DNA from: Hemiscyllium ocellatum
Taxonomy: Eukaryota
Length of the DNA: 64,000 bases
Reading direction: 5' to 3'
Assembly: GCF_020745735.1 (NCBI RefSeq)
Contig: NW_026867509.1
Coordinates: 868,001 to 932,000, forward strand
Below, piece after piece: positions 1-64,000 of the stretch (position 1 is the stretch's first letter; the number at the start of each line of letters is the position of its first letter). The translations under genes were made by a program, and so were the position numbers. Under the pieces are notes generated by a model that saw only the letters and a program-made list of their open reading frames with translations, did no database searches and was not told the origin of the DNA.

Positions 1-252
1 GCCAGTGAAAAGCAGAGTTCCAAATGGACTTAATGTCCAATAGCTTGCCCATACATCCCATACTTTATTGCTTTCTAACAGTTATTGATGAAATTCTGCT
101 TGATGTTTATAGACATAGAAAGTTAACACTCTATGTCCCCACACAGTCACTGTAAACTGATTACATATGCATGTGAATAATCTTCATGCCACTGCTGCCT
201 TCTAGTGGCAGCCAGTCATAATTGAGTTCAGAGGAAGTGCACAATTTCGCGT

Positions 253-690
253 CATACAGTCACAGAGATGTACAGAACTGAAAGATCTTTTGGTTCAATT
301 CGTCCATGCTTTCCGGATATCCCAAACAAATCTAGCTCTATTTGAAAGAATTTTGTGCATATCAATCTAAACCCTTCCTATTCATATTCGTTCAGATTCT
401 TTTTGAATTTTGTCATTGTACCAGCCTCAAACACTTCCTTGAGAAGTTCATTCCATACGTCTGCAATACCCCTCGTGGAAAAGTTGCCTCTTAAATCCCT
501 TTGAAGTCTTTCTCCTCTCACCTTAAACCTATGCCCTCTATGACTGGGCTGCTCCCTCCGGGAGAAGCAATCTGGCCTGATCGCCCTATCAATGATCCTC
601 ATGATTTTATGAACTTCTAAAACGTAACCCTGAGCTCCAAAGCTTCAAGAAAACAGTTCCAGCTTGTTCAGCCTCTCATTACAGCTCAAC
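253..690 (-). mobile_element. CR1 LINE 3' fragment (RT C-terminus and tail)
   Basis: ORF 378-602 GHRFKVRGERLQRDLRGNFSTRGIADVWNEL matches the CR1 ORF2 C-terminal motif (GH.FK.RG.R...D.RG.FF..R.V..WN.L) seen in the young CR1 at 23.2 kb. Ends approximate. Confidence 0.8.
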
Positions 691-1124
691 TCTGGCAGAT
701 TTTTGTAAATCTTTCGACAATGTGTTCAGCTTTAAGACAGATGCAACTAATGTAGTCATTCATTGTATGGGCATTAATTATTCATTGTTGTAATGATCTT
801 TCTATCTACTTAGCAATCGAATAATGACTTCAATGAACAAAGTATAATGCACAAAGTGGAGACAATGGCTGCAGTGGAGTTGAACAGGGTGCAATTACAA
901 AAGAATGTTTTCATCATCGCACAGTCAGCACAAAAATTATAGGCTGCTCAGACTGTTTGTGTTGTGCTATTCTATGACTGACTAAGACTGCAAGTTGCTT
1001 CTCTTTACTGACTCAACAAGAAGTTACGCCACTATCGTTGTTGGTGGTCCTGAGTTGTCACACAGTGACGTGTACCACTGTACAAATGGTGTACTGACAC
1101 AAAGACAGAGCACTCTTATAGACT

Positions 1125-2575
1125 GTGAATTTCTTTTAATAATTCTTTATTCACATGTGAGACTTGGGTGTCACTGGCTGGCCAGTATTGATAGCTCGTC
1201 CCTATTTGACCTTGAAAAGGTGGTGATGAGCTACCTTCTAAATCGCTGCAGTACACTTGCAGTAGGATAACCTACAATGCTGGTAGGGAGGAAATTCAAA
1301 GAGTTTGACCTAACGACTGTGAAGGACCAAGTCAGAGTGATGAGTGGCTTGGATGGGAACTTGCAGTTGATGTTGTTCCCAAGTACCTGTTGCCCTTTTC
1401 CATCTACATGGACATGATTGTGGGTTTTCTAGTTGCTTTCTTAGGATGCAGGGTGTAGTTCTGCAGTGCATCTTGTAAATGGTACATACTGCTGCAACTG
1501 CGCATCAGTGGTGGAGGAATTCAATGTTTGTATATGTAGTACCAATAAAGTGGGTTGCTTTATCCTGGATGATGTCAAGCTTGTTGAGTGTTGATCCAGC
1601 CGCACGCATCCAGGCAAGAGTGGATTGTTCCATCATACTCGTGACTTGTGCCTTTTAAATATTGTATAGACATTGAGGTGTCAGAAGGTGAGTTACTCGT
1701 CGCAGTATCCCTAGTTACTGACCTGCTGTTGCTGCTATTGTGTTCATGCGGTGAGTCCAATTGAATTTCTGGTCAATGGCAACCAAGGATGTTGCCAGTG
1801 GGGAGTTCTGTGATGGTAGTACCCTTGAACGTCATGGGGCGGTGGTTAGAGTGTCTCTTATTATTGATGATCATTGTCTGCCACTTGTGCGGCGCGAATG
1901 TTACTTGCCATTTGTCGGTCCAAGCACAGATATTTTGTAGATTGTGTTGCATTTGAGCACAGACTGCTTCAGTGCCTGAAGAGTTTCGAATGATGCTGAA
2001 CACCATGCGATCATCAGCGACCATCCCACTTCTGAACTTATGACAGATCGTCGATCTGTCGATGAACCAGCTAAAGATTGTTAGATCTAGGACGTTCCCC
2101 TGAGGGACTGCTGCAGAGATGTCCTGGAACTGAGATTACTGACACTCCACAACCACAACTATCTTCCTTTGTGCCAGGGGTGTCTGTAACCAGCGGCGTC
2201 TTTGCCCGCTGATATCAAATGATTCCAGTTTTGTTAGGGCTCCTTGATGCTCGACTGGGTAAAATGCGGTCTTGATGTCACGGGCTGTCACTCTCCCCTC
2301 ATCACTGGAATTTAGCTCTTTCATCCATGTTTGAACCAAGGCTGTAATGAGATCCGGAGCTGACTGACCCTGGTGAAAGCCAAATTGTTCGTCACTGAGA
2401 GGGCGGTTGCTGAGCAAGTGCTGTTAGATAGCATTGGTGATGACCTCTTCCATCACTTTACTGATGATGGAGAGGCGACTGTTTGGATGGTAATTGGCCA
2501 GGTTGGATTTATCCTTCTTTGTTGTGTACAGGACATACCTGTGCAATTTTCGACATTGTCGTGTAGCTGCTGATC
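1125..2575 (-). mobile_element. Decayed CR1-type LINE RT fragment inserted into the V1 downstream flank
   Basis: ORFs 2136-2417 (LSDEQFGFHQGQSAPDLITALVQTW) and 1773-2024 (WQVTFAPHKWQTM) are RT motifs. The sequence either side (to ~1115 and from ~2580) is contiguous in the paralogue at ~62.46-62.50 kb. Confidence 0.75.
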
Positions 2576-3504
2576 AGACACTCCCATGACTGCTCATGAC
2601 ATTCATCAACAGGGTACACATCTTCTGTAACGAAAGAGTTATTCTGAGTGTGCAGAATCTAGTAACACCTGAGGGATGCCAAGTTCTATGTGCATTCCCT
2701 ATTCTGAAGAAGCAGATTATACTTTATTCGATCACGGAGAGTCAGGAATATCTCTTTTATGACTCACTTTCGACCTCGGAACCTGTCCTTTTTTTCTCAG
2801 ATGTCACCAGTGGGAGCAGAGGAACTCATTAGTCTTTACACGACTTATATATCCAGATCAGGCATTTCCACAGAGGATGGAAAATGCTCATTTACGCCCT
2901 GCCACCAGAAGAAATGTCATGTGACTGAGACTTTCATCGGTGGCTCTGACTCATTAATCAATCGATACAAAACGTCTTTCATTGTTTTACCGCTGTTCAG
3001 ATGTGAGTTCGATCCCGATTTCTTAATGGTAGTTCAACGAAGACTGCATTGTCCTGAACCACTCAAATCTATGATTCACCGTTCAGAGGCTCCAAATATG
3101 GAGGTACAAGGGCAGTAGTCAATAACCCACAACGCGTTTGAAATTGTGCAAGTTACCAGAGTGATTGATTTTACTATCACGTGGCAAGTTATTGTCTCTC
3201 AAACGGAATGCTGCAATTCCATTTGTCGGTGGAGAATTTTGTTTCACCTAAACTGGTTCATGCATGTTCTACACCACATCATCACTGAAACAGTGAAACA
3301 CCGTGGGACATTTCAAAAGACACAAAATAAATTATTTCGTTCTCATTCATTGATCTAAGAGCATTAGTTCGTTTCAATAAACGGTTAAAGTTTTATGTTC
3401 AAAGGAGATGCATGAGATATCATCGTGAATTCGCCAGCCTCTTCAGATCCGTTCCTGATCTCACTGCTCCCTTTATGAACCGTCAGGCTTAGTTGCTCTA
3501 TGAC

Positions 3505-3543
3505 AGTTTTTGTAAGGACACAACCCAGTTCTGAATCTCTGTG
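3505..3543 (-). other. Recombination signal sequence (23-RSS) of V1
   Basis: Minus strand: heptamer CACAGAG (3543-3537), 23-nt spacer ATTCAGAACTGGGTTGTGTCCTT, nonamer ACAAAAACT (3513-3505), directly after the codons for YFCALS. Confidence 0.97.
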
Positions 3544-4430
3544 CGGCTCAGTGCGCAGAAATACATCGCGAAGTCGGCCAGTTCTGCTGTCAACACTTTC
3601 AACTGGATAGTGCGATTCACATGATCAAACTCCGAGGAAAACCGGTCTTCTGGATGATTCTCTGTGTTCGTGATATATTGGTTTCTGTTTAGCAGATACT
3701 CCATGGAGCCGTTGGAATGCTGACGGTACCAGAACAGATAAAGATTGCTACTTGATGTAGCTGTGTAATTACAGAATAACAGGACATCATCCGCCTCGTT
3801 CACTGTGACTGCGGCCGGTGATTGTGACACAGAATCTGCACGACAAACTCCTGCCATAAAAGAGGAGTGAGAATAAACTTAAAAAGTTACTTCTTTACAC
3901 TTATAGCATAGAATTAGCCCATTCAACTTGAACAAAAAACAGAGGAATAAGAGAAAGTGAAGATGAACAAGAATCCAATTCGTACAACTAAGCCATTGCG
4001 ACAGGCAAGGGCTTCAAGAGATGTAATAAAACATCATTGAAGGCATGGGTCACACCTTTTAAAGAGGTGAATTCCCATTTTCACTCCCGACATAAAAGGT
4101 AAAACTAAAATAAGTCGGTGAGTTTAAGAGTCCGGCCTTTGTCTAGTCACCTCAACCTCAGTCCGGTCTGAAGTCCCAGCTTAACTCTTCCGTGTTAGTT
4201 CACGCAGACGCGTTCGCTAATTTCTCCTAAACTGTGCTCAGTGTTGGTACAAGTTTAGATCCAGATTTTTTCAATATTGGGACAATGTGTTGCTACTTCT
4301 GTGATGCTAGATTTTTTAGAGTATATATAATTCCCAACAAAGCGTTGAAGCATAAAGTTCCACAAGTTGTGCACCTACCAGTTAGAAGAGCTGCAGCTGT
4401 GAGAAGTAAACGCAGAGCTTTGGGCGACAT
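3544..4430 (-). CDS. T-cell receptor alpha/delta-type V gene segment V1, apparently functional: join complement(4379..4430, 3544..3850)
   Basis: Leader exon MSPKALRLLLTAAALLT-G ends at a GTAGGT donor (phase 1); 528-nt intron; acceptor TTTTATGGCAG. The V exon is open with IgV hallmarks (LFC, LFWYRQ, DFAMYFCALS) and abuts a 23-RSS. TRAV versus TRDV cannot be decided by eye. Confidence 0.93.
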
Positions 4431-4522
4431 TTTTTCAGAGATCACTATGAAAATGAGCAAAACTGGTCGAAGCTAAAATTGTTTTCGTCAACAGTTGGGA
4501 CATGATTGAGTGATTTCCGGAT
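4431..4522 (-). promoter_or_regulatory. V1 proximal promoter block with ETS site
   Basis: TTGAGTGATTTCCGGAT (4506-4522; ATCCGGAAAT = ETS consensus on the minus strand) and GCTAAAATTGTTTTCGTCAAC are conserved at the same distance from the ATG in V2. Confidence 0.55.
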
Positions 4523-5439
4523 TGTTGCTCATTGGTTCATTATTGGCAAAAATACCAGATGACAGCCAATGGACTTCAAGTTCGTTTATACTTGAACCAA
4601 ACACTTTCAATATCCTACGAACCCCACTTCATATCATGACAGTTGTAAGAAAGGAACAAAATTCTGAAAATGGGTCAGTGGACTTGAAACTTTTGACTTG
4701 TTTTTTTTCTTCACAGATATTGTCAAACCTGCTGAGTTTCTCCGGATATTTTCGTTTCTGTCTCACATTTCTAGCAAGTGCAATTGTCTGCTTTTGGTTT
4801 AAATGACAAAGTGAATTTGAACAAGTGACAAAATGATAATGTTTAAACGATATGTTGTTCTTTAAATTTTATTAATTCTCTCGGCAAAACCAGTGATGGA
4901 AAGTTCTTCATGTTGTTCGAGTATCAGAACTGGAGTTTCCCAGTTAACAGAGTACCTCGCTGACTGCGAGAGTTTTATCTGGAACTGATGCAAAGGGCCT
5001 GTGTGTCTAATAAAATAGTCAGAAAAACAAATAAAGAAATAAATGAACGAACAAGTAAAATTTCAATAAATGTGAAAGTAGAAACGAGTTTTTCTTCGAC
5101 TGCAAATGCTGGCAAATGCCATTACGAGGCATAGGGACTCACTGGGTCGCAAGGCTGCTTCCCTGCGCTGGAGATGCATGTTAGATTTCACCCTCCTGCG
5201 ACCATCTGCGTCGAGCTTGCACATTCTTACGAAGCATTGGGTGTTCTGATATTCGCCCACAGTTCAGTGATGTGCAGGCTAGGATGAATGACCGTGGGAA
5301 TCCTGTGTTTACAGAAATAGGATGGATGTTTTCCGGAATGTAGATTGCAATCATTTACATAAAGGACATTGCACTAAATCATTTACATAAAGGACAAACC
5401 TAAAGAGATGCAGCAGCTGAAGATTGTGAGTGGTATGAA

Positions 5440-6070
5440 GCGGAACCTGAACAAAAGCACTATTTCAATGCATCTTCATCATTTGTCCGTCTTGGTAGCA
5501 GATATCGTTCGTGTTCGAGATATTATTGGCAGACGGTTGTTGAGTAACCACTGTGAATCTTGCGAATGGTGCATACTGCTGTCCATAGCATGTCACGACG
5601 AAAGTTGCAGGAGGAAGATGGGATGCCTGTGAATGAGAATGCTTTGCAATTGATGTCATCGAGCATCTTAAGTGGTTTTGAAAGCCACTCACTTATCATT
5701 GCAGATGCAATATTTATATCGTTAAGTAAGTTCAGTTTCAGAACTATGGTAATGCCTGAGGTTGTTGACTGTCGGAGATTCAACTATGGTAATGCCACTG
5801 AACCTCTAGATGCAACATTTAGAATACTTGCTGTTGCAAATGGTCACTGCATGGAACTTGGCTGATGCGAATGTTACCTTCACTTATCAGTAGAAATTTG
5901 GGTGTCGTCCTGATCTTCCATGTCATCATGAAGGTGAACTGCTTCAATATCTAGGGAGTGGCAAATGATTCCGAACCGTGTGAAATTATCATCAAATATA
6001 CCAACTTCTGACATTATGATGGAGGGAAGGCAATTGATTAAGCAGGTGAAGATTGTTGGATGGCACAATA
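5440..6070 (-). mobile_element. Decayed CR1-type LINE fragment (paralogue at ~42.83-43.05 kb)
   Basis: Minus-strand translation resembles the CR1 RT 3' region (QSTTSGITIVLK); 5745-5910 aligns by eye with 42835-43005. Confidence 0.6.
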
Positions 6071-6559
6071 TGGCTGCTTCCCTTTTTATTTTTCACTGCA
6101 GAAGCTGGAGTAGTGCACGCTGCACTATGTCTGATTGCATTCTGTCTGAGTGGAATGTTCCACAGAATACTGAATGTTATGAAATACTGTCGAAAGTTTA
6201 AAGGAAGGATACAGAGTGGAAAGATTTTTTTTATCAAAGAGATTGGTTATGAGAAGCATCCTTATTCCGGCAGAGTGGAAAGAGTCGTCAAGGGAGGGAC
6301 TTCCAGGGATTAGATCCTCGACAGCTCCTAGGTTGAAGTGACAGCTATGACCTGCTTCAGGGATGCACAGGAGGACAGAATTGGAGGTATGTTGTGATAG
6401 TAGGTGGTTTTAGAATTTCAAATTGATGCAACTTGAAACATTGTTCTACTTACAAATATGAAAGTGAAATCTATCAAAGTGAGGCATTGCCAGGCGGGAA
6501 GCCAATGTAGGATATTGTGCCTGGGACAAGGGATGAACTGGATACTGCACATTTACCTG

Positions 6560-6860
6560 GAACACAAATTCGAATCCACCCTTGTCTGTGTGGAGTTTAC
6601 ACATTTTCCCTGCGTCTGCATAGGCATTTGCTGCGTGGTCAGAATTCCTCCCACAGTCCAAAAATATACAGGTTAGATGGGTTGACCATGCTAGATGGAA
6701 TCATGTTAAGCAGGGGATATGCAGATTAGGTGAATTAACTGTGATAAATACGGGCCTACCAGGACACGGTGGGCGTGGATCGGATGCTCTTTGGAGGTTC
6801 GTTAGATACTTAATGCGCCTATCAGCCTCATCCCACACAGTAGGGATTCTATACTTCTAT
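6560..6860 (+). mobile_element. Decayed HE1-type SINE (paralogue ~43.9-44.2 kb)
   Basis: GTCTGTGTGGAGTTT...TTCCTCCCACAGTCCAAA...GGTTAGATGGGTTGACCATGCTA matches the intact SINE at 25702. Confidence 0.75.
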
Positions 6861-7039
6861 CATGTTTGGAAGAACAAGCAGATATGAGCAGAGAGCAGAA
6901 ATTGCATTTACAAATGACTTATCCAAGAGTGACTCTATGTATTTTAAAATAGTCATTGCCAGAAAGTGACTAAGGATGTTTTAAGATGATATCAATAACA
7001 GTCTAGATGAGACAAAAGCTGTCATTTGAAATTAGAGCA

Positions 7040-7770
7040 GTATCATCTCGCCCTTTTGACCTCTTCCATCCAGCTTGATGGCAATCATAATGCTATCCCG
7101 AGGTCACTCGCGATGAATTACCTGCGATCTAATATCGATAGTTATCGCTGATTTCCTTGTTATTGTCACTGGATGCATTCTGAATAGGATCTGCTGCATT
7201 GACTATAGATACACTATCCTGTCTAATACACTCGTGAGTGTGTGTTTAGCTCAGTGGTGGTTTACATCAGCCGAAATGGATCAATCTGGCTGGCAGTAAC
7301 CTTCAAGATTCGTTGATTTGTGGTCATCTCCTGCCAGAGTCTGAGCAGCAAAAACTGCACCGAGAAAACTGCTTTGCGCCTCATGGGAGGGGTCTCCTCC
7401 TTGTTCTGCATCAAGAACTCCCCATTTTACGTTGTCTCACATCCCTTGCTTATACTGGAAGTGATGCCTTCTCTCTATGTCATCAAGACAATCTTCTACA
7501 CCTCGCTTACTTGGCAGATCTACCGATACCATGATCATATATATCTTAACTCCCGCTCATTATCGTTCTACTGCTCAACGCCCTTACCGTTACCATCATC
7601 ATAGAGGCCAACAGGGCAGACAAAAGGTTCCGAAGCTCTCAGCATAGTGAAGACCACGAGATGATCAAGCACAATTGTTCCATTGTTCTTCTGTTCCCAA
7701 TGCCTCACAGCTTTGTATTCCTGTAGATCTCTTACGTCAGATGATTCCCCTACATTTAGGTTCGAAGACA
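7040..7770 (+). pseudogene. GPR139-like GPCR pseudogene (lineage A, exon 2 remnant, truncated in TM6 by a Penelope arm)
   Basis: Nucleotide similarity to the intact copy, e.g. GATTTCCTTGTTATTGTCACTGGATGCATTCTGAATAGGATC, ATGGATCAATCTGGCTGGCAGT, CTGCACCGAGAAAACTGC; multiple frameshifts and stops. Confidence 0.85.
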
Positions 7771-7794
7771 GGACTGCCTTGGTAGTCTGGATTT

Positions 7795-8640
7795 GGGATG
7801 ACTGCCGGCATATTCAGTTCTTTTCGAACAAAATAGAACGTGTCTTCAACTACAGATCTGCAAATATAAATTCACACCATATACATACAAGCGTGTGTTC
7901 GTGCATGTGTATGAGATCTATCTCATACACATAGGGGACGGGGAGAGAAGGGGAGAGTGTGTGATTACCTGTGAGAGCGTCTGCGTGCGTGCTTGATAGT
8001 GTGTGGGCAAGTTTGATGGAGTGTTTGCCTGTGAGATGATGCACGTTTGAATGTGCATGTGTAGATGCATGTGTTTGTGTGTGTCTGAGAGACAGCATGT
8101 GCCTGAGAGAGAACATGTTCATAAGAGAGGGTCTGTGTGAGTGTGCGAGTGTGTGTATAAGGGCGTACAGTGTAGTGGCGTCCCTTGGAGTACGACATGA
8201 ACCCAACATGCCGGTTCAGGTCGTTCTCATTGATACTGAATTCAGTGATCAGCCTCTGCTGGACTATTCTGTGTTGTTACACATCCACAGTCTGTCTTGG
8301 AGGATGGTCACCCGAAGATCCAAAAAGAATATACTGCACGGGTGAAGTATTCTCCGACTGAGAGGGAGCATCCCTGTTTGTCGATTGCTGCACAGTGTTC
8401 ATTTATTGGTTGTCTTAGCATCCACGTGGCCTCGCCATTATACTATCATGAGGGCAACCTAGCCTGCAACATACGAGAGCGACGGTATTGGCCGAATCAC
8501 ATGAGTAACTGCCGCGTATTTGAAGGGTGGTGGCCAACGTTTAATTGTACTAACCATGTCGACGCTCTGACACGTCTTGCAATGGTGTGCTTTGGTGCTG
8601 TGTTCAATGTCATCCTGGAGGCTGGGCATTTTGTTGCGAT
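7795..8640 (-). mobile_element. Penelope-like element 3' fragment (GIY-YIG C-terminus plus CA-rich UTR), left arm of a head-to-head pair
   Basis: Minus strand HHCKTCQSVDM...; its reverse complement aligns with 8670-9480 across the coding remnant, CA-rich tract and TTATATTTGCAGAT...TTCTATTTTGTTC tail. Confidence 0.75.
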
Positions 8641-8644
8641 CAAT

Positions 8645-9293
8645 GGTTTGTTTATACAAATCTGTGATGATAACCACTGCAACATGTGTCAGAATGTCAC
8701 AATGGATGCTATCGTCACAAGTGGGGACACCACCCACCTGGTGAGCGGCAGATATTCATGCGACTCAGCCAAAATTTTCAACCTCAAATGTCCCTGTGGC
8801 ATCATATATTGGTGAGACCACGCGGGCGCTAAGACAATTGGTGAATGGAACCACACAGCCATTTCCAGATAGGGAGCTCCCTTCCAGGCGTGGAACACTT
8901 CAGGGTCAAGGAAGATCTGCCTCGGATCTTCAGGTGGCCATGCCTCATGGAGGAGTTTGGGACACGGAAAAATGCAGAGTTCTCAAGAAGAGGCTGATAG
9001 CCAATTTCGGTATTAATGAGGACATCCTCGAAAGGGATCGTGGTTCATGTCACACCACAGGGTACTCCCCTATATTGTACACCCTGAAGCAGACACTCAC
9101 ATAAGCAAATCAGTATATACATACATTCAGACACAGGATCACACTCGAACAATCACACAGATTCTCCCTCACACACACGCTCTCTGAATTACACTTGCAC
9201 ACACATTCACACTCAAACACATGTGCGCATTTTCTCACAGGCATATACTCTGTCACCAACACGCACACACTGCATCCAGAGCGCACACGCATA

Positions 9294-9336
<43 letters not shown>

Positions 9337-9895
9337 TCTCCCTCTCCCACGCACACACGTTTTCTGTCTCTGTCTCCCTCACACCCATGCACACGCACAT
9401 GTAAGTCTGTGGATTGAAATTATATTTGCAGATTTGTCTTTGCAAGTTTATTCTATTTTGTTCAAAATATACACAATCTGTAGGCAATCAGTTCATGTAG
9501 TATTTGGAAGTTGCTACTCTGGAAATCAATATAGTCGGACTTAAGGTTGGGATACAGACAGACACTAACCGCACACATTTAATGTCTAAGCAGAGGTGTC
9601 ACTTTTTTCTAATAAAACCTTAATTTATATCGGGACTGTGACGTGAAAGCAGTTCTGGGATATACATATCAATATTCGAAACCTGTATCCTTATTGTTAG
9701 TGATTAAAGACTTAACAGCAATCTGATATTGTTCAATCCATTGCATCAGTCGTTTGACCTTTTGACCTTTTATTATAAATGCTGTGTTCTATGATTCTGC
9801 CACACTAGCTGACGAAGGAGCAGCTCACCAAAAGCTTGTCCTTCCGGATAAACTTTTTGGATTGCAACCTGCTGTTGTGCGATTTTTTTGACATT
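8645..9895 (+). mobile_element. Penelope-like element 3' fragment (GIY-YIG, CA-rich UTR, terminal repeat with decayed hammerhead), right arm
   Basis: NHCNMCQNV...YSCDSAKIFNLKCPCGI plus YIGETTRALRQ (GIY-YIG endonuclease); (CA)n at ~9294-9334; CTGACGAAGGAGCAGCTCACCAAAAGCTT at ~9809-9837. Confidence 0.8.
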
Positions 9896-11068
9896 ACGAT
9901 ATAATTGTTCTGACTGGACTCGACTGAAAAGCCTACCTGAGGCTTACATGAATTAAGCTACCACTTAGTTTAATGATATTAATGAGTTTCCAAAAACTAT
10001 GATTCACACAATTATTATTTGATTGTCATGCTCTGCATCACTAATTGTTAAGACTTACAACTATTAACAGTCGGCCATTCTTAAAATAATTCATTCCTTT
10101 CTACTGTTTGATTACTCCTCATTACTTCATCACAGCATCTTAACATCAATCTCGTCAGATCTTATCAGTCTGGCATGTTGTCAAAACTTTCAAATGTCCG
10201 AAAATACATTGCACACACTGGTTGTCCCTTATTAGTGCTAAAAATAGCATCCACAAAACGAATTCCAATGGGTTTGCCAAACATTCATTCCGTTTTATAA
10301 CTTCATATTGAGTCATCTCAATCATATAATATTTCAAAATGTCTACTTATCGTTTCCTTCATTATATGACGTGGTTTTTTTCTTATAACCAACATTCAAC
10401 ATGTCTTTGGTTCCTGTTTTCTTATCCCACTCTTCTTAAATAGTTGGGTTGTTTTCCCTACTTTCTAAACCTGAGGAACCATTCCAGAATTTCTCGAATT
10501 TCCAAGGATCACCATCAGTGCAATCACTTTTTTCTCCCCACATCATTCAAGACTCTGGAATGGACTCCATTTGGTCGAGAGATTTATCAATCTTTATTAA
10601 AAGAAGTTTTCTGTTCTCATTTGCTAAAAGGTTTTCATGCGCTGGTATCAGATACCATGCTTCTCAAATGTCATCCATCATTGGTAAACCGAATTTCAAA
10701 CTGTTGAGCTTTAAATATAGACAAATGTTAAGACAGAATAACAGTAGAATGCAAATCTTTAACTGATTTCACAACTAAAGAGACGAAACAATTGGGAAAA
10801 TCGCAGAGAAGGGCTGAGAGTTCCTTCAAATTAAGCAAACGACATAAGCTCATGTTTTGAAATCGGGAATCCATTTGATGGAGAAGTTATACACTTGGAA
10901 GGGGGCTTTAAATTTGCAGGTTGCTATTCTCAGTTTACGTGTATGCAATTGTACAGCATTCCAATGTTACATAGAAAGCATGAAATAGTGAGTAATTAGG
11001 TTTGTTCGCCAGACTGAAACGAAGGTACGTGTTGAAACTTAATTAACACTCTCGAGATCCTCAAGTAT

Positions 11069-11074
11069 TATAAA
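11069..11074 (+). promoter_or_regulatory. Candidate TATA box of the intact GPCR
   Basis: TATAAA 78 nt upstream of ATG 11147; the paralogue has TATAAA at 57224, 79 nt upstream of its ATG. Confidence 0.5.
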
Positions 11075-11146
11075 TTAGAGACCTGTTGTTTGTGTCACAG
11101 AGCTCATGTGAGACGTTTTGTGATTTCCATTAGTTCATAACAAGTG

Positions 11147-12593
11147 ATGCATGGCCCAGCGAGTGTCCCTTTCTATGCCATTTACTATCCAGCTCTTGCT
11201 GCTATTGGTGTCCCTGGTAAGTTACAGATTCTAAATATATGTTTGTTAGTTGCAAGAAAATCTTTTGTATTAAATCACAGGAATGACTTTTTTTTCTGAT
11301 CTTCACTACTGAAGGAATTGAGCGCAGGTCCCTATACATGCGTCAAACATTGAGCTTTCCTCAACTGCATCCTCTGTAGTACACAGCAACATTCTACCCA
11401 AAATGTAATATTGAAGAATTATGGAGCAATTGGTTATTACATCATTGAGTTCGGAATTGTAATATGTAACATTGCCTGAATATTAATCAGAATAACTGCA
11501 CAAAATTAAATTCAGTTGTAATGCTGGAAATTACTGATGTATGGAATAATACGCTATCGTTGCGTTCGATATTCTCATGCACAGATTACATGATAATCCC
11601 GAAAAAAGTCATTGCAGGTAGGTCATTATTTTAAAGATTATAGGTATATCTCGTGATTAATCAGGTCCGTTCAATAATACTTCGCAATTTCCCCCAGCCA
11701 ACCTGCTGGCGATCGTCATACTATTGCGAGGACGGTGTGGACTCTCTGGGTGCACCACCTATTACTTGGTGGGGATAGCAGTGAGTGATTTTCTTGTGAT
11801 CATCACTGGGTGCATCCTGAATCGGATCGGTGGCATTTATTTCCGACACAGCACACTGCCCACGACCACTGCCTGCGCAGTCAGCACCGTGATGATCTAT
11901 ACCAGCCGAGATGGCTCAGTCTGGCTGACCGTGGCATTCACCATCGACCGTTTCGTGGCCATATGCTGCCAGAGTTTGAAGACCCGGTACTGCACTGAGA
12001 AAACTGCATCACTGTTCATTGGAGTGGTTTGTGTCCTGAGCTGTATCAAAAACCTGCCTTCATACTTCGTCTACCAGCCCTTGTACATTGTGGACGGGAG
12101 GTCCTGGTTCTGTGGCTTCAGAGACACGTATTATAACTCACCTGCATGGAAATCCTATGACTGGCTGAATCACATCTTGACGCCTATTCTCCCGTTCCTT
12201 CTTATTCTACTGCTCAATGCCATGACTGTCAGATACATCTTGATGGCCAGCAGTGCCCGAAGGAGGCTTCGGGGCTTGGCGAGCCACGAAGACACAGAAA
12301 TGGCCAACCGCAAGAGGTCCATCATACTGCTCTTCACTATCTCGCTCAGTTTCCTCCTTCTATGGGTCACCTATGTCGGGCGCTTCCTCTATGTGCGGTT
12401 TACAGGTGAGGCATATTTCAGCAGCTTAGATTTCACTGACCCACAATTTATTCTCCAAGAAACGACGAACATGCTGCAAATATTAAGTTCCTGCAACAAC
12501 GTCTTCATTTATGCAATATCCCAGAAAAAATTCCGAGATGAACTGAAGAAGATGATGTTCTCACCCTTCACATCTCTCGCTGTGTGCAAATGA
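11147..12593 (+). CDS. GPR139-like: Intact GPR139/GPR142-like class A orphan GPCR, 321 aa: join(11147..11216, 11698..12593)
   Basis: Exon 1 MHGPASVPFYAIYYPALAAIGVP-G then GTAAGT; acceptor TTTCCCCCAG; exon 2 open to TGA. Seven hydrophobic segments with GVPANLL (TM1), AVSDFL (TM2), TIDRFVAIC (DRY variant), WFC (ECL2), NMLQILSSCNNVFIY (TM7). These motifs match GPR139 as I recall it (GLPANIL, LTIDRYIAVC, ANMLALLNTAINFFLY). A family call, not orthology. Confidence 0.92.
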
Positions 12594-12750
12594 TTTTTTC
12601 ACGTGTTCCATGGATCAGAGTGACTCAGTGCATAAAATATTCTCTCCTACTGAAAAATAAGTAAAGTTTGTGTGTTTCGTGCTTCACTACCGGAGATATG
12701 ACCAGTTCCTTTTCCAGCCTTTACATTGCCTGTTATTAAGACAAACAGAA

Positions 12751-12756
12751 AATAAA
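12751..12756 (+). terminator. Candidate polyadenylation signal of the intact GPCR
   Basis: AATAAA ~160 nt after the stop codon; an AATAAA is present at the equivalent place (~58922) in the paralogue. Confidence 0.45.
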
Positions 12757-14672
12757 AAGCAGCCGAAGTAGTGTTTTTATGGATGTGAGGCGAAATTGTC
12801 TTCTTTGCCTCTGATGACTGCATTATAGTTCTAGTGGTCTCGGCTAAGTCATTTAATATTCATCTATTTTGCTGCTTCCCTCCTTCCCTCTCAGTTGCCA
12901 TTCTATTCTTCCTTCCTCCTTCTCCATCATTCGTGTTTCAGGATTATTGCATCTATTTATTTGAATCGCACACGTTGCCTTTTACTTTGACATAGACCCG
13001 ATGAACAGCTCATTACACCCTAAAAAATGTTCTCGACAGTTTTCATGTTCTCACTGCATCATACAATCCATGCCTCTCCTGTTAAATCTCAGATTTACTT
13101 TTTGCAGCTCCAGAGATCTCGGCGTCTCCATCCCGTCCCAGCCTCTACACAGCAAACCTTGACATGCAGACATATATCCTGGACCTAAAGTCAAACGTAA
13201 CTCTCGTTCCTTTAACCACAAGAAATTCAAGGTTATTTTCATGATTTCCTAACATTGCGTTTTGATCAATATTCTAAAAAGCAAACAGAAACGATGCTTT
13301 GCTTGTACTACAGACAATTAACACATCTGCCAGGTCCTGATTGTTATTCCTCTCCTTTCCCTGTGTGAATATTGTGAATGGACTAAGGACACAATCTGGT
13401 GGTGGTTTTGGAAAATTAAGTCTAAATGTTTAATCAAATAAATTTAATGTTTCTGCTTTTTTTTTGCAATGAAACCGATATTATCATGAGGACAAACAAT
13501 TGCTCCTCAATTTCAACGATTGAGGACATCTACATTGTTATTTATCTGTTTTTAATCAGACTAATAATTTAATTTTTTTTAAAAATGTGTGTCATACATT
13601 CTTCGGAAGTGAACGTCTCCACCAAAGTTTCTTGCGTATTATTCATGCTGTAATAGGGCTAGGATTTCTAGAAGTTTCAATATTCATGCAAATGAAAATG
13701 AAATGCAACAGGTGAATTGAACACGTTCCTTTAATTTACCATGTTCTGATCGTTGAGAGCACGGGTAAGTGGAGCTGAGTCCACAAAACAAATCAACAAT
13801 TAGCTTATTATAAGGCGGAGCAGGCTTAAAGCGTCGAAGCCCCTATTCCTGCTCTTAATTCTAGTGTTCCTATCACAGTCAACTGGAACACGCAGTTTTC
13901 TGATGAAGAGTCACCGGCCTCAAAATTCTTACTCTGCTTTCTCCCAACAGCTGCTGCCAGATCTCCTGAGTTGCGCCAGCAACTTGAGTTTAGTTTCAGA
14001 TCTTCAGCATGCACAGCACGTTATTTTATTGTTATGGTACAGACAATAATATGAAATACCAATTAACGATTGTTCTGATATAATGTTTGAAAGTTCTATC
14101 CAGGAAGTGGACTTTGACAAAACACTTTTTTGTTTGCATATCTCGATGAGTTGGCAATTTACACGACTTTAATCTTTCCTGTGGTGTATCTATATGCTGC
14201 ACAGTACAGTTTTTTCAACACTTAACACCGACAGGTCGGCGTTATTCTGGACCTGCAAATCGACAACGTGACATTTTGGAACTGTTATCATGAAGATGCA
14301 ATGGCAGTACACAACAACCCACAATGTGGAGGTTGTTTCAGTGTCTCATTATTAGAATTTTGTGACAGGTCATTGTATCTCAAACAGGATACTACAGTTC
14401 CCTGTTTTGCCTGAAGATTTTGCTGGATCAAAACGAGTCCCTGAATTTTCTATCGCACGTCATTCCTAAAACAATAAAACGTTTTGGAACACCATGAAGG
14501 ATGCAAAATAAATTAGTTGTTTTCTGTTCTCGAAATTGACGGCATTCCTTTCAATAATAGATTTATACCAATTAAAGTGTTGTGTCCGAATGATAAGTAT
14601 CAGCTATCACCTTGAACTCCGGAACCACATTAGATCCACTCCTGATCTCAATGTTTGCCTAGACGCTCCGAG

Positions 14673-14711
14673 AGTTTTTGTACACGGTCAGCCAAGTTCT
14701 GAGTCTCTGTG
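14673..14711 (-). other. Recombination signal sequence (23-RSS) of V2
   Basis: CACAGAG (14711-14705), 23-nt spacer ACTCAGAACTTGGCTGACCGTGT, ACAAAAACT (14681-14673), after YYCALS. Heptamer and nonamer are identical to those of V1. Confidence 0.97.
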
Positions 14712-15519
14712 GGACTCAGTGCGCAGTAATACACTGCAGTGTCTGTGAGTACTGTTTTCAAAACCTTCAGCTGCATAGTGCGGTTCACATGGTCAAAGTC
14801 CCAGGAGAGCTTGTCTGGTAGAAAACTCGTTTTCTGGCTATATTGGTTAATCTGCAGCAGAACATTCATGGACCCGTTGGAAGGTTAACGGTACCAGAAC
14901 AGAGCAGGATTGCTGTTTATTGTAGAGTACTGACAGAACAACAGGGCATCATCACCCTCGTTTACTGTGATTTCAGGCGGAGTTTGTGCGACAGAATCGC
15001 CATGACAAAGTCCTGTAAGAGCCAAGAATTAAAGAAATTTAATGAGGTACTTCAACATTCTTATCTCATATACTCAGCCAGTTTACCTTCATCAACAACC
15101 CGAGAAAGAAAAAAATCAGGGAATTTGGACTGGGATCAATTTCATATTAGGAGATCATTCCCCATTTCATCTCCCACAACGTGAAAGGAAAACTGAAATA
15201 TATTGGTGAATATAAAACACTCCGTTCTGTCGAATTATCTCAATGGCCTCGGTCCTGCCTGAATTTGCCGTCTAACTATTCCACTGCCATTCACTCACGT
15301 AAATTTGCTAATTTCTCTCGAAATCTGCTCATTGTTGGGGAAAGCTTAGATCTGAATAGTTTTATTTAGGAGAATGTATTCTTACTTCTGCATCACTCAA
15401 ATTGATCGAGTAAACGTAAGTCCCAGCAAAGAGCTGACACACATAAGTAGACAAGCTTTCAACGTACCAGTGAGAAGACCTATAGTTCAGAGGAGTAAAC
15501 AAAGAGCTCCAGGTAACAT
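14712..15519 (-). pseudogene. TCR alpha/delta-type V pseudogene V2: complement(15468..15519, 14712..15012)
   Basis: Leader MLPGALCLLL*TIGLLT-G (TGA at 15489-15487), donor GTACGT, acceptor TCTTACAG. V exon LCHGDSVAQTPPEITVNEGDDALLFCQYSTINSNPALFWYR*PSNGS...DTAVYYCALS (TAA at 14887-14885). No frameshifts. Confidence 0.93.
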
Positions 15520-15616
15520 GTTTGCAGAGAATTTGCGATGAATGTGAGCAGAACTGGCTGACGCTAAAATGGGTTTCATCAAGAGTAGGGTAATTGAGGT
15601 TGAGTAATTTCCGGAT
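15520..15616 (-). promoter_or_regulatory. V2 proximal promoter block with ETS site
   Basis: TTGAGTAATTTCCGGAT at 15600-15616 is homologous to V1 4506-4522. Confidence 0.55.
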
Positions 15617-15732
15617 CTCTCCTCGTTGGATCATTGTTGCTCAAGGCATCACATGATAGCCAATGAGCTACAGGCTCCCTTATTACTCAATTCCGCCATT
15701 CAGCTTCAAGCTCTTTTGAGCTCCACTTCATA

Positions 15733-18700
15733 TTATAGAACATAGAACATAGAAAGATACAGCGCAGTACAGGCCCTTCGGCCCTCGATGTTGCGCCGAC
15801 CGAATCCTACCTAACCTACACGAGCCCAATAACTTCCAAATGCCTATCCAATGCCCGCTTAAATGACCATAAAGAAGGAGAGTTCACCACTGCTACTGGC
15901 AGGGCATTCCATGAACTCACAACCCGCTGTGTAAAGAATCTACCCCTAACATCTGTCCTATACCTACCACCCCTTAATTTAAAGCTGTGTCCCCTAGTAA
16001 CACCTGACTCCATTAGCGGTAAAAGGTTCTCAGTGTCGACCCTATCTAAACCCCTAATCATCTTATACACCTCTATCAAATCTCCCCTAAACCTTCTCTT
16101 CTCCAATGAGAACAGCCCCAAGTGCCTCAGCCTTTCCTCATAAGATTTTCCTACCATTCCAGGCAACATCCTGGTAAACCTCCTCTGCACTCGTTCCAAT
16201 GCCTCCACATCCTTCCTATAGTATGGCGACCAAAACTGCACACAATACTCCAGATGAGGCCGCACCAGAGTCTTATACAGTTGCAACATGACCTCAGGAC
16301 TCCGGAACTCAATTCCTCTACCAATAAAGCCCAGTACACCATATGCCTTCCTCACAGCACTATTTACCTGGGTGGCAACTTTCAGAGATCTGTGTACATG
16401 GACACCAAGATCCCTCTGCTCATCCACACTACCAAATAGCCTACCATTAGCCCAGTAATCCATCTTCTTGTTACTCCTACCAAAGTGAATGACTTCACAC
16501 TTAGCTACATTGAATTCCATTTGCCACATTTCTGCCCAGCTCTGCAACTTATCTATATCCCGCTGTAACCTACCACTTCCTTCCTCACTATCCACAACTC
16601 CACCGACTTTTGTGTCATCCGCAAACTTGCTTACCCAGCTTTCAAGCCCTTCCTCTAGATCATTTATAAAGATAACAAAAAGCAATGGTCCCAAAACAGA
16701 TCCTTGTGGTACACCGCTAGTAACTGCACTCCAAGATGAACATAGTCCATCAACTACTACCCTCTGTCTCCTTCCAGCCAGCCAATTCCTAATCCAAACC
16801 TCTAATGTATCCTCAATGCCATACCTCCGTAGTTTTAGCATTAGCCTACCATGGGGAACCTCATCGAACGCCTTACTAAAATCCATATACACAACATCTA
16901 CTGCTTTACCCTCGTCCACTTCCTTAGTCACCTTCTCAAAGAACTCAATAAGGTTTGTGAGGCACGACCTGCCCTTCACAAAACCATGCTGGCTATCCTT
17001 GATCACGTTATTCCTATCCAGATGTTCATAAATCTTATCCCTTACCATTCTCTCTAAGACTTTGCCCACCACTGAAGTCAGACTCACTGGCCTATACTTA
17101 CTAGGGCTATCCCTACTCCCTTTCTTGAACAAGGGGACCACATTCGCTATCCTCCAGTCCTCTGGTACTATTCCCGTTGACAATGACGATATAAAAATCC
17201 AGGTCAATGGCTCTGCTATCTCCTCCCTAGCTTCCCATAGGATCCTAAGGTAAATGCCATCAGGCCCAGGAGACTTATCTATTTTCATCCTCTCCAATAT
17301 TCCCAGAACCTCTTCCCTGCATATTTCCAGGCCATCCATTCTAATCATTTGTGACTCCATATTCACATCAGCAACAGTGTCCTGTTCCTGAGTGAATACT
17401 GATGAAAAGTATTGATTTAGTGTCTCTCCAATCTCCTCCGCCTCCACACACAACTTCCCACTACTATCCTTGACTGGACCGATACCTACCCTAGTCATCC
17501 TTTTATTCCTGACATACCTATAGAAAGCCTTTGGGTTTTCCCTAATCCTACCAGCTAAAGACTTTTCATGTCCCCTTCTCGCTTCTCTTAGCTCTCTCTT
17601 TACATCCTTCCTGGCTACCTTATAACTCTCTATCGCCCCAACCGAACCTTCACGCCTCATCTTTACATATGCCGCCTTCTTCCTTTCGCAAGGGATTCCA
17701 ATTCCTTACTAAACCACGGCTGCCTCACAAGGCCCTTTACACCATGCCTGACTGGTACATATTTATCGAGGACACGTAGTAGCTGCTCCTTGAACAATCC
17801 CCACATCTCATTAGTGTTCTTCTCTTGAAGCCTGTTTTTCCAGTCCACACATCCTAAGTCATGCCTCACTGCCTCATAATGTCCCTGCCCCCAGCTATAA
17901 CTCTTGCCCTGCGGCGCACACTTATCCCTCTCCATCACTAAAGTAAAAGTCACCGAGTTGTGGTCACTGTCACTGAAGTGCTCACCTACCTCCAAGTCTA
18001 ACACCTGGCCTGGTTCATTACCTAGAACCAAGTCCAGTATAGCCTCACCTCTTGTTGGCCTGTCTACATATTGTGTCAGGAAACCCTCCTGCACACATTG
18101 GACAAACACCGACCCATCTAATGAACTCGAGCTATAGCTCTCCCAGTCAATATCTGGGAAGTTAAAGTCCCCATAACAACCACCCGACTACCTTCACTCT
18201 TTTCCTGAATCATCCTCGCAATATTATCCTCTACTTCTCTAGGACTATTAGGAGGCCTGTAGAAAACACCTAACAGGGTGACCTCACCTTTCCTATTTCT
18301 AACCTCAGCCCAAACTACCTCAGATTGCAAGTCCTCTTCCATCGTCCATTCCACTGCTGTAATACTATCTTTGACAAGTAATGCCACACCTCCCCCTTTT
18401 TTACCCCCATGTCTGATCCTACTAAAACATTTAAACCCTGGAACCTGCAACAGCCATTCTTGTCCCTGTTCTACCCACGTCTCTGTAATGGCCACAACAT
18501 CGAAGTCCCAGGTACTAACCCACGCTGCAAGTTCACCTACCTTATTTCTTATACTTCTGGCATTGAAGTATACACACTTCAATCCACCCTTCTGTTTACA
18601 GGCACCCTCCTTTGAGATCGCTGCATTATTCATAACCTCCCTACACTCAAGGTCCTGTACCCTAAAGCTACAGTCCAGGTTCCCATGCCCCGGCGGAGTT

Positions 18701-19583
18701 AGTTTAAACCCTCCCAAAGAGCACTAGCAAACCTCCCCCCAAGGATACTGGTGCCCCTCAGGTTCAGGTGTAGACCATCCTTTTTATAGAGGTCCCACCT
18801 TCCCCAGAAAGAACCCCAGTTGTCCAGAAACCGGAATCCCTCCCTCCTGCACCATCCCTGTAGCCACGCATTTAACTGCTGTCTCTCCCTATTCCTCGAC
18901 TCTCTATCACGTGGCACGGGTAACAAACCAGAGACTACAACTCTGTTTGTTCTAACTCTGAGCTTCCAACCTAGCTCCCTGAAAGCCTGTCTGACATCCT
19001 CACCCCTCTTCCTACCTATATCGTTGGTGCCAACGTGGACCACGATCTGGGGCTGATCCCCCTCCCCCTTAAGGACCCGGAAAACACGATCAGCGACATC
19101 ACGTAACCTTGCACCTGGGAGGCAACATACCAAACGTAAGTCACTTTCGCCCCCACAAAACCGTCTGTCTGTACCTCTCACTATCGAGTCCCCAAGAACT
19201 ATCGCTCTACCTTTCACCACCCTTCCCTTCTGAGCAACGGGGCCAGGCTCCGTGCCAGAGGCCTGAACCTCGTTGCTTGCCCCTGGTAAGTCATCCCCCC
19301 CACAAGTATCCAAAACGGTATACTTGTTCTTGAGGGGAATGACCGCAGGGGGTCCCTGCACTGGCTTCCTCCTCCCACTCCCCCTCACTGTCACCCATCT
19401 ATCTTGAACTTTCGGAGTAACTACTTCCCTAAAGCTCTGATCTATGACCCTCTCTGCCTCCCGAATGATCCGCAGTTCAACCAAATCCAGCTCCAGTTCC
19501 CTAACACGGGCTTGGAGGAGCTGGAGATGGGTGCACTTCTTGCAAGTGTACTCAGCAGGGACGCTAATGGCTTCCCTTCCCTC
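15733..19583 (-). mobile_element. Young 5'-truncated CR1 LINE, left arm of the palindrome (ORF1 esterase remnant open; ORF2 with two 1-bp deletions)
   Basis: ORF1 EGREAISVPAEYTCKKC...GDSIVRG...VHVGTND...DGLHLN (SGNH esterase). ORF2 has EN (VYFNARSIRNK) and RT (QGSVLGPLLF, SKFADDTK), with frameshifts at ~18149 and ~17682; (TAGAACA)n tail at 15735-15755. Confidence 0.98.
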
Positions 19584-22500
19584 GCCATTAGCGTCCCTGC
19601 TGAGTACACTTGCAAGAAGTGCACCCATCTCCAGCTCCTCCAAGCCCGTGTTAGGGAACTGGAGCTGGATTTGGATGAACTGCGGATCATTCGGGAGGCA
19701 GAGAGGGTCATAGATCAGAGCTTTAGGGAAGTAGTTACTCCGAAAGTTCAAGATAGATGGGTGACAGTGAGGGGGAGTGGGAGGAGGAAGCCAGTGCAGG
19801 GACCCCCTGCGGTCATTCCCCTCAAGAACAAGTATACCGTTTTGGATACTTGTGGGGGGGATGACTAACCAGGGGCAAGCAACGAGGTTCAGGCCTCTGG
19901 CACGGAGCCTGGCCCCGTTGCTCAGAGGGAAGGGTGGTGAAAGGTAGAGCGATAGTTCTTGGGGACTCGATAGTGAGGGGTACAGACAGACGGTTTTGTG
20001 GGGGCGAAAGTGACTCACGTTTGGTATGTTGCCTCCCAGGTGCAAGGTTACGTGATGTCGCTGATCGTGTTTTCCGGGTCCTTAAGGGGGAGGGGGATCA
20101 GCCCCAGATCGTGGTCCACGTTGGCACCAACGATATAGGTAGGAAGAGGGGTGAGGATGTCAGACAGGCTTTCAGGGAGCTAGGTTGGAAGCTCAGAGTT
20201 AGAACAAACAGAGTTGTAGTCTCTGGTTTGTTACCCGTGCCACGTGATAGAGAGTCGAGGAATAGGGAGAGACAGCAGTTAAATGCGTGGCTACAGGGAT
20301 GGTGCAGGAGGGAGGGATTCCGGTTTCTGGACAACTGGGGTTCTTTCTGGGGAAGGTGGGACCTCTATAAAAAGGATGGTCTACACCTGAACCTGAGGGG
20401 CACCAGTATCCTTGGGGGGAGGTTTGCTAGTGCTCTTTGGGAGGGTTTAAACTAACTCCGCCGGGGCATGGGAACCTGGACTGTAGCTTTAGGGTACAGG
20501 ACCTTGAGTGTAGGGAGGTTATGAATAATGCAGCGATCTCAAAGGAGGGTGCCTGTAAACAGAAGGGTGGATTGACGTGTGTATACTTCAATGCCAGAAG
20601 TATAAGAAATAAGGTAGGTGAACTTGCAGCGTGGGTTGGTACCTGGGACTTCGATGTTGTGGCCATTACAGAGACGTGGGTAGAACAGGGACAAGAATGG
20701 CTGTTGCAGGTTCCAGGGTTTAAATGTTTTAGTAGGATCAGACATGGGGGTAAAAAAGGGGGAGGTGTGGCATTACTTGTCAAAGATAGTATTACAGCAG
20801 TGGAATGGACGATGGAAGAGGACTTGCCATCTGAGGTAGTTTGGGCTGAGGTTAGAAATAGGAAAGGTGAGGTCACCCTGTTAGGTGTTTTCTACAGGTC
20901 TCCTAATAGTCCTAGAGAAGTAGAGGATAATATTGCGAGGATGATTCAGAAAAAGAGTGAAGGTAGTCGGGTGGTTGTTATGGGGGACTTTAACTTCCCA
21001 GATATTGACTGGGAGAGCTATAGCTCGAGTTCATTAGATGGGTCGGTGTTTGTCCAATGTGTGCAGGAGGGTGTCCTGACACAATATGTAGACAGGCCAA
21101 CAAGAGGTGAGGCTATACTGGACTTGGTTCTAGGTAATGAACCAGGCCAGGTGTTAGACTTGGAGGTAGGTGAGCACTTCGGTGACAGTGACCACAACTC
21201 GGTGACTTTTACTTTAGTGATGGAGAGGGATAAGTGTGCGCCGCAGGGCAAGAGTTATAGCTGGGGGTAGGGAAATTATGAGGCAGTGAGGCATGACTTA
21301 GGATGTGTGGACTGGAAAAACAGGCTTCAAGAGAAGAACACTAATGAGATGTGGGGATTGTTCAAGGAGCAGCTACTACGCGTCCTCGATAAATATGTAC
21401 CAGTCAGGCATGGTGTAAAGGGCCTTGTGAGGCAGCCGTGGTTTAGTAAGGAATTGGAATCCCTTGCGAAAGGGAAGAAGGCGGCATATGTAAAGATGAG
21501 GCGTGAAGGTTCGGTTGGGGCGATAGAGAGTTATAAGGTAGCCAGGAAGGATGTAATGAGAGAGCTAAGAGAAGCGAGAAGGGGACATGAAAAGTCTTTA
21601 GCTGGTAGGATTAGGGAAAACCCAAAGGCTTTCTATAGGTATGTCAGGAATAAAAGGATGACTGGGGTCGGTATCGGTCCAGTCAAGGATAGTAGTGGGA
21701 AGTTGTGTGTGGAGGCGGAGGAGATTGGAGAGACACTAAATCAATACTTTTCATCAGTATTCACTCAGGAACAGGACACTGTTGCTGATGTGAATATGGA
21801 GTCACAAATGATTAGAATGGATGGCCTGGAAATATGCAGGGAAGAGGTTCTGGGAATATTGGAGAGGATGAAAATAGATAAGTCTCCTGGGCCTGATGGC
21901 ATTTTCCTTAGGATCCTATGGGAAGCTAGGGAGGAGATAGCAGAGCCATTGACCTGGATTTTTATATTGTCATTGTCAACGGGATTAGTACCAGAGGACT
22001 GGAGGATAGCGAATGTGGTCCCCTTGTTCAAGAAAGGGAGTAGGGATAGCCCTAGTAAGTATAGGTCAGTGAGTCTGACTTCAGAGGTGGGCAAAGTCTT
22101 AGAGAGAATGGTAAGGGATAAGATTTATGAACATCTGGATAGGAATAACGTGATCAAGGATAGCCAGCATGGTTTTGTGAAGGGCAGGTCGTGCCTCACA
22201 AACCTTATTGAGTTCTTTGAGAAGGTGACTAAGGAAGTGGACGAGGGTAAAGCAGTAGATGTTGTGTATATGGATTTTAGTAAGGCGTTCGATAAGGTTC
22301 CCCATGGTAGGCTAATGCTAAAACTACGGAGGTATGGCATTGAGGATACATTAGAGGTTTGGATTAGGAATTGGCTGGCTGGAAGGAGACAGAGGGTAGT
22401 AGTTGATGGACTATGTTCATCTTGGAGTGCAGTTACTAGCGGTGTACCACAAGGATCTGTTTTGGGACCATTGCTTTTTGTTATCTTTATAAATGATCTA

Positions 22501-23423
22501 GAGGAAGGGCTTGAAAGCTGGGTAAGCAAGTTTGCGGATGACACAAAAGTCGGTGGAGTTGTGGATAGTGAGGAAGGAAGTGGTAGGTTACAGCTGGATA
22601 TAGATAAGTTGCAGAGCTGGGCAGAAATGTGGCAAATGGAATTCAATGTAGCTAAGTGTGAAGTCATTCACTTTGGTAGGAGTAACAAGAAGATGGATTA
22701 CTGGGCTAATGGTAGGCTATTAGGTAGTGTGGATGAGCAGAGGGATCTTGGTGTCCATGTACACAGATCTCTGAAAGTTGCCACCCAGGTAAATAGTGCT
22801 GTGAGGAAGGCATATGGTGTACTGGGCTTTATTGGTAGAGGAATTGAGTTCCGGAGTCCTGAGGTCATGTTGCAACTGTATAAGACTCTGGTGCGGCCTC
22901 ATCTGGAGTATTGTGTGCAGTTTTGGTCGCCATACTATAGGAAGGATGTGGAGGCATTGGAACGAGTGCAGAGGAGGTTTACCAGGATGTTGCCTGGAAT
23001 GGTAGGAAAATCTTATGAGGAAAGGCTGAGGCACTTGGGGCTGTTCTCATTGGAGAAGAGAAGGTTTAGGGGAGATTTGATAGAGGTGTATAAGAAGATT
23101 AGGGGTTTAGATAGGGTCGACACTGAGAACCTTTTACTGCTAATGGAGTCAGGTGTTACGAGGGGACACAGCTTTAAATTAAGGGGTGGTAGGAACTTGA
23201 CAGATGTTAGGGGTAGATTCTTTACACAGCGGGTTGTGAGTTCATGGAATGCCCTGCCAGTAGCAGTGGTGAACTCTCCTTCTTTATGGTCATTTAAGCG
23301 GGCATTGGATAGGCATTTGGAAGTTATTGGGCTAGTGTAGATTAGCTAGGATTCGGTCGGCGCAACATCGAGGGCCGAAGGGCCTGTACTGCGCTGTAGC
23401 TTTCTATGTTCTATGTTCTATAA
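19584..23423 (+). mobile_element. Young 5'-truncated CR1 LINE, right arm of the palindrome (ORF1 with stop and frameshift; ORF2 with a single TAG)
   Basis: Mirror image of the left arm. ORF1 has TAA at 19866-19868 and a -1 deletion at ~19926; ORF2 20437-23340 is interrupted only by TAG at 21268-21270; tail (TTCTATG)n ends at 23423. Confidence 0.98.
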
Positions 23424-24172
23424 AAGGTAGGTGAGTTCTGAAACTACCATTTTGTGCTGGTATTTACGATAGAGAAGGAACTAGTGGAGTCTGAATTTAC
23501 AATTCAAGTTACTATTAAAAAGGAAGACATGTTGTGTGCCTTAAAAATATCATTAAGTTAGATAGGTCCTCAGGTTCTCATCGGATCTAAGCCAGAAACT
23601 TGAGGGAGGCAAATAAGCAAATTGTTGAAGCATTGACAGACATTTTTATATCATGTTGGCTATAGGTGAAGTCCCAGAGTAGTGCAGAACGTTTAATGTT
23701 GTCCCGTTGTTTAAGAAGAGTAGCAGGGATAATCCAGGAAATTACAGGCCTGTGAACCTCAGGTCAGTGGCACGGACATTATTGGAAAACATTCTCAGGG
23801 AGAAGATCTGTACGTATTCAGAGGCAATTGGACTTGTTAGTGATGCACAGCACGGTTTTGTGCAGGGACGATTTAGCCCCACTAACTTGTTTGAGTTATT
23901 TGAGGAGGAAATTAAGATGACTGATGAAAGAAATGTGTTGATGTTGTCGACAGGGACGTAAGTAAAATATTTCACTCACACGCTCATGACAGACTGGTGT
24001 CAAACGTTGAAGTCACACGGCATCAGAATGAGCTGGAAGATGGTCACAGAACTGGCTTAGTAATAGGAGACAGATGGTAGTAGTGGAAGGCTGTTTTTCT
24101 GAATGGAGGTTTGTGACTAGTGATGCTCCACATGGATCATTGCAGGGACCTTTGCTGATCGTGGTCTACATA

Positions 24173-26177
24173 TATAGAACATAGAACATTACAGCGCATA
24201 CAGGCCCTTCGGCCCTGGATGTTGCGCCGCCCTGTCATACTAATCTGAAGCCCATCCCAACTACACTATTCCATGTACGTCCACTTGCCTGGCCAATGAT
24301 GATTTAAATGCACTTAAACCTGGCGAATCTATTACCGATGCAGGCAAAGCATCCCATACCCTTACTACTCTTTGCGTAAAGAAACTACCTCTGACAATTG
24401 TCTTATACCTATCTTCCCTTACTTTAAAGTTGTGTCCCCTCGTTTTTGCTGTCCCCATACGTGGAAAAAGGCTCTCCCTCTCCACCCTATCTAATCTTTG
24501 ATTATCTTGTGTGTTTCTATTAAGTCACCTCTCAACCTTCTTCTCTCTAACGAGGACAGCCTCAAGGCCCTCAGCCTTTCCTCGTAAGACATTCCTTCCA
24601 TGCCAGGCAACATCCTAGTAAATCTCCTCTGTACCCTTTCCAAAACTTCCACATCCTTCTTATAATGCGGTGACCAGAACTGTACACAATACTCCAAGTG
24701 TGGCCGTACCAGAGCTTTGTAGAGCTGCAGCATAACCTCCTGGTTCCGGAACTCAGTCCCTCTATTAATAAAGGCTAAAACATTGTATGCCTTCTTAACA
24801 ACCCTGTCAATCTGGGTGGCAACTTTCAGGGATCTGTGTATATGGATACCGTGATCTCTTTGCTCATCTGCACTCCCAAGAATCTTACCATTAGCCCAGT
24901 ACTTTGCATTCTGATTACTCCAGCCCAAGTGTATCACCTCACATCTGTCCACATTAAACTCCATTTGCCAACTCTCAGCCCATCTCTGCATCCTATGTAT
25001 GTTTCTCTGCAACCTACTACATCCTTTGTCATTATCCACAACTCCACCGACCTTAGTGTCGTCCGCAAATGTACTATCCCACCCTTCTAAGCCCTCATCC
25101 AGGTCATTTATAAAAATGACGAGCAGCATTGGACCCAACACCGATCCTTGCGGTACTCCGCTAGTAACTGGACACTAAGATGAACAAGTTTCATCAACTA
25201 CACACTCTGTTTTCTTTCAGCAAGCCAATTACAGATCCAAACTGCTATGTCACCCACAATCTCATTACTCCGCACTGTGTATAAGAGCCTCCTGTGGGGA
25301 AGCTTGTCGAATGCCTTGCTGAAATCCATATGCAACACATCAACCGGTTTACACTCATTTATCTGTTTGGTCACTTTGTCAAAAAACTCAATAACATTCG
25401 TTAGGCACGACCTACCCTTCACAAAACCGTGCTGACTGTCCCTGAACCGATTATTCTTTCTGGATGGTTGTCAATCCTGTCTCTTATAAACTTTTTCACC
25501 ACTTTACCAACAACTGAAGTGAGACTCACTCGTCTTTAATTACCAGGGCGGTCTCTACCACCTTTTTTGAACAAGGGAACCACATTTTCTATCCACCAAT
25601 CCTCAGGCACTATTCCTGTAGAAAATGATGATTTGAAGATCAATGCCAAAGACTCGGCAATCTCTTTCCTTGCATCCCAGAGGATCCTATAATCGATCCT
25701 AGGCGGCACGGTGGCACAGTGGTTAGCACTGCTGTCTCACAGCGCCTGAGACCCGGATTCAATTGCCGACTCAGGCGACTGACTGTGTGGAGTTTGCACG
25801 TTCTCCCCGTGTCTGCGTGGGTTTCCTCCGGGTGCTCCGGTTTCCTCCCACAGTCCAAAGATGTGCGGGTCAGGTGAATTGGCCATGCTAAAATGCCCGT
25901 AGTGTTAGGTAAGGGGTAAATGCAGGGGTATGGGTGTGTAGCGCTTCGGCGGGTCGGTGTGGACTTGTTGGGCCAAAGGGCCTGTTTCCACACTGTAAGT
26001 AAACTAATCTAATCTAATCATCCCAACCAGCCCAGGGGACTTGTCTATTTTCACACTCTGCATTATTTCTAATAACTCTTCCTTGTGAACCTCAATCTCT
26101 TCTACTCTAGATGTAAGTATCTCTGTATCTTCCTCATCAACATTTTCATTTTCTATAGTGAAAATGTTTGCGAGGAA
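24173..26177 (-). mobile_element. CR1 LINE 3' half (RT), minus strand, itself interrupted by a SINE
   Basis: ORFs 25198-25422, 24491-25141 (LGPMLLVIFINDL...TFADDTKVGG) and 24261-24485; AGAACATAGAAC tail at ~24176. Confidence 0.92.
25702..26018 (+). mobile_element. Full-length HE1-type (V-SINE core) tRNA-derived shark SINE
   Basis: tRNA-like head GGCGGCACGGTGGCACAGTGGTTAGCACTGCTG with A and B boxes, core TGTGTGGAGTTTGCACGTTCTCCCCGTGTCTGCGTGGGTTTCCTCCGGGTGCTCCGGTTTCCTCCCACAGTCC, CR1-like tail ending (TAATC)n. Confidence 0.93.
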
Positions 26178-27564
26178 GATGATTTGAAGGAAAACGTAGC
26201 TGTTCTAATAAATAATTCAGAGGAGCTTACAAAGATTGATAGAGTTGCGAATTGTAAAGAGGGCAGTGCGAGAATATATCAGAATATAGGTCAGTTGGAG
26301 GCATGGGCAGGAAAAAGGCAGATGGAATTTCATCTAGACAGATGTGAGGCGATGCATTTTGGTAAGTCAAATACTGCTGAAAATTATGAAGTGAATGCCA
26401 GAACATGTTGAAATTTTGATATGCAGAGCGATCTGGGTGTGCACATCCACAGATCCCTGAAGGTGGCAGTGCAGATAAATAAGGTAGCAAAGTAAAGGCC
26501 TATGACATGCTTGCCTTCATTTGAATGGACAAGAATATAAGGTCTGAAAGTTGTGCTGCAGCATTATGAACTTCAATTAGGCCACACTTGAAATATTGAT
26601 ACGGTTCTGTTCATCATACTACCAGAAGGAAGTCGGCGAAGTGGGGAAATGTTTTACAATAGTGTTGCCTGGTTAGGAACCAGTTCAACTGTCAGGAAAG
26701 GGTGGATGTACTAGGATCATTTTCAATGGAACGCAGGAGGTTGAGGGGCGACCTGGTAGACTTTTTAATGTTGCAAATGGCATGATAGAGTGGAAAGTAT
26801 GAGGACTTCTCCCAGGATGGAGGGGTTAATTAGTAGGGGACAAAGGTTCAACGTGCGAGGGGGAGGGTTTAAGAGAGCTGTGCGAGGCAAGTGTTTCGCA
26901 CAAAGGGTGATGAGTGCCTGGAATATGCTGCTGCCCGAGCAGACGGTGGAAGCAGACAGTAGCAGAATTCAAGAAACACCTGAATGAATACATGAATAAG
27001 AAGGCAATAAAGGAACACATTCCTTTCCTTCACTCTTAATTTTTTCCATCATTCTGAATCGTCTTTTTTTTTGCAATTATCCAGCTCCTATCTGCATACT
27101 GCGAATCAAATCAATGATACCGATTCTCGGTTTTTGGCTTCCAGTGGATCTGACCATTATCAAAACAATGACAATTTCCTCCCCTGAAGTATGTTAGTGA
27201 CTCAGATGTTGTTTTTTCTGGCAAGTGGCAATGGGTTCATAGACATCATTAGAGTATTAATTCCAGATTTAATTATTCTTTTTCCCTCAAACGAATTGAA
27301 CATAGCACGAAACAAGGCTCTGGCCATTTGTATTTGCTACAATGAATTTTGATCACAGTCTTTCTGGCCAGTGCCAGTAGTACTACACTTGAAGTACGAA
27401 AACGCAAAAAAAATTTTGAAAATGTTCTAATTAAAAATAGCTACCTCGGGCAGAGACAGGTTGCACTCATTGGCAAAGTGTGGCCATAATTCCATGCTCA
27501 ATTTGACTATATTCCCAATATTCAGATATTTGTGCAAACTACAAATAGCCCAAACATCAGCTTA

Positions 27565-27915
27565 GAACATAGAACGTAGAACATACAACAGTACAGCAGA
27601 GTATAGGCCATTCGGCCCACCATTTTGTACTGACCTTTCATCCTTCTCTAAGATTTAACTGAGCTACACACACGCAATTTTACCATCAGTTATGTTCTGA
27701 TTCATGAGTAGCTTGAATGCCCCTAACGTATATGACTCGACAACCACTGCTTGCAATGCATTCGACGCACCCACCACTCTCTGTGCAAAGAACCTACCTC
27801 TGACATGTCCCCTAAGCGTTCCTCCAATTATCTTAAAATTTGCACCATCGTAATAGCCATTTCCTCTCTGGAAAATATATTTGGCTATCCACTCGACCTA
27901 TGCCTTACGTCATAA
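27565..27915 (-). mobile_element. CR1 3' end fragment
   Basis: TAGAACATAGAACGTAGAACAT tail followed by the reverse complement of the RT C-terminus. Confidence 0.8.
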
Positions 27916-28114
27916 CTTGTTTTAAAGTGGGAAGGCATTTCAAAGCAATGACGCAATGTCCGGACAAAGGTGCAAAATGACCATCCACGATCATTGACTA
28001 TCACCAGCAAGCAGAGAGTCGGCAATGAGCAACATTCCGTACTGAAAAGTAGAGACACGCAGTTTGTCAATGGTCACTGGCAGTGCTCATTGGGTGTTAA
28101 ACACATTGTAGACA

Positions 28115-29430
28115 TTTTTAAACAACTGAGAGTTCTTGTTGCGAACGTTTTGTACTCTTTCTAGGTGGCATCCTCAGTGCTTGGGAGCCTCCTGTGAAGC
28201 GCTTCTGTGATGTTTCGTCTGGCACTTATCGTGGTTTGTCTCTGGCACTTCCGGTTGTCAGTTGCTGTCCGCTGCAGTGGCCGGCATATTGGGTCAGTGC
28301 CATGCCTCTAGGAATTCCCTGGCTGTTCTCTGTTTGGCTTGCCCTATAATAGTAGTGTTGTCCCAGTCGAATTCATGTTGTTTGTCATCTGAGTGTGCAG
28401 CTACTAAGGATAGTTGGTCGTGTCGTTTCGTGCCTATTTGGTGCTCATGGATGCGGTCTGTTAGCTGTCTTCGTTTTTGTCCTATGAAGTGTTTGTACAG
28501 TCCTTGCATGGGATTTTTTACACTACGTTTGTTTGCTCATGCTGGGTATCGGTCCTTTGTCCTGGTGAGTTGTTGTCTGAGCGTGGCTGTTGGTTTGTGT
28601 GCTGTTATGAGTCCTAATGCTCGCAGCAGACTGGCTATCAGTTCGGAAATGCTCTTGATGTATGGTAGTGTGGCTAGTCCTTTGGGTTACGGCATGTCCT
28701 CGTTCCATTGTCTTACCCTTAGGCATCTGTTGATGAAATTGCGCGGGAATCTGTTTTTGGTGAATACCTTGTATAGGTGTTCTTCTTCCTCTTTTTGCAG
28801 TTCTGGTGTGCTGCAGTGTGTTGTGGCCCTTTTGAATAGTGTCCTGATGCAACTTCTTTTGTGTGTGTTGGGGTGGTTGCTTTCATAGTTCAGGACTTGG
28901 TCTGTGTGTGTGGCTTTCCTGTATACGCCACTGAATTCTCCACTCGGTGTTCGCTGTACCATCATATCTAGGAATGGGAGCTGGTTGCCATTTTTTTCCT
29001 CTCTCGTGAATCGGATTCCTGTGAGTGTGGCGTTGATGATCCGGTGTGTGTTCTCTATTTCTGTGTGTTTTAATGATTACAAAGGTTTGGGTTGCATTTG
29101 CGCTAAGACTGTTTGTTCTAACCTTTGCATTACTGCTTCTGCTACCAGTCCAGAAATCGGTGAGCCCATGGGTGTTCCGTTGATTTGTTCGTCTATCTGG
29201 TTTTTGAATGTGAAGTGTGTTGTGAGGTACAGGTCCAGTAATTTAAGTATGCCGTCTTTGTTAATAGGTTCAACGTCCTGTTGTCTGTTCTGTATGTTCA
29301 GCAGGTTGGATATTGTTTCTCTGGCTAGGGTTTTGTCGATCGAGGTGAACAGTGCCGTTACATCGAATGAGACCATGGTTTCTTCCTTGTCTATGTGTAT
29401 ATTTCTGATGATGTCCAAGAATTCTTGGGT
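28115..29430 (-). mobile_element. Penelope-like retroelement (RT plus GIY-YIG), internally deleted, with 3' terminal repeat
   Basis: MVSFDVTALFTSI...QINGTPMGSPISGLVAEAVM (Penelope RT), VYRKATHTDQVLNYESNHP, HFIGQ...RIHEHQ...AREFLEAWH (GIY-YIG); decayed hammerhead core at 28141-28180. Confidence 0.93.
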
Positions 29431-29799
29431 TGACTGTATAGAGTGTCTGGATCCGCAGATCAGGTGCTACAGCAGAAACTGGAAAAGGATGGGAAAGGAT
29501 CTTAAGACCTAGATTTGAGATCTAGCTGTCTCTGCGGCTTGTTCTGATGACGTCTCGAAAATCTGTGGACAAAAATGTTGACACAAATAATAAGAGCACT
29601 CTTACAAATAAATTAAATACGTGAACTAATCTGAAATTTCAAAACAAACACTTAATTGAAGAGATAAAGTTGACGATCTTAGAAATGGAAATATGAATCA
29701 TCAGCGGTTCAGTTGATGGAGAGAGAAAACTAGGTTTGTGGAAAGGTTGGAAGCACAGAATCCACGATCTTCCACAGATATAGAGCAAACATTTATTTT

Positions 29800-30830
29800 A
29801 CCAATGATGCAGACTGAAGGCGTGAAACAGCACATTGAACTCGATGTTCACTAACCTGTAAAACGTGTGCTTGAATGCGGAAGTGGAAAGCTGGATGAGT
29901 AAATTTGCCGATGATAAGAAGGGATGTGGAATGGTAGAGAGTTTGGAGGAATGTTGCAAGTTGCAAGGGGACATTGAAAGCATGCAGAACTTGGCTGAGA
30001 AGTGGCAGATGGAGTTCAACCTTGGAAAATATCAAGAAATTCACTTTGCAAGTTTGAATTTGAATGCAGAATACAGGGTCAAGGCAGCATTCTTGGCAAT
30101 ATCGAGGAACAGAGAGATCTTGGAGTCCATGTCCACAGATCCTTCAAAGCTGCCACCCAAGTCAAAAGGGTCGTGAAACAGCTATATTGTGTTTTGGCTT
30201 TCATGAGTAAGGGGATTGAGTTGAAGGGCCGCGAGGTTATGCTGCAGCTCTATAGAGCCATGGTCAGATCACACTTGGAATATTGCGCTCAGTGATGGTT
30301 CACTCATGATAGAAAGTATGGGGAAGCCTTAGAGGTAGTGCAGAAGAAGCTTACAAGGATGCTTCCTGGTCTGGAGGACATTTCGTATGAAGCAAATTTG
30401 AGAGAGCGAGGGCTTTTCTCAATGGAGCAAAGAAGGATGAGAGATGACTTGATAGACGTGAAGAAGAGGATGAGTATAATAGATACAATGAATAGTCAGA
30501 GACGTTTTCCCATGGTGGAAGTAGCTATCATGTGTGGGCATAATTTTATGTTGAATGGAGGAAAGTTTAGACAAGATTTCAGGGGGTAGATTCTTTACAC
30601 AGAGAGTCGATGGTGCGTGGAATGCACTGCCAACAGTGGTAGTAGAATTAGAAACTTCACCGAAATTTTACCGACTCCTGGATAGGGACATCGAAGATAG
30701 TACAATGAGGGATATGTCGATTAGTCTGGTCAATGAGTAGAATAAACGTTCGGCACAATATCGAGGGCCCAATGGCCTGTATTGTGTTGCACTGTTCTGT
30801 TCTCGATGTTCGACGTTCAATGTTCTAAAT
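29800..30830 (+). mobile_element. CR1 RT 3' fragment
   Basis: WMSKFADDKKG, HLEYCAQ and GRFFTQRVDGAWNALP in ORFs 29865-30740. Confidence 0.88.
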
Positions 30831-31009
30831 CGTACTTTATATCTTCCCAAAGTTGTCACTCACAATGTCCAGCTATTTATTTTACTAGACTAGATACTAC
30901 ATCACCTACGCCTATAGAGAGCTGTGCCATTAATTACAGTTAACTTCACTTTGTCATTTCTCTCAGATTTGCTGGAATTACGTTACACCCTGTCTCTGTT
31001 CAAAATAAG

Positions 31010-33240
31010 TTAGAGTTTGGACTGGATAACGAACCCGGCCAGGTGTTAGGTTTGGAGGTAAGTTAGCACTTTGGTGATAGTCACCATAATTCATTTATGT
31101 TGATTTTAGTGATGGAAAGGAATAGGTATGTAACGCAGGGCAAGAGTTATAGCTGGGGGAAAGATGCAATTAAGCAAGATTTATGATGCATAATGATGGG
31201 CACAATTAAAATGTGGAGCATATACAAGTTCCAGCTGCTGTGGGCCCTTCATAAGCATGTACCGATCAGGCAGGAACAAAGTTTTTGAGCGCAGGACCGG
31301 GGTTGATTGAGGAAGTTGAATCTATTTTCAAGAGGAGGAAGAAGGCTTATGTTATAATAAGCTGTGATGGCTCAATTGGGGCGCTTGAGAGTTACACGTT
31401 AGCCAGGAAATACCTAAAGAGAGAGCTAAGAAGAGTCAGGAGTGGACATGATAAGTCATTGGCGAACAGGATGAAGGAAAACCCTCAGGCTTTCTACAGA
31501 TATATCAGAAATAAAAGAATGATTAGAGGAAGATTACGGCCAATCAAGCATAGTGGTGGGAAGTTGGAAGTGGTGCCAGAGGAAATAGGTGAATACTGTT
31601 CTTTGGTATTCACTTTAGAAAAAGATAACGTCCTCAGGGAGTACACTGAGATAAAAGCTACTAGACCAGATAGGACTGAGGCGCACAAGGAGGAGGTGTT
31701 AGCATTTCTGGAAAGTGTAAAAATATATAAGTCCCCTGTGCTGGATGGAATTTATCCTAGAATTCTCTGCGAAGCCAGGGAGGAGATTGCTCAGCATTTG
31801 GCTTTGATCTTTATGTCACCATGATCTACAGGAACAGTGCCAGAAGATGGAAGGATAGCAAATGTTGTTCCCTTCCTAAAGAAGGCAAGTAGAGACAACC
31901 CTGGGTATTTTGCACCTGTCAGCCTTATTTCGGTTGTAGGTAAAGTGTTGGAAAGGGTTGTAAGAGATAAGATTTATAATCATCTAGAGATGAATAAGTT
32001 ATGGATAGTCCACGCGGTTTTGTGAAGGTTAGGTCGTGCCACACAAACTTTATTGAGATTTTTGAGATGGTGACCAACAGGTGGGTGAGGGTCAAGCGGT
32101 TGATGTGCTGAATATAGATTTAAATAAGGCAATTAATAAGGTTCCCCACAGTAGACTAGTGCGCAATGTATAGATGCATGAGATTGAGGGTGATTTAGAC
32201 GTTTGGATCAGATATTAGCTCACTGAAAGAAGACAGAGATGGTTGGTGGCAAATGTTCATCCTTGAGTTCAGTTACAAGAGGGAGACTGCAAGGATCTGT
32301 TGAGCATCCGCTGTTGTTTGTCATTAATATAAATGACCTGGAACAAGGCATCGAAGTTTGGGTTAGTCAATTTGCGATTGACACTAATGTCTGTAGAGTT
32401 GTGGATCGTGATGAAGGATGTTGGAGAGACGTGGATAAGCTGCAAAACTGGGCTTACAGGCGGCAAATGGAGTTTAATGCGGAAAGGTGTGAGGTGATTC
32501 ACTTTGAAAGGAGTAACAATAATGCAGAGGACTGTGCTCATGGTCAGTTTCTTGGATATTTCAGTGTCCAGGTACACAGATCCCTGAAAGTTGCCACCCA
32601 GCATGATAGGGCTGTTAAGAAGGCAAACGGTTGGTTAACTTTTATTGGTAGAGGGATTGAGTTTCCGAAGCATGAAGTCATGCTGTAGCTGGACAAAACA
32701 CTGGTGCAACATTTTGAGTGTTGCGTACAGTTCTAGTCACCACACTATAGAGAGGATGTGAAAGCTTTGGAAATGGCTCAGAGGATATTTACTGGGATAT
32801 TGCCTGTTATGGAGGGAAGGTCTTATGAGGAAACGCTGAGGTGCCTGTAGCTGTTTTCGTTGGAGAGAAGAAGGTTGAGACAACTTAATTGAGACATATA
32901 AAATAATCCGAGGGTTAGATAATTTGGACAGTGAGAGTCGTTTTATCTCGGATGGCGATGGCTAGCACGATTCGATATAGCTTTAAATTGAAAGAAGATA
33001 GATACAGGACAGATGTCAGAGTTAGCTTCTTTACTCAGAGATTAGCAGGGGGCGTATAACGCATCCCATGCAACAGTTCTGGATTCGCAACCTTTCAGGG
33101 CATTTAAGTAGTCATTGGATAGGCATATGGAACCAAATTGGATCTGGAAGGTTAGATGAACATCAGATTGGTTCCACCGGTTGGCGCAACATTGAGTGCT
33201 GAAGGGCTGGTGCTTAACTGTCACGTTTTATGTTCTGTGT
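31010..33240 (+). mobile_element. Decayed CR1 ORF2 (linker plus RT)
   Basis: ORFs 31285-31824 (KENPQAFYRYIRNKRM, KSPVLDGIYPRIL), 31837-32025 and 32239-32688 align to the young CR1 ORF2. Confidence 0.9.
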
Positions 33241-34229
33241 CACTAATGTATGAAATTATCCTCTATCTTAATTATTGTTTCTTGGAACAGTGTCAATGGC
33301 GTTATGCAATCACGTTATTTACTGGATTTGACCTTGTTTTAGTTCATACTGCAACTTTACGTGTCTTAATTGCTACTGCAAATTTATATATCTCTTTCAA
33401 AGTTACACTACGTCTGTCCCAGTGAACACTTCAATCAGGTTCATCCCAATTGTTCCTGCAGACACTGTGGAATTTCTGCATTACACTGACCGAGTCTGCT
33501 TTGTTGATGAACCTGGCAACATATTTTAAAACAGCTTCCAGTCACTCGTTTATCTGATATTTCTGTCCTTATATTAAACATTGACATTGATCAACTGTTC
33601 CTGAACAAGCAACTGTGATCAGGAGCATCAGCACTTAAACGGCCTTTCGGCATTCTGATTGTTCAGATTAAATTAAGGATTTTTCAGATTCAGTGGGTGG
33701 GAGAAGATTTGCATTTGATAACCACTACCACATTAACGTCCCATGCTTGCTAACTTCCCATGCTTGTTTCCCAAAGGTTCAAACGCAAATTTATGAAAAT
33801 GGTAAAATACCAGTCACTAAAAGATATATGAATGAACGCAAATGAAAATCTAGGACAACGCTTTAAATGATTAATCAACTGGGGAATAGCAGAAGTCAAA
33901 GTAGAAAGAAAGTTCAGATGCAGGAGCTCAGCTCAATGTCCACCATTGGCGGATCTACCTGATGCAGACACAACATCATGATTTGTGGACCTGGACGAAA
34001 CAAAGCAATTCCAACGACCCTGTCCCAACCTCAAATACAATTATTCACCTTGTTTAAAGACATGAAGCAGAGAGTTAATCTCTTTGTGTAGCGAACTGTA
34101 AGTAAGGTGCATGCTGTTATTTAATTGTCACTCTCGAGACAATCACTTAGAATATATGAGAGCCCACTTGAATGTGTCACAGAACCAACATCCACAGCAA
34201 CAGCCAACTGCTACCGTTTCTGAGCGAAG

Positions 34230-36616
34230 ATGCACGCGCCAGTCATTGCCCCCTTCTTTCTCATTTGCTATTCAATTCTTGCAGTTATTGGAGCCCCTGG
34301 TAAGACACTGACGCTCGAGAAAATCGTTCTCCCAATACTTTATCTGCAAAAAATTATTTTTTTTCACTTTCAGGATCCTGCAGATCTTTTAAAATATTGA
34401 GCGTTTTGATTTTAAGTGACTTCAACCGGATTCCTGTGCATACATTGCATTTTGGATCCGATAGTCCCAAGGCAAATAATCGTGCACTACTTCCAATTTC
34501 ATTTTAATACAAGGCAAGCTGTTCTTGTTTCTTGTATGTTGTGTATTTATTGGAAAATGGTCCAGTAGACGCTGAATTGTGAGAAACAACTATGCATGAA
34601 TATTAAATTGTAATTATTGTTATATATACTATCCATTCCAATTCAGCAGAATGCAATCGAGCCTTTCAGTTGATTGTGTGTTGAATACTTTGTCACAGTG
34701 TAGTGAAATGCTCTTCTGCATGGACCGCATTGCAGTATTTGAAGATGATTTATTTTGTGGTAGTACTTTACGAGATGTTTATTATTTTAAATAAACGTTT
34801 AGTGATCATATTAATCTACAGTGTGCGCTGTGGAAGGATATGTTAAAATATAGAATTCCCAATGGATGGCACCAGTGGTTTCAGGAATACATTCAATTTA
34901 ATCCAAAGACGTCAGTGGAGATGCAATTTTTCAGCCATTGGTATTTTGATTCTCTGCAGCAAAGTTTCGAGTATTTTGGATAATTGTATTTTTATATAAT
35001 TACCCAGAAAAGCGTTGTTCACAACTACGAGAAAGTGTAGTGGCGTTTCGCCTCGAAATGCCTCACTGTATGTAGCATTCACCAGAACAACTTCAGCAAA
35101 CCGATTTAGACTCGAGTAATGTGAGATATTGCCAAACGTTTTGATCAATGTAACATCTGATAGAAGGGCGCAGAAGCAGAACAGCTGAGGTGACAATTCC
35201 AGATAGTGTTACGAGTGGCTTTATGAGTTAAATCTTTAAGTGACACAGTTCGTAGGATCAATTATAGGAGACACGGGAAACAGATTGAAGTTAGCTGAGA
35301 TTTCAGATCATTTTGCATGATTTTCTGAAACCGATGTGGTGAGTCATCAGAAGTTCAGAAAAGTCGTAGGTTGATATTATAAAGAATGAGACATCACTCG
35401 TAAGGAGGTCCATCTTTATGAGTTGAAGGTTGACCGGGGTTTGGTATGAATAATTCATGGCAATAACATTACTTCATTTGTTCCTGAATTGTACAAATCA
35501 CAACTGGTATTTATTTATTGACCAGAGAGTGATGTTCATTCCCAGGACTGATTATATTGATTGGTGTTTGATGCTGACAATGGATGTCCAATATTTGTCA
35601 ACAGTTTCAGAAAATGCAGAGACTCGAAGTGGCAGGTTGATGATTGAAGAATGCACAAAGCAGCAATTAGTGTTTGGAATGCGTTCAGTTATAGCTTTCT
35701 CTTTTAATCTCTCACAGCCAACTTGCTGGGAATCATAGTCCTATGTCGAGGAAGGTGCGGTCTCTCCCGGTGCATCACCTACTACCTGGTGGCGATCGCA
35801 GTGACTGATTTCCTTGTCATCATCTTTGCAGTCATCCTCAACCGAATCAGCCGCTTCTACTTCCGGGAAAGTGCCTTGTCTACCACTCCTGCATGCACTC
35901 TCAGCATCGTGGTAGTCTTTGCCATCTGGGATTGTTCGGTCTGGCTGACAGTTGCCTTTACCTTCGACCGTTTTGTGGCCATCTGTTGTCAGAAATTGAA
36001 GACCAGGTACTGCACAGAGAAGATGGCGTCATTGGTCATCGGGATAGTTTGTGCATTGTGCTGCGTCAAGAACATCCCATTCTACTTTATCTATGAGCCC
36101 ATATACATCTTAGATGGGATATCCTGGTTTTGCAACATCAAAGCCACTTACTACATCTAGCCAGCTTGGCAGGTTTATAGTTGGTTCTTCCAGATGTATA
36201 CTCCCTTTCTCCCGTTCTTTGCCATTCTGCTGCTCAATGTCCTGACCATAAGACAGATCGTAGTGGCCAACAGAGCCCGCAGAAGGATCCGGAGCACAGA
36301 GAAGAAGCATGACTCAGAGATGGATAACCGCAAGAGGTCAATTATTCTGCTGTTCGCTATCTCTTTCAGTTTTCTCCTCCTGTGGGCCCCTCTTGTTGGA
36401 CATTTCATCTTCACGAAGCTTACAGCTGAGGGTTACTATGGTGGGCTTGATTTCAATGACCCTCGGTATATCTTCCAAGAGGCAACCAATACACTTCAGT
36501 TACTAAGTTCCTGCAACAACGTCTTCATTTACACAATATCTCAGAATATGTTTCGAGAGGATTTGAAGAATGTTCTGATCTACCGCTTTGCCACTCTCAT
36601 TAATTGCTTTAGATAG
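34230..36616 (+). pseudogene. GPR139-like GPCR (lineage C) with one in-frame TAG: join(34230..34299, 35718..36616)
   Basis: Exon 1 MHAPVIAPFFLICYSILAVIGAP-G then GTAAGA; acceptor CTCTCACAG. The 323-codon frame is intact except TAG at 36158-36160 (codon 171; Ser in the intact paralogue). TFDRFVAIC, LLWAP and SSCNNVFIY are present. Confidence 0.9.
34920..35200 (-). pseudogene. Relic of a TCR V leader exon and adjacent intron inside the GPCR intron
   Basis: TATATAATTACCCAGAAAAGCGTTG (~34993-35017) vs V1 intron TATATAATTCCCAACAAAGCGTTG (~4324-4347). Minus strand TTG TCA CCT CAG CTG TTC TGC TTC TGC GCC CTT CTA TCA G|AT resembles the V1/V2 leaders, with start and donor mutated. Confidence 0.55.
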
Positions 36617-37874
36617 TGTGGGGAAAGAAACATCTCTTCATGTTGTTTCTTTTCCATCAGAGTAGCGCAGAGTACAATGCTTAATCTGCATTTGATTCAG
36701 AAAATTATGGAAAACCAAGACAAATAACAAAATGGCAGAACGTCCATTCTCCACCTCTGACAATTATTTGCAATCGACCCTGAGCAAATGTAGAACAATT
36801 GAAAATTCGTCCTTTCTTGAGGAGAGGCGAACTCACGATTTATGTCCCATTCCCAGCCCCAATCTAAATGCTTGCAGTCTGCAATGTTCTTGTCCAAGTG
36901 GCATTTGTTAAGTTATTTATGACTCTCCCCATTTCAGTTCTTCCTACCTATTCCCATTCACTCATTCTTTACTCACTCCTTTCCTTCCAACCTTGCTGCA
37001 TCACTCCGTGCTCCACTGCCATTTTTTTCAGACCAATCGTTTCTATTCATCCCAGTTTCTTCTTCATGATAGCCTGAAATGTATTATTATCCAGAAGAAA
37101 ACCCAGTCCAAATGTTTGAACCGCATCGCCAAGAATAATGTTTTCAATTGATCGTTGACGCTATCTGTTTTACACTCCATGCCCCTACTGCTACACCAAG
37201 GATTCTTTAACTGCGTATCATCATTACCAAGTTCTTACCCAGTTCCTGCATCAGATGTCTGTTTTATTTCTCTGGCTTTCTGTCTCTCTCTGTTTTTTTT
37301 TATTCAGTTACAAAGTGGGAAATTCATGGTAATAATTGCTGGAGAAAGTCCACAGTTCTGGAGGCATCTGTGAAGAGAAAGCTGAGTTAACATTTCGAAT
37401 GCAATGACAATTATCCTGATTTTGTTTTGCTTGCACTCTTTGATATTTCTTCACATACGTTTTGATTTATTTTTCAGGAAGACAGAAAGCATGTTTTCAG
37501 ATCGAATTTAGCTCTTCAATTCTCTTTATGCATTTGACCGTTACTCATTGCCATTCCACTCTTGCACAAGAGTGAATTTTCCTAATGGTGCTGATGTGCA
37601 GCTGCAGGTCGTCCATTCAGTTATGATTTTTCTTTTATTGATACTGTCAAATTCGTTTCTTAGTCACTAGGAAATTTGATTTCCTTATATTTAACCTTTT
37701 AATGAAATAATTCAAGGGAAGAATTTATGTTTTTAGACTGGAACCTAATTAAAATACAAATTCAAAAGCAATGTGGAATGTAAACCTCCACAGTTACCTG
37801 TCAGAAGTGCCCCTCAGACAAACCAGACACTGAGTAGCCGCAAATTTCGCGAAAGGAGAGTCAGGAATGGGAAG

Positions 37875-40800
37875 TGTTATGGACCAGGCTGGACAGCTCA
37901 AAACTATTCAAGAAGGTAGCCCTGACCCTAACTTTGCTCGTGTTTTAAGGAGGGATAAAGAGAATATTCCTGGGCGGGGGGTCTGGTGGAGAGAGTGGAT
38001 TTCAGGTAGTCGAACCACATAGTTTCAAACAAAACAGAATGAAGCACAAACAACATAAAACAGAATACTGAATAACTTGACCTCTCACGAAAATCGAAGA
38101 GATCATTGCAAATAAATGATGCTGTTCCAAATATTTGCAGCAATCCCCATAAACAGCCCTTCCCTCAAAAGTTAAAATCAAACTCAAATTCTTTCAGGTG
38201 GAAGTCAGAGCGAGAGAGAAAAAGAGAGTCAGTAAGCTGGAAAGCCTCGGCCTGAGGCAGGATCTTTTAACAGACTGGCCCTAAAATCCGACGTCCCAGA
38301 TTGTTCAGTGTCTGTGATTTACGATCTCTGAAAATAAAACAACTGACTGAATAACTGTGTTAAAGTAGCAGCTTCGTCACACCTACCCCTTTAAAAATAA
38401 TGAACCAACAATATCCAAAGATGGCTTAATTTTTCAAACACTTCAATATTCATTAGTATTCTAAGACACACATATACCACTACATTTACTATAAACGTGC
38501 ACTTTTTAGTCTGTTTTACACCTGCCACCGAATGCCTGCGCTTCTCATTCGAGTCTTGACAATATGTCGGCAATCACACTTTCTTGTTCTATCACATGCA
38601 CAATTTTCAGATCGAATGGTTGTAACAACAAGTTCGATCTGAAAGGTCTGTTTGTGTTGTCCCTAAGCGTCTCCACATTAACCAATAGGTTACGATCAGT
38701 GTATATGATTGTCTTAGATACATTACTGATAACATAAACACTGAAATGTCGTAATGTCAACACCAAACGCACATATTTTTCAACCGTCGAATATTTCTGC
38801 TGATGAATGTTCAACTGCCTGGAGAAGTACTAGATATGTACTTTTGTCTTCTCGTTAACTTTTTTTTAAGAGCGTGGCACCAACACCCACATCACTTGCT
38901 TTGATGATCACCTTGAATGGTTTTACAAAATTAGGTGTGGCTAATACAGGGGCAGTGGTTTACACAGGTTTCAGGCTGTGAAATGCCTTCTGACACTTTG
39001 TTCTCCACTGAAACGTCATGCTTTTGTTGAGCAATTCAGTGAGTGGAACAGTCACACTGCCAAAATTTGGTACACATTTTTGAAGCATTCACACAATCCC
39101 AGAAACGGCAGTATTGCTCTTTTAGGCAATCGTATGGGCAATTCCCGAATTACCTTTCTTTTGCATCGTGTTGAGCCATTTGCCCTGTTCAATAACGTAG
39201 GCCAGGAAGGTCACTTGGGCTTTAACAAATTCACTTTTATGCCTTCCAAAGCCGATTGAATAAGTCTGATAAAGGTTGTAAATGTCACTTCTGTGTCGTG
39301 TATAATGATGACGAAAAGTCACCAGGACAACGATATATGCGACGCAGTTGGGCAACCCAGCAATTGGTTACTCTCTGAAATGTGGCTGGCGCATCTTTCA
39401 TTCAAAGTGGCCTGACTTTAAACTCAATTTGGTGTAATGAAAGCCGAAAATGTGTCTGTTCTTTCTGAGAAAAGAACCTGTCAGTATCTCCGAGCAAGGC
39501 CAACTGAGAATAATAAGTTACTTCTTCCACCTTCATAACATAATCTTCCAATCACGGAATCGGGTATGCATCAGTCTTTATAACTGCATTGACTTTGTGA
39601 TCGTCCACACATAACCGTTGAGTGCTATTTGGTTTTGGCACTATTACTATGTGTAAGTTCCAATCACTGTAACTCACTTCAAATATGTCTTGGAGTATAT
39701 ATTCAATCTCCTTGTCAAGCTGTGCCAACTTTGAGGGTTATGCCTGTGAGGATGTTTCGTCATCAGAACAGCACCTTCTATGTCTAGATCATGCACAATT
39801 AAGTGAGTACTTTCAAGCTTAATTCCACTTACTCGTCCGAACCCCACCCCCACAACACCCAAACCCCCCCACCCCGCCTCCAGCCCATGTGATAGCAGCA
39901 ATTCTTTCAGGAAAAGTCGATTTTCCTCTGGCAAGTTAAGTCAATAATTTTTCCCAATTTTTGACAGTTTCCTCATTGTCGAATTTAATTTGAGGAATGT
40001 CCAATTAAGAATCCTCTGAACTTGGCTCTTCCCTCTGTGTTGTAATCGGAAACATATTCTCCTGCTGCTTACCTTCCTTGTCAAGATACCTTTTGAGTAT
40101 GGTCGCATGACACACTCTGTGAGATTTCTTTCTGTCGGGAGCCCTTATCAAGCAGTTCACCTCACTAAATTTCCTTTCGAGTTGAAGTTGGTAAGGTCCA
40201 AAAACCCTTGCCATTAAAGGTTTACCTCCCACTGGAAGTCACACTAATACTTTAGATCCCACAGAAAAATTGCGAAGTGCTGATTTCTTTTCTTCTTCTT
40301 GTTTCGTTATATACTGTTATGCTATTAAAACCCGTCTCGTCAACTCCTTGGCTCTATTTAATCGTTCCCTAAAATTTGACACATAATCCAAATAAGTCGC
40401 CTTTTACTTCTGACTATCAATTTCTATTTTCATCGATTTTAACGGTCCTCTCACTTCGTTGCCAAAATCTAATTAAAATGGATTGAACTTGATCAATACA
40501 TTTGTTGTTTCTCTGATCACAAAAACGCAAATGGAATTATCTTATCCCAATCGGCTGGACAGTCTTGACTATAAACCCTAAACATGGCCTTTAATATTTG
40601 AGGCCCCCTTTCTAGCACTCCCTGCAATGCTGAATGTTACAGAGTAGATCTAAATTGTTTTCATCCTAAGATGTCCATAACTTCCTTGAATAATTTTGAT
40701 GTGAAGTCTGACCCTTGATCTGATTGTATTTCTGTGAGTAGTACTTACCTCATGGAAAATTTGAGTAATATCACGACAAACCTTTTACCTGCAATCTTGT

Positions 40801-41900
40801 GAAATGCAACAGCCTCTGGAAATCTAGCCTTTTCGTAACACTCCTCTGTTTCTCTTTCATTATCTCCCTCTTCTCTCTGTCCTTCCTTATTTTTCCCTTC
40901 TGCTTTCAATCGTAATTCGTTGTCCTTCGCCTCTAACTCAAGTTGCTTCATTTTGAATTGATTTTTAAACATCTCTCAGGGCTCTGAAGGAGTTTCCAGC
41001 AAACATCTATGCTGAGCTCTTGCTGTAGGTAACTTTCATTTCCTCACAGAAGGAGGCAGCTCCAACTCCAGCATATCTGCTAATTACAGCGGCTTGGCCT
41101 TAATCACCTTTTGTAAAACCCGGAAGCCAGAAAACTCTTGGTAATTGAAAAAGCCATTTCTAAGCCAAGCACGATTTAAACTAACCAAAATCAACACCAA
41201 GAACAAAAGACGCAAGTACCTAACACTCACTGCCTTTGAATCCAACAACTCGAATCCCAATTTGGAACTAGAGCAAATCCAGGACGAGCCCTCAACCTGT
41301 TATGGACCAGGCCAGACACCTCCAAACATTTCAAGAAGGTATCCACAATCAAAACTTTACTAGTTGTTTAAAGAAGATGTAAAGAGGATATTCCAGGAGA
41401 TAATCAGCTGGGAAAACTCCGAGTGGTTTTCGAAAAGAAAGAATTCATTTACAAGATTACTGAATGAAACACGACCACGAAAATAACAAATAACTTCACC
41501 TTCCAAAAACGCAAAAGATCATCGCAATCTTATGATGCTGTTTCAAATACTTTCAACAATTCCCAAAAACATCTCATGGCACAAAAGTTCAAATCAAATG
41601 CAAGGCCATCCAGAATAGAAGTTAGAGAGAGTGTACCAGCCTAGACATGCTTCTGTAGATCCAGCAACTGTTTTGACACCACTGTTAAAAGAAACCAGAG
41701 ATATCTGAGCTCGTAGAAATGGCCACATCGCTTTCATTGACCAGCTTTCTTTCATTGAAAGCCTCCGCATGGGGCTTTATCCATTAGTTATTATCAAATT
41801 CGCCCTAAAACCGTCCACACCAGAGTTTTCAGTGTGTCATTTACGACTTCTCTGAAAAAAAAGGCCAACATAACTTTGTTAAAGGAGCAGCTTCGTCACA
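37875..41900 (-). mobile_element. Decayed Ty3/Gypsy LTR retrotransposon with Gmr1-like gag-IN-RT-RH order; LTRs 37875-38381 and 41298-41900
   Basis: Both LTRs start TGTTATGGACCAGGC and end GCAGCTTCGTCACA. PBS TGAGGGCTCGTCCTGGAT (41294-41277, tRNA-Pro-like); PPT AAAGGGGTAGG; flanks GAAG/GATG (possible 4-bp TSD, one mismatch). IN EIQSDQGSDFTSKLFKE (~40.7 kb), GPY (~40.2 kb), RT RLCVDDHKVNAVIKTDAYPIP (~39.6 kb), RNase H IVHV...VIADILSRL (~38.6 kb). Confidence 0.93.
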
Positions 41901-44439
41901 GATGACACGAATTCTGAAACCCCGCTCTCAGTGCTCTGCTGTCTTGGGGTATCAGTTGGTCCCACATTGCTGATTAGTCTTAGTTTCCCACTGTCATGAC
42001 ACGAAAGAACAGAACATTCTGACACAATATCTTTCATCAATTGGATGCAATTCCTCAGATTTCCAGTAGTCTTGCTATAAAGACTTTTTTTCTACATGTT
42101 CCACTTCTTCATTTTGTTACAGGTTATCTTGCTGCAAAGTTCATTTTTACAGCCCAAATTGGCCATGCACCCTCTCCCGATAATTCCCCCTGTTACGAAG
42201 TTGGAAGAGTATATGCTCACTTTAAGATACATAGTGCGTTCTGAATTTGAAAGTAAATTTGAAGTGCAAACACAACTGCTAGAATACAGAACAGCGAAGA
42301 GACGGACTGTTCCAAATTAGCTAAATGCCACAATGGCTGTTAAATGGTTACCTGAGTTTTGATTGTTGTTTTGACAACATTTCAAATTTGACCCATTGAT
42401 TTAATTAATTCCCAGGATACTAAAATCCAATAGAGTTTGAATTTGTTGCCTGAAAAAAATTGGGCCAATGAGAGGGAATGATATTGGAACATTTAAAAAA
42501 GGGTGCATTTTGCAAACTTACCAGAGCAACTGCCATCTGAAGATGTAAACATTTTACCTCAAAGAAATTTCAGCATGCACTATCCATCAAAAGTTTTTTT
42601 TCCCTGTAAAAGTAGGAAAAATTAACAAGATTACCCAGGGATGAATCGGAAGGCTGGAAGGAAGACCAGAAGGAAGACAGCATAAGAGGCTTATGGAATT
42701 TGAGAAATTAAGCCAATGAAATGTTCGGTATTTGTGTAATTGGAACTGCATTTTAAAGGAATTGTGTTCAGCTAAGGGATAGTGGTTGGTTATGGGAAAG
42801 AGTGTTTATGTTTGAGCTCAAGTTCAGCTTTTGATTGATAGTAATGCCAGAAATTGTTGACAGTCTTAGATTCACCAGTGATAAAGCCACTGCACCTTTG
42901 GATGAAATGTTTAGAACAAGTGTTATTTCAGATGTTCATTGCACGGAACTTGGTTCGCCCAAACGTTACTTCCACTTAACAGTAGAAATTTGGGTGTTGT
43001 TGATGTCTTCCACGACATCATGAAGGTATACTATTTCAATGTGTCAGGAGTCATGTATGATTCCTAATATTTTGCAATCATCATCGCATGTTCGCACTTT
43101 TGACACTGTAATGGAGGCAAGATCATTGATGAAGCAGATGAAGATGGATTGACCTCGAATATTATCCTGAGGAACCCCTGCAGACATGTCCTTGGGCTGA
43201 GAAGGCTGGTTTGCAACAACAATAACATATTCCTTTGTGTTAGATAGCGGAGAGCTGGTCGCTTGATTCCCATTAATTCTACATTAGTTAGGGATCCGAG
43301 ATGGCATATTACTCAAATGCGGCCTGTAGTTTACAGGCAGTCATTCTCTTCTCTGATATGGAGTTCATGTGTTGTTTCCACTTTTAAACTAAGGCTGCAA
43401 TTAGAAAACGAGTGATCCTACCTTGATCCAAGATGAGTATAAATCACCTGCACAAACACAACCTGATGGCACTATCGATAGAATCATCCAGCACTTTCTT
43501 GGTGATAGACAGTGGACTGTTCGAACATTAATTGGCCGGATTGGACTTGTTCTTATTTTTATAAGAAGCAACGTAATTGGGCAGCATTCCACTTTACAGA
43601 TAAGTGTTCGTGTTGAAGATAAAATGGAATAAGTTGGCTGACGGCACGAATGTTGGGAACACAAACCAGAGTTATATCCTCGAAAACTGCAGGTTGAGTT
43701 CTTTACATTTCGTACTTGAGGAATGTACAAGACAGCAGAATTGGAGGCATGTGGTGATAGCAGGTGTCTATGAATTCCAAATGGATACAAATGGCAACAT
43801 TACTGTCCTTAGAAGCATTATGAAGAGTTTAATCAAAATGAGGTGATGCCAAGCGGATCACCAATCTTGGTCAACATGCCTGCGTCAAGGGCTGAAGTGG
43901 ATACTATACGAAGGTGAGGAACTCAGACTCGATTCCAGCCTTGTCTGTGTAGGGTTTTCACACTCTGCCTTCGGATTCGTAAGTTTCTGCTGCATTGTCA
44001 GGATTCCTCCCATAATCCAAGATATGCAGGTAAGATGGATTGACCAAGCTAAATTGCGCCATTGTGTCCAGGTAATATGAAGGCTAGATGGGTTATCCCT
44101 TAACAATGCGGGGTTATGGGGTCATAGTTGGTATGGACGGGATGCTCTCCGGAGATTTGGTAAATACTCGAAACGCCAAACGACCTCTTTCCACACCTTA
44201 GTTAATCTATTTAACTATAATGTTTGAATGGATAGGTGGATATTACCAGAAAGAAGAAATTGTAATGGGATAGATTTCAGGAACTGCGGTATTGACAAAT
44301 GATGTGTCCTGAGTGAGTCTATGTTTTAGAAGAGTCATTATCTCAGAGAGATGAATGATTTTTTGAGATGATATTAGTAACAGACTGGATAAGACAATGG
44401 CTGGCATTTGAAATTGCAATACTAGCCTCTCTCCCTTTT

Positions 44440-45335
44440 GACTATTTACATGCAAGTTGATGATAATCGTAAACATGTCCTGAAGATGGTGCAGACTCCC
44501 ACGTTGTATCACATACTATCTGATGGCGATAGGTTTCACGGATTTCCTTGTTATTATCACTGGGTGCATTCTGATTAGAATCGGCCACATTTATCTTCGA
44601 TACACAATCTGATCTTTTACACGAGCGTGTGCGTTTAACGCAAGATTGGTCTACATCAGCCATGATGGATCAGTCTGGCTGATAGTGGCGTTCAGCATTG
44701 ATTGTTTTGTGACAATCATTTGCCCGATTCTGAGTACCAGATACTGCAAGGAGAAAACTGCATTGCTCGTCATAGGCGTGATCTGATCCTTGTTCTGCAG
44801 CAAGAACGTCGCTTTGCACTTTGTCTCTCAACCCTTGGCTATACTGGATGGGATGCCTTCGTCCTGTGGCATTGAGCCCATCTTCTTCGCTTCACCTGTT
44901 TGGCAGGCCTACCACTACGGTGGCCGTATCTTAACTCCATTTCTCCCGTTCTTTCTCATTCTACTGCCCAACGTCCTCACTGTTAGGCATATCTCAGAAG
45001 TTACCGTGTCACATAAGAGGCTCAGTGGCTCTCAGAATGGTGATGATCAAGAGATGGCCAAACGCAAAAGGCCCATTGTTTTGCTGTATGATATCTCCAA
45101 CAGTTTTCTACTCCTGTCAGGCACATGTGTAGGACGATTCCTCTACATTCAGGTTACAGGAGAGGATTACATTGGTGGCCAAGATTTTAATGACCCACAA
45201 TACATCCTCTCAGAGATGACAAATATGCGTCAGTTATTCATTTCCTGCATAAACTTCTTCATGTATGTGCTAGCTCAGAAAAAGTCCCGAGAGGAATTGA
45301 AGGAGGTGCTAATGCATCCTATTACCTTATAACCA
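44440..45335 (+). pseudogene. GPR139-like GPCR pseudogene (lineage A, exon 2 remnant)
   Basis: ORF 44790-45332 (ILTPFLPFFLILLPNVLTVR...DFNDPQYILSEMTNM...INFFMY); the 5' part is frameshifted. Acceptor-region sequence is shared with the 7.0-kb copy. Confidence 0.88.
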
Positions 45336-45539
45336 GTTGCCTTAAATTGCAAAAAAGCGCAACAGAAAATCCCCACATAAGTTTTCCTACATCATTGTGT
45401 CTCAGAATGTTATGCTGCATTACAATGCTGAAACAAATGTTGTGTATTTAAGCTCCTGAACTAGTGAAATGTAAAACTCTCTCTGCTACCAATAATTATA
45501 AAATACAGAAAAATTGGAGGTTCTGCATTTCTGGGTGGC

Positions 45540-46060
45540 GTGGGAAATCAAAATCTACATCGATGGTCACAATTATGAAATTAGGAGAGGGGGGAAGGAA
45601 ATATTTAAAGAATTTCCCCAGTGATGAGGAACACCAGGAACATCAAAGTATAGGAAAGTTTATGCCTAATTGCTTGGGAAAAGAAAAGTTTGAACCCGGG
45701 TGAAGTATAAGTGTTTAGAATGACAAGGACTCTGAATAGACTGGAGGAAGGTAACGGTTCCCTATGATGTAAGGATTTACAGGCAGCAAATGGTACACAT
45801 TTCAGGCACACGGGAGACGAAAGGACAATGGTATCATAATTTCAATAAACACAGAGAAAGTATAGAAGTTATGGGAATCTAACTGAGAATCTGTTACAGG
45901 CAGGTTCTACAGAAACTTTCAAAAAGGGAAAATAAATTTCAGAAACATAAATATAGTCCTCATCTGTGGAAGGCGACTGGCCCGAGATAAATTGCTCTTT
46001 CAGGCACATTCACATTAGCCGAATGGCTCTTTTTTTGTTCCAATATGTCTATGTTCCCAA
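45540..46060 (+). mobile_element. Highly decayed CR1 3' fragment
   Basis: Residual RT-end and tail similarity (AGGTTATGGGAATC-like, GCCGAATGGCTC...TTCTATGTT-like tail). Confidence 0.5.
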
Positions 46061-48359
46061 CATTCTTCTTAGGATCATGAACTCAAATTGACTTTTCATA
46101 GCATATCCGTTAACAAAGTATGTCTTGTTCATGGCATTGAAATCATGATAATGTATATTGCATGAATCTGTTTAAAAACATAACTGCACTGGAACCAGAC
46201 TCAGTTTACATGAGTACATCAAGAGTACATCAAGTGATACCTCTGGTTATAATACAGCAAAACTTGACTCAATTTAACCTAAAAGCTTGCCCAGTTACTG
46301 CATAGGAGCATATGTCATAGGACTCGAATATGTGTCCATTCGTGCATACTGCGATAATCAACAGGATAATGTCTGGTAAGGCTTTTCTCTCATTTCCACC
46401 TTTGGATTCGGTGTCGTCATTACTGGAATTGCATCCAATCAAAGCACTGGCCTAAAGTATCTTGTTGGGCAAGTGTTTTCATACAGTGATGGCCCTTTGC
46501 GGGATGCACAAGTCACTGCTCCAGTGATTTAAAAACGCAGTGAACAGTTTCCTTGATTTCTGATGCAACTTCAATTTTTTATATGTTTCAACTTGCGAAG
46601 TATTTTGCTGGATTCACACCCGTTCTTTCTTCGAATTTTGGATTTCTACATTAGAATTAATGTTCCACATCAGGATTGTAACAAATTTACACTTGATCTG
46701 TAACTTGAAATTCACAGATATGAATGATTGCGCTGGAATTTCCTCTGGATTTGACTTACAATATTCCAATGTGAACTTTTCTGATTGATATTCCAAACAG
46801 TTTTATTAATTGCACGGGTTAATATTCTGCAGACAGAGCGGCTAGTAGAATGACAATTCAGTTAACCTGGAATTACATAGTTCATTTAATGGCGGACGTG
46901 AAACGGTAAACAATTGATATGACTTAAGATCAACAATCTTTGATATCGTTTAGAAGTGTATTGCCAGAGTTCCCTGGTGTGCATGTGTATCCTGACAAAG
47001 CGGTTGATTCTTAATTAACCTCCGAATATATTTTTCAATGCACAAAATTCAAAGGGCAATTAGGGAAAGGCAAAAATGCTGCCTTTACCAGTGACAACTG
47101 CTGGAGATTTCAGGGATACTGCTTTTTCTCGTAGTTTGATCACGTGAAACGCTCGTTCCAGGTGAAACTGTTGAAAACAGAACTCACAAACTCTGCAGTA
47201 CATTGCTCCTCTCAGAGACCTATTCAAACCAGAATTGAAATGGTTCATCTTTTGACCGTACATATTCAAGCAAAACTTCAATATTTATAAATATATTCTT
47301 AAAATGGATTGATGCTGCCAGTTTAGGAAATGAAAAATAAAGAACGTGTTTTGGGCCTTTCTAAAAGTCTCGAAGTTTTTCCCCATTAAACAAATGGGGC
47401 GCTGTAGAAAACCTAAGAACCAGTTTAGTAGAGTAAAATCTTACTGCAAGTAACTGCAGCACCGATTCGAGTAACATTGAAATGTTACATGGTTCCAATA
47501 CGAAAATACTTGAAGAGACAGAATCATGTCAAACACAAAACAGTGGCATGGTGTCATTGTATCACTTTAAACAGAAGAGGGAATAACAGGTATGCAGATG
47601 TAGAGAGAGAGATTCTGAGCCTCCTATTCATCAGGTTGAAAGTCATTCATTCAAAAGTCTCTCCAGGACAAAGGCTTTCACATTGCAGACAGAGATGATA
47701 ACACACACACACACACAAACCTATCGACCAGCAACATTTCATCACTTTAACAAGAGAGACAGATAAAGGGAAAGAGATGCTGACTCTTTTCTTCAGATAA
47801 AGCTCCGAAACAACAGACAATCCATTGCACACAGGTACAGATATAGAAACATACACAAACATAGAAACGCACATGAATATACACTAAATACAAAAATACG
47901 TACTTACAAACACACATGGATAGTTACGAGCAGAGATACAGAAACACACAGATAGAGAAACAAAAACACAAATATATGGACGCATGTACTCACTGTCTGG
48001 GTATCTCTGACAGTCCATCTCTCGAATTTCCCTTGTGCAATCTTGAAAATGTCAAACTTCGGAGACATTCTGAGAATAGAGTTCATGAAGCGCGTTCCCT
48101 GTGGGCTGGAATGTTGCTAACTGAGCTCACATTCTCCGGATAATGCGTCATTAATTTAGGAATGAAGTGAGGAAACATTACTTCGCACAAATGATTATGA
48201 AACTTTGTAATTCTAAATTAAATTTGTAATGAATCAACAAAGTAATTCCACCGCAATTATAAGATATAAATAGACATCTTTACTCTTGGTGTGAAACTAA
48301 TGAACGGTCACACCAGGGAAAGAGTGATTTGCCACACAATTCCCCGGTCACTCTGCATT

Positions 48360-49000
48360 TTATTCTGTATTGGGTGCAGGTTTGCTTGCTGAACTGCAGG
48401 TTTGATATCCAGACGTTTCATTATCTGGCTAGGTAACATCATCAGTGGCGACCTCCAAGTGAAGCGAAGCTGTTGTCTCCTGGTTTCTTTTTATACCTTT
48501 CTCCTGGAAGGGGTTCCTGGGGTTTGAGGTGATGTCATTTCCTGTTCGTTTTCTGAGGGTTTGATAGATGGCATCTAGATCTATGTGCTTGTTTATGGCG
48601 TTGTGGTTGGAGTGCCAGGCTTCTAGGAATTCTCTGGCACGTCTTTGCTTAGCCTGTCCCAGGATAAATGTGTTGTCCCAGTCGAAGTGGTGTTTTTTTT
48701 TCATCCGTGTGTAGGGCTATGAGGGAGAGAGAGTCGTGTCTTTCTGTGGCACGTTGGTGTTCATGTATCCTGGCGGCTAATTTTCTTCCTGTTTGTCCTG
48801 CATAGTGTTTGCGGCAGTCCTTGCATGGAATTTTATATATGACGCTGGTTTTGTCCATGGGTTGTCCTGGGTCTTTTAAGTTTGTTAGTTTTTGTTTGAG
48901 AGTTTTGGTGAGTTTGTGTGCTACAAGGATTCCGAGGGTCCTCAGTCGTCTGGCTGTCATTTCTGAAACTGTAATATTTAGTATAGTCACAGGATAAGTA
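48360..49000 (-). mobile_element. Penelope-like element 3' fragment (GIY-YIG plus terminal repeat)
   Basis: VIYKIPCKDCRKHYAGQTGRKLAARIHEHQ and FDWDNTFILGQAKQRRAREFLEAWHS, split by a frameshift at an A8 run. Confidence 0.92.
48409..48448 (-). ncRNA. Minimal type I hammerhead ribozyme motif in the Penelope terminal repeat
   Basis: CCA-CUGAUGA-U-GUUACCU-AGCC-AGAUAAU-GAA-ACGU-C/UGG: intact core, helix II 6 of 7 pairs, palindromic ACGU helix III, 3-bp helix I (CCA/UGG), GUC cleavage triplet. Confidence 0.7.
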
Positions 49001-51014
49001 TGTACGTTAGATGAGGACATGAAGTTAACAGTGAGGTAACCAATTCAGTTTTACAAATGCTCTGAAACTTTCGATGTGAACATCAATCCCATATAATGCA
49101 CAGTAGCAGCACAATACCCAGTGTTCCCTATATGATCTAACCAGGGTTTTGTACATCAGCAGCCAACCTGACTTTCCGTCTTCTCTATCACAGCCACCAT
49201 AATAGGTTGTGTATGAACAAAGATTATTTTGAACGCTGACTGATATAAATTAAGGTGTATTGAACATGAAAAAATATCTTAAAATGGACATCAAATTTGA
49301 ACTTAACTTTTTGAATTCATACACAGAGTTGCACAGCACAGAAATGGACAGTTTGGCTTGACTTGTTCATGCTAAACAGATGTTATAAATTGATTGTGTC
49401 TCATTTGCTGGAATTTGATCGATATCTTCCAAAACTCTTCCTATTCATGTACCCATCCAAATGACTTGCAAATGTCCTAATTGTACCCACCTCCAATTGT
49501 TCCTCTTGTAGCTAATTACACTCATGCACCACCGGAACACCCTTTTTTTTACGCTATTATTATTTCACAAACAGTATCAGAGACCAGACTGCAAGCCAAG
49601 ATTTTGTTGGGTATGGAAAATGCGTTAATAAACACAAACTCTGTATATGCCCTGAAACTACGTGAAATCAAATTCAAAAACATTACCTTTTATCTCACAA
49701 TATCTCCTGTCCATGTCCGGACCGTAGCAATAGCATCATGAGCAATGCAATACCGACTTGATCATGAGCCCTAAATATTGTGAAAGACGCATGCACGATA
49801 AGGTTACTTGGTCTCTGGCAAATATGAAAGAAAGCAAAACGTGGGAGAGTCATTGGAGGTGGTTGCAGGAGCGTGGAGCTTTCATAAACACCGAGTGCAG
49901 ACCTCAAACCTCGAATAATGCACTCATGGCCCTGTTTTGACAGCCACTAACCTGAAGCTATTCGGCCAAGTATCTCAGCGACAAGCCTTGCCTAATGGTT
50001 GACATCATTTTTGGTGGGGTGCAATGACTATCAGCGTACATGCGCGCTAATTCTGAGTTCAGAGAGGAACGCCACGAATATCTCTGCAAAACGGACGGGG
50101 ATGAAGTTTATAAAATCGTTTTGTTGGGGATTTATCCACGGGGAATTTAAACCAAGAGGAATGGTGAAGGAAGACTGGAAGTACAAAGAAATTCATGCCT
50201 GGCAGAATCTTTGGAGGGACACGCAGCGTTCCTAATAAGGTACATGAGTTGCTGAACTTGAAATGTTCGTCCTAATTTACCCTACAAACATGATGCTGGG
50301 CCAATTATGCTACTCTTTCATTTCAGATCTCCAAAACTTGCAGTATTGCATACTTGTTCAAGAGAAATATTTGTCACTTCTGCATTTCTATTCAGAACTG
50401 GTATTGAAGGCCTTAATTATGTTTTTTTTTTCTGCAGTACCTTTGAAGCAGAGAGTTTATCACTGAGAAGCTGAGCTCAGCCGTCACATCAAGATACGAC
50501 ACAGGGATGTGAAATTCTTCAAGATCTGAACATCATTTGTTTTGAAGTTGGAACACAAATGTCCATTTATTCTGTCTGTCGGCAACACTGCAAGGAACAG
50601 TAAGAGCCATTGGGTGGAGACGCAACTTCAATGGGTATGAATGGATTGGAGGCAGATAAATTGCAATCACTATGATGGGTGAACATTGTACTGCTTTCAA
50701 GCAGAAATAGTTCTGACAAGATCAAGGTATATTCTCATCAACGGTGGACACAGTGGTCACAAAGCCAATGCTGTCTTGATGACAAAATAAAGAGAGAAAT
50801 TGACATTCTCAAGAAAAAGTCACTTGTTGATAAGCTTGAGTTTGATAGGTTAATGATAACCAGGATAAATTTGGACTCATTCGACAGAAGTGAATAAATA
50901 AATGTCAGAAGCGGAAACAAAGTTTCAAAAGATTGTCAAGCTAACTTGGCGGTGAAGCAAAAGCTCTTCAATAGGTATGTAACCAATAAATGTGCAATTA
51001 AATGAACATAAATT

Positions 51015-51640
51015 GAGTGTGGAGAAGCTTTCAAAAGATCATCCAAACTGGAGAGATTCAATTTTACCTGCACCAGAGATTGTGGAAAAGGGTTCAAATA
51101 CCCGTCCGAGTTGGAAATTTATCAACAAAATCACACTGAGTAGAAGCAATTCATTTGTTTGAAGTATGGAAAGGGATTTATTTGGTATTCACATATGCTG
51201 ACATCTTAGCGGTTTCACGCTGAAGAGGAAAGAGACATTTTAAATCTCCAAATTGCGAGAATTTCTCTAAAAGTTCTAGTGAACTGAATTTTCATCAACG
51301 TGTTCATGAGGACAAGAGACAATTCGTCTTATCTCTCTGTAGCACTAGGTTCAAGTGATCATCTCAACTCGTTGTACATCTGCGGGTTCATGCCACATGA
51401 CATCATTCTCCCACTATGACTGTGGGAAAACATTTACCACTTCATCCAAACATTTGGCACACCAATGATTCGTATTGTGAATAGACCACTCTCCTGTCTT
51501 GGGTGGGGGAAGGATTTCACTAATTCATCTGAACTGGTGATTCGTCAGCGTCTTCACTCTAGAACAACGCCGGTTTTTTTTTTGCCATAAATGTGGGAAA
51601 TGATTCATTTTCATCCAATCTCGTCATACAGTAACAAATT
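51015..51640 (+). pseudogene. Decayed C2H2 zinc-finger array
   Basis: [60 protein letters not shown] and further degenerate fingers, with stops and frameshifts. Confidence 0.85.
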
Positions 51641-51709
51641 CACAAATTAGATATCATTCATATCTTATAACAAACTGTTATATGTCTTGGGGTACACAAT
51701 GAATCAATC

Positions 51710-51882
51710 CTAAAGATGTGCAGGTCAGGTGAATTGACTGTGCTAAATTACCCGTAGTGTTAGGTACGTAAGGGGTAAATGTAAGGGAATGGGTCTGGGT
51801 GGGTTACCCTTTAGTGGTCAGTGTGGACTTGTTGGGCTGAAGGGCCTGTTTCATTTCTGTAGGAAATCTAATCTAATCTAAA
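51710..51882 (+). mobile_element. HE1-type SINE 3' half
   Basis: AAAGATGTGCAGGTCAGGTGAATTG...GGACTTGTTGGGCTGAAGGGCCTGTTTC...(AATCT)n matches 25855-26018. Confidence 0.88.
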
Positions 51883-52987
51883 TACTTCGAAGAAGATCTA
51901 TTTTAGATTGATCGTTGAGAAGATGGCCACAGAGACATCCAAGGTGTCAAACTGACCATGCAGTTTCCACTTGTGCAGACTACGATTCCAAACTTTGTGG
52001 CTGGAGGGGTGTCACCAGGAAAGAGTTTTCCACTTACCTGATGTGATTTGATTTTTTTTTACTTGGGCATCGATGATCTGGTGGTATATTTTAATGGTAG
52101 TTGGATGGAAGTTTAGGGAGATATGAGGGACAATACATTAACCAAATGACTTGCGAATGTTCAATTCACTGCCTTTCAGGGTGGTGGAGGAGAAACTCAA
52201 AAGACATTTAACAAGAATTTAGAAGGTCACACACAATGTCAATAAATGTCTTCAATATCAGTGATCCTGAAAATAAGTCCATTTGTTTTAGCTTCCTTTA
52301 CATAGTCCTACAATGCGCCCATGCCTTCCTGAAACGAGAAGCGTTCTGGACTTGGAAGCCAACATATTCTAATATTGACATTTTTGTTTAGCTCCATGAT
52401 TATAATCATTCCTGTCGATGTAATCTCTGCAGAAGCATAACCTTCTAAAATATCTGCATTCATCTCATTCAGGTCTGTTATGCATTCTTGATTACTTCAT
52501 GACTGAGGGCCATTCTTTTGTTTTGCACATGTAAAATGCTCGAGAAGTTCCTGGTTAAAGTGTTCCTCCTGCATACACCCCTTTCCTCCTTAAAAACACC
52601 CCTGAACGAATTCCCCCATGACCAACCTATCTGTCAGCTGTTCTAATATCATCTAGGCAAAAAACGCAAGACATTCCCGACCTGGATACCTGAAACAACA
52701 ACAAAAATTGCTGTAGAAACTCAGCATGCCTGGCAATGTCTGTGGAAGAGAAAGGTTCTAATTAAGAATAACTGTTCTCCAGAACTGAAGAGACGTGGAA
52801 CATTGGTGGAATTTAGATTGTACAGAAGGGTATGTAATCAGTTTCTCCTCAGTGTGGATTTGTTGATGTTTCAGTGTGGATGACTGAGTGAATCTCTTCC
52901 ACAGTTCAGGCAGGTCAAAAGCTTTGTTTCAGTTTGATACCACCAAACCCCTACGGCGACAATAAATCCTGCAGTTTCTGAACAAAG

Positions 52988-54302
52988 ATGCATGAGCCAG
53001 CCATTGCGCCATTCCTCATTTTCTATTCAATTGTTGCAGCTATCGCTGGCCCTGGTGTTACTGATGTTCGAGAGAATCGATTAATTCATCATGTTTTTCC
53101 AGAAATTTATTCTTTTCCCTTCCAGAATTCGGTAGCATTTTCTCAACATGCAACTCCTTGATTTTAAGGCACATCCACAGGTCTCCAATCCGTATAATAC
53201 ATCATGCAATAATATCTGTGCTACGGCAAATCATTATGAATTGCTTCCGATTTCAGTATAATAAAGAGAACTGCGTTATTCAATTTTGAATGCTGTAAAC
53301 TTTTCTGAAATCATTTACAATTATTAGATATCTCGTGCAAAATTAGAAACTTAGTGCAGTATCAATCATCTAGCAATACACGTGATGAAGTAACAGCAGT
53401 CCGAAATCTTCTTATTTCAAACAAACCCGTTGGAAAATAACCTGGGCAACTGTCATATCTGACTTTCTCCACCCCAGTCTAACATTGCATCATCACATCA
53501 TCTATCAATGAGATCAGTCCACGAAATGAAATCGCTCTCCAGTGACTGAGTCAATGTTAAGTAGCCACTTGTCTAATTCGGAATAACAAGAATAATGTAG
53601 TTGCCATGAACATATTCATATGAAGCACAGGCCATGTTTCATACCACATCGTGTTAAATCGCAGACAACTTTCAGGCAATTATAATCCTATTGCAAGAAT
53701 GGTGCTGTCTCTCGAGGTGTATCACCTACTACCTGGTGGCAATTACAGTGAGTGATTTCCTCGTCTTGTCCACCATTCCTGTGTGCACTCTTAGCATCGT
53801 ATTGGTCAATGCCACTCTGGATTGCTCGGTCTGGCTGACAGTGGCCTTTACCATCGATCGCTTCGCAGCCATCTGCTACCAGAAACAGAAGACCAGCTAC
53901 AACAAAGAGCAGGCTGCATCACTGGTCAGAGAAATGGTCTGTGTTCTGAGTTGCCTCAAGATCATGCCTTTGTGCTTTAAATTTGTTCATTTTTTGATGG
54001 GGTACCCTAACTTTACGTATGCGTGGCTGAAAGCTAAGAGTGACTTTGATGGACTGGATTTCAGTAAACCGGAGTACATCTTTGATGAGAACACAAACAT
54101 ACAGTTCGCATTTGTTTATTCATTTCTTTCCCTCACTGTTTTGCTCTTCATGTCATTTTCCCATCTCTTCACTCCTTTCTCACAGCATTCCTTCCACGTT
54201 TCCGTCAGCACTGTCTCCCTGTTTGCCGTTATTTCTTTTCCGAGGGCTGTCTTATCTGCTCATTCTAGTCTCCAGTTCACGATGTTGTGCAGAGTAACGT
54301 GA
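52988..54302 (+). pseudogene. GPR139-like GPCR (lineage C), internally deleted: exon 1 52988-53054, exon 2 from 53665
   Basis: Exon 1 MHEPAIAPFLIFYSIVAAIAGP-G with weak donor GTGTTA. Exon 2 has CITYYLVAITVSDFLV and TIDRFAAIC, but lacks the end of TM2/ECL1, ECL2-TM6 and most of TM7. Confidence 0.85.
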
Positions 54303-54571
54303 TCTTCAAGAAGACCCATAACCCAATCCCTGTGTTTGAACTGTGTCCACAGTAAAGATGCATTCTGTTTATTGTTGAGTCTGCATGTTTTACATTTACT
54401 CTCCTGTTGAATTCCTCGGAGTCTTGAACATTGTAACGATATCATTAGATTCTGCCCCAGTTTCTACATCAGAACTTCGTTTTCCTGCATAAACAGGAAT
54501 ATATGCTAACCACAAAACCAAATTTCCAGAAAAACTCAACAGGTCTCTCAACGTTTTGGAGAAAAAGCTGA

Positions 54572-54607
54572 GTTGATATTTCCAGCCCAGTGACTGGTCC
54601 TCAGAAC
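54572..54607 (-). ncRNA. Minimal hammerhead ribozyme-like motif (variant) in a short Penelope-type terminal repeat
   Basis: GUU-CUGAGGA-C-CAGUC-ACUG-GGCUG-GAA-AUAU-C/AAC: core intact, 5-bp helix II, palindromic AUAU, helix I GUU/AAC, AUC triplet. The closing pair is C-G rather than the usual G-C. Confidence 0.55.
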
Positions 54608-54624
54608 GTCTCATTAAAATTTCT

Positions 54625-56070
54625 GCTATTTCAGTCTGTGTGGTCTCGCCAAAATACCATGTCTGAGGGCAACCTATCCTGCATCTTACGCGATAGACGA
54701 TGTTGGGCGAGTCACATGACTAAGTGCCGTCCACCTGGCGGGTGGCGGCCCCACTTTTAGTTGTAATATCTATGTCAACACTCTGACACGCTTTGCAGTG
54801 GTGTTGAATTCAATGTCGTCCGGAAGGCTAGGCATTTGTCTGCAAGCTGTGGTTTGGTTATGCAAACCTATCACGACAACCACTGCAAGACGTGTCAGAA
54901 TGTCGAAATAAATATTATCATTACAAGTGCGGACACTACCCACCTGGTGCGTGGCAGATATTGATGAGACTCAGCCAACATTCTTTATCTGAAATGTTGC
55001 AGAAAGGAGGCATATATTGGTGAGAGCAAGCGCACGTTGCAACAAGAGATGAATGGATACCACACAACCATTGCCAGACAGCACTGGCCACTTCCAGCAC
55101 TTCAGGTGTCCAGAAGAATCAGCCTCGCATCTTCGGGTGTTTATCCTCCAAGGAAGACCTCGGCTTCGCAGCAACGCAGATTTGACGAGCAGATGCTGAA
55201 AGTCAACTTCAGTATTCATGAAATCAGCGTCAAACGGGGTCTTGGGTTCATGTCACACCACAGGGTACTCCACTGCAGATATATGCTCACACGCACACAC
55301 ACACACACACACACACAAACGCACACCAAATTACACAAACACGTGCACTCAGACACACGATCACATACTTTCTCTCAGACACAGACACACACACTCATGC
55401 ACTCACACTCATTCGCACAACATCTGAGAAGCATATACTCTGTCACACTCAGGCACACACTCTACCAAACACACGCAGGCACGCGCGCACACACACATGC
55501 ATATTGTCTCCCACTCTACACCACACGTATGTTCTCTCTCTCTCCCTGATACCCATGTACACGCACATATAAATTTATGTGGTGAAATTGCATTTGCAGA
55601 TTTTCTTTGCAAATACATTCTATTTTGCTTAAAACACACAATTTGTAGGCAGTCAGTCCATGTGACATTTGAAAAATCCGACTTAGGAAACAGAACCAGA
55701 CTGACTTAACTTTGGGACACAGACAGACACTAACCACACATCGTTAATGTCTGAGCTGAGGTGTCAATGTTGTTTTTACAATAAAAAACTCAATATGTCT
55801 CGGGACTGTGACTTGAAAGCAGGTCTGGATTTATATATTAATCAATCAAAACCTACTTCCCCATTATAAGTGATTAAAGACTTAACAGAAATCCAGTTTT
55901 CTTTAATGCATCGCATCATTTGTATGATACTTTGATCTTTTACTGTAAATTCTGTGTTCTATGATCCTGCCACACTAGCTAACTGACGAAGGTGAAGCTC
56001 TCCAAAAGCTTGTTTTTTCAATTAAACTTATTGGAATGCAACCTGCTGCTATGTAATTTTTAACAGTCCA
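54625..56070. mobile_element. Paralogous copy of the head-to-head Penelope pair (minus arm ~54625-54845, plus arm ~54850-56070)
   Basis: Aligns with ~8420-9895, including the junction, CA-rich tract and decayed hammerhead CTGACGAAGGTGAAGCTCTCCAAAAGCTT (~55983). Confidence 0.85.
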
Positions 56071-57302
56071 ATATAATTATCCAGTCTAAGCTGGACTGAA
56101 GCCTCCCTTTGGCTTACACAAAATAAGTTATCACTTAGTTTCATGACATCAACAATTTTTGAATGACAATGACTGAGACAATCATTGTATAAATTGCTAA
56201 GCTCTGTCTCCCAGATTCTTACTTCAACTAATAACATTTGACCATCCTGAGGATAATCCATTCCCTTCTACAATTTGAATTCTCCTCATTAATTAATCAC
56301 AGCAACTTAACGTCAACATCGTTTTCTATAATATATTTACAGATTTCCTGTATGAGATGTTATCAAAAACTTTCAAAATAATGAAAACACAACACATCTG
56401 CTGGTTTCCCCTAATCGCAGCTACAATTAGCATCCACAAAACGAATTCCAGTGGGTTTGCCAAACAGTCCTTCCACTGTATAATTCCGTATTGACTCATG
56501 TCAAACATACCATTGTTACATAATGTCTACTTATCATCTCCTTCATCATATGACCTGGCATTTCCTTATAATTGGAATTCAACAGTACTGTGGCCCCTGT
56601 TTTCTGATCTCGCCGTTCTTTTAGAATTGAGTTATTATCTTCTTTTTAACAATGCTCAGGCACTTTTCTGGAATTTCGAGAATTTCCAGTGGTAACCATC
56701 AGTGCACTCATTGTCTCTCCAGCCACCTCATGCAAGACTCTGGAATGGACCCGATTTGGCCCAGGAATTTATCAACCTTCAATGTGAGAAGTTTTCTGTT
56801 CTCAACATCCAAAAGATTTTCATGCTTTGGACTCCTCCTCAGATATCATCCATTATTGGTAAACAGACACTTCAAATTTTTGAAATTTACTTAAAGACGA
56901 ATGTTAAGAGAGCAAAACCGTAGAAGGAAAATCTTTCACGACTTTCACAACTAAAGATAGAAACAATTGGGGAAAATGCAGTGAAGGACTGAGATGTCCT
57001 TCAAATTAGGTATAAGACCTAAGCTCACCTATTGAAGTAGGAACTCTGTTTGATGGAGTGATCAAAACACGTGGAAGGGGGCTTCAGAATTTGGAGGTTG
57101 CTGTTCTCGATTTACGTGTGTGCAATTGTGCAATATTCCAATGTTACATAGCAGGCATGACATCGGACCAGAAACGAAGGTACATGTTGGAATGCAATTG
57201 ACACTCTCCAGACTCCGAAATTGTATAAATTAGAGACCTTTTTCTTTATGTCACGGAGATCAAGTGAGGAGTTTTGAGATTTCGATTAGTTTACAACAAG
57301 TG

Positions 57303-58762
57303 ATGCATGGCCCAGCGAATGTCTCGTTCAATGCCCTATATTATTCAGCGCTTGCTACTACTGGTGTCCCTGGTAAGTAACAGATTCTACGCATTTGTTT
57401 ATAAGTGCAAAAAAGTATTTTCTATTAAATTTCATGGCCTTTTTTTTTCTTCTGATAGTCACTGCTGAAGGAAACGCAGCCAAATCACCATGTATATGTA
57501 AAGTATTAAGTGACACTAACTTGCACGCGTTTGCAGTGTACAGCAATATTATATCTATTGAGCTGTTCTATTGAGCAATTAGTGAATAGCCGGTTATTAG
57601 ATTACTGGTTTGTGAATTGCAATACGTAATACTGCCTGAATAATAATGAGATTAGTTACACAAAATTAAATTATGTCATATTGTTGAAACGTCAAACTGC
57701 TCTTTTTGCTATTGTCTGGAATAATGCGCTATCATTGTCTTCGATACTTTAATACAGAGATGACACGATGATCCCGAAGAAAATTATTGCAGAAACGTCA
57801 TTATTTTAAGGATTAAAAGTATAAGTCGTGATTACTCAATTCAGTTCGATAATAGATTTAAATTGCCCCCAGTCAACCTGCTAGCGATCATCATACTATT
57901 ACAAGGACAGTGCGGACTTTCTGGGTGCACAACCTTTCCCTGAATGAGGACAACAGTGAGTGATTTTCTTGTGATCATCACTGAGTGCATCCTGAATCGG
58001 ACTGGCGACACTTACTTTCGACACAGTGTCCTGTCCACGACGACTACCTGTACAGTACGCACCGTGATGATCTATGCCAGTCGGGATGGCTCAGTCTGGC
58101 TAACTGTTGAATTCACCATCAACCGTTTCGTCGTTACTAGCTGCTGAAGTCTGAAGACAAGTTACTGAATCAAAAAAACTGCATCACTGCTCTTCGGAGT
58201 GGTTTGCATCATGAGATGCATCAAGAACCTGCCTTCCTACTTCGTCTACCAACCCTTGTACATTGTGGACGTGGTGTCCTGGTTCTGTGACTTCAGAGAC
58301 TCGTACTTAAATTCTGCATGGAAATCCTATGAGTGGTTGAATCACATCTTGACGCCTATTGTCTCATTCCTCCTTATTCTGCACCTAAATGCTGTGACTG
58401 TTAGATACACCTTGGTGGCCAGCAGTGCCCGAAGCAGACTCAGAGGCACAGCGGGCCACAGAAACTCAGAGAAGGCCAAGTGCAAGAGGTCCAACAGACT
58501 GCTCTTCACCATCTCGATCAGCTTCCTCCTTCTAAGGGTCACCTATGTCGGGCGCTTCCCCTATGTGCCGCTTGCAGTTGAGGCATACTTCAGCGGCTTG
58601 GATTTCACTAACCCACAGTTCATTCTCCAGAGAATCGACGAACATCTGCAGATACTAAGTTCTTGCAACAACGTCTTCATTTATGCAATATCCCAGAGCA
58701 AGTTCTGAGATGAACTAAACAAGGTGATGTTGTCTCCCTTCACATCTCTCGCTGTGTGCAAA
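57303..58762 (+). pseudogene. GPR139-like GPCR pseudogene (lineage B, paralogue of the intact gene): exons 57303-57372 and 57873-~58762
   Basis: Splice sites are intact (GTAAGT, GCCCCCAG). In-frame TGA at 57941, 58145, 58166 and 58706, plus a short compensated frameshift near ILQRIDEHLQ. Confidence 0.93.
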
Positions 58763-59731
58763 CAATGTTATCATGTTTTCCGTCAATCAAGGGGGCTCAG
58801 TGTGTAACACATTCTCTCCCTATCGAAATTAAATGACATTTGTGCGCTCATGCTTCTGTACTAGAATTGTGGACAGTGTATTTATCAGCCTTGACATACT
58901 CTGTTACTAATACTCATGGAAAATAAAACTAGCAGAAGATGTATTTTTAAGGATGAGGAAGTCACCTGTGGTCCATGCCTGTCATGATTATTTTACATGG
59001 CCAATGGTCCGAGCTATATCATTTGATATTCATTTCTTTCTCTCCTCCGCCCCTTCCCTCTCGGTCGCCATTCTTACGTTACTTCCGTTTTCTCCCTCAT
59101 TCGTGTCTCAGCACTATTTCATCTATTTATTTGAATCGTTCACGTTGTCTTTCAATTTGACACAATCCTGATGAATAGCTCATTATGTCCTCAACAATGA
59201 CCTCAACAGTTTTCATGTTTTCGCTGGATTACATAATTGATGCTTCTCTTGGTAAAACTCAAATTTAGTTAAAGCCTTTCACAGTATTTGCAGTTCCAAA
59301 GAACACAGCCCCGTCGCCCTTCCCCACTCCAGCAAAATCTCCCCTCGCTAAACCTCGTCATAAACACATATATTCTGCACCTGAAGTCAAATGCGTGCTA
59401 TTTCCTTTAGCTACAAGAAAATCAAGGTTAATTTCATGATTTCCCAATGTTAGGTTTTGATCAATAATATGCAGGACGAACAGAAACGATGTTTCGTTTG
59501 TGCTTTAGACAATTAACTCATTTGCCAGGTCCTGCTTGTCGTTCCTCGCCTTACCATCTATGAAGGTTCTTAATGTGGTAAGGCATTCAGATAAATTACG
59601 TGCGGCGATTTTCAGTGACTAATATATGATGTTTCTTCTACTTGTTCTGCAATAACAATTACATTACCATGCAGACAAACAATTGCTCCTCGATTGCAAG
59701 TATTGTGGACATCTTCATTGTTATTTATCTG

Positions 59732-59869
59732 NNNNNNNNNNNNNNNNNNNNNNNNNNNNNNNNNNNNNNNNNNNNNNNNNNNNNNNNNNNNNNNNNNNNN
59801 NNNNNNNNNNNNNNNNNNNNNNNNNNNNNNNNNNNNNNNNNNNNNNNNNNNNNNNNNNNNNNNNNNNNN
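59732..59869. other. Assembly gap (138 N)
   Basis: Run of N. The flanks align to 13548 and 13600 in the paralogue, which has only ~51 nt between them. Confidence 1.
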
Positions 59870-60489
59870 TCTTGGGAATTGAACATCTCCACCAAGGTTG
59901 TTGCGTATTCTTCATGCTGCAGTGGCGGTTGGACTGACACAAGTTTCAACAAACGTGCAGGATGAAAATCGAACAGAAGAGATTAATTGAACACCAACCT
60001 TTAATTTGACATGTTCGTATCGGTGAGATTTGTGTCACCAAAAAAATTAGGGCATGATCTTATTGAATGTTGGAGCAGGCTCGAAAGGTCGGATGGCCTT
60101 CTCCTGCTCCTCGTTCTTATGTTCTTATGTTCTTATAAAAGTCAACTGGGACACGCAGTTTTCTGATGAAGAATTAGTGGACTCAAAATTTTAACTCTGT
60201 TTTCTCCTGACAGGTGCTGCCAGACCGGCTGAGTTTCATCAGCAAGTTTTGTTTGGCTTCAGATTTCAGCATTCACATGTCTTATTTTATTGTTCCAGAA
60301 CAGACAACAAAAATTAAATACAAACTAATGATTGTTCTGACAATACATTTGAAAGTTCTGAACATAAAGCGGACATTGACAAAAACCGCACTTTATTGTT
60401 TATGCAACTCGACGAGTTGACAAAGGGGCGGAAATTAATCTTTCCTGTGTTGCACCTGCCGCACAATAGTTTGTGCAGACACCTGAGTA

Positions 60490-61030
60490 AGACAATCGCA
60501 AATTGTCACATCATCCAAGAGGCATTCCAGCCATTTTGTTGTTCAGCAATTTGCGCACTGAATTCAGTTATAACAGTGACCAGATATGAAGACCATCAAA
60601 AAAAATTCAAAGTGCTTCAAATCACCAATAGACCCAACATCCAAGTTACCGACCCTTAGATCCCACTCCGCTAGTCTGGACATGGGACAGCATGCCTAAG
60701 CTATGACTATGAAAACAAATCATCTTCACTGTGTTCAAAGGAGTACACCAACGTCAAAGGAAACATTTCAAAGACATCCTGAAGACTTCCCTCCAGAAAT
60801 AGAAGAGATGTGAACAACTGGAAGACCGTCTTTCTATTGCATCCAGGTGCACAACTTCCAAGCTGAAACTTGGAACAGGAATTGTAGAAAGGAATGCCAC
60901 CAATGTCGAACACAAAACGTAATTCCAACTCCCTCAGCAATGACCAAATTCATGGAATTAAGTGTGAATCTTGGAGTTGGTAGGAGTCATGCCACAACCC
61001 ACAGAAAAGTGGCGACTATCCTGGAATTTT
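60490..61030 (+). mobile_element. Probable RTE-clade LINE 3' fragment
   Basis: Decayed PLR*SGH...KQIIF...QRKHFKDILKTSLQK resembles the RTE/BovB RT C-terminal motif (LRW.GH...QRKRFKD.LK.SL). Confidence 0.55.
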
Positions 61031-61169
61031 CTCGTCTGAAATCGAACGCCTTAATGAGTGATATGAGAATCGTGACCAGGTTAGACACATTGCAACATCC
61101 ACCAGAACATGGTGGAGTGACACCTATATCCAGCTGGGGAGCAGTCAGATGTGCTGTTCGTTGCATCAC

Positions 61170-64000: not shown

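Follow-up and report, generated by a model that had tools for sequence, protein, structure and literature searches.

The window analyzed here, a stretch of 64,000 nucleotides from Hemiscyllium ocellatum (contig NW_026867509.1, positions 868,001 to 932,000 of the forward strand), harbors, within a T-cell-receptor V cluster, a palindrome composed of two CR1 arms of ~3.84 kb each in head-to-head orientation, as determined by an inverted-repeat scan and global alignment. Its best explanation, which we hold with somewhat better than even confidence, is a single aberrant retrotransposition by an active CR1 in which the target-primed cDNA snapped back, copied itself and was bridged to a second break in an older CR1, target DNA being lost in the process.

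Architecture of the palindrome

The palindrome predicted from an initial reading of the sequence is real: both methods recover mirror arms about a symmetry point at 19577.5 and a centre of 12 nt (Table 1). The global alignment counts 36 substitutions and 3 indels of one base each between the arms, and blastn of one arm against the other yields 98.985% identity across 3841 columns. The original prediction called the structure near-perfect, which is appropriate with respect to the ~99% identity, but the arms are not identical and have diverged by 1%, with 39 positions that distinguish them, including different disabling mutations. Read through the centre, the element runs, past its 5′ end, into its own reverse complement, the arms being 98.99% complementary. 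The GC skew flips its sign at the palindrome centre, and folding of the central 300 nt leads to a single hairpin, closed by a loop of 12 nt (−198 kcal/mol, z = −39.6).

At the outer ends, identity between the arms breaks down at 15732/23424. The same base of the 3′ tail terminates both arms (...CTATGTTCTATGTTCTATAA), and no target-site duplication of at least 5 nt is present at the palindrome edges, both in line with the prediction. The symmetry does not extend into the flanking DNA and the two flanks are unrelated to each other.

Table 1. Features of the palindrome, its flanks and the adjacent V2 segment (positions in the window).
Feature	Position	Strand	Description
Left arm	15733-19571	-	3839 nt; 3′ tail at 15733 to ORF1 codon ~19
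Centre	19572-19583	-	TTCCCTTCCCTC as written on the forward strand; 12 nt; fold-back loop; ORF1 codons ~15-18
Right arm	19584-23423	+	3840 nt; ORF1 codon ~19 to 3′ tail
Left-arm 3′ UTR (mirror image)	15733-15815	-	stem-loop block and microsatellite tail
Right-arm 3′ UTR	23341-23423	+	conserved stem-loop block, then (ATGTTCT)n microsatellite tail ending ...TCTATAA
Left target flank	15451-15732		V2 upstream region; homologous to V1 upstream region
Right target flank	23424-24172	+	interior of older CR1, ORF2 residues ~423-685
V2, TCR alpha/delta-type V segment	14673-15519	-	leader ATG 15519-15517; V exon ~15014-14712
V2 23-RSS	heptamer 14711-14705; nonamer 14681-14673	-	heptamer CACAGAG; nonamer ACAAAAACT; intact-looking

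On the minus strand the centre reads GAGGGAAGGGAA, that is GAG GGA AGG GAA (E G R E). It prolongs the ORF1 reading frame of the left arm, shares 10 of its 12 positions with the native ORF1 of the related copy L001 (GAGGTGAGGGAA, E V R E), and contains no filler or adapter. The loop, taken as a spacer of native left-arm sequence in the prediction as well, is native ORF1 sequence that belongs to the left arm only, which agrees with what is expected if the first-made strand folded back. Microhomology at the turn amounts to 0-1 nt. No intrinsic inverted repeat that could guide a fold-back at the turn point was recognized by eye with L001 as the native upstream sequence, ~3/12 positions being complementary, and the present centre could also be the product of a later small central deletion (trimming). 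As predicted, the end points of the two arms lie 12 nt apart; their location at ORF1 codons 15-19, however, corresponds to a turn-around near the template end and not to random 5′ truncation.

It is conceivable, but rather doubtful, that the CR1 family of the palindrome recurrently forms long palindromes, either by a preferred turn-around at ORF1 codons 15-19, for example where a particular truncated template RNA has its 5′ end and the cDNA snaps back, or by a palindromic dimer that propagates as a unit. Either would constitute a reproducible, sequence-determined LINE route to long palindromes in the vertebrate germline. A centre-spanning 20-mer had 0 matches in metagenome contigs. The longer ORF1 matches P0007 and P0035 were checked as candidates for centre-spanning ORFs of other palindromes, which they are not.

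The CR1 element and the divergence of its arms

According to its protein domains and 3′ end, the element in the arms can be classified as a canonical CR1 LINE. ORF2 encodes an apurinic-type endonuclease followed by a reverse transcriptase (Pfam Exo_endo_phos 6e-21; RVT_1 3e-33 and 3e-35, both arms), and its best matches beyond sharks come from birds and turtles with 40-57% identity, in whose genomes CR1 predominates. ORF1 is of the esterase type (SGNH/GDSL; Lipase_GDSL_2 at 7e-13) with 81 homologues of 305-315 aa, which are mainly elasmobranch. An esterase ORF1 is typical of CR1/L2, and L2 is absent from galeomorph sharks (PMC13343379). The stem-loop block together with an (ATGTTCT)2-3 tail in place of poly(A) is present in five copies, with weak covariation (one compensatory pair), and no Rfam family matches the CR1 3′ UTR. 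Tail lengths vary among other CR1 copies, whereas the tails of the two palindrome arms are identical. Only ~14-18 ORF1 codons and the 5′ leader are missing from the arms, which represent ~95% of the full-length element; their ORF1 fragment does not contain any Met.

Both arms carry lesions of their own. In the left arm the ORF1 part is intact and ORF2 is interrupted by two −1 frameshifts, near 18169 and near 17682. The right arm contains the stop codons TAA 19866-19868 and TAG 21268-21270 as well as a −1 frameshift near 19927, and its ORF2 (20437-23340) is a single frame apart from the lesion located therein. None of these five ORF-breaking lesions is shared by both arms. Among the coding differences between the arms, 27 are non-synonymous and 6 synonymous, hence 82% compared to 78% for random changes. 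The differences consequently look neutral and amount to 0.94% divergence since formation; together with the private lesions, this shows that the arms started out essentially identical and with intact ORFs, as a single template would predict. Judging from the 1% arm divergence with private disabling mutations, the palindrome is old and has decayed neutrally since it was formed. For comparison, the arms share 99% DNA identity with each other, and the reverse transcriptase portion of either shows 94-95% amino-acid identity to the family copy P0137 of Hemiscyllium ocellatum.

The private substitutions that could be polarised are distributed unevenly, with 22 in the right and 9 in the left arm (binomial p = 0.03; treating a cluster of 4 changes as a single event gives 0.09). 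This excess fits the status of the right arm as the predicted secondary copy but is suggestive only. Counted per successive kb outward from the centre there are 6, 12, 8 and 13 differences, with a longest gap of 560 nt, and this distribution gives no sign of gene-conversion tracts between the arms. The spectrum comprises 15 transitions and 21 transversions. A transversion-rich spectrum was considered as a sign of error and dropped, as the comparison of L001 with the arms is similar by eye, near 1:1, and the ratio is not diagnostic. A↔T changes account for 9/22 private changes in the right arm and 1/9 in the left arm, both being small counts.

The target site and the V2 segment

On the left side, the homology between the upstream regions of V1 (4362-4633) and V2 reaches the palindrome junction and halts exactly there, with the last 10 nt of the flank, CCACTTCATA, being identical in both. 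On the right side, the flank is the interior of an older CR1 on the plus strand, as had been predicted, and is entered near ORF2 residue 423. This older element is interrupted by a minus-strand CR1 (24174-25706) and continues at 26121-26960, and no 5′ part of it is found to the left of the palindrome. Because the V1/V2 upstream homology ends at the left junction and the right flank starts inside the old ORF2, the palindrome appears to bridge two breaks, and DNA was likely lost at the target. In a post hoc comparison, the 15 nt outside each tail are alike in mirror image at 9/15 positions. This likeness was considered as copied flank or as a nick-site motif but may be chance, given that the alignment of the right flank to old CR1 ORF2 begins at the very first nucleotide.

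The palindrome is located 214 nt from the V2 ATG and 1022 nt from the RSS heptamer, in good agreement with the predicted ~210 bp and ~1 kb, respectively. V2 contains two in-frame stops, TGA 15489-15487 in the leader and TAA 14887-14885, the latter replacing the glutamine of the WYRQ motif, and hence is a pseudogene. The original prediction described the left flank as the V2 promoter; it is indeed the V2 upstream region, but the pseudogene status of V2 weakens the promoter argument. The further idea that a cruciform of the palindrome near an RSS might be opened by Artemis:DNA-PK is speculation.

Origin of the palindrome and related integration accidents

The individual steps of the preferred single retrotransposition are read from the structure described above. 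The CR1 endonuclease would have nicked the plus strand at ...CCACTTCATA^, 214 nt upstream from the V2 ATG, and the freed 3′-OH would have primed reverse transcription off the microsatellite tail of the RNA, giving rise to the left arm, which is antisense on the plus strand. Synthesis of the cDNA would have proceeded for ~3.85 kb and reached ORF1 codon 15, roughly 175-600 nt short of the RNA 5′ end. There the cDNA 3′ end may have turned onto the nascent cDNA, leaving the 12-nt loop and using a microhomology of at most 1 nt, and its extension along the cDNA up to the first nucleotide would have generated the right arm. Such copy-back to the first cDNA nucleotide would explain why both arms share the end base and the repeat number of their tails. 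The new 3′ end would then have been joined to a second DNA end within the older CR1 under loss of the intervening DNA, and ordinary second-strand synthesis would have opened the hairpin to the duplex palindrome.

Several points speak against this course of events. The sequence does not prove a single cDNA, as the same picture would be left by two cDNAs copied from one source RNA. A microhomology of 0-1 nt would demand a near-blunt template jump, and copying of a 3.84-kb DNA template to its exact first nucleotide requires a processive enzyme, an activity that is putative for CR1. The excess of changes in the right arm is statistically weak and, if real, would imply an implausible copying error rate of ~3-4 per kb.

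The main rival, which we regard as possible but unlikely, is priming from two ends: DNA ends upstream of V2 and in the old CR1 would each have primed on the tail of a CR1 RNA, and the two cDNAs would have been joined at their 5′ sides by template jump or end joining, the DNA between the sites being lost. Such a bridge would provide two complete outward 3′ tails, two unrelated mid-sequence breakpoints and no target-site duplication, and it has a precedent in human tumours, where L1 bridges consist of two inverted 5′-truncated L1s (10.1101/2024.08.27.596794). The mirror likeness outside the tails could hint at a common nick-site preference, but it was noticed post hoc and the right flank is old ORF2 from the outset. 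The two-cDNA reading is burdened by the need for independent cDNAs to stop within 12 nt of each other after ~3.84 kb. This calls for an ad hoc common stop, for instance an RNA that begins at ORF1 codon 15 and would lack the ORF1 start codon, and the tails would have to agree in both repeat number and last base. The arm-specific variants, all of which are private in the copies compared, fit both readings alike. Fold-back copying of one cDNA and joining of two cDNAs had both been offered by the original prediction; both survive and can be ranked, while the data cannot decisively separate them.

Other origins appear less probable still. The palindrome might have been born once elsewhere, through any of the mechanisms considered here, and have arrived as a secondary copy, by segmental duplication or propagation of the palindromic unit; a GPCR of Hemiscyllium ocellatum (P0202) is 97% identical to the GPCR of the window, so that a recent paralogous block may exist. 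We consider this improbable, as the V/GPCR cassettes within the window are old, being 68-76% identical to each other, and no recent duplicate of the flanks is found in the window. An assembly artefact, namely an inverted junction produced by a chimeric fold-back read or by misjoining two loci, is unlikely, even though long-read libraries are known to yield false palindromes and the same window contains an assembly gap (59732-59869). Had a fold-back read been the cause, the flank would be mirrored too and the arms would be identical, whereas here the flanks are unrelated and the arms differ at 39 positions. Furthermore, the arms end exactly at the 3′ end of the element on both sides, the centre is native ORF1 in place of adapter or filler, and a misjoin by repeat overlap would give copies in the same instead of inverted orientation. 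Least credible is an inverted duplication at the DNA level after an ordinary insertion (break repair by fold-back, template switching in replication or breakage-replication-fusion), or the chance abutment of two independent insertions. Genomes commonly hold fold-back inverted duplications, and since the CR1 group makes up 22-34% of elasmobranch genomes (PMC13343379), adjacent copies are frequent. However, nothing in a DNA-level event would make it halt on both sides precisely at the first tail base, and the flanks of chromosomal fold-backs are mirrored, which is not the case here. Abutting insertions would need the same family, age and tail, truncations 12 nt apart, and a landing exactly at the 5′ end of the other copy.

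The snap-back of one cDNA can also be compared to known systems. In twin priming (L1 5′ inversion), the 5′ part of the element is inverted without duplication, and one poly(A) tail and usually a target-site duplication are present. It shares with the shark palindrome an inverted segment from a single retrotransposition event; in the shark, however, the whole element is doubled and carries a tail at both outer ends, confirming the prediction that this is not twin priming. Insertions of Penelope-like elements typically place an inverted 5′-truncated copy beside a copy of the same element. The shark element, with its APE endonuclease, reverse transcriptase and esterase ORF1, is a CR1 LINE instead, and for CR1 the head-to-head arrangement is the exception and not the rule.

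Closer parallels are found among R2 and L1. Insertions made by R2 protein show cDNA snap-back 5′ junctions, often after full-length cDNA synthesis (PMC11371274, PMC11331408). In such transgene insertions in human cells (PRINT), as proposed for the shark, the 3′ end of the target-primed cDNA primes synthesis on its own cDNA before the 5′ junction is made, often once the cDNA is nearly complete, which yields joins between the target and antisense element sequence (PMC11371274; PMC11331408). These snap-backs are engineered, somatic, site-specific and seen in junction reads, whereas the shark palindrome is a natural, germline-fixed CR1, and its copy-back would cover all 3.84 kb, as far as the first nucleotide of the cDNA, with the product bridging a probable deletion. 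The L1 bridges of tumours likewise are head-to-head pairs with joined 5′ breakpoints and outer 3′ tails which link two DNA breaks (10.1101/2024.08.27.596794). They arise from distinct synchronous events with their own truncation points and two poly(A) tails, while the shark arms are equal within 12 nt and were near-identical when formed. At L1 integration sites, self-annealed 3′ ends prime inverted duplications: the 3′ overhang at the TPRT end anneals to itself in a small hairpin with ~2 nt homology, and the insert can occupy the fold-back apex (10.1101/2024.12.14.628481). These duplications copy flanking DNA or whole chromosome arms, in contrast to the shark palindrome, which duplicates the element only and leaves its flanks unmirrored. 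Engineered R2 and human L1 have already revealed this type of integration accident, of which the shark palindrome is most likely a large example from nature.

If so, snap-back would extend to a third LINE clade (CR1) and to the germline, and would have run to completion across a nearly full-length element. As a long palindrome is generally deemed unstable when its spacer is short, the persistence of a 7.7-kb palindrome with a 12-nt spacer through ~1% of neutral divergence is notable. Since it lies next to a V segment whose RSS looks intact, the site is convenient for studying palindrome stability in lymphocytes, even though V2 itself is a pseudogene. With the CR1 group accounting for between a quarter and one third of the genome in elasmobranchs, CR1 snap-backs could contribute significantly to long inverted repeats, deletions and fragile sites in these animals.

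Geometry and identity of the repeated unit

An inverted-repeat scan of 14.0-25.5 kb depicts a single palindrome built from four collinear segments, whose arm limits were set by aligning the left side globally with the reverse-complemented right side. By the scan, this alignment and blastn, the coordinates and description in the original prediction are correct; the arms announced there as 'near-perfect' are indeed closely matched, their actual identity being 99% (36 substitutions and three single-base indels in the global alignment; 98.985% over 3841 columns by blastn). Beyond positions 15733 and 23423 the mirror similarity falls abruptly to 9 of the next 15 bases (15718-15732, GAGCTCCACTTCATA, versus 23424-23438, GAACTCACCTACCTT) and then to noise. 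This likeness just outside the tails could be due to chance or to a nick-site preference common to both. The GC skew changes sign at the palindrome centre, and folding of the central 300 nt yields a single hairpin (-198 kcal/mol, z = -39.6) whose loop is 12 nt long.

Coordinates of the palindrome, its ORF-breaking lesions and the features of the adjoining V segment V2
Feature	Position	Strand	Remark
Left arm	15733-19571	-	global alignment
Centre, 12 nt, TTCCCTTCCCTC	19572-19583		global alignment
Right arm	19584-23423	+	global alignment
Right-arm lesions	TAA 19866-19868; -1 frameshift near 19927; TAG 21268-21270	+	arm-private
Left-arm lesions	two -1 frameshifts, near 18169 and near 17682	-	arm-private
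V2 leader ATG	15519-15517	-	
V2 23-RSS	heptamer 14711-14705, nonamer 14681-14673	-	
V2 in-frame stop, leader	TGA 15489-15487	-	V1 has ACA there
V2 in-frame stop, V exon	TAA 14887-14885	-	replaces glutamine of WYRQ

Each arm encodes three domains, namely an SGNH/GDSL esterase ORF1, an apurinic-type endonuclease and a reverse transcriptase. The ORF1 homologues (305-315 residues) stem nearly all from sharks and rays, while the relatives of ORF2 outside sharks belong to birds and turtles and are presumably CR1 elements. Over the reverse transcriptase, a Hemiscyllium ocellatum copy shows 94-95% identity to the arms. In the 3' UTR a conserved stem-loop block, which also occurs in a related contig and in older in-window copies, is followed by two to three ATGTTCT units. 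According to a recent survey, canonical CR1s contain esterase ORF1s, galeomorph sharks lack L2, and CR1-group elements constitute 22-34% of elasmobranch genomes (PMC13343379). From its domains, relatives and 3' UTR together with this survey, the repeated unit is therefore a canonical CR1. Three database proteins (P0005, P0086 and P0138) filed under bacterial names (Pseudomonas aeruginosa, Carnobacterium maltaromaticum and Klebsiella pneumoniae) are shark-type CR1 ORF1/ORF2 proteins, 63-73% identical to the palindrome's element, and almost certainly represent fish or shark DNA contaminating bacterial assemblies.

Divergence of the arms and the turn point

The 36 substitutions comprise 15 transitions and 21 transversions. 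Three are located in the 3' UTR, and among the coding ones 27 change an amino acid and 6 are silent (82% versus 78% expected for random changes). As these differences arose without selection, they reflect decay after insertion and not divergence of two functional source lineages. Since every ORF-breaking lesion is confined to one arm, the common ancestor of the arms was intact across the retained part. Polarisation by five outgroups (L002, L003, the related CR1 copy L001 and two older in-window copies) assigns 22 derived substitutions to the right arm and 9 to the left, with 5 unassigned, and of the two arms the left is the one with which the Hemiscyllium copy more often agrees. The right-arm excess (p = 0.03, or 0.09 with the four-change cluster at 23194-23198 taken as one event) is suggestive, not solid. 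Within that cluster (mirror 15958-15962) GGTATAGGA is changed to GGAACTTGA by four substitutions in five bases, all right-arm-derived and thus attributable to multi-nucleotide mutation. A<->T transversions account for 9 of the 22 right-derived changes versus 1 of the 9 left-derived ones. No gene-conversion tracts are seen across the arms, as the differences are fairly evenly spread.

Against full-length ORF1 proteins the alignment opens at residue 15 for the left arm and at residue 19 for the right. The copy L001 (~93% DNA identity) natively reads ...ATG TTT GAG GTG AGG GAA GCT ATT AGC... and possesses a leader of at least 131 nt upstream of the ATG. Judged from these starts and this comparison, the arms represent about 95% of the full element, with the turn close to the template end. 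On the minus strand the 12-nt centre reads GAG GGA AGG GAA; it agrees with the native GAG GTG AGG GAA of L001 in 10 of 12 bases and shares the left arm's reading frame, whereas in the opposite orientation it has no match. The centre is thus native to the left arm only, which agrees with the earlier assignment of these bases to that arm's ORF1. The base expected before the centre is T in L001 where microhomology would need C, leaving 0-1 nt of homology at the turn. A small asymmetric central deletion is the usual route by which long palindromes stabilise; such a later event could have reshaped the turn, a caveat for every mechanism.

Flanks and neighbouring cassettes

On its left the palindrome borders the upstream region of V2, a TCR alpha/delta-type V segment. 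This upstream region (15451-15732) aligns with that (4362-4633) of V1, a much older paralogue at 3.5-4.4 kb, to the last base before the palindrome, and the final CCACTTCATA before the left junction is identical in both. Nothing to the right of the palindrome corresponds to the ~1.1 kb with which V1 then continues. The right flank begins near residue 423 in ORF2 of an older plus-strand CR1, the 5' part of which is absent left of the palindrome, and no TSD is found at the palindrome edges. The flank comparison thereby bears out two earlier statements, the missing TSD and the older CR1 interior on the right. On the simplest reading, the palindrome bridges two distinct breakpoints and the intervening DNA was lost; the alternative, an insertion precisely at an older junction, requires a coincidence. 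The plus-strand CR1 belongs to an older nest (23424-26960), in which it (23424-24172, 26121-26960) is itself split by a minus-strand CR1 (24174-25706). The nest and the right arm form further imperfect inverted repeats (two pairs in the scan, 73-77% identical).

Because of its two in-frame stops, V2 (14673-15519, minus strand) is a pseudogene with a normal-looking RSS. V1 (3546-4440, minus strand) is intact, with open leader and V exon and its own RSS. The V/GPCR cassettes in the window are old, being only 68-76% identical. One duplication of 4.2 kb (9277-13357 versus 55450-59552, 76% identity) carries a GPR139-like GPCR, of which the copy at 11724-12593 is open and that near 58199-58708, keeping only a 169-codon ORF, is probably a pseudogene. 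The region upstream of V1 (5728-9271) is paralogous to 42820-55461, which places ~27 kb of insertions between V2 and the rest of its cassette. Within the paralogous cassette, just past the second GPCR block, the assembly has a gap of 138 N (59732-59869). Since an annotated H. ocellatum GPCR is 97% identical to that of the window, a recent paralogous block possibly exists.

Origin of the palindrome

We lean towards snap-back of one target-primed cDNA. This cDNA would correspond to the left arm; it would double back, leaving a 12-nt loop, be copied to its first nucleotide to yield the right arm, and the copied end would then be joined to the second break. Snap-back accounts without added assumptions for equal arms, identical tails, a loop native to one arm and near-identity at birth. 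It furthermore predicts that the right arm is the copy, and the right arm has a nominal excess of private changes. Experimental precedent exists in the cDNA snap-back junctions of R2-protein insertions (PMC11371274, PMC11331408), and inverted duplications primed by a hairpin, with homology of about 2 nt, are likewise seen at L1 integration sites (10.1101/2024.12.14.628481). A junction between two cDNAs, each primed at a different end, similar to tumour L1 bridges in which two inverted 5'-truncated L1s carry two poly(A) tails (10.1101/2024.08.27.596794), would fit the two tails and two breakpoints as well, but this origin is rather unlikely, needing the extra assumption that both cDNAs stopped within 12 nt of each other after 3.84 kb.

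An assembly artefact is very improbable, as a fold-back read would mirror the flanks and give identical arms, neither of which is seen; the remaining probability falls to other or secondary-copy scenarios. DNA-level fold-back is effectively excluded by the same lack of the expected flank mirroring. Equally excluded, in effect, are two independent insertions: the copies would have to agree in family, age and tail and have truncation points 12 nt apart, and one would have to have inserted precisely at the 5' end of the other. So is twin priming, where sequence is inverted but not duplicated and a single tail remains; the duplicated arms confirm its dismissal in the original prediction, whose own two candidates, one-cDNA fold-back and two joined cDNAs, are the models left after these exclusions.

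The palindrome is real and is explained by an already known kind of integration accident, of which this CR1-clade palindrome constitutes a natural case, unusually complete and old.
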